From Phyllosticta citribraziliensis (Eukaryota), in assembly GCF_038025025.1 (NCBI RefSeq), contig NW_027117341.1:868001-932000 (forward strand): a DNA stretch of 64,000 nt. The letters run 5' to 3'. A program made the position numbers and the translations under genes. The notes beneath the pieces are model-generated. The model worked only from the letters and a program-made list of their open reading frames with translations, was not told the origin of the DNA and did no database searches. This document shows positions 1-64,000 of this stretch, in pieces; the stretch's first letter is position 1; each line of letters opens with the position of its first letter.

Positions 1-701
1 CCGAAACCCATTCCGTAGGTGCTTCCGCCTTGGGGTCAACGCCCTCCTCCAAAGCTGCGCTGCCGCCCTCGGTTTCGGCCGCGGGGAACGCGGTGCCACG
101 GACAGTTATGACCTTGATGCTGTCGCTTGATTGTACGGTGAGAATGGCATTTCCGGCGTAGATGGGGCGGACAAAGGCTGGCTCGTCAGCACGGCTGATA
201 CCCAAAAAAGGAAGGAATGGGCTGCTCACTGTCTTCGCTCTCAATGCCGGTAATATCTGAAATTTGTTGCGTGTCGAGGAGCGCAGCAACGCGGGGTAGC
301 AGGTTCTTGCCGAAGGCAGAGTGGCCAGCGAGGACGTGAGTGAAGCCGCTCTTCTTGATATTCTCGACAAGCAGCGGCGCGTAGTTCTCGGGGAGTCCTT
401 TTTCATATGCCGCATTGTCGACGTAGACAACCTTTTCCAGTCCCTTTATCTTGGCTGCTTGCTCCGCGACGGACTTGACATTGTTGCCCGCAATAAACGC
501 AGTGACGGGACCGCCGAGTTTCTGTGCTGCCGAGACGGCGGTGAGAGAGCCGTGGTTGAGCTTGCCGTCCCTCTGTTCCAGCAGTGCCAGAGTCGAGAGT
601 AATCTGGCGAGGAGCGAGTGCTGGTTGTGCGTAACCGGGCGGACTTGGTTGAATTGAGCGCGGGCTTGCCGCAGGGCCGTGTTGCGAGCTGCCGAGAACA
701 T
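1..701 (-). CDS. ETFA: Electron transfer flavoprotein subunit alpha, mitochondrial (5' part; continues off the window start)
   Basis: ATG at 701 gives a presequence-like MFSAARNTALRQARAQF. ETF-alpha motifs are present: THVLAGHSAFGKNLLPRVAALLDTQQISDI and, after intron 178-229, TFVRPIYAGNAILTVQSSDSIKVITVRGTAF. Confidence 0.95.
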
Positions 702-1196
702 GGCTTGGGTGCGCAAAATGTGTGAGAGCGGAGAGGGAGGGTAGATGGACAGAGTCGGAGGTCGAGTGAGGCAAGAAAAGATCGGAGAGATGGTCAACAA
801 GGTGTGAGCGACGAATGCTCCGGGGTCGGCCAGTCCCAGTCCGAGGTTATGCTCCAGAGCTTCATATGCTCCGCTATGCCGCTTTGGTCCTGGCGTCGCT
901 TGGCGGCCGTCGCGGAGAGGCCCAGCCGCGCGCTGAAGAAGTTACGACGCAGCTCCCGTCGACCACGACCTGGACGCGCCTGGCATCACCCAACTCTTCA
1001 CCTTTCATTCGCCCGTCCCCATCCCGGCCCTCACTGCAGCTTGTCAACATCTTCAGCACGCGCTCGCGAACGTGTCCTTCTCGCCGCCGACACATCTCAA
1101 CTCGCCCGTCCGCGCGTCCGATCGCAACGTTCACACCTCGACCACCTCCAGCCACAGGGCCGTCGCGCCAAGCTCCATTCTTTTAAACAAATCACA
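702..1196. promoter_or_regulatory. Short divergent (probably bidirectional) promoter region between ETF-alpha and RSC8/SWI3
   Basis: Head-to-head start codons lie about 495 bp apart. No individual binding sites were identified. Confidence 0.5.
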
Positions 1197-3747
1197 ATGG
1201 CCGACGATCTGGCGGGTGCAGACACTGGCCTCCCTCCTACTCAGGAGCTTGATGCTTCTACCTCTGCAAACGAGACCAACACGGCCACTCCAGCCGCCGA
1301 AGCTCAACAAGACCAAAGTCAAGGTACGTGACGCCAGTGCTTGACAATTGGCCTCCGCGGCCACTTTGTCACTCCTTCCACGCCATAGCTCTCAAAAGTT
1401 CTCAACCAAGTCGCGTCTCCCACTGTCCTACCGTAGCTCGTTGCGTCCGACCTTGAGCATGGGGCGCAGGTTATACGGAGCAACCGCATCCATCCCATCC
1501 TCCTCAATGGCTTGTCTTGCCTGCTTGGATAGCTGCTCCATCAACATTGGTTTTGGCATCGAGGACTTGAAGCACACAAGATGCACCTGCAGCTGACTGC
1601 AACCAGACGCAGACACAGCCATGGGCGAAGACGCACCGGATGCGCCTGCGCAAAAGGACTCGGACGACACCCCCGCTCCTGTTTCCGACAATCCCCTTGA
1701 TGCTCCAGACGGACCACGGCCTGAGAACGAGGATGCCGAGGTCGCGGAAGACGAGGAGATGGGCGGCATGGAAGAACCCAAAAAAGAGACCGGGAGTCCG
1801 GAGAAGGAGGTCGGCGACACGGCAGATGCGATAGCAGAAGAGCCTGTCCAGACGAAATCTGCCCTCGAAAGCCAGGCACGCTCCCATCTCATTGCGCAAA
1901 CCCACGCCATCATCCTGCCAAGCTACAGCACTTGGTTTGACATGAACACCATCCACAACATTGAACGCAAGGCCTTGCCGGAATTTTTCAACAGCCGCAA
2001 CAGAAGCAAGACACCAGCAGTCTACAAGGACTACCGAGACTTCATGATCAACACGTACCGGCTGAACCCTGCAGAGTACTTGACTGTGACTGCCTGCAGG
2101 CGCAACCTAGCTGGAGACGTCTGTGCCATTATGCGCGTGCACGCTTTCCTTGAGCAGTGGGGGTTGATAAACTACCAGGTTTGTGGACACGGCGCAGCTT
2201 AGGACTGTACTGACATTAAAAAGGTCGATCCGGATACAAGACCCTCAAACATTGGGCCGCCTTTTACTGGCCACTTCAAGATTACTGCCGACACTCCCCG
2301 AGGCTTGCAGCCGCACCAACCGGCGCCCAAGTCCTTGATCACTCAAGGAAAGCCTCTCACAGCCACCGACCGCCTTGCCAGTGCCACGCCTGCTTCCAAG
2401 GAAGATCTCAACCTTGAAGTCCGTAGAAATGTCTACGAGGCTAATGGAAAAGAGGTTACACCAGCGGATTCCAAGGACAAGCCTGCCAACGGTGATGGCT
2501 CAGCACCGAATGGCACCTCCCTCGCAGACAGCAAAACTCTTGTGGACGTGCTCAAGGAACCTGGCAGGCAGGTCAACTGCTACTCGTGTGGAATCGATTG
2601 TACCCGGGTTCACTACCACAACGCCAAGTCGGCGCCCCACTCAGCCTCTGGAAAGACGGCTCAACTGCTCAAGTACGATCTGTGTCCCAACTGTTTCCTC
2701 GAGGGCCGCTTTCCTGCATCGAGCCAAGCATCAGACTACACCAAGATCGAAAACGACAAGTATTCTGGAATTCCTGACCGCAACGCGCCTTGGACAGACG
2801 GCGAGACTCTGCGACTGCTCGAGGCCCTCGAGATGTTTGATGACGACTGGAACTCCATTGCCGAGTACGTCGGTAACCGCTCGAGGGAGGAGTGTGTTTT
2901 GAAGTTCCTCCAGCTCGAAATCGAAGACCAGTATCTCGAGGCTGAGGAGACCTCCAACAAGACTGATCTTCATGGCGGCAATCTCGCGTATTTGAGCAGC
3001 GGACGCTTGCCCTTTTCCCAGGCGGACAACCAAGTCATGTCGGTGATGAGCTTTTTGGCTGGCCTGGCAGACCCCCGTGTGGTTGCTGCCGCTGCTGGAA
3101 AGAGCTCAGAAGAGATGAAGCAGGTTCTTCGCGAGAAGCTCGAAAAGGGCGACTCTGAGAAATCTGACAAGGGCAAAGAAAAGGAGAAGGAAGTCTCTGC
3201 CGCGCCCGCTTCGGGCGAATCCGAAGTTAAGAACGAGGATAACATGGAGCTTGACTCGGCTTCCCAAGAGGCCGGAGTCGTGGCCAAGTCACGAAAGGAC
3301 ACTGGCTCTAGCAATCCATTGGCCACAGTCCCTCTCGCCCTTTCCGGAGCGCGCGCATCCGCACTCGCCTCTCACGAAGAGCGCAATCTGTCTCGCATTG
3401 TATCGTCTGCAGTTAACATGCAGTTGCAAAAGATGCAGCTCAAACTTCAACAATTTTCAGAACTCGAGCACGTCCTCTCGGCAGAGCGTAGGGATCTTGA
3501 ACGCCGCAGGGAGCAGCTATTCTTGGATCGCGTGGCTTTCCAAAAGCGGATGCGCAACGTCGAGGATTCTTTCAGGAGAGCGATGACCCTGAGCCCTCAG
3601 GATGGCATGAAGATTGTGCAGGAAGCAGTGCATGGTCCCAACGCGTTTGGAGATAAGCTAGGAGCAAAGCCAGTTGATGAAGAGGAGAGCGGCGAAGTCA
3701 AATCTTTCGCAGAAGGCGAGGACGGGGTCAAAGCAAACGAAATCTAA
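1197..3747 (+). CDS. RSC8: SWI/SNF / RSC complex subunit of the RSC8/SWI3/Ssr2 family (SWIRM, ZZ-like Zn finger, SANT, coiled coil), ~740 aa
   Basis: Exons 1197-1323, 1607-2178 and 2224-3747 join in frame. [32 protein letters not shown]...[10 protein letters not shown]. Zn finger: CYSCGIDC...[52 protein letters not shown]. Also LPFSQADN and a C-terminal leucine zipper. Confidence 0.93.
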
Positions 3748-4535
3748 GGTTCCGGATTCTGATTGGAGTAATTGACAAAAACAAAGAGCTTACGCAAGGA
3801 CGGTGTCCTGGATGTTGGAGGCTAGAGGCGTTTACTCACGATGCTGAGGATCATGGCGCAGGTAGGATTTCCATCGGAAACGGATCGAGGTAGGCTCTTA
3901 GGTCGAGGAGCCTGCTGCTTCTTTACATGCTTTACTAGTCGCCGAATTGATGATTTATTCAGGTTTGGTCCAGTCGTTCGCAGCGGAGTGAGCCGCATCT
4001 TTCGCACATCAATCCCTCCCAACCGTATCCAACGCTCTACCATGCGCTGAAATGTGGAGCAGTACCAGCCAGAGTATCGAAATCTGGAGCAGCACCTGCA
4101 GCGGCAGCTCCGTCTCCGGTCTCCGCCTGCGGGCAGTCGACCTGGGGCGGTGCAACGATGCTATCCTGAGATTGTGACCAACCACGTATTCACGCAGCCG
4201 ATGATTATCACATCTCTGTCAATCCACCACTCCATCGGAAAGACGGCCGCACGACAGCCGCAAGACCCTCCCAACATGCCCGCTATCCCACCCAAGCATC
4301 CATGTCTCATACTCGATACCAAGCCTTACAACCTCTCGGAAAGCACAAATAGTCTCCGTTGACTCTAAATTCCCCACCTTTTCCCCTCCTCGTGCCCCAC
4401 ATTCTGCTGCGAATCGGATCCCCGCCTTATTATGGTTATGCAGGTCATGTTTAACATTTAGGTCCCTTGACGTCTCAAATCCGCTGCGACACTTGCGGAA
4501 TCCTTCTTGGCCTCTCTTCAAATACAGGAACCAAC

Positions 4536-6495
<1,960 letters not shown>

Positions 6496-7169
6496 GGGTG
6501 TGGTGGGGACGTGGTGGGGTGCTGCCTTGCTGCTGTGGTGTTTATTGGACGTGCAATGGGAGAAACGAATCATGTTATGTATGTAGGCTTGCTTATACCA
6601 ACTGTCTTTTCAATTTTCTCTAGCGGGTCTTCTGAGCTGCCCTTTACAATGGCTCCTCCGTTCTGCAGTCGTCTTGACCGACGAAGGGAATAGCAAAAGA
6701 GCGCAGCATAAGGGAGTAGAGGCATCATATGCCGACCTCGCGAACCCCTCTTTCTAGCAAATTTAAAACGATAGAAATCTAGCCTTTTGCAATTTGATGT
6801 GTACAAGGAAATCATCGAGTCACCAATGAGGGTATAAATGCAACGTAAAAAGCAAATAGCAGCAAAGTGCAAAACCAACCTCTCCAAAGAAAGCAGCAAC
6901 AGCCAGCCAACGCCAAGCATCATACTTTTGGAAAAGAACAACGAGTCAAAGGACGGAATAGAAGTGGAGTGGGAGAGGGAACCGACAAGATAGGAAAAGA
7001 GACGCAAGTGACAGACAAGAAAAGGTAAGAAGGCAGTAAGCTTGAGGCAAAAAGCACGATTGAGTCCACCCAAAAACATAAGAGACGCGAATCCCATCCC
7101 AAGACAGCCATGAAACAACGTAAGAACCTAGCTTCCACTCATGAGTGGACTTGAGCGGCCATCACTCAC

Positions 7170-7976
7170 TCAATACTCACTCCAATGGCCGCCCCTACCC
7201 ACCTCAACCACGTCTTCGGTCGCCAGCCGCCGCCTCTCGCGCTCGCGCTCCCGCCACCCGGCGCACGACGTTGCCACTTTGGTGCGGAATTGCTTGAGTT
7301 TGGACGTCGAGCCTAACGGCTCCCGTGACCCCGACGCAGCAGCCGCGTCATTGGTCGCCCTTGCGTCTTCTTGTCTGTGTCTTTCGGCGGTGGCGGCCGT
7401 GGAGGAGTGGCAATGATTATGTTGGTAGTCGTGATGGTGCTCGTAGTGCTGGGGCTGCCCCAGACTCTGCGTCTGTCTGTGGCCAGGAGTGTAGGTTTGC
7501 TGCGCATACGGATTCCGGGCTGCAGGCCGCGATTGCGAGCGCGGTGCCCTGCCGTTCTCGCACTCGTCACTTGCGCCCATGCTTCCTGTGTCGGTGGGCT
7601 CGGAAGTGGTGATGGTGGCCGGCAGCTCGGACACGGACGAAGCGCGCGGCCGCCGCGTGCGCGAGCGGTGCAGCACTTGGCCGGGAACTGGTGAGCGAGG
7701 GAGACCGTGAGAGGAAAGGGGTGTCCAGCGGGGAGATTGCTGCTGCTGGTGAAGGTCTCTGGGATTTTGTTGTTCTTGATGGTGAGATGGCGATGGTGGC
7801 AAGGATTTGGATGTGTCGACAGGGGTGGCGTAGGGGGAGAGATGCGTGAAGTGCGCGCTGTAGCGTGGAGGAGGCGAGGATCTCGACGTCGAGTAGAGAG
7901 ATGTCGATGTCGTCGTCGTTGAGAAGGAAGAAGTGCTCGAAGCAAAGGTGGAGGAGGAAGAAGACCGGCTGCTCAT
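7170..7976 (-). CDS. Hypothetical Ser/Pro/Gln/His-rich protein, 268 aa
   Basis: Single ATG-initiated 268-codon ORF, mostly low complexity, with an ordered-looking C-terminus (KLKQFRTKV...RRRLATEDVVEVGRGGHWSEY). No family recognised. Confidence 0.45.
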   Translation of the reverse strand: MSSRSSSSSTFASSTSSFSTTTTSTSLYSTSRSSPPPRYSAHFTHLSPYATPVDTSKSLPPSPSHHQEQQNPRDLHQQQQSPRWTPLSSHGLPRSPVPGQVLHRSRTRRPRASSVSELPATITTSEPTDTGSMGASDECENGRAPRSQSRPAARNPYAQQTYTPGHRQTQSLGQPQHYEHHHDYQHNHCHSSTAATAERHRQEDARATNDAAAASGSREPLGSTSKLKQFRTKVATSCAGWRERERERRRLATEDVVEVGRGGHWSEY

Positions 7977-10244
7977 TGCAGAGTGTTGGTGAGGCCGACG
8001 GGCGGCTTGGTGTTGTTTCGATCGGTACGAAGTTTTTCAATCGTGAGGAGCGGCGAGTGATTAGTGCGAGTGGGTGGCAGTGTCTTCGATAAGTTGGTAC
8101 AGTAGTCTCTTGAGATGGTGGTGTTCTGGAAGGAAGAAGGTGACTAGAGTGATGAAGCAAGAGGCGGCAGATGTCAGGATGTAGACCAATGACGAAAAGA
8201 CAGGGCCATCCCAACCAGCCTGCGGCTCCCGACTCTTTTATTCTCCGTCAGTCAACCGCAGGCCGGTGCTACGCCACATGCCAACTTTGGCGTGGCTCCG
8301 CAAATAATTCGCCTACGAACCCAACGTACCTTACTCAAGCGGCTCGCAGCAATCCCCAGCCAGGAAGCATATCGAAAGATGGAAAGGAGTCATGGTGCCA
8401 TCTATTTTCCTGCTTTGCCTGTGTGCCTGGCTGCCTGCGAGGCTACGTAGGTGGGTGCATATAGTGCACCGCCGCACAAGGCAGCATCATGGTCGAGCAG
8501 TCCCACGAGGCTGACTGCATGGTGAGTACAGACCAAATCACTCACGCAAAGAGCAATCTGCCTTGTCCAGTGTAGACACGAGCACCAGAACTTACTCAGG
8601 TCAACATACCCAGCAACATCAGACAGGCCATGAAGCGGTGTCGAGCACCCCATGTCCAGCCCTCGTCGACGCCCACCTACCTAGCCAGGCTTAGACACGC
8701 AGAGATACCCTGTCTAAACAACACAACAAGTCAACAACAACGCGGCAAGACAAGCGTTTGCGCGGCGCTTCCCCTGCCCGCGAACGCGCTATCGCTCAAT
8801 CCGACCAGCTGTGCCTCACCCACGTCGCGTGTCGATTCTTCCTTCCTCAAAACCCATGCTCTTGTCTTGACCGGCACGGCCAGGATAGCGGCGATCGTCG
8901 TTCGTTTGTTGCGTCCGTCGACAGACCGCACGGTATGTTCCTGCCAGCTAAGCGACCCAATTGAGGCGCTGTGATGGGTGCGGCTCTGCGACACGCGCTG
9001 CTCTGATTGGACCGCTCGCTCCGTTCCGGGCTGCCTGGGTGGTGTGGTTCTGTGACGGCAGAACTGGAAGGAGGGCAGAGCGGCCGTTCCGTGCAGCTAA
9101 TCCGCAATTGACCGAAGCTCGAGCGCATCGCATCTCCGGTCAAAACTCTGTGGCGAGACTACATGGATAGGTACATAGAATGTATTTCGGGCAAGCAGCG
9201 ACGTGCGTGGCTGAGCAAGCGTTGGCAGGCGCAGCGAAGAACCGAAGTTGGTGTCGTTGACACCACGGGATCAAGTCGTCAGAAACGCTTGCTGCAACGC
9301 CGCTCGCCATGGATCGGGCACGTTTGTTGTGAAACAGGCCCCGTTTGACTGTTGGAACGCGACCGTTGTGTTTCCGTTGGCGAGTCTGTCTGTCTAGTTT
9401 TGGCGTCCGTCTGCCGGCGGGTGTTTGGCTACGGACGGACGGCCCGACCCACTTCCACTTCCGCTTTGGGATCATCCTGGATATGTGTTGCGCTTGTACC
9501 TGGCCCGCCACGCCTGGCCTTACCCCCTTTGCCCGTATAGCACGGCAGTCCTAAATTCAAATGGCTTCTTGTTCGTGGCCCCCATCTTCTTTCACATGAT
9601 GGACACCGCCACGGGAAACCCTGCGTGACGCATGCATGCACGAGGAGTTCTCGCGAGGCTGAATTCTCCACGTTGGTTGAGGCCGGGCGTCGGAACGTTT
9701 TCCGAGCCTCCAAACCCGTTGACTGAAAAGAACGAGCAACGCGCGCTGAAAGTGGGGTGTGGGGTACTGGGAACCGGCATTGTCAACATCGAGGGATCCA
9801 TTGGCATGGACAGGCGGGGTTGGTTGGGGTGCATTCTGAGCGATGGTTATAACTTGAAGCACGCATGTCATCCACGCTTCTTGGTATGCTGAATATCGTT
9901 GTTTGTAAGCCCCTGCCTGGATTTACGCAGGCAAGGGGAGAATGCAGGGTATTGTTCAGTGTGTCGTCGTGAAATCCGTGACAGGTGCAAAGAGAAACTG
10001 AAACACCCCACGCAAAGTGTGCATGCATACCCTCCATCAGAATATGTGATGCCGATCGAATGCTTGAATGCTCGAAAAAATCATGTGTCCCACTCCCCAT
10101 TTTTGTTCGCCAATATGCCCGAAACAGTCCCTCTGATGCAATTTTGACAAGAATGACAAAAAAAAAAAAAAAAAAAGGAAAAGAAAAGAAAAGTAGTCCG
10201 AAAACCCCATGCGAGGGAAACGTAAGACTCGCGAGAACACGTGC

Positions 10245-11922
10245 CTAGACGTCTTCCTTGCTCTTCTTCTTCTTCTTTTGCACGCTCTCGTGTGCCGCCT
10301 TCTTGGCGTCGGCCATCTGCTCCATCGTCTGGTGCGGACGCGCGCGCAGCCTCTCTCTGATCTGTCCCATGCTCCTGTGTGCCCAGGCCTGGTAGCCGTT
10401 TTGGCTAAAGGGGAAGAGCACCAGGTTGTCTTGGCGGGCAAAGAAGGCATCAATCTTTGGCGGCGGTGCGCTGGCGATGATGTCGATCTCGCTAGCAATC
10501 TGGTTGCAGTAGTCGTCGAGCTAGAGGCTGTCAGTTGGTGTTTGGGGGAGTTGGTAAAGGATGAGCTTACCGGCAGGTCATTGACGTCAGAGCCGTAGGG
10601 GTTCTCGAGCTCTCGGCCAATGTACTCGAAGCCGAGGATGATGTAGGCTGAGACGCACGTGGCGGGGATGGTGATCCACGACAGGGCAGGCCAAAGCTGG
10701 AAGGGGAGAAGGGCGCAGTACAGCATGGTGATTTGGCTGATGCAGATGGAATAAGCAATGGGAAGAGGAGTGTTCAAGACACGCTCGGTGCCGACAAGGA
10801 TGTCATTCAGTTGGGTGATCATGAGGGCTGGAAAAGCAAATCAGAAACTGTCTTGGGTTGAGAGGGAGTAGTCGACTTACTGCACTGGACCTGGTGGTAT
10901 GCCTTGAGAGCCTCAGACTCGACTAGCGAGTCGACATATCTGCAGAGATAGCTGAGGATCTCAAGGGGGAGGTTGCCCACGGGCTTCTTGGCGCGCTTGA
11001 GCAGCTTGCGAGGGTTAGATTGGGCCATTGAGATGCCGAGGTACTCTCCGGTGCGCTTCACGGCAGACTTGCGCTGAGGAAGCAGGAGTGCAGGATCCTC
11101 GGCCTCCTTGGCAAAAGTGTCCAAGTGCTGCACCAGGCCATGCAGATCCTCATAGTGCATGTAGGGCTCGAAGCGCAGCTTGTGCTTGAGGGAATTGGCA
11201 AAAGCAACAATAAGATTGAGAGCAGATCTGCGGGCGTGTCAGCGGAGGCTTGGGAAAAGCAACGCGTGTGGCTTACAGCTTGTTGAGGACGTCCTCCTTT
11301 CCCTCTTCGCCCTCGCGCTCCGAGGCCGAGACCCAAATGTCGCGAGCAAGTGTTTGCGAGACGAGCATGAGCTGTGCCCAGTACTTGCGGCCCTCGCCGT
11401 AGCGTTCGTATGAGGTGGAGCTGCGAAAGGAGATGGCCAAGGAAATGGTGAAACCGAGGACGGTGAGTAAGATGTTGTCGACACCCAGCGGGTAGATGAA
11501 GTGGGAGATGCAGGAGATGAGGGATGCCCAGAGACCAAACAGAGTAATGGGGAGGATCAACTCTGGGAAAATGCTGCCGTGCATTCGCATGAAGAGGGGC
11601 CATTTGGAGTGCTTGTCTATGGAGCGGGGGCCTTGCTGAGAGGGGGTTAGTGGCAAAGTGATGGTAGTGGTGGAGTACGGGCAAGACTTACAAAGTAGTC
11701 GTCAAGGTCAAGACTCTTGCTCCTGTTCTTGCGACGGATGACGGGGGGAGCCTGAGGAGAGCGAGTCTCTTCGAGGGGTCGGGAGTCCATGTCGACGGGG
11801 TCGCAGGCGGTGCCATTGCTGGAGGCGGGCTTGATGTGGTGTTGGTCGGATTGGATTTCGTGCTGGTTGAGGGTCATGTCAGACTTCTCCCGCTTGGGAG
11901 CAGAGTAGTCGCAGTCGCCCAT
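10245..11922 (-). CDS. Bestrophin-like / UPF0187 (YneE-type) membrane channel protein, ~489 aa
   Basis: Exons 11922-11692, 11635-11277, 11227-10881, 10827-10571 and 10520-10245 join in frame. Motifs: LLTVLGFTISLAISFRSSTSYERYGEGRKYW, KHKLRFEP, ERVLNTPLPIAY, IGRELENPYGSDVNDLPLD. Confidence 0.9.
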
Positions 11923-12899
11923 GGTGTCGAGGGTCGAGATTGAGAGGGGTGGGGAGGGAATTGAAATTCTGGAGCGCGGTCTGGTCTGGGGGGGCATTTT
12001 AGAACCAAAGACCCCTGGCGCACACGCGCACTGACGTCCGGCAGCTCGACCAGTCTGGTGGAACGCCTTTCCTTCCAGCAGGGCTCTGCCTGCACCCCCC
12101 AAGCCCACTTGAAACACCGCCGACAACCACCCGCCGCCCGAGGAAACCCATCGGATTGTCTATCAGAATACACGTCGACATGTACATTCATCGCCTCCTC
12201 CACCGCCCGTGGCTCAGCTCTGTCGTCGCCGTCGTCGACTCTAGCTGTGGACTGTCCGTGATCGCCTCCAGGGCCCAGCGATCCTCAACCACCCACAGAC
12301 CCACCCACCGCACCACCACCACCTCCACCTCCACCTCCACCTCCACCACTGCTCTACACATGCACAGCAGCAACAAGGGAACAGAGCTGCCCGGAATAGC
12401 TGGCTCCATGCGGGTGGCGCCCGCCAACGCCCTGCCAAGCGGCCGTCCGTCTCACCACTACACTCTCAGCGAATCCCGGCGCTGCTCCCTGACGCCTGCG
12501 CTCTGCATGTCCATTCCTGTGCTCTTCGACATTCGTTGACTCGCTGTCCTGCGCGCTTTGGCTGCACCTCGATGGCCATCCGTCGTCTCGATCGCGCCAC
12601 GTCTGGAGTCAACGTTCAAGGCGACCTTTCTGCTTGGCCACGGCCCCACCGACGAGCGTTGCGTCGATTCTAGAACCGCGTGTCGCACTCGGCTCTACCG
12701 GACCACTGCCTGGCCTCGTCTCAGGCATCATGGAGCCCTCTCCGCTCCGAGCTCCATCTCGCCGAACTTCTGCACTTCCAGACTTCGTGTTTCTCAAAAC
12801 TTCCCTTATTTTTAGTCTCTTTTATACCATGGCGGCCCGCGCCTCGTCAACGGCCAAACACCTGCTCCTTCCAAGCCACCACGGCTACGTCCGCCCTTT

Positions 12900-14800
12900 C
12901 TTCGCTCGCTGGATTCTTGCTCGTGCCCCCACGCCTTCTTCACCAACCTCCTTCGTCATTCCGTATGCGTCCCACCCACCAGTTCATGCAAGGCCCGCCA
13001 TTTGCTCTTCCTTACTTGCGTCTCTGACATGACCGTTACCGAAAAATCCAAGGAACAATCGACGTGTCGCGTCCATGGCAGGTCCCCAATACGGCTCCGG
13101 CAAGTAGAAAATCCCGCCCTTTCGCGCAGCCTCATTGGTCAACCGCTCATCAAATCCGTGCTCGCCAATAAAGGCGGCCACCTCTCCGGGCCCGTCTATC
13201 TCTTTGGTGCTTGTCCATCCAATCGATCAATGTCGTTGCACCGCATTGATGCTCTGCCCAGGTCGTCCTGTAGAGAAACCTGGCCCTACCAATGTGACCA
13301 CCAACTTCAGTGGTCGAGGCTGGTGTTCAAGATATCCCAACTCGGTGTGCCAATCGTCGACGTACTAAAAAATGGCCCGCAAATCCAAATTTCAAGGCCA
13401 TCGTAGCAAGATCTGGGAGCCAAAAGGCCCGTTGGCTCCTCCTCAATCGGCAGAAACCGGCCATCAGTCCAAATCCAAGACATCCATCAGCGGCTCAACG
13501 AGCGCATCGACATTGAGAGATGTGTACTCGAGCCATTGTTGAAAAGCCATTTTGCACAAGGCACCCGATCTCCCATGTCTAAGAGTATGGCCAATCTGGT
13601 CAGTCATCATCTGTGGGGTCCAGGTGAAACCCCAGTAGGCGAATTGCGCGTCGTGGCCCGGGCGGATCTTGACAGGGTCGACAACGTCTAGAACGTGGGC
13701 TGGAACATTGTCCTGAAGAATTCTGAACCGGCCCCTGGTGGAGAGGATGCCCTCGGTGTTGTCGCTGCTGTGCCAAACATCTTTCTGGTAGGGCTGCCTG
13801 CGTCACGCCTGGCCTTTTCTCGCCGCGAGATTAGGTTCTCTTTTATCTTCTGGCAGTCCATCTCCTGGCCTCGAGCCGATCTCGCCAAACCAGATGTGCT
13901 CTTCCCGCAGGCTTTCGAGAGTCTTGGTCGCATGTTCGGAGTTCGGTTGCTGAAACCCGTGGAATGCCCGTGGCTGGATGGCGTGGGGGATGTGGTCGCG
14001 GTGGCGTCCGACATCAGCCAGATTCGCGTCTGTTAGCGGCGCGCGGCCTTCGGGCGTCAAATCTACTGCGGCTGAAGAAGAATCACGATCGTCGCCCTTG
14101 TCATGTCCACCCAGCGAGGGCGTCGGGTCCTCACATCTTGGTCACTTTGGCCCCGGTGAGACGGACCAAATCGCTCCGTGTGCTCGTCTTCAATTTCTCC
14201 CTTTTTGCTACGCTCGCCCTCTTCAAGGCAGTCTTGACCCTCTCTGTTGTCCTGCTGATCGATGTTGACAATAGCGTACATGACGCTTCTGAGCTCGTTC
14301 GCACGGCTAAAGCGATTCGCGACGTGATATCTCTGCCTCCAGCAAAGCCGCATGTGCTCTCAATCACAGGCGATCGATCCGATAATGCGTAGAGTCTTGA
14401 CCGATTGGTGGACTCTTTTCAAAGGTTCGATTCGAGGTTGCAAGTGTTTCTTACAGGTAGGAAAGGAGCTTTTACAGGCCGGCGCAAGTTTGTTGGTGAG
14501 TGCACTTTGCCAGTGCAGGCACACCAGATGCCAACATCATGTCGCTGTGGGCCATATTGCAGACATATTGAACCCGATTGGAACGCTCTGGCGCTTCCTG
14601 TGCTTTTCTTTTCGGGCCAGGTCAAGGGGATCCAAACTGAAGTGGACTTTGGCAGATGGCTTCAAACCCTTTCTACCTGGTTCCAAGGAGTATTTGAATA
14701 TCCTGGGAACATTACACGGAGTAGATTGTGCAATATTTCCACTCTCAATCCATCTACATGTTTCTCGCAAATCTTCCTCCAAAACGCAATGTTTTCCTAG
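12900..14800 (-). pseudogene. Possible decayed coding sequence of unknown family
   Basis: Protein-like segments on the minus strand are interrupted by stops (e.g. NLDLRAIF*YVDDWHTELGYLEHQPRPLKLVVTLVGPG...QRH*SIGW...AAFIGEHGFDERLTNEAARKGGIFYLPEPYWG). No long ORF and no recognisable domain. Confidence 0.25.
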
Positions 14801-15511
14801 CGCTTCTTACCCGGAATCACCTGGAGCAAGGACCGGAATACTGACAACAAAGAACAGCTCAATCAAATGATCCGATTTCTGTGGCGATGGAAAATGTCTT
14901 GCTTGGCGAAGTGGTCTAAGGCATAAACTTCACATTTTCACAGCTGGACAAAACTCATGGCTCCACGACAACGGAGAAAAGAAGTCTACAGAAAACACAT
15001 TATCGATTCCAAGTTCTCGTTTAAACGAACAAGGCGTTGACCCCAACATTACCATACCCATAGGTAATGCGATCAGCAGACGACCAGTCCTGTAAGTCGA
15101 GCTCAAGAAAACTTGAATTGCTCTTGTCTCACGTTGTCGGTGTCATCAAAAGGTTACTTTGTGAAAGCTACGGAACATAATCGTTCCGTCAAGAGGACGC
15201 GACTCAATGCTAGGGGTTGCACGCGCCCATCTAGCTAGATACGCGGTGGATGTGGCGGGGATGATTCCACGAATGCATTCCGATGCAAGGGATACAACCA
15301 CCCACCCTCAATCAACGGCCTTCAGGACTCGAGACGCAGCCTCACCTGCTCTCCAGGTTGCATGTGCCGCTTTTGAATCTTTTACTCGTCAGCTCCCTTG
15401 AGGTTCTTCGAAGCCAGGATCCGGCAAACAACGCGACTTTTGCTTCCCGACCCGAAACTCCCAGAGGCTTCATTGTCGACATTCCACAATCAACAAGCGA
15501 CTCGTTCTGTG

Positions 15512-18500
15512 ATGGTTTCCTTCAGCCGGTGGAGGGACAATCGCCATGGAGAATCAACACAGCACTTACGAGCGGGGGAGGAACAAGTTGGCATGACGAT
15601 AATCCGACCCGGCAGCAACCGCTCTTCTCGTCCACAATCCCAGGCGCGCAGTGGGACACCAGATGCGTGGCCACTTCCCGACGACGGCTCAACGGTCCAT
15701 CCACTCGACATTGAAACATGGACGAACCTCTCCCCTACCAAGAACTGGTCCCCAGACCACGATGACTCGGGCATTGGCGACCGCGAGCGCTTGCAGAGGA
15801 TACATAGCCTTGCTAGCCAGTACTCGCAGCTTCCCATATACCTCGACTCCGGCCGCAACCCGTTCAAAGCGCCCCCTGGCAGCACCCTAGATCCAAAGTC
15901 GCCGCATTTCAGCACAAGAGAATGGGCGAGGGCAGTCTTTCAGCTGCATGTGGCGGAGCCGTACAAAGCGCCTGTCCGAACTGCTGGTCTTGCGTTTGCG
16001 AATCTGACTGTCACTGGGTGGGGCGAGGACAATGAATGCCAGCGAACTGTCAGTACAGTCGTCTGGCAAGCGGTGGGTGCTCTCCGGAACAAATTGGGGA
16101 TTGGAAGGAGGAAAAAGAAAACAATTCTGAGGGCTTTCGATGGTATCGTTGAGGCCGGCGAAATGCTATTGGTTTTGGGTTTGTTGTTCGCTATCCCCCA
16201 CAACAGAAGAGTGGCTGACAGCCAACCAGGTCGACCTGGAAGCGGATGCACGACCCTTTTGAAAACCATCAGCGGCGACACACACGGACTGAATCTGGGA
16301 GACAGCTCATATATGAATTACCAAGGTGGACGATGACAATTATCATCGAGAGAACAATGTGGCTAAAGTCTGGACAGGAATCTCGCACGACCAGATGCGC
16401 ATGAATTGCCGCGGCGACGCCATCTACACAGCAGAACAAGACGTACACTTCCCGATGCTGACCGTCGGCGACACCTTAATATTTGCGGCGCATACTCGTG
16501 CTCCTCGACACATCCCCGGTGGGGTGGACAGGAAACGATACGCAGAGCACATGCGAGATGTGGCCATGGCCATGTATGGTATCAGTCACACTCTGAATAC
16601 CAAAGTGGGGGATGAGTACATTCGCGGAGTGAGCGGTGGAGAGCGAAAGCGCGTTAGCATCGCCGAAGCCACTTTGAGCATGAGTCCGCTGCAATGCTGG
16701 GACAATAGCACGAGAGGTCTAGACTCGGCCAATGCGCTGGAGTTTTGCAAAAACTTGAGAATACAGACAGAGATTCTGGAGCGGACTGCCTGCGTGACTT
16801 TGTACCAGGCCAGTCAGCCCATCTACGACGTATGTCTTGCACCTGAGCGGTGAATCATTGCTGACTTTCTGTTAAAGGTATTTGACAAGGTCACCGTCCT
16901 GTACGAAGGCCGCCAGATTTACTTTGGATCCTGCGACTCGGCCAAAAATTACTTCATCAACATGGGATTCGAGTGCCCTCAGCGACAGACGACGGCCGAC
17001 TTTCTCACGTCCATAACGAGCCCGGCGGAAAGGATCGTCAGTCTTGGGTTTGAGGGCAAAGTGCCGCATACGCCAGATGAATTCGCCGCGGCGTGGAAAG
17101 CGAGCCCTGAATATCAGCAATTGTGGGACGAGCTTCGAGTATATGACCGCAAATATGCCATCGGCGGCAGATATATGGAAATGTTCATTGCGTCGAAAAG
17201 GGCTGACCAGGCAAAGTTCACGTGGGTTGCGACTATTCCCTTAATTCGTTGCGTAGCTGATTTGAAGGCAGGAGGGCCGCATCTCCGTACACGCTGGCAT
17301 ACGGCCAGCAAGTGGCAATCTGCCTCTGGAGATGCATCAAACGCTTAAAGGCAGACCCAACCTTGAGTTATGGTCAATTCATCGCCAACTTTGCCATGGC
17401 GTTGATCCTGGGAAGCGTGTTTTACAATCTCGAAGATGGAACCAAGAGCTTCTTCCAGCGGGGCGCTTTGCTCTTTTTTGCAATACTAAACAACGCCTTT
17501 GGAAGCGCACTCGAGGTAAAGCCATCTCCATACTTGATTTTAGTGGTATTCACATGTGCCAGATTCTCATTCTCTACGCCCAACGTCCCATAGTCGAAAA
17601 ACACTCTCGCTATGCGCTCTATCACCCAAGCGCCGAAGCCTTCGCCTCGATCCTCGTTGACATCCCCTACAAAATTGGAAACGCCATCACTTTCAATTTG
17701 ACGCTCTACTTTCTCACCAACCTCCGCCGTGAACCAGAGGCTTTTTTCTTCTTCCTGCTGATCTCCTTCTCCTTGACACTCGCCATGAGCATGATGTTCC
17801 GGACTATGGCCAGCATTTCGCGAACCGTCAGCCAAGCCATGGTCCCGGCCGCGCTTCTCATTCTTGCCATCGTCATCTTTGCCGGCTTCGTCCTCCCTGT
17901 GAGGTACATGAGGGGCTGGAGCAGATGGATCAATTACATCAATCCGGTAGCTTATGGGTTTGAAGCGCTCATGGTCAACGAGTTTCATGATAGAGACTTC
18001 CCCTGTTCAACGTTCGTCCCATCCGGATATCCTAACATAGGTCCGGAAAACAGAGTCTGCTCGGTCTTGGGGGCGCAGGCGGGGTCGTCAATGGTCAGCG
18101 GCGACGCGTATATCAAGTCGTCGTTCAATTACGAGTACAAGTGGCGGTATTTCACCCCTTTTTCCCGAATTTGTGTCGTGGTCGCTGAATAGTCGCAGTA
18201 ACTTTTGCATCATCGTTCCTTTCATCTTCTTCTTCATGGCAACCCATCTCCTGGCCACCGAGTTCGTCCAGGAAAAGAAGTCGAAGGGCGAAGTGCTCGT
18301 TTTCAGGGGCGGGAGCCGCCCCAAACACGTCCCGCTCGACGACCCGGAAATAGTGCCCTCGCGGCACGACAGCAAAGCTTCAGTCACCAGCTTTTCCACC
18401 CCTTTCAAGAAGGCTACGTCGACGTTTCACTGGCAAGAGCTTTGCTATGAAATCAAGACCAAAGAGGGCGCCAAGAGGCTCCTTGATCACATTGACGGCT

Positions 18501-20527
18501 GGGTCAAGCCACGCACCATGACGGCGCTGATGGGCATGAGCGGCGCGGGCAAGACGACCCTGTTGAACACTCTCGCCGCGCGCACGACTGTCGGCGTCGT
18601 GTCGGGCGAGGTTTATATGGATGGACTCCCACGCAACCGAAATTTTCAGCGCTTGACGGGATACGTACAGCAGCAGGATTTGCACCTGTCAACGTCGACA
18701 GTCCGTGAAGCAGTGAATTTCAGCGCCTTGCTCAGGCAGCCCCGCGAGATTAGCAGGCAGGAGAAGTTGAGCTATGCATGGGACATAATACGGCTGCTCG
18801 ACATGGAGGAGTATGCAGATGCAGTGGTGGGCGTACCGGGCGAGGGTAAGTCAACTCTTGCATGAATTGTCCTTTATCTCGAGGTTTACTGACGCATGTC
18901 AGGACTCAACGTTGAGCAGCGTCGGCGCCTGACCATCGGCGTCGAACTGGCAGCAAAGCCCCAGCTCTTGTTCCTCGACGAGCCCACGTCCGGCCTCGAC
19001 AGTCAGACCTCCTGGGCCATTTGCGACTTGATCGAGAAGCTAGCTAACAATGGGCTCGCCGTGCTTTGCACGATCCACCAGCCATCAGCCATGTTGTTTG
19101 AGCGCTTCGACCGCCTCTTGCTCCTTCATGAAGGCGGCCGCATGATCTACTTTGGCGACATTGGCCCCAATTCGTCGGCCGTCATCAACTATTTCGAATC
19201 TAAAGGCGGCCAGTCCTGTCCCTCTGACGCCAACCCCGCGGAATGGCTGCTCGAAGTAATCGGAGCCGCGCCGGGAAGTAGCACGGATATCGACTGGGCG
19301 CGGGCATGGCGAGACAGCAAAGAGGTCGAGGCGGTTCACTTGGAATTAATGCGGCTCAAGGCGAATCCGGGACGGCCGACACATGGCGCCGCTGGACAAG
19401 CAGAGCGGTACCGCGAATTTGCGGCGCCGTTTTCACGGCAATTCTGGCAGGTCACCAAGCGCGTCTTCCAGCAGTACTGGCGGACGCCGTCGTACATTTA
19501 CTCGAAAGCTGCCGTGTGTCTACTGTCGGTGAGTTGACTCCAAGTACACTGAGGACCACGCTGAACAAAGGCTGACTCCTAACAGGCTCTCTTCATCGGC
19601 TTCGTCTTCTTCCAAGCCGAGAATACGATTCAGGGGATGCAGAACCAGATGTTCGCCATCTTCATGCTCATGACAATCTTCGGGCAGCTAGTCCAACAAC
19701 TCATGCCCATCTTCGTCTCCCAACGCTCACTGTACGAAGCGCGCGAGCGGCCCTCCAAGACGTACGCATGGCCAGCCTTCCTCCTCTCCAACATCATCGT
19801 CGAGCTACCCTGGAACACGCTCATGGCCGGCTTCATCTTCCCCGTGTACTACCTCATCGGGCTGGACCGCAACGCGGCCGAGGCCAATGCGGCACCCACG
19901 CGGGCCGGGCTCATGTTCCTGCTCATCTGGTGCATGCTCATCTTCACGTCGACGTTCGGGGCCCTGACCATCGCGGCCGCCAGCACGCCCGAGGCCGGCG
20001 CCAACCTGGCCAACCTGTGCATCAGCCTGGGCCTCGTCTTCAGCGGCGTGCTGGCCTCGCCGCAGGCCCTGCCGCGCTTCTGGATTTTCATGTACCGCGT
20101 CTCGCCCTTCACCTACCTCGTCTCGGCCATCCTCAGCACCGCCGTCGCCGACGCCTCTGTGCGTTGTGCCCCGAATGAGTTCCTCGTCCTCCAGCCCGCC
20201 AGCCTGTCGCTGCCGTCGCTCGCGCAGCTGGATCCTCTCGCTGCGCCTGGCGGCAGCGGTGGCAATGCGACTGGGGCGATCACTTGCCAGGACTACATGG
20301 CCCCGTACATTGCTGTCGCTGGCGGCTACGTCGATAATCACAACGCCACGGCCGACTGTCGCTACTGCACGCTTGCCGATACAAACACGTTTCTCGAGTC
20401 CATCTCGTCGCGGTACTCGGATGCGTGGCGCAATTTCGGCATTCTATGGGCGTATGTCGTGTTCAATGTGTGCGGCGCCTTCTTCCTGTACTGGTTAGTG
20501 CGTGTGCCGAAGAGGAGGAATGCGTAG
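15512..20527 (+). CDS. Full-size ABCG (PDR-type) multidrug transporter, NBD-TMD-NBD-TMD, ~1533 aa, 9 exons
   Basis: Exons 15512-16178, 16230-16325, 16378-16829, 16878-17221, 17272-17515, 17563-18146, 18199-18845, 18903-19528 and 19586-20527 join in frame. NBD1 has the PDR Walker [23 protein letters not shown] and [13 protein letters not shown]2 has [24 protein letters not shown] and [12 protein letters not shown]. Both TMDs carry the Cys-containing extracellular loops. The start codon is uncertain (15512 or 15593). Confidence 0.95.
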
Positions 20528-22911
20528 AGCGTATATCGTGAAAAGATCGAGTAAAGAGGCAGTCAGGGGGGAAGATGGAGAAGTCGTGCTGCATGAGAAA
20601 TACAAGACGATGGGCTGGAATGGGCTGTTTTGGTGTTTCACTTTTTGTCACTGTTCACTTTTTCGCTTTCTCGTCTGGGCTGGTGTTCTTTCTGTGAGTG
20701 AGCTGTGCGTGGACTGGATGGACTGGGCCTGGAAAGGCAAACAGATAGGTAGACTAGGAACCACGATAATGAACTTCTTCACTCAACCATTACATCACCG
20801 AGGGCTTGACTAAATCACTGATCTGACTGATCACTTGTCATAAAGATCACTGCGGCAGTCAACACAACACTGCCACTTCCACTTCGACGTTCGAAGCGCC
20901 TATTACTCAGCCACTGAAAGCGCAATTCCATCACATACGACGGCATCATGAAGCACTCCAACTGCAAACGCAACACAAGCGGCAACACGGGACGAAACGG
21001 TAGAATCCGCGGGAGTCACCGCGGATCCATTTTGGCCGCGTTCGAATTTCGAGTCAACAAAGAACATTGGAGAGGTGTCTATCTACCCGCAAAACCCCAG
21101 CGATGATTGTTTGCCTCGTCATGATAACGGCCAGCAGCGTGGGTGGCGTGATTGGTCAATAGCCATTGCGTCTCATTGATTGACAGGCCCTCACTGATTC
21201 CATTCCAACGGCCCGTCAACGGTCGTCGTTTGTGAACTCCGCGGAGCTTCCTTCTCGGGCAAGATGGCGGGCAGGCAAGGCACCACGGCACGATTCGGCA
21301 AGTGAGGACGGCATTGGTCGGTTGCGACGGTGGCGATTGTCAAACGATCCAAAAAGGGCAAGACGACATTCTTGGTTCCGCGTATCATCGCAAGCCTTTC
21401 CGACATTGATTTTGCCGCCGTTGTCGTGGCAAAGGCAGAAGCATTAGGCTCAGGAATGCTTTGGCGGGCGTTGGCAGCTTCTCAGGGGGAAAGTTTGGCG
21501 AACTGGCGCAGAAAAAAAAAGATGTGAATGTGGAAATGGCCCGAAAGATGCACTTGTATTTGCAGCTAATGCACGAGTTGCTCGATTCATCGTCGTTCGG
21601 GCTCGCTTCCGAGGTATTCTGGGGCAAAGGCGTGCGCAGCGCATGTCGCGCAGGCCATGGTATTTGAAACTGGGGCATCGCAACCACGGCCACCAATGTG
21701 AAGCCCGTTTCCCGTGTGACATTTGGCTGGTGGTCGATCGCGAGCGCGTGCCCGCCGGCTTACCGTGCAGAATTGGAAATTGTAACCAACACTGATGAAT
21801 GCTAGAACCAGCTTCACATTCCTGGTCTTGATTGAGCCATACCCACGCAAGCGAGATATGCACACTGTCGCGAAAACGCCTCGAAAGAATGTGTGTGTCC
21901 CATGAAACGTCCCACTGATAGCTTGCAGATACCTCGCTTTCGCTTTTCTTTTTGTGCGCTCCGTCTTCAGCGTAGCGACGGGCCGGGACGGCTGCAAAGA
22001 GAATGGATGGGATGGTTCCGCAGTCTCGGGATTTTGCTCATCTGGCTGCACCTGCCAATTCTCTTGGTCTTCTGCAATACTCGTACCAAGCGTTGGAAAT
22101 GCGCTTGGTTGACTGTGCTGAGGGCATCAACTTCTGTTGCGATTTCTGTGTGCGCTCGCTCTTTTCGTCTTGCTCTAGCTTCGCGCAATTTATGTGATGA
22201 ATCTAGGGCCAAGGCAGAAATGCGAATTTCGAAGGTCATTGTTTGCCCAGTCGCAATCCGAATACCGCCAATTTGGCAGAAACAACGCAAACAACACTGG
22301 CCATGCGGCCTTTAACCGCAGGTGTTCAAGTCGCTCGTTGTTTCCAGGGTTGGCCTCAATCTCTCAAGGCGAACAAAAAAACGTAAGGCGGTTGGACCTG
22401 CCACCAACGCAGCGTGCAAAGTTGTCGAAATACAGGGGTCCCAATGGCTGTCCAGGAAACGATCGAATGGCAAACACGATGAAGCGAGCATTCGGGTTGC
22501 GTTGATTGGTGATCAACGGAACAGGGCTTTCAGATATGGAAGAATGCTGGCGGTGCCATCGGGTTTCCAGTGTTGCAATTCTTTGCGGGGGGAGGCCCTT
22601 TCGGGCTCTGCTGAGAACGGTAGTAAGTAGTGATACGAGTGAAATAAAGCACAACATGGAGCAGCCTTATCTACTTGGCAGACCCGTCTCCGGTATATCA
22701 ATACCCAGCCGGTGTCGTCCTTCGGACCCCCTCTGATATGCCCAATGGTCTGTAGAGACTTGACGGTGTAATCGGACGGCTGGTACTGTTACCCCTTGTT
22801 GTTTTCAATCTCCACTCCTGTCTCTTCGTCTTGCTACAATTTGAATTTCCTATCCCAGCAGGACCTGGCAAGTACACTTTACTTTCTGATATTGGTTTGT
22901 GAGCCGCAAAT

Positions 22912-24071
22912 ATGAAGGCCAGAAGCAACCCAATTGAGATTCTCGTCTTTGGGACCGGAGGTACGTGTCCCTCAATGGACTGAGAGGGTCTTTTGCTTAC
23001 AAAATTTAGCTGTCGGATCAACACTTGCCTGGAGGTTAGCACAAAATCCTTTGGCCAGATTGTCCGTGGTTTGCCGCTCCAATTACGATGCTGTCCGGAC
23101 AGGGGGAATCACTCTGAACACCAAGATCTGGGGCAATGGCCACTTCATGCCTCATCGCGTAGTCCGTTCGCCGCTGGAGGTGTCGCGCGTTCCGTTCGAC
23201 TATGTCATTTGCAGCAACAAGGTTTCCCCAATCCCGGACGACGACACAACTGCCCGCTCAATCGCTCCGGTGGTGTCACCTCGGACGGTCCTGGTCACGG
23301 CCCAGAATGGTGTCGGAGTTGAAACCCCTTTGCGGAGGACGTTCCACAACAATACGATTCTGTCAGCCATTTGCTACATCAGCTGCTTGCAACCCGTTCC
23401 TGGATTCATCACCCAGCCGGCGGGCATTCGGGCGCATGCTTTCCATATTGGTACATTCGACGCTCGTTCGCCACGGGATGAGACCCGCCTTGCGCAATTC
23501 GTCAAGTTCGACAAGGCTTTCCAAGCCATCGAGGATGTTCAACAAGAGCGTTGGTGCAAACAAATTTTCAACGGTGCTTGGAATCCTGTTACCGCCATTT
23601 CTGGTCTGGATACGCATCAGATACTCAACAGCTCCTCCCTCTTCCTTGACAACGTTCAAAACCTGGCAAGGGAAATTTGGCAGGTGGCTTCCAAATTGGG
23701 GATTAGCTTGCCTGAAGATCTTCCAGAAAAGACGGTTTCCATCGCCAGATCGTCCAACCCCGTTGTGCCATCGATGCTTCAGGACGCCCGCAGAGCAAGA
23801 CCAATGGAGATCGAATCGCTTTGTGGTATGTTTCGCGACAGATGAAACAAAAAGTCCTGGCTAACCGCGAGCAGGAAATATTTGCAGACAAGCAGACAAG
23901 CTCGGAGTTCCTGTTCCGACAGTCAAGATGATGTACGATAAGCTGTTCTCCATGAACCAGGCTTTCACAACGGCTGCGGAAGAGAAGTTGGCGAGCCCAG
24001 GTCTCATGGTGCCTCCCCAAACTCTGCCTCACTTGGACATGCCACCAGCCAGAGTTGCTGCGACCGCGTAG
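22912..24071 (+). CDS. Ketopantoate-reductase-family (ApbA/PanE; KIVR-like) NADPH-dependent 2-keto-acid reductase, ~353 aa
   Basis: Exons 22912-22960, 23010-23825 and 23875-24071 join in frame. Rossmann motif ILVFGTGAVG, VVCRSNY, QNGVGVE, catalytic-Lys region RWCKQIFNGAWNP, and PSMLQDARRARPMEIESLCGN (conserved Glu). Confidence 0.9.
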
Positions 24072-24359
24072 GACGTCATCCACAAATATCCAGTGTGCAC
24101 AGGCCGTCTCCGATTCCTTTGATTCCCCATTTAATTGTTCACTTTCTTTTGTAACGGTCGAAACGACCGCCGAGACAACCCTTGAGTCATCTTTTCATGG
24201 GATTGGATGGAAGATATTTTGTAATCACTGGCCTTTCCAGATTGGTAATGGACGGGGAGACTTTCACTTTCTTTACCGATAGACTTTCCAATAGAGAAAA
24301 GTTCCTTTTGAGGACTTGAAGTGGACACGATCCGAAATCGCCCAGGGGCCGAACATGGG

Positions 24360-24755
24360 TCAGCCCCCACCGTTGATCTCTGCAACCAGATCAAGCGTTT
24401 CTTGTAAACCAGACTCTTTCGTGGCGTAGTGTATCCGCTTGAATCTGTCGCCTGGGTCTTCCTGAGAGAAGTCTTGCATCACCTCCTCCATGATCCGCCT
24501 CAAAGGAGGCAGAATCAGATCCAAGCCTTCTCTGGTTCGGCAAATATGCCGCTCTTGCTCTTTTAGTGTAGATTTTGCGTAGGAGATCCACTTTTTCTTC
24601 TTCCTTCGACGGCATTTCTTCACATTTGGTCTTTTGATATATTTCCTCGCCTCTAAAACGTGTTGTTCGGTACGTCGTTGATTGTCCTCCATGAGGAGTA
24701 TTTGGGCGTACCAGGACTGCACATCGCGCGCGGTCTTTTCGTAAAGGCGGATCAT
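24360..24755 (-). CDS. Small basic, helical hypothetical protein (131 aa) or gene remnant
   Basis: ATG-initiated ORF with helical character and a basic patch (KKCRRRKKKKW). No family recognised. Confidence 0.25.
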   Translation of the reverse strand: MIRLYEKTARDVQSWYAQILLMEDNQRRTEQHVLEARKYIKRPNVKKCRRRKKKKWISYAKSTLKEQERHICRTREGLDLILPPLRRIMEEVMQDFSQEDPGDRFKRIHYATKESGLQETLDLVAEINGGG

Positions 24756-25265
24756 TTTCTCTGTTCTGCGCTCCCAGCGCTTTCGTGTCCGCTCGTCGTA
24801 CCGTCTTTGGCGCCTTTGACCCTTTGTCTCAACGATGTGCGGAGAATTGGTTGACTCGTTCGCAGTGCCATCGGGTTGGGGCGGCTATTCTCTGTCAGCG
24901 TTATCATTTGCCAATTGGGGGATCGACAGAGGAGTACCATGATGGGCGTGGATGGGGCCGTGAACCATCCAACGTTCCGGTTGCAAGAACAATTGCCTTG
25001 TGAGATGCCAGAATGTCGGTGGCTGAATGTCGCCAAAGCCATGTCAGCGCTTGTTGCTGTGGGAACCGCAACCACGGTGGCGCGTCGCGACTTCCTTTGT
25101 GCAACGGACGCGTTTTCCCGCAAACGATCATCAAGCCCAGTCCAAAATCGGAATGTCATTTTCAACTTGCGTATATAGCGACCGAACAATGGTATGTTAA
25201 ACAAAGTAAACTGACAGATCAACAAAGCAAGCAAGCCACCCAGACACACACATAGCTCTCAATGT

Positions 25266-28200
25266 TCACACACCCCTCGTTTCCAGCGCCCGGTTCAAAG
25301 CCTTTTGGAACACATCAATGTTCTCTGGCCTCAGGATTGTGAAATGAGTTCCCTGGACCCGGTGGTAACGAAGAGGGCCCGGGCTATCGTCCTGCTCGAC
25401 GTCTTTCTGGCTTGCGCCCTCGACATAGTCCTTCCACTCGCACAGCCATTCGTGGCGCCAGACTTCATCGGTGCAATTGAAGTGCGGCAGGGGATTGACC
25501 CAAAACAGGTCGAACTTTGAGATCTTGCCGGTGGGCTCGTAGGCGCGTGTAATGTCCTGCAAGTTCTGATTGATGCGCTGCCAGGTTTCGACCTTGGCAT
25601 ACGTGAGGTCTAAGTTCTCGAGCGTGCCATCGGGGAATCGTGCAAAGATGGCGGCTGTGAATTCTGACTCCGGAATGTGTTCCATCTCCTCCTCCCACTG
25701 CAGCGCCGTCTCGTGGTCCAGAATCTGGAAAAAGTGCAGCAGGTCGATGAAGAAGTTGCGGCCCCTGTTACGGGTTGCGATCCTACGCAAGTCCGCGGGA
25801 TTGTCGATGCCACCGCAAAAGACGACTTCTTCGCCCATGTTCTCAAATCGTTTGGCGAGCTCGTAGGCCAACATGCCTCCGAAGCACAGTCCAAGGAAGG
25901 CATACGGACCCTCGGGCTGGTGCTTCTTGATTCCATCGACGTAAATTTCAAGCATCTCGTCCAGGGTCTTGAATGACTCCTCACCCTTGTGGAAGCCACG
26001 AACACGTAGCGCTAGAACGCGGCGATCGGGGATATATGGAAGCATTGGGAGCCATGTCAGGAACTCACCACCACCAGGGTGACAGAGAATAAGTGGAGTC
26101 TTTGACCCACTTGTCACAAGAGGGACGATGGGGTCGTACTCTGGCGTAACAGTGCCCAGGCTGAGCAGCATCATGTCTACATCTCTGATGGTGCGACATG
26201 CGAGAAAGAGAGCCATCGAAATAGGGTCTTCGGATTCCAGCTCCTTCTCCAGGCGAGACTTGATCCGAAGATATCCAAGGCTTTCAATTCCCAGATCCGC
26301 CATTGGCAAGTCAAGATGCAGCTCCATTGTATCGATTCCTGTCTCTTGTACAATGGTCTTTTCAATCACCTTTTGCAGAGGAGTGGCCAACTCTTCGCCG
26401 TCGACCTTCTTCTTTCGGGGCTCGGGTGCTTTTTCGGCAAGCTTGTACTGGTCAAAGCAACCCGCTTGGTAGCTTTTCTTCAGCTTTGCCCGGCTCAGCT
26501 TGCCAATGGTTGACTTGGGCATCAGCTCTTTGGGCAGAGGAATGACCTCAGACGGCTTCTTCCTGCAAAACCGAATGCAAGTCTCGTTGATGCTGGCGAT
26601 CGCGTTCCGCAGCTCAGGGGAGTCTTGAGTGGCGTCGCTCACTGGGTTGAACAAGATTATCATTTCCTCGGTATCGGACTCTGACTTGGTTCCCCATACA
26701 GCGAAAGATGCAATGTATCCGGGCGATATTCCAGGGATCTTTGACGTCTCTATGGCGTGTTCCAGCTCGAATGATGAGTAGTTTTGGCCGTTGATGATGA
26801 TGATTTCCTTGGAGCGACCGACAATGACCAGGTTTCCTTGGTCGTCGAGCTTTGTCTGATCACCAGTGTCAAACCAGCCATCAGATGTCATGCAACCGGC
26901 ATTGGCAGAGTCGTTGTTGAAGTATCCGTTGAATACCATGGCGCCCTTCAGCTGCAGGGAACCGACAGAACCAGGCTTAACAGGTTTCTGGTCCTCGTCC
27001 AGAATGCGCATTTGATGTTGCGGTAGAAGTTTGCCGACAGAGGCGAAGACGTATCGCCTCTTTACGTCGTAGATTGGACATTGAGTGTTGTAGAAAATGG
27101 CGGAGCAAGTCTCCGAGAGACCGTAAGCAGACTTGATAGCGTTCCTCGGGGCTCCGAACTTGGTGAGAATCTCTTCTCCCGCCTCGAACACGACTGTCTT
27201 GTTCGCTTCGCCACCGCACATGATTGTCCTGAGCTCGGAAAAGTCGAAGTCGAGCTTCCATCGTTCTTCAGCAGGCATATCTTTATACGCCCTGGCCGCG
27301 GTCGAGACGAAGAAGTTGGGAGCAAAGCTGAAGCCGACCTTGAACTCCGACAACGCTTGCCAGAATCGGACGGGTTCGCGGATCAAGTCGATGGCGGGGA
27401 TCATGACCTGACTTGCTCCAGCGTACACTGCATGCAAATGGTTTTCGCAGAGTGCAGCAGAGTGGTCAAAGCCTATCCATATTCGTTAGTCGAACGTTGC
27501 GTAAAAATCGCTGGATGGGAGTGACTTACTGACCCAAGACATAAAAGTCTGGGTGTTGTTCGTGTTGTGAAATCCGCACTTGATTTTGCTGCTCGAGCAG
27601 AGCTGCCTGTGTGTATACTGGACCGCCTTGGCATATCCGGTGCTTCCACTGGTGAAGAGCATGGTGGTCACCTCGTCTTCTCTTCCCACGCCTTCGTCAA
27701 ACCAACCCCCGCCATACATGTCATCGTGTCCGATTGGAGCCTCGAGCTTTTCCAGTTGGACGCTCTGTACCGTCACAGTCTTCATGCCCTGAATCGAGAC
27801 GAAGTATTTGGCGAGCGACTTCGTCGTCAGGATTGTTGGACCACAGAAGGTCTTATTGACGTTCTCAAGTTCACCGATCAACGTCGTTTGGTTGTTGGAC
27901 AAGGGCGAGAGCAGCGCTGGGATGCCGCCGGCAGCAATGACGCTCCAGTACCAGATACAGTTGTCGCGGTGGTTGTCGAAGTAGAGAACGATGCGTCTAT
28001 GCTCGGGGATGATGTCTGCCTGGCGGAGCTTTGCAGCATTTGTCTACGTCCCAATGAGCGATTGCGTCCAGGACTCGAGGGAGTTGCTTTACTCACCAAA
28101 GCTTCCCGGAGCAACTGCTCGTAGGTGAAAACCTCCGGCTGCTTTTCCCAACCACCCGTCTTGAAAGAAAGCGTATGGGTAGGCCATTTTTTCGCGGCTC

Positions 28201-28288
28201 TCTGAAGCAACTGCAGAACAGTCTGCGGGTCATCCGAATTTCCCCATGGCGAAATGGAGTAGAGGGCCTTGGCCAGACTGGTGAACAT
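25266..28288 (-). CDS. NRPS-like enzyme, A-T-TE architecture (alpha-keto acid dimerising synthetase family), ~970 aa
   Basis: Exons 28288-28097, 28043-27530 and 27472-25266 join in frame. A domain: LFTSGSTGYAKAV, SFDHSA, GGEAN, YGLSETC, DGWFDTGD, GRSKEIIIING, PKSTIGKLSR. T domain: DLGIESL (PPant Ser codon at 26280-26282). TE domain: YDPIVPL...HPGGGE, QPEGPYAFLGLCFGG, GTHFT. No condensation domain. Confidence 0.95.
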
Positions 28289-29730
28289 TGTGAATTGACC
28301 CCTCTGCAAGAACAGGGACAGCTCAGGGCAGAAGTTGAATCGGGGACGGACGCCTATACGAGAAACTGGTAATGCGAAGATTGGATTCCACCGCTGAACA
28401 TCCAATGCCAACGGCAGCTCTCTCGAGTGCACCCAGGATCCAACAAGGTTCTCGTTTATATTCGCCCATTTCTGTCCCTGTGATATACCGCCATATCCGT
28501 TATCGAGCATTCCATTTCGCATCGTCTTGGCCACAAAACAATGGCAGACTGAGCAGACCATCCGTCATGTTTGTCGTTCTTGCAATCCATGCCGAAAGGG
28601 GTAGTGCGTGCCCATCCGATGTGAATTTGGCAACTCTAGCCCGTGCCTTGATGAATGCATTCCTCGCGAAAGCGCACCCGTAGACCCTGTTGTTAGTGGA
28701 GGGGTAATTTCATCGTCCCTGTTGAGATTCAGCCTCGCGGACGCATGCAAGGGCGAGGACTCGTCGCGCTCGGCAGTGCTGGAATAGCTGTGACAAGCCG
28801 TATCGCGCAATCTGCTAGACCCTTGGATGGGGTGAATTGCCATTTGGACGGTAATAATGCCAATAGCGAATTGTGCCGAGCTTATTGTGTCCTCAATTAA
28901 AGACCTCTGAAGCGCAATCATGAGGGGACAGCGGGATCGCTGAACCAGGAGACTGGTACGGCAGCGGCGCGGGAACTTACGAACTCTTCCCCAAATTTGC
29001 TAGGACGTTTTCAGTTAGCCTTGGCATTGCGTTGATGTGCTCCTCTGGCAACTGTCAATTCGTTCCGCAAGCGGGTCGTAGGCGTCAAAATGCTCAACAA
29101 TTGAGTATTTGCAGTTGAAGGCTAGATTGATGAAGCGAATCGCTCCGTCAATATGCCTCAATGACAGGCACTGCCATCGTCAAAGTCGTCGAAGGTTTGA
29201 GAACGAACCTTCCAAAAGTCCAGCTGGCGAGTCAGCATTGGTGTTGAGCAAGGAATGTGTTTGGAAAGCAGCAGTATTTGCTTCCAGTCTATCGACTGAT
29301 TGATGCTCTTTGTTATCACATTGTTCCATGAAAAGAAACGATAAGAGCTAGAAGCCGAGAGTAAAGAAGAACCGAGAAGATGAACCGCAACTGCAAGGAA
29401 AGTGTGCCGATAAAGCCATACTTTTGGGTGTATGCAGGTCCATGCCACATCATCATTCATGCATTCAGTCATGTCGTCTTGAAGCCTCGCACCGTCCTTG
29501 CTGTGAGTCCTTCCTGGATCTGGCATTTCCTTTTTATTGTTCAAGTCCAAAACCACTCCCGCATCAAACCTCTCCGTCGAGGCTTTCGGCGAGGGTTGGA
29601 CATGTTTCGTAGAGACCAGCTCTTAGGCTTTCTTCCTCTTTTACTTTCCCTCTGGACTGCAAGATCCGTGCTCTTCATCCGAATGAAACTCAGAGCGCAT
29701 GCAATGCTCATGAGAATCAACGATCTCTCC

Positions 29731-31196
29731 TCATTGACCCCCACGGTTGGTCTCATCTTTTCTCTCCACCTTGCCGACTCCCCTCAGGCTCAGGTAGACG
29801 TCTGTGCCCCAGCCCCACAGACTCTGCACCGCGATACCTCCTCCAAAGTACTCGGCATAGGCCCTTCCTAACGGTAGCCCATATCCGAGTCCTGCAATGC
29901 TGGATCCTCCACCGCTGCCGCTCAAAACATCCAAGCCGCCTCCCGCACCTAATGAGGCACCACCGTGGTAAAGGTCTGGCTCTTCGGCTTCCTCTTCATT
30001 GAATGTCGTGAAGCTGTACTCCCATATCCTGGCGTAATTCCTTGGTGCAATGCCCCCGCCACGATCTCGAATGCGGATGGTCACGCCGGGGGTACTCTCA
30101 GCCAAAGGTCGTATGGTTGCCGCGGCAGCACGCACGGCTGGGGAGTGTGTCTCCTTCTCCAACATCGCATCGGTTTTGCTTGCCCTGTCCAAGTTTCCCT
30201 GTTCCAAATTTGTGATGCCATCGCTGCTGTTCGGCGGCGGAGCTTCTGGGAGTGGCGCAATGGTCACTTCGACCGGCTCGCGCTCCATCCCTCGCTCGAC
30301 TGTTGCGCGGAACGCATTCTTGAGAAGCTCGGTTATAATGTATTCGAGATGCATCGGGATGTGGGCAAAGGTGTAATCGGGCTCTCCGTTGATGACGAGC
30401 GAGGGGCGGACACCGTATTTGAGTTCGCAAAGTTCAGCAACCATGTCCTCACATTGACGGATAACATCCGCTGGGCGCAGGCAGGTGTCGATGACGCCAA
30501 TGAAGGACGACTTTTGCGGCTCCGGCTCGGGGCAAAGCTCCTTGTGAGGTTGCGACGACATGTGTAGCGCAATGTGCTGTTCCGCGATGAGGCGGGTGCC
30601 GATGCGAGCGCGTAGATGCTCATCCAGAAATTTTGTGACCTCCGGAGGGGTAATGTACCGTCTTGCTTCCAAGAATCCCCTAGCCAGTGTACCGATTGTG
30701 TTTGCATGAGTGTGTACAAGATCGGCCATAACCTCTGTAAACTCCAGTTCCTCCTCGAGCGTCGTAATCTTCCTCTTTGCCCATGGCAATAATGTGGACA
30801 AGGAATGAAGGTAGTTTCCGTGGATTTTGGAGACGTGAGGATTCGAGACGACAATGTAAGGCAGATTTCTCATGGATTGAATGCGGTGGGCAAGTCTGGC
30901 GGGCAGGAGGGAGAGGGTAAAGTTGGCAGAGTCGTATAGTTGCTCCGCGGCGAGAGGTGGGCTTCCATGCCTAGAAATTCTCGTCAGCCAACTCGACAAG
31001 GAGGAGGTGCTCTTCCAAAGTCAAACCTGACAAGGTCGGTCAAAGTCAAGGGATGCAAAGGACTGGCAGCAAGCTGCGCAATGTCGTCGTCGGTGACGGT
31101 CTTGGTTTGTAGGTGGGCGCGTCTTGAGGATTGGACAGTCACGGGATGTCGAAGTGCCGTGGCAGACCTGCCGTGCCTAGAGATAACCCGAAGCAT
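29731..31196 (-). CDS. Mitochondrial alpha-ketoacid dehydrogenase kinase (BCKDK/PDK family), ~469 aa
   Basis: Exons 31196-31027 and 30970-29731. Presequence-like N-terminus. Kinase motifs: LPARLAHRIQSMRNLPY, RIGTRLIAEQH, YIITELLKNAFRAT (N box), IRIRDRGGGI (G1), IAGLGYGLPLGRAYAEYFGG (G2), GWGTDVYL. Confidence 0.93.
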
Positions 31197-32695
31197 GGTC
31201 GGCTGGGAGGAGAGGGGCGCGGTTGGTTCATGAATGGACTGAACAGAGTTCCGGTTGGAGCAGGAGGGTTGACGACCGAGTCGGGGTACACGGCATCACG
31301 TGTCAATCGCGATAAACGCTGCGCACGGTTCAAGTGCTAAAATGGGCCATGACGTATGGTGATGTTGCAGTTCGGTTTGTCGTCGATCCCGGTCGTCAAC
31401 CTCACTTGCACCCTTCGCCATTGTAGCCTTTGAGGATACGGCTGCAATCAGCGCTGGTCCTGGTGGTTCCTGGGGCTCAATTTAAAGCTTCGTCTGGTAT
31501 TCTTAATCGTCCCAGAGGACTGCATCTGCAGGTATTCCTTACACGTTACCGTCACGCTCCGATGGTCTGATCTTTCGCCAGCCTCGCGAAACCGAGGCAA
31601 AAGACCTGTTCAAAGTCCATTTTGCGTCAGGGTCGTTCTATCAGCTGATTCTGCAGTGGAACACACATCAGAGGCCACCTTTAGCCTAACTCGATCGTCG
31701 ACTATGTGAAGATTATCTGAGGAAGGTCAAGCAAAGTCCAACAGCGGTCGTCCAATGGTCTCTGTTCGAGATGAACGCCAAATCATTCTGGATCCGGTAT
31801 GAAACAGCAAGTGTGGACAGGCTCCGTATTCTTCGAGGTCTTCTCGGCTTCTTTGGATATTCTGGAAGACGGATCGCCGGGACAGCATTTCCGAACGTTT
31901 TGTAGGTGCTCTTGCTACCACCAATCTTCCACGTCGACAATCATTTAAATGGCGCCAGGCACTAAAAAGGTCCGCACACTGCAAACGCAGGCTGGAACCC
32001 GAGTGGAGCCGAGAAGAAGATAGAAACATGTTTGACTGCCGTGCGGCTCCAGGCTCTGTAGGTTGCCAGTTCCAGCATGTGCGGGAAGCGGCATGCGTCT
32101 TGCACTGCTCGTTTGCCTCTTTTCTTCGTCTTGCCCACAATACACTGGAGCCAATGGCCGACGAGAGTGGAGGTCCTAGAAGTTGTAGGAGATTCGCACA
32201 CCCACGACATATGGCTCGGCCATGGTAGTGTCGTATGCTGGGTCAGCAACCAAGTCCTGTGCATCGTCTTGCTGAAGATGTCCCATTTGTTGCAAACCGA
32301 AGCCGTGGGCCAGTTTCTGCAACCTGAAAGGACTGGGTACACGCACGAAGGATGAAGTATTGTTGCGCCCAAACACGAAAGACAGGCTGGACAGAGCCAG
32401 ATTGACCAAACAGCAAACATGGATGGCGCAGGCGCAAGTGTGCAGTGAAGTGAAGCCGCGCGCCTGCACTAAGCCCGATTGAGGATTCTGGCTGCCAACT
32501 CGACCATGAACCTACGAACACCTATTTAACAACCTTCCGTCTCCACTACCACTCAAGCAGCCCGTCGAATCACCCTTCTCTGCCCTGACCTCTGGGTAGG
32601 CTTGAAACTTGCTCCACCTTCTTGCGCTCTCGCGCTTACACAACCACAGCTCAACCCTGGGTTTTGACGTGCCTCTTGAGCTCAACGCGCTCAAA

Positions 32696-34648
32696 ATGTC
32701 GGCAGCCGGGCCACCTCAGGATGGGCTCATTGCCCCTACCGCTTGCCCATGTGCAAACAACCATGACGCTGCCAACGCCTGCACCAAGGCTGGAACCAAG
32801 GCTTGCGCTCACTGCTTTCTCGTTTTGGTAAGTTCACGCAGATCTTCCAAGTGCATTGGATGTTGACTTTGCTCCGAATAGTACTGCAGCCACGAATGTC
32901 AGGTGGCACACTGGCGACAACACAAGACAACCTGCAAGTCTCAATCCATGAAAGCGACATGGATTCCAGACCCGGAACCCCAGGAGCCTGTGGGACCTTG
33001 CATGTTCGGCAATCCGTTGGATGTCTTGCGCCAGATGAAGCACCTGTGGGGCAACATACCTGCCATAGACGTGCTCAAGCTCGAGCAAAATGAGGGCCCG
33101 TCCTATGGCAAGGACATTGGCCTTCTCTTCGCCGGTAAGCGTTTCCAATCATCAATGTGCTTGGCAACCTTCTAACTCAATGTCTCAGCGTCTGGTGACT
33201 TGCGCAACGTCATCAAGTCCTTCGAAGGCATCCAGGCCAGCTCACCTCAGTCTTTTACCGCCGTGGTGAACGACCGAGAGTTCCACGTTGTTGCCCGCAA
33301 CACCATACTCCTACTGACCGCCATGTATGTTGATTCGGCATCCGCCGCGGCGGAAGCGATGCTGCACATCTGGTACTCGGCACTCATCCCTTCGTCGGTG
33401 CTCCACCATCTCCGCGCTACCGTTCTTCCTCACATCCGTGCTGTGTGCCAAAAGATTGCCGGCAAACCGGCGGGCAACCTGTTCTCCAAGACATTTACAA
33501 ACAATGCATGCTCGTTGCGCATGGTCCTTGAGAAACGCTTCTGGGACGCGCTTCCGGGTTATTTGGAGCCACTTGACGGCCTGACGGCGGATCAGGCACA
33601 GCGGGTGCGCCTTAAGGCCATGAGGACCAGTGGAATGGTGTATCAAAAAGATTCAAAGATACTGTGCTGCCAGCTACCCGGATGGCGTACCGCCAGGATC
33701 GAGTTTCGCAAGGATGGTGTGGTTGCACCGTTCGGTGCGTCGAAGGCCGAATTCAACGTTCCCAATCCGTAAGATATCGCCCAGCGCAAAGGGTGTGCGA
33801 GTCTCAGGCGGCCTTGTATTGACAATTCATGCAGAACTCTTTTCCGAGAGCAGGACGAATGGTCAATGCCGCCGATCATGGGTGACCCGATAGATGGATG
33901 GTCTCTCCGAGACATCTTGAAAAAACCGCTGGCGAAGAACGACATCTATGGCGGCATGTTCTTCTACGTCCAAGACCTGCTCAAAAGATTTTGCACCAAG
34001 ATTCAAGCGCTAAAGATCGACTTTGTGTTGCTCCACAACGAGGCGAATGATTTGCCCAAGACTCTGGCCAACGACCCGAAGTCACCGCAACATTTCGATC
34101 GAATTGAGGTTTGATATATCCGTTTCCAGGAAGCTAGCAGAAGCTTACTGTTGTAGACATCGAACCTCATCGACCCAATGAATTTGGGATGTCTCGGACT
34201 GGGTTGCTTGAAGACTTTCGCCCCCCTGCTCCGGCCGGTAGCGGAGAATCCCCATGCCACGTTGGTTACTTTCTTCCAACTTTCGCTCGTTACAGTCATG
34301 TTCCCAGGAATGATGGAAGGCCGTGCCCGCCGGTCTGAGCGCGCAGCCGCGTACTTTCCTCCCGGCAGTAGTATGCTGAACGATGGATGCTGCGCGGATT
34401 GTGTGCGGCGCAACGAGTCCTTTGGTCTGTTTGAAGACTTTGACAAGGTTTTCAAGCATTTTAAAAGCCAATCCCGCCTCGACGCTTTCGCTAAGAGAGC
34501 TGGACTTCGTTCCAAGCGCAAGCACACTATCATCGAGCCTTGGGCCCTCCGCTTGCCTGAAAACGCAACTCAGGCTGAGTTCGATGTTGTACTTGCATCG
34601 CCCTACAACGGAGAGCAGAGATACGTGGAGTGGCAGAAAGTGACCTGA
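32696..34648 (+). CDS. zf-MYND + DUF4470 domain protein, ~576 aa
   Basis: Exons 32696-32827, 32882-33134, 33189-33768, 33835-34108 and 34157-34648 join in frame. MYND: CAHCFLVLYCSHECQVAHWRQHKTTC. DUF4470: LWGNIPAIDVL...LLFAASGDLRNVIKS...VNDREFHVVARNTILLL. Later motif FDRIETSNLID. Confidence 0.85.
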
Positions 34649-34886
34649 GTGGGTGGGGTCTTGCAATCTGGAGCCGAAAGACTCTACTCGCGTTGCCTCC
34701 TGCACCTGACTCCTCCCAGATATCACCACTACCACGACGTTCACCAACAACCCTTACCTTTCTACTTGACGATCGCTACATCGAAGTAGAATAAGGTTTT
34801 CGAAGAAAGGCTTTGCTTTCCTCCTTGTCAACGGCTATCAAATGACGAGTCTCTTCCTGGGGCTGGTGCTCCACATTCAGGCATGG

Positions 34887-35047
34887 CCATCTGCATGACT
34901 GCTTCCGACTGACTGATTTGTATCAAATCGCGGTGGAGCCATTACAGTCCATCTGCAGGACTGCTTCCGGCAAGACACCCTCTTCCGACTGACTGATTTG
35001 TATCAAATCGTGATGGAGCCTTTACAGTCCACCTGCAGGACTGCTTC
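34887..35047. repeat. Tandem direct repeat with an 80-bp period (two ~66-bp copies plus a partial copy)
   Basis: CTTCCGACTGACTGATTTGTATCAAATCG..TGGAGCC.TTACAGTCCA.CTGCAGGACTGCTTC occurs at 34902-34967 and 34982-35047 with 4 mismatches. A partial copy lies at 34887-34905. Confidence 0.9.
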
Positions 35048-35145
35048 GACCTTTTCTCCAGGCTGCTTGCTTTCGTTGTAACGAGTCAAGGTCCCTGCAT
35101 ACCACTCACTGCGACTTTCTACTCCAGGTCTTCCCCGAGGTTCGC

Positions 35146-35357
35146 TCTTCAACAATTGCTTTGCTCCGAAGCGAAGTATAAGCTCTGCATCCTACTTGCA
35201 GTCTCGCTTCCGCCTCTTTATCAGTCTGCTTTTTTCGTGCTGCTTTCTGGTTTTCACAACGATGAGTCTCTTTTCAACAATCACTTTGCTTCAAAGCGAG
35301 GTATAATATCTGCATCTTACTTGCAGAATCACCTCCATCTTCCATCAGCCTGCTTTC
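35146..35357. repeat. Degenerate direct repeat with a ~125-bp period (two ~88-bp copies)
   Basis: TTCAACAAT..CTTTGCT.C.AAGCGA.GTATAA..TCTGCATC.TACTTGCAG...ATCAG.CTGCTTT occurs at about 35148-35233 and about 35273-35357. Confidence 0.8.
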
Positions 35358-36675
35358 TTTCACTTCCTTTCCTTGCTTTCATCCTGGCAAAACGACGAGC
35401 GGGCACAAAAGGCATCGACTACAATGATGTTGTTCCCCCCAAATAGCAAATCATAAACTTCAAATCCCCCCTTCTCCCCTCACCGTTGGTGCTGCGTTCA
35501 AGCTCGGAGAGCACTGCGCTGCCCGGGTCGTTGCAACAATCCGATCAAAGTGCAAGCAAGCTGACCAGTGCCACCTCGCAGTTCAATCCGCCCTCGATGA
35601 AGACACCAACACGTTCACTTGCTGTTCACCATGCTGTTTACTGCTCAACCCACCTCTCCTCGCTGCTCCAGTATCCATCCCATGCCTTCGCACTCTTCCC
35701 CACTCCAAATGTCATCCAGCACACCACCACAAATCATCCTCCGCCTCCACCTCCCCTCCCAACACCCTTCACCAAATACAGCATCCGTACGTCACCAGCC
35801 CCATCCACAACACCCTCGCAACAGGGCATCCATCTACCCACCATGCCCCACCTTGCGACAGCAGGGCCACCGAAGCCCCAAAAATTAGGCTCGCCGGCCC
35901 GTCCGCCCTCTGCCGGCGCATCCATGCCGCAAACGCCGACGCGGGTGCGGGTGCGGCAGCGGCAACGTGATCAGCAAGCAATCGTGCAGCGCATGCATGC
36001 AGCGACGGCAGGGTGAGCTAAGAACGGACCTGCGGTGGCCGCATGTGTGTGTGTCTGTGCTTCTTGTGTGTAGGGGAGTGCTGGTGGTGGTGGTGGTGGT
36101 GGGCCTGAGTGCCTCAGGAGCGATGGATTGTTGGTGGTTGGTCCAGTGAGTTGCTTTGCGTCCATGGAAACGATGGGCAAATGTTGGAAAGAGGAAAGAT
36201 GGGATGATGATAAAAGGGAAGAAGAGTAGTGAAAGGAGTAAATGATGCTGAACCGAAAGGTGTCGAACTGGGAAACATGTCCATTCCTGGATCGTCTCAC
36301 ACGGTGCTAACAGCAACATCACGACATCTCCAAAGCGCCGCGGCGCAAATCGCGAGATGAGAAAAAAGCATATACCTACCGTATTGCTATACAGATCCCT
36401 TCACGCATCCGCCTCATCCATCATCCACCCACCCACCAACCAACCAGCCAACCGTTCATCTCCACCATCACTCTCAACGCCATCCCCAATCCCATCCCCA
36501 TTCCCCGCCTCAATCGGAGACGCCCGCTGCTGCATCGTCACCGCAGCCCGCAGCCGCAGCACCTCTCGACCCAGTCTATACTCGTAGCGCACGGGAATAA
36601 CACTGCATCCATTATACCCATTGCATCCCCTTACACACGCCCTCCCAGTCGACTAAACAAGTTATGTTTCAGCAC

Positions 36676-38014
36676 GCGGCGCGGCGGCGGCGGCGGCGGC
36701 GACAGCGGCTCGACAAGCATGCATGCGTGCGCGCAGCTGAGGAATTAACGTTCGTTCAATCTCTGACGCGCGAGCTCGTGAAAGGCGCACGCGCGCAGAC
36801 AAGCCAACGTGCGGAGGAGAGGGGAATGGAGCGAGCAAAGCAGTTGCAAGCAGAGCACAGGTAGTTGCGGCGACAATCACTCTCCACAAAACCCGAACGA
36901 GGCTTCCGCAGAGTTCTCGAAGATTACTGTACGGAGAACAACACCGACACTACGCAGCCAGACGGACGACAGCGAGAGAGAGATAGACTTCAGCCAACGC
37001 GTGTTGAGTAAGCTCGCGAAGCGAGGCGAGGCGAGGCGAGGCGAGACGAGACGACACGGCCGAGGTGCGAGTGGCAACGACCTACCTTACCTGCCTATCT
37101 GCCTGTCTGCCTGTCTGCCTGCTGTCGGATGGCTTGGGAAACATGGTTCGGTAGCTGTCGCGCGCGGCTTGCCGACTGACTCGTTTGGCTGGGCCGATGG
37201 ATGGAGGTTTGCAGGTACAGCGCGCTGGGATGATGGCAGCGCGGCTGCTGTGGGGATGATGCTGTAAGTGATGGCGATTGAAAGGGGAGTTTTTTTTTTT
37301 TTTTTTTCGCAAAGGCGTGCAATTAGAGACAGCATTTTGCTATCACGTTGGTGAGGAAGTAGTGCGCTGTGATGGATGTCAGTGTGCGGCACGTACAGTG
37401 CACATGTACCTGGTCTGAAAGTGTGTTCCGCTCCAACTTTCGTGCTAGGTAGGCGTGCGAGAAGGGCGGAGATAGTGCTGGGACGTGGTGAACAGACCAA
37501 CAGCTAGAAAAAGGCAATGCCTGCCATTCGACGCCCTGGAATAGGAAAGTGATTGACCATCTGGGAGAGCGCAGGTTCCTGAAATGGTCTTGGCCTGGTC
37601 TGGCCTGGCCTAACCGAGCGGCCTTCCCTCCACTGACATGTGGATAAGATTCAGCGTCAATGACGATGCTGATGACGATGACGTTGACTCTGGATTGCCT
37701 GGAATGAATGCTGTGTTGCACTGAATGCTGTGAATTTTGTCATGATTGGTATCCTCTATGCCCGTATCAACAGCCAAAAATGTTTTCATCCAACTCTTCG
37801 CCACGGACGGCTTCGCATTTCAGCGAGCCCCTCCGATAAAAGATCATGTACACAAAAAGTCCTGGAACAGACGCCGGACACGCCGCGGGTGGAGGAGCCG
37901 TGGGGGCATGGCGGAGACAAGTCCAATCAGTCGTCAGCCAATGCCGCTCAGCTCAGCCACGAAACCCTGACCTGGCAGCCGTCGGTACCTGGCTAGCAGC
38001 TAGCTAGCTAGCTA
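36676..38014. repeat. Cluster of microsatellites in intergenic DNA
   Basis: (GGC)n at about 36680-36700, (GAGGC)n at about 37020-37045, a T-run at 37290-37307, (CTAG)n at about 37993-38014. Confidence 0.8.
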
Positions 38015-38759
38015 GCAGCAGGTTCTGGCCGCCGCCGCCCATGCAGCCGCCGGCACAGGAAAACCTAAAAATTCGAACATCAACGATCCCAGACCCAGGC
38101 CCTCGCCGACCAAGGCGCAAAGGCCCAACCCAAACCCCATTTGTCCTCCCAACGTTAACCACACCCCAAAACAAAAAATCAAACTTTGCTGCTGAATCAG
38201 GCCAACTGAAACCCAAACCAACCAACCGTGGTGACCGTGCGTTTGAGCATGCATGCAGCCAAAGCATGCGGAAAGAGAGTAACGAGACGTCAAGCCACGA
38301 GAGGAAAAAGTAACCATACCATGCGCCGAAGAGAACACGTGCTGCACGTAAAGATCTTGAAAAAAAGGCCAACCACGAGGCCAAATTGGAGAACGCAAAA
38401 GGAAATAGAAGAAGAAGGGGGATATCTCAACCTAAAACATTACAGATTCATGCGGGTCAGTTTTGATACAGCTGTTGTACAGGGCAAGGCGAGTGCGCAT
38501 GCCAATTTTTTCCGCGGCTGAATGAAACAAAACCTTTTGGTACCTGGTTAGTGGAAACATACGAAAGTGGCCCTCAGAAGCTGAATGGCTGGTTAAAAAG
38601 TGACGGCTTGGAGGCCCGTGTGTTTGAAAGTATTCACAGTGAAACTTGAAAGGCTTCTGGAAGAAAGCCCAACAGAAATGTCGACAGCCGTCTTGAACTC
38701 CGCATATTGAGGTTGAATCGCCCCGACCAAGTGCACTCCAATTGAATGTGAACAGGCGG

Positions 38760-41420
38760 TCAAACGGCAACGGCAGTCCTGTCAGGGTTTGGAGAACTTG
38801 ACGGAGGTGGGGGTAGAGGCATATTTGGTGGCGGCGCGGGAGGCGGCAGGCCCATGACTGGCATCGAGCGTCGTGGGAAAACACTCCTTCTGGGTTGGCC
38901 GTCGGGACCCTGTTCTGACGCCGCACGTGGGGTACTCGGACGGCGATTGCTGCTGGTTGAAGGAGGACGGCCGTTGGATGAGCTTCTTTCGACGGCTGCG
39001 GCGCGGCCAAAGACACCCTTGGTAGAGACACCAACGGGCTGACGGTTGGAAAGGAACGCGGCACCAGGTTGAGAACGAATCTGCATACTGACAGGACGCC
39101 TGAGTGTCTGCGGAGGCTGTGCTTGTTGCGCTGGCACGGGAGGTTGCAAGGGAAAAGGCGAAGACGGGAGGACGGGCGACGCGGGAACTTGCGTCGTTGT
39201 TGCTATGGGCGTCTTTCTGGGCGACTGCGGACGCACTTTGGAAGAGCTAATCGAAACCTCAGGCACTCCGCTTCTCGCAATGGCTGGCAGTGGAGCTTGT
39301 TCCGTCGGCTTTTGGGCGGGTTGAACCGAAGTCCGAGTCGCTTCTGCAGGTTTCATCTCTTCGGAATGGTCGGCGGAGCCTGGAGAGTGGGATCTAAGTT
39401 GGGGGGTGCTCCGCTTAGCAACCAACTCGGGGCTGACCTTGACCGGTAGAGAAGGGCCAAGCGAGGAAATGCGACGAGGGGGAACAAAGTTGCTTGGCCG
39501 GACGGGAATTCGCCGAAACCCCGGTTTGTTGATTGGCGCCTGGCGGTTCGTAGTCTTGCCTGTGGGCACTGTCGCTGCAGGTACTGTCGAAACCCGCACT
39601 TGGGGCGGAGGATCTGAAGTTGATACAGGCTCCTGTTCGGCGTCGGGCGACTTGACTGGAGGAGCGCTAGAGCTTCGAATCGTAGGCAGAGGTTTGTACG
39701 GACTGGTGTGAAAGGGCCGAGAAAACGACATGCGACTCGTCAATGGTCTGGATGGTCCTTGTTTAAGGTGCGCATTTTGTTCCTCGGTTTGAGACACTGT
39801 CAAAGGTTGAGTTCCCGGGAGAGAAGGGCCGAAACGCGAGTTTCGTGCAGGCCTCGAATTAGGACCATCGCTTGCAGGTTCGCCCGTTGATGAAAGTGGC
39901 CTGGAAGGCATAGACCTTCGGTTGGACTTGGAACTGGGTGGACTCGTCACAGCCGATTTGAGGGTCGAGGGACTTTGAGGAGGTTCGTCCTCGGGGATGG
40001 TGGGAGCGTCGCGGCCTGGTGAAGGTGGGGCAGTAGAAGTGTCTGGCGAAGTACCTGACGTTCTGTTGGAAACTACAGAGATACGAGAACTCTCTCTCAG
40101 CTGTGCCAGTTGCGCGTGCTCGTAAGAGGCGCTAGTCGGTGCCGTGGATGGGGCTTCCATGGACTGTCGAATCGAGGCTAATCGGCCAGTGTTGTTGGTC
40201 GCCGTCGAAGCATTTCTACGCACTTTGGACGTTCCTGCCGAAGACCAGTCCGCGTTGCTGACTGGCGGTGTTTCGGCGGGAGACTGTGGCGGGGTGCGCT
40301 CGGTGTCGAAGCGCGTGCTATCTCGATGGACGAGGTAGCGGTGGCTGGGTGCCTTTTGCAGCCCATGACCAGTATCTTCGCTTGCCGTGGTATCAGATCT
40401 CGACCTCCTTCCAGCCAAGATGTCAATCTCTTTTCTCAGCGCCGATAACCAAGCACCCATCTCTTCGGGACTATCAAAAACGAGGAGTAAAGTCGAAGCC
40501 GTCTTCTTGGCCGCGGCACCGACCCGCAAACGCGTGAGGAAGGACTTGGGCGGCTGGGTCGTCACAACACCGTCCTCGTTGGTTGCGTGGGAGACTTGCA
40601 AGACCCAATGCTTTCCGGGAATGAGATCGCAGGCAAAAGCGGCCGAGTCTCTGCCTAGCTGCAAAATCTTTTCCGGGAGACGGTCAGAGGGGCCGCCGCC
40701 TGCGTACTGGAGGACATGGCCGGAAGTGGTGAGGACGTATACTTTGTGAGACAGTTCCGGCGCTCCAAGCTGCGAACTCGTTGACATGCGCTTTTCGCGG
40801 CGGGCCACTCTCTTCATTTCGGCGTCGTTCTTGTCTTCCGGGATGGTGGACATGTCGAGTTTGCTCTCGAGCTTCTCCTGGAGCAAACTGTACTGCCTCC
40901 GGTGACTCTGGGTCTTGATGATGGCCTCGGCGGAAGCATTGGTGGCTTGCAGCAGAGCGTGCTTGATGGCCTGAGGGTAAGCCTGGAAGAGGGGAGGCGG
41001 CTCCCAGTTGGCCGGGTTTTGGGACCTCTGCCTCTTGGACGGTCCGCGGGAGCGTGGTGGGACGGATCGCGACTGCATCGACTTGTGGGGGGACGAGGGG
41101 GTTGCAGTGACGGGACTCAGGGCCGTGGTTGTCTTGGGCTCGCGGAGGGCGGTTAGACCAGGCTCGTGGTGACCCCTGGCGCGCTCCACTTTTGGACGAC
41201 TGAAGAGGTGAAAGAGCGACATGGTCGACTTTCGGTTGTCGAGAGTCGAAAGGGAAGCATTGGCAGCGAGTCTGTCGTGGTGGAGTGGCACAACAGGACG
41301 CGTGCGGCTCCAGCGCAAGCTTGGCTGACGGGGGACATTTTGGACTGATGTATCGATCGGCGGCAAATCCTTGAGGGAGCGGCGGGACCCGATGATCGCA
41401 AGGCCGTCGGCGTCAGGCAT
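38760..41420 (-). CDS. Fungal PH-domain protein with a long Ser/Pro-rich tail, ~886 aa, intronless
   Basis: Long ORF with ATG at 41420 (MPDADG...). Conserved blocks WEPPPLFQAYPQAIKHA and PH-like KVYVLTTSGHVLQYAG...LPEKILQLGRDSAAFACDLIPGKHWVLQV...LLVFDSPEEMGAWLSALRKEI. C-terminal polyproline PPPAPPPNMPLPPPP. Confidence 0.85.
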   Translation of the reverse strand: MPDADGLAIIGSRRSLKDLPPIDTSVQNVPRQPSLRWSRTRPVVPLHHDRLAANASLSTLDNRKSTMSLFHLFSRPKVERARGHHEPGLTALREPKTTTALSPVTATPSSPHKSMQSRSVPPRSRGPSKRQRSQNPANWEPPPLFQAYPQAIKHALLQATNASAEAIIKTQSHRRQYSLLQEKLESKLDMSTIPEDKNDAEMKRVARREKRMSTSSQLGAPELSHKVYVLTTSGHVLQYAGGGPSDRLPEKILQLGRDSAAFACDLIPGKHWVLQVSHATNEDGVVTTQPPKSFLTRLRVGAAAKKTASTLLLVFDSPEEMGAWLSALRKEIDILAGRRSRSDTTASEDTGHGLQKAPSHRYLVHRDSTRFDTERTPPQSPAETPPVSNADWSSAGTSKVRRNASTATNNTGRLASIRQSMEAPSTAPTSASYEHAQLAQLRESSRISVVSNRTSGTSPDTSTAPPSPGRDAPTIPEDEPPQSPSTLKSAVTSPPSSKSNRRSMPSRPLSSTGEPASDGPNSRPARNSRFGPSLPGTQPLTVSQTEEQNAHLKQGPSRPLTSRMSFSRPFHTSPYKPLPTIRSSSAPPVKSPDAEQEPVSTSDPPPQVRVSTVPAATVPTGKTTNRQAPINKPGFRRIPVRPSNFVPPRRISSLGPSLPVKVSPELVAKRSTPQLRSHSPGSADHSEEMKPAEATRTSVQPAQKPTEQAPLPAIARSGVPEVSISSSKVRPQSPRKTPIATTTQVPASPVLPSSPFPLQPPVPAQQAQPPQTLRRPVSMQIRSQPGAAFLSNRQPVGVSTKGVFGRAAAVERSSSNGRPPSTSSNRRPSTPRAASEQGPDGQPRRSVFPRRSMPVMGLPPPAPPPNMPLPPPPSSSPNPDRTAVAV

Positions 41421-42173
41421 GGCTCTTGGAGGGGAGACAGGGCAGCCTTGACCTTGGCGACGGCGGGCGACAAGAGCGGGGAGAAATTTTGACGTGACGG
41501 CGAGCAAAGTGTCGAGGGCGGACAGGGCCAGGAACAGCTGGCCAAGGGCCCCGGAGAGGGCAGTGAGGCAATCTATCTGGCACTGGACTGGAGCAGCAGG
41601 AGCCTGGAGGCGGCACGCGCCGGACTGCAGTGCTTTGCGGTGCAGGAGACTGAAGCAGGCATGTGTCGAGGCTCGCCTGGAGGAGGACCTGAGGATTTTG
41701 ACGTCGGGAAAGGGGCACACGGAGAGGGACGGGGACTCGACTAACCGCTAACGTGCAGCCCGGGGGGTTCGAGGGTTCGAGGGTTCGAGACGAACGGGGC
41801 GGCTGTTTCACGCGCCGGGCGCTAGGAAGAGGCCCATGGCGCCGCGCCCGAGTCGCGATGGAGGACAAGGTGGTGTTGATGGTGGGTCAGGTCGTCGACG
41901 TCGTCTTCTTCGCCATCGTCGTCGTCGTCGTCGCCGTCGTCGTCCCCCGCCCGGCGCCTCGACCGCACGCTGGCCTGGGGCCATCGGGTGGTTGTTGTTG
42001 TCGTTGGAGCACGGGACTCGATCTCTGTTGGTTCCTGCATGCGATCGCCGCGGGCGTGGGGAGACGTCGCCCAGCCCACCGCAGTCGCCTCCCGCTCTCA
42101 CCACCACATGCACAACCAACATCACCGTTCTGGCCACATCTCTCCACCGCTCACGCCCTCCCGCTCCCTCATA

Positions 42174-43310
42174 ATGCCCCCCGACCTCAACTCACTGCCG
42201 CCCTCGCGCTCGCCCTCCGTCTCAAACTCGACCCCCGCCACCGCCAACATGTCCTCATCCTCGCCCTCGCAACAGGCCCCCAGCCCTACCGGCCCTGCTC
42301 ACCACGCCCCGCACTCCATCCAAGTCGCCGCCATGCTCAACGCAAACGAAGAGCGTCGTTCCAGCTCCTCCTCCCACCGCAACTCCAACTCGGCCGCGCG
42401 CCGCCCCTCGAGCGTGCGCATGCAGCTAAACCTCATGGACCCTAACCTGCCGCAGCCTAGCGAGATTCAAATGAGCCCCTCGTTGCACTCGCACCGCCCC
42501 TCGTGGCCCACAAGCCCTCATCACCAACGCGCTCCAAGTCTGGGCGAGATACACCAGGAACTCGAGAGTGAGCAGGAGGCTCAGGTCGTACGTCTCAGCA
42601 GGGTCCCCCCCAGACCCCTTGTCAAAAAAAAATATACATTCCTGGCGCTAACCCCCGCTGCTAGAACCGCCTGTTGCACATGATCCGCCGCCAGCAAGCT
42701 GAAATCGCTGCACTTCGCTCAAACGAACCCTCCGCCATTGACGATAGCACCCCGTCTTCAGAACGCTCCCTCTCCCTCCCTCAATCCGCGACCGCCTCTC
42801 AATCCAACGTCTCGCAAATCGCACCGCCGCGCCCGCGCTCGCCGCTGCCTGGACAAGGCTCGCTTTCACGAAACAGTAGCCACAGGCGCTCTAGGAATAG
42901 CAGCAGGACAGGCAGCCCCGCCCTACGACCAACAAGCCACCACAGCGAAAGCGGAGATTGGCAGCTCGGCGCCGCCGGCAACAGGGATGAAAGTGCCTTT
43001 TACCAGGCTGAGACGCAGATGCTCACGCGCGAAAACCAGATGCTCAAGATGAGAATTCGCGAACTCGGTGCGTTCTGCGCCCTGACGTGTCCAATCGCTC
43101 TGGCGACTGACTCTACTTACAGAACGTCAATTACACGATCTCAATCCCATCTCCCCCATTACCCAGGCCCCGGTTACAACCTCAAATCTTTCCAGCCCCC
43201 CGCTGCGCCCCGAAGACGAACCATCAACTTTGCGCCTCGACAACCGCATGCCGCCCGTGACGCTTGGCGAGGCCGGAGCAGCGTCCTCCGCAGCCACATC
43301 CGCCCTGTAG
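42174..43310 (+). CDS. Conserved fungal Ser/Pro-rich coiled-coil protein, ~334 aa
   Basis: Exons 42174-42587, 42665-43067 and 43123-43310 join in frame through canonical introns. Blocks HQRAPSLGEIHQELESEQEAQVNRLLHMIR and RDESAFYQAETQMLTRENQMLKMRIRELERQL. Confidence 0.82.
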
Positions 43311-45727
43311 CAATGCGTTTGCGGGCAGCCTCCCCGTCTTTTCCTACCACAAGCTTCGCGCTAAGTCGACAAATCATCAGTTGCCAAGGCAGATACACGT
43401 GCTTGTCTGCGGCACTTGCAACACGCTTTCAAAAATTCTTTCTTCGGGCCCTCGGCGTACATGTGAAATCATGGCGTCACGACTAATTCTTCTTTTTCCG
43501 GCACTTCTCACCTCATCTGTCAGCGGCATGCATGCGGAACGAAATTCTAGGGCATTGCATGGAGTGAACCGGCGCCGGTCCACTCGAATTGGGCAAAGAG
43601 TGAATCAAGGCATATGGTATAAGCGCAAGGTAATAAAATCATGTTTGCCGAACTTTTTTTCCAGCCTTCAACCGCAATCAAGGGCACAACAGACTTGGCT
43701 TTTGGATGTGAGGCTTTTCAAGTGCACGAGTGGTGCCATGTCCACGCCAGCTTGCACGTCACGAGGACGCTGCACCGCCGAAACAGGTCGGCCTAGGTCA
43801 CGGCGGCGGTTACACTGCAGGCGGAACGCGCCTAATGCCATGTGCAGCCAGCTCGATACAGCAGGCAGTAAGAAGTCCAGCAGACGAAGCGCAGACGACG
43901 ACACTGCACGCGTGCGCGCATACTACCTGGTCGTCGTATCTGGGAAAACTTTGCGCCATCAATCTGCAATGTCCGCAGGCCTTGTTGAACACGTGTGGAA
44001 AGAAGTTTGAGCTTACATTCTCATGAATCTCCCCAGTCCTGACGCCACTGCTGGCACGCTTTGGCTGTTATTACTTTGACTCCAGAACCTCTGGACACCC
44101 GGTAATGTGTGGATAGACTACTTCAACATTCCCAACAACTCGCAAGGCAGACAAGAGGTGCGCTCGCCTGCTCGCCTGCTCGCCTGCCCGCCTTGCCAGC
44201 GCGCAACTACATCACGCATGGGAGTGGGGGGTGGGCATGTAAGTGTCAATGGCACATTACTTGCATACATACCTACATACATGCATGAATGCATGCAATG
44301 CATGCAATGCAGGCAGGGGTGCTCATATGCATGGAAACGTCGAAAAAAAGACGTCGTGCCCCGCTGTCAGACCACCTACCACTCCTCTCCTACCACGCTC
44401 GTCGGCCTTGCCTAGCTTTTGTTGTGATTTTTTGCGGTGGTTGTGCATGCGGGCCTTGTACTAGTAGGAGATGGGAGGCTGGGTGTAGGGGGTGGAGAAT
44501 CGGAAGGGTGAGGGTGAGGTGTTGAGTGATGCTGTTGTGCTGGCGTGTCGCCTACATGCGCGCCAGTGTGTTGTTTTCTAGTAGATGGAGCACTTGAATA
44601 GGCGATGTCGCGAAGGGAGGTGGGTTTTGACTACGCCTTGCCCTGCCTGCGTTCCTCCATTTCTCCCTCCGAAAACGATATAAAAGAGGCATAAGGGGTT
44701 AGCCGCATAGCAAATTCCCGTAGCTTGCCGCGCAAGAAACAAGGCAACCAAGAGCATTGAGAATATACAACTCAACTGTACCTGAGCACTGGAACAACCA
44801 GAACTCAAAGTTCTCATACTGGCTCTTTCGTGTCAGACACTTCTTCACGGAGGAGAAGAAAAAAACAATTAATATGCACAGTGTCATATTTGAATCATTT
44901 AGGGACTTAAACCAATGTCAGTGATGATTGCTTTTAGTTAACGCGTGTGAGATGTATATCCGAATCTGCTAGATGCGAAATGGTGGATAGGAGACACTGC
45001 AAACCGTCTGCTCAGCTAATAAATGCTCTAATGATGAAGCGTCAATTTGCAAGCACATAAACTAAGTGATGAAATACGGCGTGTCAAATGACTACTAGTA
45101 AAGTGAAAAGCACAAGTTAGTAATGCCGTGTAGGACTCTCTTCTCTCCATCATACCAAGGCAGCAGTACAATGCAGATAGACTCGCACTAGAGCAATGAT
45201 TGTACCTAAGAGAAGAGCCGGCCAGCATCAGTCGTACCCTCGCCTACCTAAGGCAAGTGAGTGGTGCAGTGAATGAAGGCGCTCAACAACATTCGCGACA
45301 CTTAGACCCATCCACCTTGGCACTTATTGGCAGACGCGCCAGCACCCTGAGTAAAAGAGACGACGCGCAAACAGCAGCTTTTATCTCCTGTGTTGGAGCG
45401 AACAGAGAAAGGAACACGATGTAGAAGATGCGCTCGCTGATATTTGACCCGTTCGTTCGTTCCATTAACGCCGCTGCTGCCAATTACGACTGCATAGATA
45501 GATGGACAGATTGATAGACAAACAACACCTAAGGAACGCCGTTGCCGTTCGCCCATAACCTTCGTACTGGTACACTGGAAGGATTCCAGGATAAAAAAGA
45601 GCACGACTGTAGTTGATTCAGGCTCCTTCAGCATCACGTGCTCTTGGCCCCAAGTCGTCATTCTTCATGAACCAAGTATCGATTGATTGGAATTTGAAGT
45701 TCTGCTCGCGTCCCCAAATTGCTTTCG

Positions 45728-47084
45728 TCACTCTTCTTCCGCGTCTTCCACCGTTGCCGTCCTCTGGCGCGCCTGGCCAGACTGCTGCTCGACACCTGTA
45801 GCCGCGGGTGCTCTGTCGACAGGAGCTGGCTCGGGCACGGCCTCCTTTTCTTGGACTGCCGCGGGAGGCGCAGGTGAGGGAGGCGATTGAGGCGTGTGCG
45901 TGTGGCTGTGGTTGTGACTGTGGCCTGCTTCGCGGGCCTTCCTCCTCGCCGTCCTTTCGGTCCTCTTGGCCTTTCTGGCTTCCTTGGCCTGCTTCTTGTC
46001 CTCTTCGGTCTACAGAAGCGAGTCAGTACGTCTGCTATTGAGGAAGTGCGAGAATCAAAGGAGTCAGCCACTGACCTCTTGCCAAGCCCACACTGGCCGG
46101 AATGAGTCAAAGAAGCCCACGTCTTCAAAGAGATTCGGATACAACCAGAGGCCAGGCGGAACAACGAAGACGGTGATGCAGAATAGGATCAGACGGAATA
46201 TGGCCATGGCGAAGAATAGACCAATCAGGCCCAACATGCCCATGCTCAGATACCACACGCCTTGGCGCATGAAGAGCGGCCACAGTGGAAACATGACGAC
46301 GGCGAAAACGGCAATCAAGGCACCACCAGCGTAAAGCTTTTGCTTCCACTGCGAGCCTTCGTAGAGCCAGACGTAGTGCGCGTCGTCATCTGCCGTTTGG
46401 TTCTGCTCCACCTTGACCGTCCACAAGCCCTTGACGCGCTTCTTCTTCCCATGTGCATGGCCTTCGTGTGGGTCGATCTTGGAGACGCGGAGAGCGAGAA
46501 GGGAGAGTGGGAGAAGCTTAAAGGCATTCTCCGCGCTGGCGCGATCATGGACTTCGGGAAGCTTTGGGTTCTTTGCACGGGCTTTTTGGTACGTGTCGGA
46601 CTGCAGAATGCGAATGGCGCGTTTGACTAGGACAGCCGTCAGCTCAAGCTCTGCAAAAACGCGGTGGCGTCGTGGAAGACTGACCCCTAAACATGTCTTT
46701 GCGCTTCTCGTTGAACAGACAGGTCCGATTCTTGAGGTCTTGATTCCGGAGAAAGTTGGCGACGGCGAGCGCTTCCGGAGTAGGAGGTCCCGGCTGCACT
46801 GGCTGTCCCTGCTGCTGCGGCCGGCCACCCTGCTGTTGGGCCTGTTGTTGAGCCTGTTGTTGCATCATCTGCTGCTGGTGCTGGCGCATTGCTTGCGCCT
46901 TGAGCTGCTCGACGTATTGCGGGACGGTCATGCCGTGCTTCTGGGCCTCGGAGGCTAGCTGGCGCTGCATGAATGCAATTTGCTCTGGAGTCGGTTGCTG
47001 TCCTGGACGAAAGCCTGGGGGCGCTTGCGGTGCTCCAACCGGAGGACCTTGGCCCGGCTGGCCCTGGGGAGGCGGAGTGGCCAT
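45728..47084 (-). CDS. SEC62: Translocation protein Sec62, ~410 aa
   Basis: Exons 47084-46685, 46626-46076 and 46009-45728. Motifs: NFLRNQDLK...DMFRVKRAIR, YVWLYEG, two TM helices with FPLWP, WLYPNLFEDVGFFDSFRPVWAW. Confidence 0.95.
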
Positions 47085-47443
47085 TGTGGTGAGGAGTGGG
47101 TGGCTCGCGATAGGATGGCCTGGAGCTGGAGAGACAGAGGAGAGGGAGTGAGGTGGGTTGAAAGAAAGCTGGTACAACGGGCTGGACAAGACCCTTCGAG
47201 AACTGAAGTAGGTTAATGCCACATCGCCTTCAGCAGCGGAGGCGGCTGCGGCCAGTCGCAACCGGGCCGGGCGTCGACTGGCGGTTGCCTTGGCGCCTTG
47301 GCGCGGGTGCTGACTCAGCCCCACACTCGGCTACGCGAGGTGCATTTTCTTCGTCGTCGCAGCTCGACGCTATATTTTCGCTCCACCAGCGACATCTTCC
47401 ATCGACCTTACCGTGAGAGACAGACTACCTTACAGCACTAGCC
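47085..47443. promoter_or_regulatory. Compact divergent promoter region between SEC62 and RPL12
   Basis: Head-to-head ATGs lie about 360 bp apart. Confidence 0.5.
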
Positions 47444-48101
47444 ATGCCGTAAGTATCGTCCTCTCGGCTCTGGCTATCACCCGCATGGCTAATGCCCGCT
47501 CCGCAGTCCCAAGTTCGATCCCAATGAGGTCAAGGTCATCCACCTGAGGGCCACCGGTGGTGAGGTTGGTGCCTCGTCCGCCCTCGCCCCCAAGATCGGT
47601 CCTCTCGGTCTTTCGCCCAAGAAGGTCGGTGAAGATATCGCCAAGGCCACGTAAGTTGCTCCTCCATGCGCGGCATCGACGCGACCGCTAACACGTCCGT
47701 AGTGGTGACTGGAAGGGTCTCCGTGTCACGGTCAGGCTCACCATCCAAAACCGTCAAGCCGCCGTCTCCGTCGTTCCCTCGGCCTCTTCGCTGGTCATCA
47801 AGGCTCTCAAGGAGCCTCCCCGTGACCGCAAGAAGGAGAAGAACATCAAGCACACCAAGTCGATCCCTCTCGACGAGATCATCGAGATCGCCCGCAAGCT
47901 GAGGTTCAAGTCCATGTCCAAGGAGCTCAAGGGCACCGTCAAGGAGGTCCTCGGCACTGCCTTCTCCACCGGCTGCCAGGTCGACGGTCGCTCCCCCAAG
48001 GACGTCTCTGACGACATTGAGGCCGGCGAGATTGAGAGTGAGTCTGGGAAATTCTCGGCTATGAAAACTCTGCTAACACTTTCCCAGTTCCCGAGGAGTA
48101 G
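47444..48101 (+). CDS. RPL12: 60S ribosomal protein L12 (uL11), 165 aa
   Basis: Exons 47444-47448, 47507-47650, 47703-48037 and 48088-48101 give [59 protein letters not shown]...[14 protein letters not shown]...EIEIPEE. Strong codon bias. Confidence 0.98.
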
Positions 48102-50205
48102 ATACCCACCACGAATTAGGCTCAATTGAATTTGCAGTCGGTTCATGAACAATGATAATGACGTCGATGCTACCTGGTTTGTTTGGGGACAGGTCAAAAA
48201 GACGCCTGGGCGTTGGGCGGCGGCGTTGTTCCCTGCCCGTGACGTGACAATTTTCTCTTTTATTTTTTTTCTTTTTCGCAATTCCTTACCAACACTCTGG
48301 CCCTGACAATCGCTCTGTGGTTTCGGCCTATTTTGGTGTAAGGGAGAGTAAACGACGCATTACTCACCGCGGCACTCTGGGCCCCTTCTGGGGCACCCGT
48401 GTGGGTGCAGCGGTCCATCATTTTTTCGTCAACATGATGTGTATGCCAAGGATGGGCAAGGACAGGCAAGGCAGATAGGACAAGACAAATGCATGGATTT
48501 TCTGAGAAACAAAGGCGGACGGATGTGACGTGAGTTGGGTGTGGTGGACGGCAACCCGGGACTGGGTGGTCACGAGTTTGGCAAGAGCCGGGTTGCAGAC
48601 GTTGCGAGTGGCTCGAATCGGGAGCGGATCGGATGCTAATATGGGCTGCGGCAGCAGTCCAAAGTCTGTATGGAAGCGGGACAGCCAAACGTTTTTTGCG
48701 GGGCGAGCAAGGTAGAGGGCAGAGTTTCGGCCTGTTCCGTCCAATGGCACAGTCGGCATGGCATGTAGCTGCAACGGCGGGTGCTACGAAGAACACTGGG
48801 AGTCAAGACAGGAGGCTGGGACCCGAGAGCCATGGCCTGGCGGAGGCGTGTTTTGAATGGGACTTTGGACGTGTGTGTATATTAACTGGCTGCAGACGAG
48901 TCACGACAGGGGGCGTCGCAGTTGCGGTGGGTGGGTTGGAGAAACGACGGGCGCGTGGGAGAGGGAGAGAAGGAGAGAGAGAGAGAGAGGCAGAATCAAA
49001 TCATCAGCATCGTCACGACTGAACCGGGAGGTGGGTCAGCACTCAGCACTGTTGGTGATGCGTCTCGCAGATTCGACAGCTCTTCTGCCCCGAGTCAGAC
49101 GAAACCCAAGGCGTCCACGAGGGCCGGGATGGATCAAGGCGAAGCTCTTGTGTGGGACCAACGGCCGGCCGATCGCTTCCCTCACAACTGTTGGCTGCAT
49201 GGAACACTGTTGAAGGGCTGATGCGATAAAAAGGACGACGATCCCGGCCCCGTCCTTCTCTCGCGGTACTGACAACGTCTTTTCCATCGTCATCATCACC
49301 GGGACTGGACTGGACTGGACTGGACCCCCGCGCCCCACGCTACGCTCCGCTCCGCTGACTGACGGCCTGCCCTTGGACGACACGACACTACACGACACGA
49401 CGACGACAAGCTGCTTCAGTGCTTGGCTGTGGCCCACTGCGGCGCTGCTCGTCACCGCGTGTGACATAGCCTGATGCTGCCAGCCGCTGGTGGGCGCAAA
49501 AATCAGGCTGGTCCCCCAATCTCTCGCGTCGCCCGTCGTCCCACTCGACTCGACTCGCTCAGCTCCCGTCAGCTTATCTGTTACTGTGTACGCTGGCTGC
49601 TGGCTGCTGGCTGCTTGCGCTGAGCTGGGAGCCCTGCAAGGCCCACGCCGCATTGCCCAGCCACGGCACCCGCACCCGCACCGCTGAGGTGCTGAGTGAC
49701 ACATTCCCCGTCCCTCCGAGTCGCTTCGGGTGGCCCGCGACCTGTCCTCCACTGGCTCCCTTGCATCTTAACCATCGTCTGTCTTCCTGAGACCGTCATC
49801 AGAGACGCTTTGTCTCCCACACCGCCGTGCCCCATATCCTCACCCGCCGCCGTTGCGCCAGTTCCTCTACGGCCCACTCCGCTGTCAGCCGTCCTCTCCA
49901 TCCTCCCGAGCTTACCGTCCGATTCCCTCCTGGTTGTTTGCCAGTCGAGGCGCGACACCATCACGACCGCGCCCTCCACGACATGTCATGGTTAGTCGGC
50001 GGAACGACTAGACGACGCAAAGGCATAGGCACCGCTCGTCTTCCCAGACTGCCCATATGATAGCAGCGCTCTCTCTCCATCGCGTCTGATTTTTTTATTC
50101 CTTTCCTTCCTTTCCTTGTTCTCCATTTTCTCGTCTTCCGCCGACGTTTTCCCTCCTCCGCGTCGGCCTCTCTCCCGCGCTCCCGCTCCTCCACGCCCTG
50201 TAGAA

Positions 50206-53200
50206 ATGACGACGGTACGGCAGCTTCACCCGCAACCGCTGGCTTCACATCATCTTGGTCGCAATCATTCCCACGGATCCTACAACTCCGTGCCCGTTTC
50301 TCCTCGCTCGCGCAACGTGGCCGACACCGCGCCCCGACATCGCCCTCAGCATTCACAACAACTTCCTCAAAACTACGCCTTGCCTCTCCAAAAGACCAGT
50401 CTGCTCCCATTCCGCGGCTCGCCAAAGCAAGGTCATGCAAAGTCCGAAAATTCCGAACACATGTTGCGCCGCAAGACACCCAACGGAATCCTCCCCGCCG
50501 CCTACGACGGAACTTCGATGGAGCACATTGAAAAACCGCACGCCATGAAGCATATTCTCCTCCCCGTCTCTGATCCTTCAGCACTGCCCTACGGCCCTAC
50601 TCAGGAGTTGCCACTCCGCACGCCAAGCATGCTTCAACAGGGGTCCCAGACCCAGATGAATCAGATGCGCCAACCGCAGCAGCAGAGGCAGCAACACACG
50701 CAGCTGCTGGCCGGCGATGCGTGGGATCCAACGGCTTTGCGTTTTGACCCGCCAACCGCGAGTCGAAAGCAAGGCCAACAGTTCCATCAGATCGACTCCA
50801 TGCTGAATCAAGTGCCAACTCCGCAGCAGCTGCAATACCTCCAAATGGTCCAATCGTTTGGGGGAGCCATGCAACCTCCAATGCAAAGTCCCCTGGGTCC
50901 CACCGTGTCAAACGAGACCGGTTTTTATGGTCCGTATTGGCCAGATGGAACCTATGTGCCGTATCGGCCCGCCGCCATGAGAGACCCTCGATACAACTCT
51001 GCATCCTTGTCCCCTTGGTTTCCGCAGGAGTCCGGTTATGCAAACAAGATCGGCAACACATGGTCAACTTCGGGGAACCCGTCCCTCGGCATCAATCAGC
51101 ACCACGCTGCGCAGCTCATGTCCGGTCTGAACGCTGGGGTTACAGGATACAACGCAGGGGCCACGTCATATGGAAACCCGGCCTTCCACGTCCCAAATGA
51201 CCAGGCGTGGCCTTCCGCGCCCCAGCTCTCCGTGCAATTGCCTCCTACTTCGCAAAATCTGTTTCTGTCCGGACTTTCAAACAGACTCGGGTCAAACAAT
51301 TACCAGCGCCCCTCTCTCTCGCACCACTCCTCGTCATATAGCTCCCACACTTCAAACTCCGCAAAACCAACGCCCATCGCATCGCCTCTGACGGAATTCG
51401 GTCCAGAGGGAGAAAGTCGAGAAAAGGTCCTTGATTGGGCACATCAGATATACATCGAACTTTTGAACTACCTCCATCAGTCGAGAAGACACAACCAACA
51501 TGGAAGACATGGCCATTTTCAGTCACAGCCAAGCATCTTTCCTAAACCTCCGCGACACTCGGGAGGGAGTTTCGCCAAATCTAAACACTCTAGCCATAAC
51601 TCGGTAAGTAGCGATCCAAGAAGGCCATCCACGAGCTACGACTTTCCACGTTCCGAACCAACCTTGCGACCCCACCGATTCGATTCATTTCCCACAACTC
51701 CTGGACATGACTCTCGTCATCACCATCGCTCATCATGGCAAAAACAGGTTGTGAATAGTATTCCGCGCTCTGAAGCAAAAGCATCGGATCTGTACAATTT
51801 GATTCCGAAGCTCTCGAGCTCGTCGATTTCGTCCATCTATCCCCAGCTTGGCCGCGACCTTCCGTCGTTGTCTTTTCAGGCTCTCGACCGAATCACACAT
51901 TTCTGTCAGGAGAGCAACTGGACTTGGATTGACGGCATCTTGGTGGGCGGTTGTTTAGCTTACGCGCTAGGCGACCACCAAAAGGCGCTAGTATGGTATT
52001 CGAAAATTCTGGATGTTGATCCTCAGTACGTCGTCCCTACCTCTCGCGGACGAAAGCTGACAATTTCTACAGTCATGTAGAAGCTCTTTCGAATGTGGCA
52101 GCAACCTTGCATTCCCTCGGTAGGAAGCAGGAGGCGGAACAGCATTGGTGGCGCGCCATTCGGCTTCGACCAACTTATTTCGAAGCTGTCGAGCATCTAG
52201 TCCAGCTGTTGTGTGCAGATCATCGTAACAAGGAAGCTATTCGCATTATCGAATATGTCGAAAACAATCTCCACATGTCGAAACAACCAAAGCACTCCGC
52301 CGACGCCAACCTTGCCGATCAACACGCGCATGTCCAAGGCGACTACGGCTTCTCTGATCAGGAGTCAAGCTTGGACAGGAAGGATGCAGGCGACTTCCCT
52401 GATTGCGATTCTCCTGGCTACGGTTCAAGTGGATATGCCATCCCAGGGTCAGAAAACGGCCGCATGTTGTCGCTTGTACACGCAAAGGGGAACTTGTTGT
52501 ACAGCCTGGGTGACAATGCCGGAGCTGCCAAGGCATTTGAAAATGCCGTGCTCATCAGCGCGGGGATCCGGGGTCATGGAGTCAATCGACTGATCAAGCA
52601 TATTCTCAGAGTTGTTGACGAAGATGAGTACGGAACCGCGCATCCGGGAGCACACATTTCAAACTCGAACGAGCCAATTTTGCTTCCACCTGTCGCGGCT
52701 CTCAAAACCGCCCAACTTGCATTTCCGAACAACGGCGATCTGCCAGGCCTCCGTCACATCCCGCACAAAGGCATGTCTCGCAAGGCCGCCGTTTCTACGA
52801 CGAGTAATTCGCTGCTCTCATTGGCAAAAATCTTTCAAGATGGCATGGCTTCTGGCCAACCCAAGGCTCCATATCAGTCAGCTTATGGCGTCAGGGAGAT
52901 TCTCGCACTCTACTACCTTTCCCTTTCTCTTCAACCAAGTCCATCTACCGCCAACAATGTCGGAATCCTTCTCGCAAGTGTACAGCAAACAATGCCACCG
53001 AAAAGGATTTTCCAAGATCCGCAACAGACAAGAATTCCGGGTGTCGTCCCAGGAAGTGGTATCGCTTTGGCTCTTGCATATTACAACTACGGCCTCAACC
53101 TCGACGCAACTCATGCACATTTGTACACTAATTTGGGCAGCTTGCTCAAAGACCTTGGTCAGCTCAAGATGGCAATCACAATGTACGAGCAAGCCGTACA

Positions 53201-55380
53201 TTGTGACGGCAGTTTTGACATTGCTTTGGCTAATCTTGCGAATGCTGTCAAAGATGACGGCCGAATCGCTGACGCCATTGTCTACTACAAGCGTGCGGTC
53301 AAGGTCAATCCAGAATTTGCCGAGGCCGTGTGTGGTCTTGCCAATGCGCTGAACTCTGTGTGCGGTTGGTCCGGCAGAGGTGGTATTGCCGACGAGGGCG
53401 GACGGCGAGATCGCTGGCACGTGGACGACCAGGGAATGCTGCTCGATGCCACCATGCCCGGAGCTGTCAGTTCAGGCTGGCTCAAACGAGTTGTCGATCT
53501 GGTGGAGAAGCAACTTGCAGAAGGAGAAGACTGGGGGCGCGGCACCATGACTTCTCACTTCTTGGAGTCGGCGCTCCGGGTCCTGGTTCATACCGGAGCT
53601 CCAACACACGAAGACATTCATGAGCGAATGGAAAACATGAAGAGGGTATTGAAGAGCTGGGCAAATCACAAATGGGAGGGACATCGCCTGGTGCGACTGG
53701 TCGAGCGAGCAACCCGAAGAGTCGCGTGGCAATGGTACCAGGACAGATGGGTGTCAGGAAAGGATCGTTCGCTATCACATTACCGTCGCCCACGCCTCCC
53801 GAGCAGCCTCATCGTACCCACCGCCCCTACCATTCTTCCGTTCCACACCTTCACATGCCCTATGTCTGCAAAGCAGATCCGCCTCATCTCCCAAAGAAAT
53901 GGTCTCCGCATTTCCGTCTCAACCCTAAAGGCTCCGTGGATGCCATCGACCGTCTACGAACCTCCGCCTCCGCCGAACCCATACCTCAAAGTTGGCTACG
54001 TCTCCTCCGACTTCAACAACCACCCTCTCGCCCACCTGATGCAATCAGTCTTTGGCATGCACAATCGCGCCCGCGTAAAAGCGTACTGTTATGCCACGAC
54101 TATGAGCGACAACTCCCCGCATCGTCAGCAGATCGAAAGAGAGTCGCCTGTCTTTTATGACGTACACTCTTGGTCCACCGAGCAGCTTGTCCAGCAGATT
54201 GTCAAAGATGGCATCCACATTCTCATCAACCTGAACGGGTACACACGAGGAGCTCGCAATGAAGTGTTTGCGGCACGCCCGGCTCCCGTTCAAATGTCCT
54301 TCATGGGCTTCGCCGGCACTCTTGGCGCCGAGTGGTGCGACTATCTGCTGGCGGACGAGACCGCCGTGCCTCCGTCCACTTTGCGCCCCTGGAGACGGAA
54401 TGTGGACTTGGAAGATCAGCTGGTTGATGAAAACAGTGGAGGTGACCAAGACGACTGGGTGTATGGCGAGAACATCATCTACGCTCGCGACACATTCTTC
54501 TGCTGCGACCACAGGCAGAGCGCTCCGGACGCCCACGGAGAACAGCTTGATTGGGAACAGGAGCAGTACAGACGATGGAAAATGCGGAAAGAGCTCTTTC
54601 CTGACCTGCCAGACGACGTGCTCATCATGGCCAACTTCAACCAGCTGTACAAGGTAAGCAACAAACATCTTGCTATGCTTGTCTCAAATGTTCTAATCAT
54701 CAAACCAGATCGAGCCGACGACATTCCGCACGTGGCTGCGTATTCTTGCCAACCTCCCGAAGGCTGTCCTCTGGCTTTTGCGATTTCCAGACGTCGGAGA
54801 GACCTACCTCAAGCAGACCGCGCTCGCCTGGGCTGGCCCTGAAGTTGCGTCGCGTGTGATCTTTACCGATGTCGCTCCGAAGAACCAGCACATCTCCCGC
54901 GCACGAGTGTGCGATCTGTTCCTAGACACGCCCGAGTGCAACGCTCACACGACTGCGGCCGACGTCCTTTGGTCCGGAACACCGCTTCTCACTTTTCCCC
55001 GTTATTCGTACAAGATGTGCAGCCGCATGGCGGCTTCCATTTTGAAGGGAGCATTGCCAAACAACGATGCCGGCCACAAAGCCGCGCGGGAGTTGATTGC
55101 CAAGGACGAAGACGAGTACGAGAGGTTTGCGATTCGTTTGGGTAGCAACTGCCGCTACGAGGGCCACAGAGTCAAGGGACGACTAGCTGACCTGCGGAGA
55201 CTGTTGTACGAAAGTCGATGGCACTCTGCGCTCTACGACACGAAGAGGTGGGTCATGGACCTTGAAGAGTCATATGAGAGGGCGTGGGACAGGTGGGTGA
55301 GGGCGGAAGGAGGAGATATTTGGCTGGAAGGCAGCAGACCCCGGAACAGCATGAAGGTTCCGGACTGGTGGCGCGGATGA
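50206..55380 (+). CDS. OGT: UDP-GlcNAc:protein O-GlcNAc transferase (GT41, TPR-containing), ~1690 aa
   Basis: Exons 50206-52025, 52073-54653 and 54709-55380 join in frame. Long disordered N-terminus, then TPRs (HLYTNLGSLLKDLG, ALANLANAVKDDG). GT41 catalytic motifs: LKVGYVSSDFNNHPLAHLM, HILINLNGYTRGARNEVFAARPAPVQ, NFNQLYKI, DLFLDTPECNAHTTAADVLWSGTP, SRMAAS. Confidence 0.95.
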
Positions 55381-58300
55381 TCCATTAAATTCAGAGCCCG
55401 TCAGAGCTGGACGGTCATGCCTGCATCATCGGGTCACCATGGACGTTTTTGCGCCCTCGAGCGCCTGCTTGCGTCACACTCTCAGTTTGAAGTTTCAGCC
55501 TCGATGAAACCCGGTCCTCGGTTTGCTGGGCCGACGGTGCGTGTGAAAGACGCCATCCCTAGTACCACGGCCACTTGCTCACTGTCTTGCCTTTCGTTCA
55601 CGAACCTCCGGTCCGCCGGACATTCCACGTGGCGGGCTCTTGACGCCACGGACTCAAAACTGCGCACACTTGCTGTCCCGCGATTCCACCTGACCGACCA
55701 ACCTGTTGTTATCGGCGTTTCCGGGACACGAACGCGATCGATTTGTTGTTGCTGAACCGACTGCTTTGATTGAAACCCATCGCCCCAGCGTTGCATTATA
55801 CCCCTGAAGCCGGCACTCTTGTTGTCTTTCGGGACCGAGAGGACTGCTCTGAATCAAGCCAGGCACCGGCATTCGCTTCTCTTTTTTCTCTTTTTCCTCT
55901 GTTACTTCCTGTTTATCTGGTGGGACTCGGTCTCCTCTCAGCAAGCTTGCTTGTTGACGAGTTGGCCGATAGAATGGCGACAATCTAGGCGTTAGAAATT
56001 CTGGGCTTTCTACCTATCGTCGATCTCCTATCCTACTCGTGGTTGCCTGGATATCAGAGAATGGTGGGCTCTCATGTATTGCTGCTATTTGCTGCTGGGG
56101 GTGGACTATCGTTTGCATCTGATCCGTTTTCGTGCGCCTGTCCATCTGAGTGGACTCAAATGTCAGGCGTCGTTGTCGTTTTGCGCGGCGTCGTCACTCG
56201 TCTCTCACGTCCTTTGCTCCTGTGTCGCTGCTCGTATATACCACCACCTCGTCGTACCATTGTCGATTTTCTATATGTGCTTGCTGCGTGTTCAAATTGT
56301 GCGGCCCTTGTGAGTGCATGTTGCATCTCTTTCTCCCTGGGTCGGACGTCGGACCCCTCTCTACTTCGATTCGACGTAGTCTCCCATACCATCACGCATT
56401 CCCACTCCGACCTCTTGCATCGTATTGATGGCCAGACTTTCACACTGCAGTCTCGAACGAAGCTCTGCCCACCCATGTCGGAGACGCCTGCCTCTTTCCT
56501 CGTCTGCTTCTCTATCTCTCGGTCTGACCCGTTTCTATCTGCCGCCCGCCCTCTCTCCGCGCTCGCCTGCGGACATCAGCTTCGGCTGGCTGAGATCATG
56601 GGGAAGCTTTCGAGCAAAAGACGAGTAAACACACAGGATTTTGAATCGGAGCGATCAATATTTGGAAGCTTCTACGTCGTTCAGCACGAATCAATTGTTC
56701 GATCCCATCTCAGAGTCTTTGACTGTCTTTGTCCAGCAAGATTTCCCTCACCGTCTCAAAACATCTTTCACGTCTTCATTTCCGTATTTCATGTTAGCTC
56801 CCGCACATCACTTGGGGATAGATTTCGATATTGATGTTTTAGCTTCCCGAACGATTCTCCAACAGACTCAAGGTCATTCACTCAAGTCAGCTGCGCAGCT
56901 TCTGCTGGAAACAAAGATTCTCAATCCCATGACCGTAGGTATTACACTCTCGTCACGCCGCGCCGCCTTGCCCTGACTCAACTTCACTGACTCTGCACTC
57001 ACTCACAGTACACACCCTCTCGACCTGCTCCGCATTCGCAAAGTCATCTAGCCAGCCATCCACTCAGCCACCAACACCACAGCCAGGGCGAGTGCACCCC
57101 AAGGGCAGCAAAGAACGCACCGGGCAGCCAAGGCTGACAACAGCAGCAGATAAACAGCCGGCCAGCCAAAGAGCCCAACAAATCCGACAACGCCGACGGA
57201 ACAACAACCCACGAACCCGGATAAGACCGATTCAAAAGGCTACCTACCAACGGCAACAACCACGCCTCGCACAGGAAAAAGAACGGCTCGAACATCAACA
57301 CGAAAAAGGCAATCACGAGAGAAACTAGCTCGGCTCGATGGACGGACTGGAGCCAATCGACTCGTCCAGCCGCCGCCGCCCCGCCTGTGCGCCACTTGTC
57401 GCGCCTCACGAAAACGGCGAGCGCCGCTGCTGCGGCGTCTGTGAATGCTGGGCGATACGAAGGCCAGGCCGGCCGGCAGGCAGGCAGACGAGCGCTGCCT
57501 TTGGCTGGGCTCACTCGTCTTGTTTCTGCCTCTGGCTCAATGAGGAGTGCGCGGGGAGGAGTACGGGAAGAGGAGATGGCGGCGAGAAACGTCCATGGCG
57601 GCGGCATGTCCGCTGGCTTGCTTGCTCGCTCACTCGCTGGGTGTGTCTGTCCCTGCACGCGACGAATCTGATGTGCGCGTGCATGTACGAGATGAGCTGG
57701 CTGGAAGGCTTTTCCCGCGAGGCTTCTGCGCGTCATCATGTAGTCCTACTCTTGGTTGTCGCGACTTGGGTACCCTGCGGCTGTAGACATTCACCACGTG
57801 CCCGCTCACAGAGGATCCGGGTCTCGCATCCGGGCCATAGAGTCTCTGTTGCGGCACCCACGGGGTGAGATAGATGGAGAGGGATAGTCATCGAGGAAGG
57901 AGACGTCAGTGTCAGCGGCTTGGCCCGTCGCAAATTTGGGACTGCACAACAGGCCTGGCGCGCACGGCGTTGAGGTGTTGGTTGGTTGGGTTGGTGGTTG
58001 ATTGAGATTCATCATCAAGCCAGTCAGAAAGATGGTCGGACGGACACGCGAGAGGGCTGCAACGCGCGAACTCAGACTTGATTCACTTCATGTTGACGGT
58101 GGAGTCCCAGGCGTCTCCATCCCTTTTTCCACTTCTTTCTGAACCCCAAGAAGTCAGAAAAAAAGAGAAGGAAAAAGAGATGCATCAGATGCCGTCAAGA
58201 GATAGTTTGGCTAATCAAACGGGCCAACCATCTCCATAAACCCTCCCCCTTCTCCTTGCGCTCCCATACTAGCATCACACATCGCTGCTGACGAAGGCAA

Positions 58301-61300
58301 TGGATGGGCACGGCGCGAGGCGGGTACCTACCTGGGCGCGCACACGCTCCCGTATCCGTTTTCCGAGCATCATTCACTTACCCCGCGGACTCGTAGTAGG
58401 CTGAGGCTGAGAGTAAGGCGTGAGCCTCTCCGTTTGCCAGAACCGGCGATGCTTGGGCGCCTTGCTAGTCCTCTGTCCGACTACGTAAATGACTGAGCAG
58501 CCAGGAGAGTGTGAGATGCGTTCACGGTGAGACGGCGGGGCTTTTTTGGTGGGCGAAGCGAAAGGATTGGGGTGGCTAATTCTAGGAGATGGCTTTGTGA
58601 TGGGCTTTATGGAGGCAGTTTGCTACGGCAGGGTGGAAAGAGAGAGGACTCATTGAAGGTGACTGATATCAAAACAATCAGGAGGATAAGGACGAAGGAA
58701 GGAGTCAGTGTCTTCATTTTTTAATGCACATTCTCAGAGATTTCCAGTCAATTTCGTAAAACAAAAGAAGAACAGAGAGTGAGCCACGCTTCAGCGCAAA
58801 GACGAGAGAGACCAAACAATGGGAAACCTGTTGACCTGGAACATTCTCCTTCGACAACTGCAATAGTGGAGCGAACGATATGAGGTCAACGGATGGCCGC
58901 AGAGGGCGACGCAACGCAACACGAGGGGACGCTTCAAGGGCCAAGCGGCGCAGAACTTGTGATGGAGCACGTCCGCAGGAGCGTGCCGGGGACTGGGGAC
59001 GGGCCGCGGGCAGTTCTGAACGCACAGCACAGGGAGTGGCGTCACATGTTGAGATCCGTTGCTCTAGATAGTGGCTAGGTAAATGTCACCGAGGCCAGAG
59101 AGAAGTAGTGTATGCATGCCTGTCCAAAAGTGAGGCGCTCTGCTCGGTTGGACGAGATGCAGAGACGGGACAAGGAGATATTGGGTTGCTGGGACAGGGA
59201 CAGGAAAGGACATTGCAGGAGAAGCAACAGGGCATCAAAAGGCTACCGGTCAAGCAACCCGCATGCCGCCATGCTGGTATATGGGACTGGTAGAGTAGAG
59301 AGAGAGGAGAAAAAAGGCCAGCAGCCAGCGGGAACACAAGAACAAACGGTGTCGAGTGAGCCCTACCGGAGCCCTAACGTGCCCCATGCGGCAAGCAAGC
59401 ACTCTAAATCCTGTCTCGAGTGCTGCTGTGCTGTGTTGGTCAACCATAGCACCGGGGGGCCGTTTGGTGACCACGACGACCCCTGGCGTCCCCTACCCCC
59501 CGGGCCAGCATGTGTGATACGACACGACGCACTGCGATCGAGTTACTGCGCGCTGTTCTGGACCAAGGTGCGGCCCGTACGGTAGCACCTGCGGGAGGAT
59601 GCATATGCTGGTTTTCCCGGTTTTTTGTTTTTTTCTCATCTACCACCGGCCATGCCCGTTTGGGTTCCCGCGGTTGCATGCGAACCGCTGTGTCGCACTC
59701 TCCGACCCAAGGGACTCGACTCCTGTTGTCCCCTTGCGTGCCATTCACCCCCTTGTACTTCGCTCCCCCCAACTTACCTGGCTCAGGGAAGGCCACGCCT
59801 GCATCCACTCCTTCACCGGTCTCGCCCCGAGTCGCTGGGCCTGCAGTTGGTTACTCGTCCGTCCCCCTGGCCTGGTATTCGGTTGGCCAGCTCCGGAGGC
59901 GAGGGCACCTTGCTGATTGCCTGCTTGCCTGCCTGTCTCTCTCAATCTGTTTCTTGACGCCTCAAGATCAAGTCGTCATTGTTCTCGCCGTCAGGCCCCC
60001 AACCGCGAAGTCCAGTTCACTCAGAAACCATCCGAAGGGGGGTACCTACATGCGTCCACCATTGGTCGATCCTGCATGTCGCTATGCGTGCGTGCCGTTC
60101 GTTCGCTCCTCTGTTTCGTTGGTCCACTCCCCAGCCCGTGACTGGTTGCGGCGTCCCGTTTCTTTTGTTTCCTCGTTGCCCCTTCTCTCGCAGCAATCGC
60201 TGTCGCCAAGGAGCGTTCGTCGCCCTCTCGCACGCGCATGGTCGCCTCGATACGAGATGCGAGACGCGCGACCTACCTGCTTCTTGCAGCGCAGCACCGC
60301 CTTGTACGACACCAGGTCGTCTGGCTATTGCGCGGCCAAGTCTGGACACCCCACTCTGTCTCTTCTCTCACTCTTTCACCTCGTTCCACCCCCGCGATGC
60401 GCTGAAAGCAAGCTTCGGGTGCGGAAGATTCCAGGAACGGAGCGGCCCCGGGCGTAGGTGCTCCTCGGGGAGGGGGGCAGCGAGAGCAAGGATTGGAGCG
60501 AGCAAAGAGACCCAGGCATTTGGATCGATCGTGTGCGTATCCTGCGCGCTGTGCCGAGTGCTCGCTTCGTTGCGAGCTCTGTATGTATGCATGGATGAAG
60601 AGGGGATCAAGGATGGATAATGGTTGGTTGTCTCGCGTCGTGCTCGAAGATGACTGTTTCAGCACGATGTCATGAGTGGAAAGGTGACAATCTCCTGGAA
60701 TCCTACTCTGTCATGTAAGCGAATTGCTCGTGGACGGAGTTTTCCGCCTTCTGGGTACTTGGTGGGTAGTGAAAACCGAAGTCCAAGATGGTGTGCAGCA
60801 AAGGGGCCAAGTGTGTGCGTGAGCTGTCTTGGAGGTTGCTTCATTTCAGAGTCAAGGCGATTTTGGTGGTGCAAATGGCCGCTGGACGAGGCTGCTGGAC
60901 GGTGATGACCGTTGGCGCTTGAGACATGCAGGAGCTCCGGCTAATTGCATGGCTGGCGGTTGAGCCATGGACTTTGGGATTTAGCCAACGGACGGGCGGC
61001 TTCGGACGCACAATGTCGTACAGCATGACAGCCCTTGGTCCAATCATCATGACGGCCTGCCTTTCTCGCCCAGTGACTGGCCATGCCGTCGACTTGTTGA
61101 GAGTAAAATGCAAAAGTGTGGTCTGATGAACAACAAAACTTGCATGCGAGCCGATCCATCCGGAGAGGGTGCCAGAGTGCAAGACGTGTAGGCATGTGCT
61201 GTACAAGTCGCCATGTTTGCTTTTTATGCTCTTTGCTTGCTGCATGGGGGCAGCTCTGCGCATGACCGTGCAACCTGCTTGTCACCATTGGAGCTCTCAC

Positions 61301-64000
61301 CTGCGCCTCGCCGTTCCGAAACAAGATCGCATGCCTCGCTCATGCCCATGCGACCATCATCTCACAGTGAGTGGCTTCTCATCTGGCATTCCGAGTGCGT
61401 AAGTCGCCACAACTCCCCAGTAATTGCAGGCCGAGGGGCAAGCACTTGCCTTGCCCACTTCTCCGTGGAGCCCGTGTGGGACGCATGCTGACGCAAACCG
61501 TCCGGCTTGATGCGCGAGGCGTCCATGGTCTGGACTGGAGGAAAAGTCTTACTCATGTGGGGGCAAGGATGGGCCCGTCGGAGTGCGTCCAGTACTTGCT
61601 CGTATAGTGCCATCATCGCTCAACAAAGCAATGCATTCGGGCAGACTGGCAATAGCAGTGCTGGTCGCTGGGGCACATCTGACACGCTTTGGCGGAGACT
61701 CCTCCAGCGCGAAGTGAAGGACTACGTCCCTCCCCACAGTGTTCGGTCCGTGGATAGCTCGGGAACTTCTGGATGAATTCGTTGCCATCAGCTTAGGCTT
61801 GCGACCAGCGAGTTCTGTATAGTGCGGCGACTTTGAGGTGCTATTCTGGGCCTGAGGTAACTTCATGCTATGGATCTGCGAATGGGGGTGTTCTTTCAGA
61901 GTTAAAGTTGACGAGAAGCCAATCGGTAATAAAACTTTCCAAGGGCCATAACCTTCAACGGTAAAAGTTGATTGTCCTGAGCACGAGAAGTCCAGTCAGC
62001 AGCTCTCCTCATAGTCCGGAGGCGGGCGCCCGCGCCCGCAACGCGGCTTGCTAGCTCCAACGTAATGAGCATTTGCACTTTTGGCTGATACCTTGCCAAT
62101 AGAGTGCCCCTGGATGCTCCGGGTACGTTAAGCTACAGGCCAACCTGCAGAGGAAAAGCTTTGGATAGCCGTTAGGATGGAAACATATCAAGGGTAGACC
62201 CATCTCGCATCGTAAGATGCCCCCTTGCCCTCTTGTCGTAAGGGGACGATGCGGCGGACCGTGTCACCTGTGGATAAAACCGATCAGGCCTTGAGTAGAA
62301 GGCGGCCAGTGGGTTTGCGGAGAAGATTCGACCAAGCGTGCAGCGACTTGGCCGAGAGCTGCAGCCGATGGTGTCAAGGACAGGCATGGCGCGGACGTGC
62401 GTGGGCCAGCCGGCGATGCTGCAGGCTGCCCTTTGAGTCGCAAATCAGCGTAGTGGTCGAGCAGGAGCTGCATTCTGGTCGCATTCGAGGCAGCCAGTCG
62501 TCGATGAGGGCGAATTTCCGCCAGCGGATGAAGTGACTTGAAACACTCTAAGAAATCTCCACACGCTACCAGAGACCTCACGAACGGAGGCTGCGAGGAT
62601 CTTGGCGAATCTTTTTGCGCAAGTCGCTAATGCAGGCCAGAGGCTTCTTCACCCTCATGCAGGCTCTCGTCTCGCCAGTTCCAGTCATGGACATCCGGGC
62701 CAGCCGACATGGACTGATTGATTCTGACGAGCCCGTGGACCTGGGTTGCCAACGGCTATCTCTTTGCCGCCTTGACCAGGTGAAATTAGATCTCTCCTCG
62801 GAGGACCGATCTCCTCGTATTTACCGCCGGGCAATCGAGCTTAAAGCTACCTCACAAAATGACCTGTCACGTTCGTTGTTTGCCGGCAAGTTGCAAGCTT
62901 GCAGCGGCTACTCGAAAAAGAAGCTGCAAACATCAATCCACAAGGGCCAACTTGCCATGAAAATCATTTGACATGCATCCATCGATCGGTGATGGAACCC
63001 CATGGACGTAGAAGCTTTATGAGGCAAACTTTGGATGTTTGCCACGACTCGGCGTTTCGTTTCTTTTGCGAGACTGAGACCAACGTGTGAACAGCTACTC
63101 AGTTTACCCTCCAATGTTGAGCGTAGGCTTGGGGAGCATTCATCCGCTATCACAGTTGCGCCAGACACACAATGAAGAAGAAGAAAAACATGCATCAGAG
63201 TAGCGCAAGCATCACGAGGGGCTTTTCCAGCGACAAGAAAGTCCTGACTGCTAGAGTTTCGACAAGCTTCTGACAAGCACTAACGAATACTACCGCACGA
63301 CAGCAGCACAACAAGAAAACGTAGCTCGTGCTTGTCAGATTATGCTCCAACTGATCAAAAACGATATTTGGTAGGGACAGAAGTCAGCCGAAGACGTCGC
63401 TCTACGCGGTCACAGTTTGCTCTGCTCCGCACGCGCGAAATATTTTGTCTCGCCAGACGCCTACTACAAGGACTCAACTTTGTCAAAGTCCAGTCGCGAT
63501 TTCGCGTCCTCTCCTCAGCGAAGTAACTCACATGACGTTGCGAGCGCTCTCACGCTTGTACGTGGCTTGCTCAAAATAGAGCACCACATGGCAGCCACTC
63601 GATGATTAGGGGGTTTAGTAGCGGCAGTAGGGAACTCGGCACACTAGAACCAAGGCAGGTAGATGAGCAACAGCGAAGATCCCAACAACTCGCACTGCGA
63701 CGTCCGTAATTAGACAGTGGTGAAGACATGTTCGAGAATCCATCTATCCAAGGGATTTGCATACTTCGTGGCAGTCTCCACCATATTGGCCTGTTGCGAG
63801 AGAGCTGAAAGAATTTATCTTGGCCACCCACTCCCGTGCCGCAGTGCATTGCCGGAGGCGCGAGAAAGCCACGCAGACGACTGACACGACGCGACCCCAT
63901 CCCATCCCTTCCATTCTCCAAGCTTCTTCCCCAAGCAGAGCACGTCAACGCCAACAGCGGCTCATGGCACAGCATCATCCCTCCAGAAGAGGTAGCCGCG

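What the first reader, a model, noticed from the sequence alone, without database searches (positions are those of the whole stretch)
22912..28288. Candidate undescribed biosynthetic unit: an atypical A-T-TE NRPS-like enzyme facing a ketopantoate/KIVR-type keto-acid reductase
Seen in sequence: two intact, convergently transcribed genes about 1.2 kb apart, embedded in gene-poor DNA. Established: fungal A-T-TE enzymes (AtrA, TdiA, MelA, ApvA, BtyA, MicA, PgnA types) dimerise aromatic alpha-keto acids into quinones, furanones or dioxolanones. ApbA-family reductases (KIVR) supply D-2-hydroxy acids to beauvericin/enniatin-type synthetases. I do not recall this pairing among characterised A-T-TE clusters. 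Inference: the reductase makes a 2-hydroxy acid, or reduces the product, and the NRPS-like enzyme forms an ester, lactone, dioxolanone or cyclic-diester product, possibly a phytotoxin.
Basis: partly seen in the sequence, partly recalled or inferred. Interest (0 to 1): 0.78.

Follow-up and report, generated by a model that had tools for sequence, protein, structure and literature searches.

The report
Conserved NRPS-like synthetase and reductase pair
A Phyllosticta fungus carries an expressed pair of neighbouring genes, a small one-module synthetase and a keto-acid reductase, that stay together across many distantly related fungi and belong to an unstudied branch of a known enzyme family, so they probably make a still unknown small molecule.

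Summary
At 22912-24071 (+) lies an intact three-exon ApbA/PanE-family reductase gene. At 28288-25266 (-) lies an intact three-exon A-T-TE NRPS-like gene. They are convergent, with stop codons 1194 nt apart. All four introns are removed in RNA-derived contigs of two runs, and the spliced products equal two annotated Phyllosticta citribraziliensis proteins.

The pairing is not chance. Reductase and synthetase homologues share a contig in 31 cases and carry adjacent locus tags in 4 genomes. All 15 fungal metagenome loci that include upstream DNA hold both genes. No other gene is conserved beside them.

The synthetase belongs to a well-separated clade (SH-like support 100). This clade has its own adenylation-domain signatures and a Cys thioesterase nucleophile. 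It is 32% identical to characterised MelA, which lies outside the clade.

My full-text searches found no paper describing this pairing.

The function is inferred. Most likely the reductase supplies or generates a 2-hydroxy acid, and the synthetase couples such units. The product is unknown.

- A third small spliced gene lies between the two genes.
- The surrounding DNA is not notably gene-poor.
- The reductase is not shown to be a KIVR orthologue.

Verdict: a new variant of a known kind, and a good genome-mining lead.

The parts
22912..22960 (+). Reductase exon 1 (Met1 to the first base of codon 17; holds the start of the GxGxxG Rossmann motif)
   Evidence: Sequence read. Intron 22961-23009 is skipped in runs X1 and X3. 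The spliced product equals P0409.
23010..23825 (+). Reductase exon 2: ApbA and ApbA_C domains. Arg39 at 23075-23077, Lys200 at 23558-23560, Asn204 at 23570-23572, Ser271 at 23771-23773, Glu283 at 23807-23809.
   Evidence: Pfam. These residues are invariant or nearly invariant in 21 homologues. Their PanE counterparts Lys176, Asn180 and Ser244 are as described in PMC3478992 (passages). Coordinates.
23875..24071 (+). Reductase exon 3 with stop codon (24069-24071)
   Evidence: Intron 23826-23874 is skipped in runs X1 and X3. The product is 353 aa and equals P0409.
24360..25042 (-). Third, small spliced gene between the pair. Exon 2 frame 24360-24884 (174 codons, very basic). Intron 24885-24937. 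Possible starts at 25042 or 24940. Not part of the conserved unit.
   Evidence: Joint 24884/24938 with CT..AC ends in runs X1 and X2. Sequence and translation. No Pfam family, no Atlas hit, and no counterpart in 19 related loci.
25266..27472 (-). NRPS-like exon 3: rest of the A domain, then T and TE. A4 FDHS from 27470, A10 Lys560 at 26499-26501, T-domain Ser633 at 26280-26282. TE Cys765 at 25884-25886, Asp792 at 25803-25805, His945 at 25344-25346. Stop at 25266-25268.
   Evidence: Pfam. Invariant columns. Coordinates. The transcript contigs of three runs end at 25140-25143.
27530..28043 (-). NRPS-like exon 2 (N-terminal half of the A-domain core, with A3 TSGSTG from 27653)
   Evidence: Pfam AMP-binding E 1.8e-09. 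Introns 27473-27529 and 28044-28096 are skipped in runs X1 and X3. Coordinates.
28097..28288 (-). NRPS-like exon 1 (64 codons from the ATG at 28288)
   Evidence: Translation. Aligns with the N-termini of orthologues. The spliced product of 970 aa equals P0402.

Best explanation
The locus is a two-gene biosynthetic unit. I put the probability that the two genes work together at about 0.85.

Shown:
- Gene 1 encodes a one-module A-T-TE synthetase with all core motifs, a phosphopantetheine-attachment serine, and a Cys-Asp-His thioesterase triad.
- Gene 2 encodes an ApbA/PanE-fold reductase that keeps the Rossmann motif and the Lys/Asn/Ser/Glu catalytic set.
- Both genes are transcribed and correctly spliced.
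- The two genes have been inherited together throughout a distinct clade of such synthetases.

Inferred (about 0.45 for this version): the reductase uses NADPH to turn a 2-keto acid into a 2-hydroxy acid. It does so either free, as KIVR does for beauvericin and enniatin synthetases, or on the carrier domain, as the built-in ketoreductases of bacterial depsipeptide synthetases do. The A domain loads the acid onto the T domain. One unit is passed to the TE cysteine as a thioester. A second T-bound unit then attacks it, giving a dimeric or oligomeric ester-type or lactone-type product that the TE releases.

The identity of the acid and of the product is unknown.
For: Intact, expressed genes:
- Pfam domains.
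- Four introns removed in the contigs of runs X1 and X3, and contigs of both genes present in X1, X2 and X3.
- Spliced products identical to annotated proteins P0402 and P0409.

Catalytic residues:
- In 26 of 26 aligned synthetases the T-domain Ser, the A10 Lys, the TE Cys in G-x-C-x-G-G and the TE Asp are invariant. The His is at least 90% conserved.
- In 21 reductases the GxGxxG motif and Ser271/Glu283 are invariant, and Lys200/Asn204 are at least 90% conserved.
- The full-length orthologue P0125 passes the TIGR00745 subfamily cut-off, 169.7 against 141.35 bits.

Linkage:
- 31 of the 109 reductase hits sit on a contig of exactly the same length as a synthetase hit.
- Adjacent locus tags occur in Plenodomus lingam, Ascochyta rabiei, Cladosporium fusiforme and Boeremia exigua.
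- Accession numbers are consecutive in five Phyllosticta species.
- 15 of 19 fungal metagenome loci hold the reductase. The other 4 lack upstream DNA.
- Those 19 loci form 14 groups at 95% DNA identity. 11 groups have upstream DNA, and all 11 hold the reductase.
- The pair persists although the orientation differs: divergent in the 15 loci, convergent here.
- No other ORF family is shared by the loci.
- Pairwise identities of the two proteins co-vary: r = 0.95 over 23 pairs, with 0 of 2000 permutations as high.

Precedent:
- A KPR-like KIVR is clustered with beauvericin synthetase and makes D-hydroxyisovalerate (PMC3478992, passages).
- The second-best solved relative of the reductase, PaKPR2 (8IWG), is inactive on ketopantoate and reduces other 2-keto acids with NADPH (bioRxiv 10.1101/2024.01.05.573888, abstract and passages).
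Against: - No product, substrate or activity is known for any member of the clade.
- The characterised A-T-TE enzymes need the 2-keto group for their C-C couplings and have no reductase partner. The reductase could therefore act after coupling instead.
- The A-domain signature differs from the common type, but I could not translate that into a substrate.
- The co-variation is also expected from shared descent alone.
- Contig depths do not measure co-regulation.
- In run X2 the reductase region is covered by a contig with minus-strand splice sites that keeps reductase intron 2. This is an antisense transcript, not reductase mRNA.
- I had no loci of Ser-type synthetases, so I cannot show that the reductase is absent from them.
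- One species (Phaeosphaeriaceae sp. PMI808) has the two truncated proteins on contigs of different length.
Confidence: 0.55

Rival explanations
1. The reductase is a tailoring enzyme. The synthetase dimerises two 2-keto acids as the classical enzymes do, and the reductase then reduces a keto group of the released quinone-, furanone- or butenolide-type product.
For: The overall architecture and the core motifs match those of the 2-keto-acid dimerising family. MelA, a characterised furanone-forming member, also has a Cys nucleophile. The linkage data fit a tailoring role as well as a supply role.
Against: The ApbA/PanE-family enzymes with known function cited here act on small free 2-keto acids: PanE, KIVR and PaKPR2. 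Reduction of a bulky aromatic dimer would be a new activity for the fold. The A-domain signature of the clade departs from the common type at several pocket-lining motifs, which suggests a changed substrate rather than only a changed product.
Confidence: 0.2
2. In Phyllosticta this unit is the missing synthetase for the genus's dioxolanones (guignardic, phenguignardic, alaguignardic and metguignardic acids). These join phenylpyruvate to a second, often branched-chain, 2-keto acid. The reductase would only modulate the keto-acid pool.
For: The genes for these compounds in Guignardia/Phyllosticta were still unknown in 2017, 2022 and 2025 (PMC5566483, PMC9047271, PMC12105029; passages). The compounds need an enzyme that accepts both aromatic and aliphatic keto acids (PMC11477566, passages), and this synthetase has an unusual A-domain signature. 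The pair is present in six Phyllosticta species. A kinase of the branched-chain/pyruvate keto-acid dehydrogenase kinase family lies next door.
Against: Dioxolanone formation needs no reduction. PgnA alone makes phenguignardic acid in Aspergillus (PMC5566483, passage). Phyllosticta genomes hold 6-8 NRPS-like clusters (PMC12506662, passage), so the prior for this one is low. As far as I recall, the clade is widespread in fungi not known for dioxolanones. Members of the clade have been auto-named after four different Swiss-Prot enzymes: melA, micA, tdiA and pngA. That argues PngA is not a close relative. The kinase is not conserved next to the pair elsewhere.
Confidence: 0.1
3. The reductase works in the oxidative direction or as a pool-balancing enzyme. 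It would supply the 2-keto acid substrate from a 2-hydroxy acid, taking the place of the aminotransferase found in classical clusters.
For: No aminotransferase or other tailoring gene is conserved next to the pair. Classical clusters carry a precursor-supply gene (recalled: TdiD, AtrD).
Against: The invariant Arg after the second beta-strand (CRSNY motif) suggests NADPH. That this arginine marks NADPH use is recalled for PanE and was not tested here. NADPH-dependent enzymes normally run reductively in cells.
Confidence: 0.1
4. The neighbourhood is coincidental. The reductase is the housekeeping ketopantoate reductase of pantothenate synthesis and merely lies next to an unrelated NRPS-like gene.
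For: The best family match is 2-dehydropantoate 2-reductase. I could not check for a second PanE/PAN5 gene, because no genome is held.
Against: The pair is kept across at least four fungal classes and through a change of orientation. All 11 independent informative loci have it. The reductase search returned only 109 hits, not the hundreds expected of a universal fungal gene. The hits that could be matched lie on synthetase contigs. No NCBIfam equivalog cut-off is reached.
Confidence: 0.03

Closest known systems
MelA, aspulvinone E synthetase of Aspergillus terreus (Swiss-Prot MELA_ASPTE; stored as P0399, cluster representative P0394)
   Same: A-T-TE architecture of similar length, 925 against 970 aa. 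Alignable end to end. The thioesterase nucleophile is Cys in both: GYCYGS against GLCFGG.
   Different: Only 32% identity. MelA carries the common A-domain signatures (SGGEAN, GFGMTETCAG). The window's enzyme has MCGGEAN, AYGLSETCSA and FDHS..CE. MelA falls outside the 29-row clade that holds the window's enzyme, which has SH-like support 100. From recall, no reductase partner is described for MelA; this was not tested here.
TdiA and MicA of Aspergillus nidulans; AtrA-type quinone synthetases; PgnA/PngA of A. terreus (2-keto-acid dimerising NRPS-like enzymes)
   Same: Same domain order and presumably the same double-tethering logic. The P. nodorum orthologue SNOG_03620 was compared with TdiA and AN3396 by Chooi et al. 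(PMC4205913, passages).
   Different: That paper reports 33% identity of the orthologue to TdiA and to AN3396. I could not fetch these sequences, so their signatures and tree position were not tested. Their clusters are described with aminotransferases, prenyltransferases or no partner, and not with a PanE-family reductase (recalled, plus PMC5566483 for PgnA acting alone).
KIVR (2-ketoisovalerate reductase) of beauvericin and enniatin clusters
   Same: A ketopantoate-reductase-like NADPH enzyme encoded beside a thiotemplate synthetase, with the same Lys/Asn/Ser catalytic set (PMC3478992, passages).
   Different: KIVR has 452 aa and partners a multimodular depsipeptide synthetase. The reductase here has 353 aa and partners a one-module A-T-TE enzyme. 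No hit is named KIVR. Orthology is not shown.
PaKPR2 of Pseudomonas aeruginosa (PDB 8IWG) and the structural-genomics reductase 3I83
   Same: These are the best solved sequence relatives of the reductase: 3I83 with E 7.9e-27 and 8IWG with E 3.5e-16. PaKPR2 shows that members of the fold can lose ketopantoate activity and reduce other 2-keto acids.
   Different: They are bacterial, only distantly similar, and have no synthetase partner.

Membership tests
Fungal non-reducing NRPS-like enzymes (A-T-TE, 2-keto-acid dimerising type) | Single module with A, T and TE domains and no condensation domain | tested here: met
   Pfam AMP-binding, PP-binding and Thioesterase only, on the exons and on the near-identical orthologue P0005.
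Fungal non-reducing NRPS-like enzymes (A-T-TE, 2-keto-acid dimerising type) | Intact catalytic motifs: A3, A5, A7 and the A10 Lys, the T-domain Ser, and the TE nucleophile-Asp-His triad | tested here: met
   Invariant columns in 26 sequences. Coordinates. The nucleophile is Cys rather than Ser, as in characterised MelA.
Fungal non-reducing NRPS-like enzymes (A-T-TE, 2-keto-acid dimerising type) | A-domain signature of the aromatic 2-keto-acid activating enzymes. Here this is taken as the consensus of the 46 Ser-type sequences and MelA: DHV(A)..E, SGGE, GFGMTETCAG. | tested here: not met
   The window's enzyme and 24 of the 25 Cys-nucleophile full-length sequences have FDHS..CE, [MF][CVT]GGEAN and [AV]YGLSETCSA instead (the 25th, P0327, carries the common signatures). 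That the common consensus equals the published 'nonribosomal code for aromatic 2-keto acids' is recalled, not tested.
Fungal non-reducing NRPS-like enzymes (A-T-TE, 2-keto-acid dimerising type) | Groups with characterised members in a tree | tested here: not met
   In a FastTree of 81 full-length sequences the window's orthologue lies in a 29-row clade (support 100), and MelA lies outside it. Only one characterised enzyme could be included.
Fungal non-reducing NRPS-like enzymes (A-T-TE, 2-keto-acid dimerising type) | Product is a dimer of two aromatic 2-keto acids | not testable with these tools
   Needs expression and chemistry.
ApbA/PanE ketopantoate reductase family | N-terminal Rossmann domain (ApbA) plus C-terminal helical domain (ApbA_C) | tested here: met
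   Pfam E 1.7e-16 and 1.2e-21. The full-length orthologue P0125 scores 169.7 bits on TIGR00745 against a cut-off of 141.35.
ApbA/PanE ketopantoate reductase family | GxGxxG motif and counterparts of PanE Lys176, Asn180, Ser244 and Glu256 | tested here: met
   GTGAVGS, Lys200, Asn204, Ser271 and Glu283 are conserved in 21 sequences. The PanE residue roles are from PMC3478992.
ApbA/PanE ketopantoate reductase family | True 2-dehydropantoate 2-reductase (equivalog level, a role in pantothenate synthesis) | tested here: not met
   No NCBIfam equivalog cut-off is reached. The best is 142.7 bits against 252. The models are bacterial, so this is weak evidence. The enzyme activity is not testable here.
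KIVR-type hydroxy-acid supply reductases of depsipeptide clusters | Orthology to Beauveria or Fusarium KIVR | tested here: inconclusive
   None of the 109 hits is named KIVR. That search only finds relatives sharing exact 5-residue words, and I could not fetch a KIVR sequence.

The most novel reading that the evidence does not exclude
The Cys-thioesterase, reductase-partnered clade is an unrecognised family of two-gene 'mini-clusters' spread over Dothideomycetes, Eurotiomycetes, Sordariomycetes and lichen-forming fungi. Its chemistry differs from the known quinone, furanone, butyrolactone and dioxolanone formation. The partner would make a 2-hydroxy acid, or reduce the carrier-bound 2-ketoacyl unit. 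The one-module synthetase would work iteratively as an ester-forming oligomerase/cyclase, a fungal one-module counterpart of the depsipeptide and enterobactin-type thioesterase logic. The result would be a new class of small cyclic or linear oligo-esters.
Probability: 0.25. Interest if true: 0.8.

Novelty: new variant of a known kind. Interest (0 to 1): 0.6.

Why it matters
Non-reducing NRPS-like enzymes are a well-studied source of fungal pigments and toxins, yet every characterised member that I could place or find belongs outside this clade.

A partner gene that is always present is a strong, testable clue to a changed substrate or chemistry. The pair is only about 4 kb of coding sequence, so expression is simple.

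The clade occurs in many crop pathogens and endophytes: Phyllosticta, Diplodia, Neofusicoccum, Macrophomina, Parastagonospora, Plenodomus, Ascochyta and Cercospora. It also occurs in a food mould, Penicillium nalgiovense. One solved example would therefore annotate many genomes.

In Phyllosticta it is also one of the few candidates for the still unassigned dioxolanone pathway.

Tried and rejected
- **Whole-genome check for a second PanE/PAN5 gene.** Not possible, because no genome is held for this window.
- **Earlier notes of this scan.** Three look-ups gave nothing.
- **RNA runs.** No listed holder is on record as RNA. I inferred RNA origin for X1 and X3 only from exact intron removal. Depths from contigs were not used to rank expression.
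- **Run X4.** It holds only diverged pieces (90-99% alike) and was not used.
- **Cys nucleophile as the distinguishing oddity.** Rejected, because characterised MelA has it too.
- **ABC transporter, kinase, FAD oxidase and DUF4470 neighbours as cluster members.** tblastn found none of them in the 19 related loci, and ORF clustering found no third shared family.
- **Transcription factor or tailoring enzyme in the flanks.** Pfam scans of 72 long ORFs and 75 shorter ORFs found none.
- **The small intervening ORF.** No Pfam family and no Atlas hit. No homology search was left to test its conservation.
- **Extracting a substrate from the A-domain pocket.** I only mapped motifs by eye and by alignment. 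Without sequences of TdiA, AtrA, PgnA or a PheA reference I could not derive a proper ten-residue code.
- **PDB sequence search.** No solved A-T-TE NRPS-like enzyme was found. The best hits were the McyG A-PCP didomain and StsA.
- **Papers read for the thioesterase nucleophile or the pairing.** PMC10316625, PMC12368960 and PMC10510592 held nothing relevant.
- **Not used.** Structure prediction, fold search and complex prediction, because they would not decide the open question.

Full report
**1. What is in the sequence**

Stop-to-stop ORFs show a 309-codon frame on the + strand (22916-23845). They also show three frames on the - strand (25266-27485, 27486-28043, 27878-28564).

Pfam places ApbA (E 1.7e-16) and ApbA_C (E 1.2e-21) on the + frame. 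On the - frames it places AMP-binding (1.7e-20 and 1.8e-09), PP-binding (4e-07) and Thioesterase (5.1e-22).

Reading the DNA gives these gene models:
- Reductase: exons 22912-22960, 23010-23825 and 23875-24071, with two 49-nt GT..AG introns.
- Synthetase: exons 28288-28097, 28043-27530 and 27472-25266, with introns of 53 and 57 nt.

Contigs of two public runs (X1, X3; two studies, two coded organisms) skip exactly these four introns. They are therefore assemblies of spliced RNA, although the runs are not on record as RNA.

Contigs of three runs end at 25140-25143. This is probably the 3' end of the synthetase mRNA.

The spliced products have 353 and 970 residues. They are identical to stored proteins P0409 and P0402. 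Their sources call these a '2-dehydropantoate 2-reductase-like protein' and a 'non-ribosomal peptide synthase-like protein' of Phyllosticta citribraziliensis, with consecutive accession numbers.

**2. Corrections to the observation**

The spacer is not empty:
- A minus-strand intron (24885-24937, GT..AG on that strand) is removed in runs X1 and X2.
- Downstream of it a frame stays open for 174 codons (24360-24884). It encodes a very basic protein with no Pfam family and no Atlas hit.
- Possible start codons lie at 25042 and 24940.
- In one P. citrichinensis annotation the accession numbers of the pair are one apart. This fits a gene model between them, but I could not see that record.
- In run X2 a contig with minus-strand splice sites runs on through reductase exon 3, the unspliced reductase intron 2 and part of exon 2. 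It has a further CT..GC joint at 23605/23712. This looks like an antisense transcript over the reductase gene.

The flanks hold a PDR-type ABC transporter (ORF pieces 15377-20527, +) and a kinase of the PDK/BCKDK family (29731-31020, -). The stretches 20.5-22.9 kb and 28.3-29.7 kb gave no Pfam match. 'Gene-poor' is therefore an overstatement.

**3. Is the pairing more than chance?**

The synthetase exon finds 649 relatives, of which the best 120 are listed:
- Phyllosticta at 98% and 82% identity.
- A band at 61-68% in Botryosphaeriales (Diplodia, Neofusicoccum, Lasiodiplodia, Macrophomina, Saccharata, Aplosporella) and Pleosporales (Boeremia, Ascochyta, Stagonosporopsis, Paraphoma, Pyrenochaeta, Parastagonospora, Phaeosphaeria, Plenodomus).
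- A band at 41-47% in Mycosphaerellales, lichen fungi, Penicillium nalgiovense, Sarocladium and Beauveria.

The reductase exon finds only 109 relatives, and these come from the same organisms.

Linkage by contig and annotation:
- For 31 of the 109, the longest contig has exactly the length of the contig of a synthetase hit: 29 against and 2 more.
- Four genomes have adjacent locus tags: IAQ61_002085/86, EKO05_0005588/89, Q7P37_005703/04 and OPT61_g3649/50.
- Five Phyllosticta species have consecutive accession numbers.
- One species (Phaeosphaeriaceae sp. PMI808) has the two proteins, both truncated, on contigs of different length.
- The remaining hits could not be matched either way. They sit on short contigs, or their partners are not among the listed 120.

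Linkage in metagenome DNA:
- A scan with an alignment of 26 synthetases returned 40 loci. 19 of them are fungal relatives (40-65% identity), and the rest are distant bacterial adenylating enzymes.
- tblastn finds the reductase in 15 of the 19. The other four (L004, L009, L015, L016) begin within the synthetase gene and have no upstream DNA.
- At 95% DNA identity the 19 loci form 14 groups. 11 groups have upstream DNA, and all 11 hold the reductase.
- In all 15 loci the reductase lies upstream on the opposite strand, divergent and roughly 0.7-1.9 kb away. In the window it lies downstream and convergent. The pair has therefore survived a rearrangement.

Other tests:
- Clustering all ORFs of at least 90 codons from these loci and the window found no third family shared beyond closely related contigs. 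One group of related contigs has an M28 peptidase and an amino-acid permease downstream.
- The window's ABC transporter, kinase, FAD oxidase and DUF4470 gene have no counterpart in any locus.
- Across 23 pairs, the pairwise identities of synthetases and reductases correlate with r = 0.95, and 0 of 2000 permutations reach that value. This is what joint inheritance predicts, but shared species history alone would also produce it.

**4. What kind of synthetase**

A search with the thioesterase domain alone against 1.84 billion representatives gave 19,053 hits, of which the best 150 were examined:
- The nearest carry G-x-C-[FW]-G-G at the nucleophile elbow.
- Most of the more distant A-T-TE proteins carry G-Y-S-x-G.

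Among 74 full-length sequences (850-1100 aa), 25 have Cys, 46 have Ser and 3 have another residue. With one exception, the Cys group also has its own A-domain motifs:

| Motif | Cys group | Ser group |
|---|---|---|
| A4 region | FDHS..CE.HL | DHV(A)..E |
| GGE motif | [MF][CVT]GGEAN | SGGE |
| A5 region | [AV]YGLSETCSA | GFGMTETCAG |

Tree results:
- In a FastTree built without the elbow columns, 24 of the 25 Cys sequences form one clade. It has SH-like support 100 and a stem of 0.7 changes per column.
- All 19 fungal loci that show these regions carry the clade's motifs.

The Cys itself is not unique:
- A search from the Penicillium member brought in an A. terreus protein whose 90% cluster contains Swiss-Prot MelA, the aspulvinone E synthetase.
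- MelA has GYCYGS but the common A-domain motifs.
- It is 32% identical to the Phyllosticta protein.
- It falls outside the clade, which has 29 rows and support 100 in an 81-row tree.

Members of the clade have been auto-named after melA, micA, tdiA or pngA by different or even the same annotation pipelines. I read this as a sign that none of those enzymes is a close relative. This is an inference.

Chooi et al. reported 33% identity of the P. nodorum orthologue SNOG_03620 to TdiA and to AN3396, and listed it as uncharacterised (PMC4205913, passages).

**5. What kind of reductase**

- The 21 aligned partners keep GxGxxG and the Arg of CRSNY. They also keep Lys200, Asn204, Ser271 and Glu283. 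These four correspond to PanE Lys176, Asn180, Ser244 and Glu256 (roles from PMC3478992, passages).
- The full-length orthologue passes the TIGR00745 subfamily cut-off but no equivalog cut-off.
- The best solved relatives are 3I83 and PaKPR2 (8IWG).
- PaKPR2 is reported to be inactive on ketopantoate and active on other 2-keto acids with NADPH (bioRxiv 10.1101/2024.01.05.573888, abstract and passages).
- The small number of relatives, and their restriction to genomes with the synthetase, argue against a housekeeping role. The direct test, a second PanE gene in the genome, could not be run.

**6. How it most likely works**

Shown: two intact, transcribed enzymes with complete catalytic equipment, inherited as a pair.

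Inferred, on three grounds:
- The only established role I know for a PanE-fold enzyme beside a fungal thiotemplate enzyme is KIVR making D-hydroxyisovalerate.
- The A-domain pocket motifs of this clade differ from the common type.
- No other supply or tailoring gene is conserved.

I therefore favour, at about 0.45, that the reductase provides a 2-hydroxy acid, free or on the carrier. The synthetase would then join two or more units through its Cys thioester intermediate into an ester-type or lactone-type product.

Rivals:
- Reduction of the finished dimer (0.2).
- The Phyllosticta dioxolanone pathway with an accessory reductase (0.1).
- Oxidative or pool-balancing supply of the keto acid (0.1).
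- Chance adjacency (0.03).

The dioxolanone idea is attractive because the genes for guignardic acid are still unassigned (PMC5566483, PMC9047271, PMC12105029; passages). Those compounds also mix aromatic and branched-chain keto acids (PMC11477566, passages). Against it:
- The chemistry needs no reduction.
- PgnA suffices alone in Aspergillus.
- Phyllosticta has 6-8 NRPS-like clusters (PMC12506662).
- The clade is far more widespread than the compounds are known to be.

**7. Novelty and limits**

Eight full-text searches found no paper that links an A-T-TE NRPS-like gene with a ketopantoate-reductase-family gene, and none on any member of this clade beyond the 2014 listing.

Limits:
- The library lacks most subscription journals, where such work is often published, and I could not query MIBiG.
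- I had no loci of Ser-type synthetases as a negative control.
- Only one characterised enzyme could be placed in the tree.
- The trees are FastTree only.

Verdict: a new variant of a known kind. It is a distinct, reductase-partnered clade of NRPS-like synthetases. The genes are real and expressed, and the product is unknown.

Noticed in passing
window 24360-25042 (-): A small spliced gene lies between the pair. Its intron 24885-24937 is removed in runs X1 and X2, followed by a 174-codon, very basic frame. It has no Pfam or Atlas match and no counterpart in the 19 related loci. Its conservation within Phyllosticta was not tested.
   Followed up: partly
window 23358-24980: A contig of run X2 has minus-strand splice sites (joints 24884/24938 and 23605/23712, the latter CT..GC). 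It retains reductase intron 2. This suggests an antisense transcript across the 3' half of the reductase gene, which could regulate it.
   Followed up: no
window 29731-31020 (-): A kinase of the mitochondrial keto-acid dehydrogenase kinase family (BCDHK_Adom3 E 3.8e-49, plus HATPase_c) lies directly upstream of a gene that probably uses 2-keto or 2-hydroxy acids. An X1 contig runs from the synthetase 5' end towards it. It is not found next to the pair in other fungi, so the adjacency is probably coincidental.
   Followed up: partly
window 15377-20527 (+): A PDR-type ABC transporter is read in seven ORF pieces, including one in-frame stop at 16851-16853. I did not check whether it is intact with introns or decayed. 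It could export the product in Phyllosticta, but it is not conserved with the pair.
   Followed up: no
L010, L011, L012, L016, L019 (e.g. L011:4779-6353 - and L011:7056-7796 -): In one group of related metagenome contigs the pair is followed by an M28 peptidase with a PA domain and by an amino-acid permease fragment. This may be plain synteny among close relatives.
   Followed up: partly
window 38760-41747 (-): A 995-codon open frame has no Pfam match. It lies next to the most G+C-rich part of the window (0.63-0.65 at 41-43 kb).
   Followed up: no
window 50029-55380 (+): A long TPR plus Glyco_transf_41 (O-GlcNAc-transferase-like) gene is read in three frames.
   Followed up: no
protein P0380 (Boeremia exigua OPT61_g3649): This gene model has 1362 aa, but Pfam finds only A, T and TE within the first 950 residues. 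The extra 400 residues are probably a merged neighbouring gene or an annotation error.
   Followed up: partly
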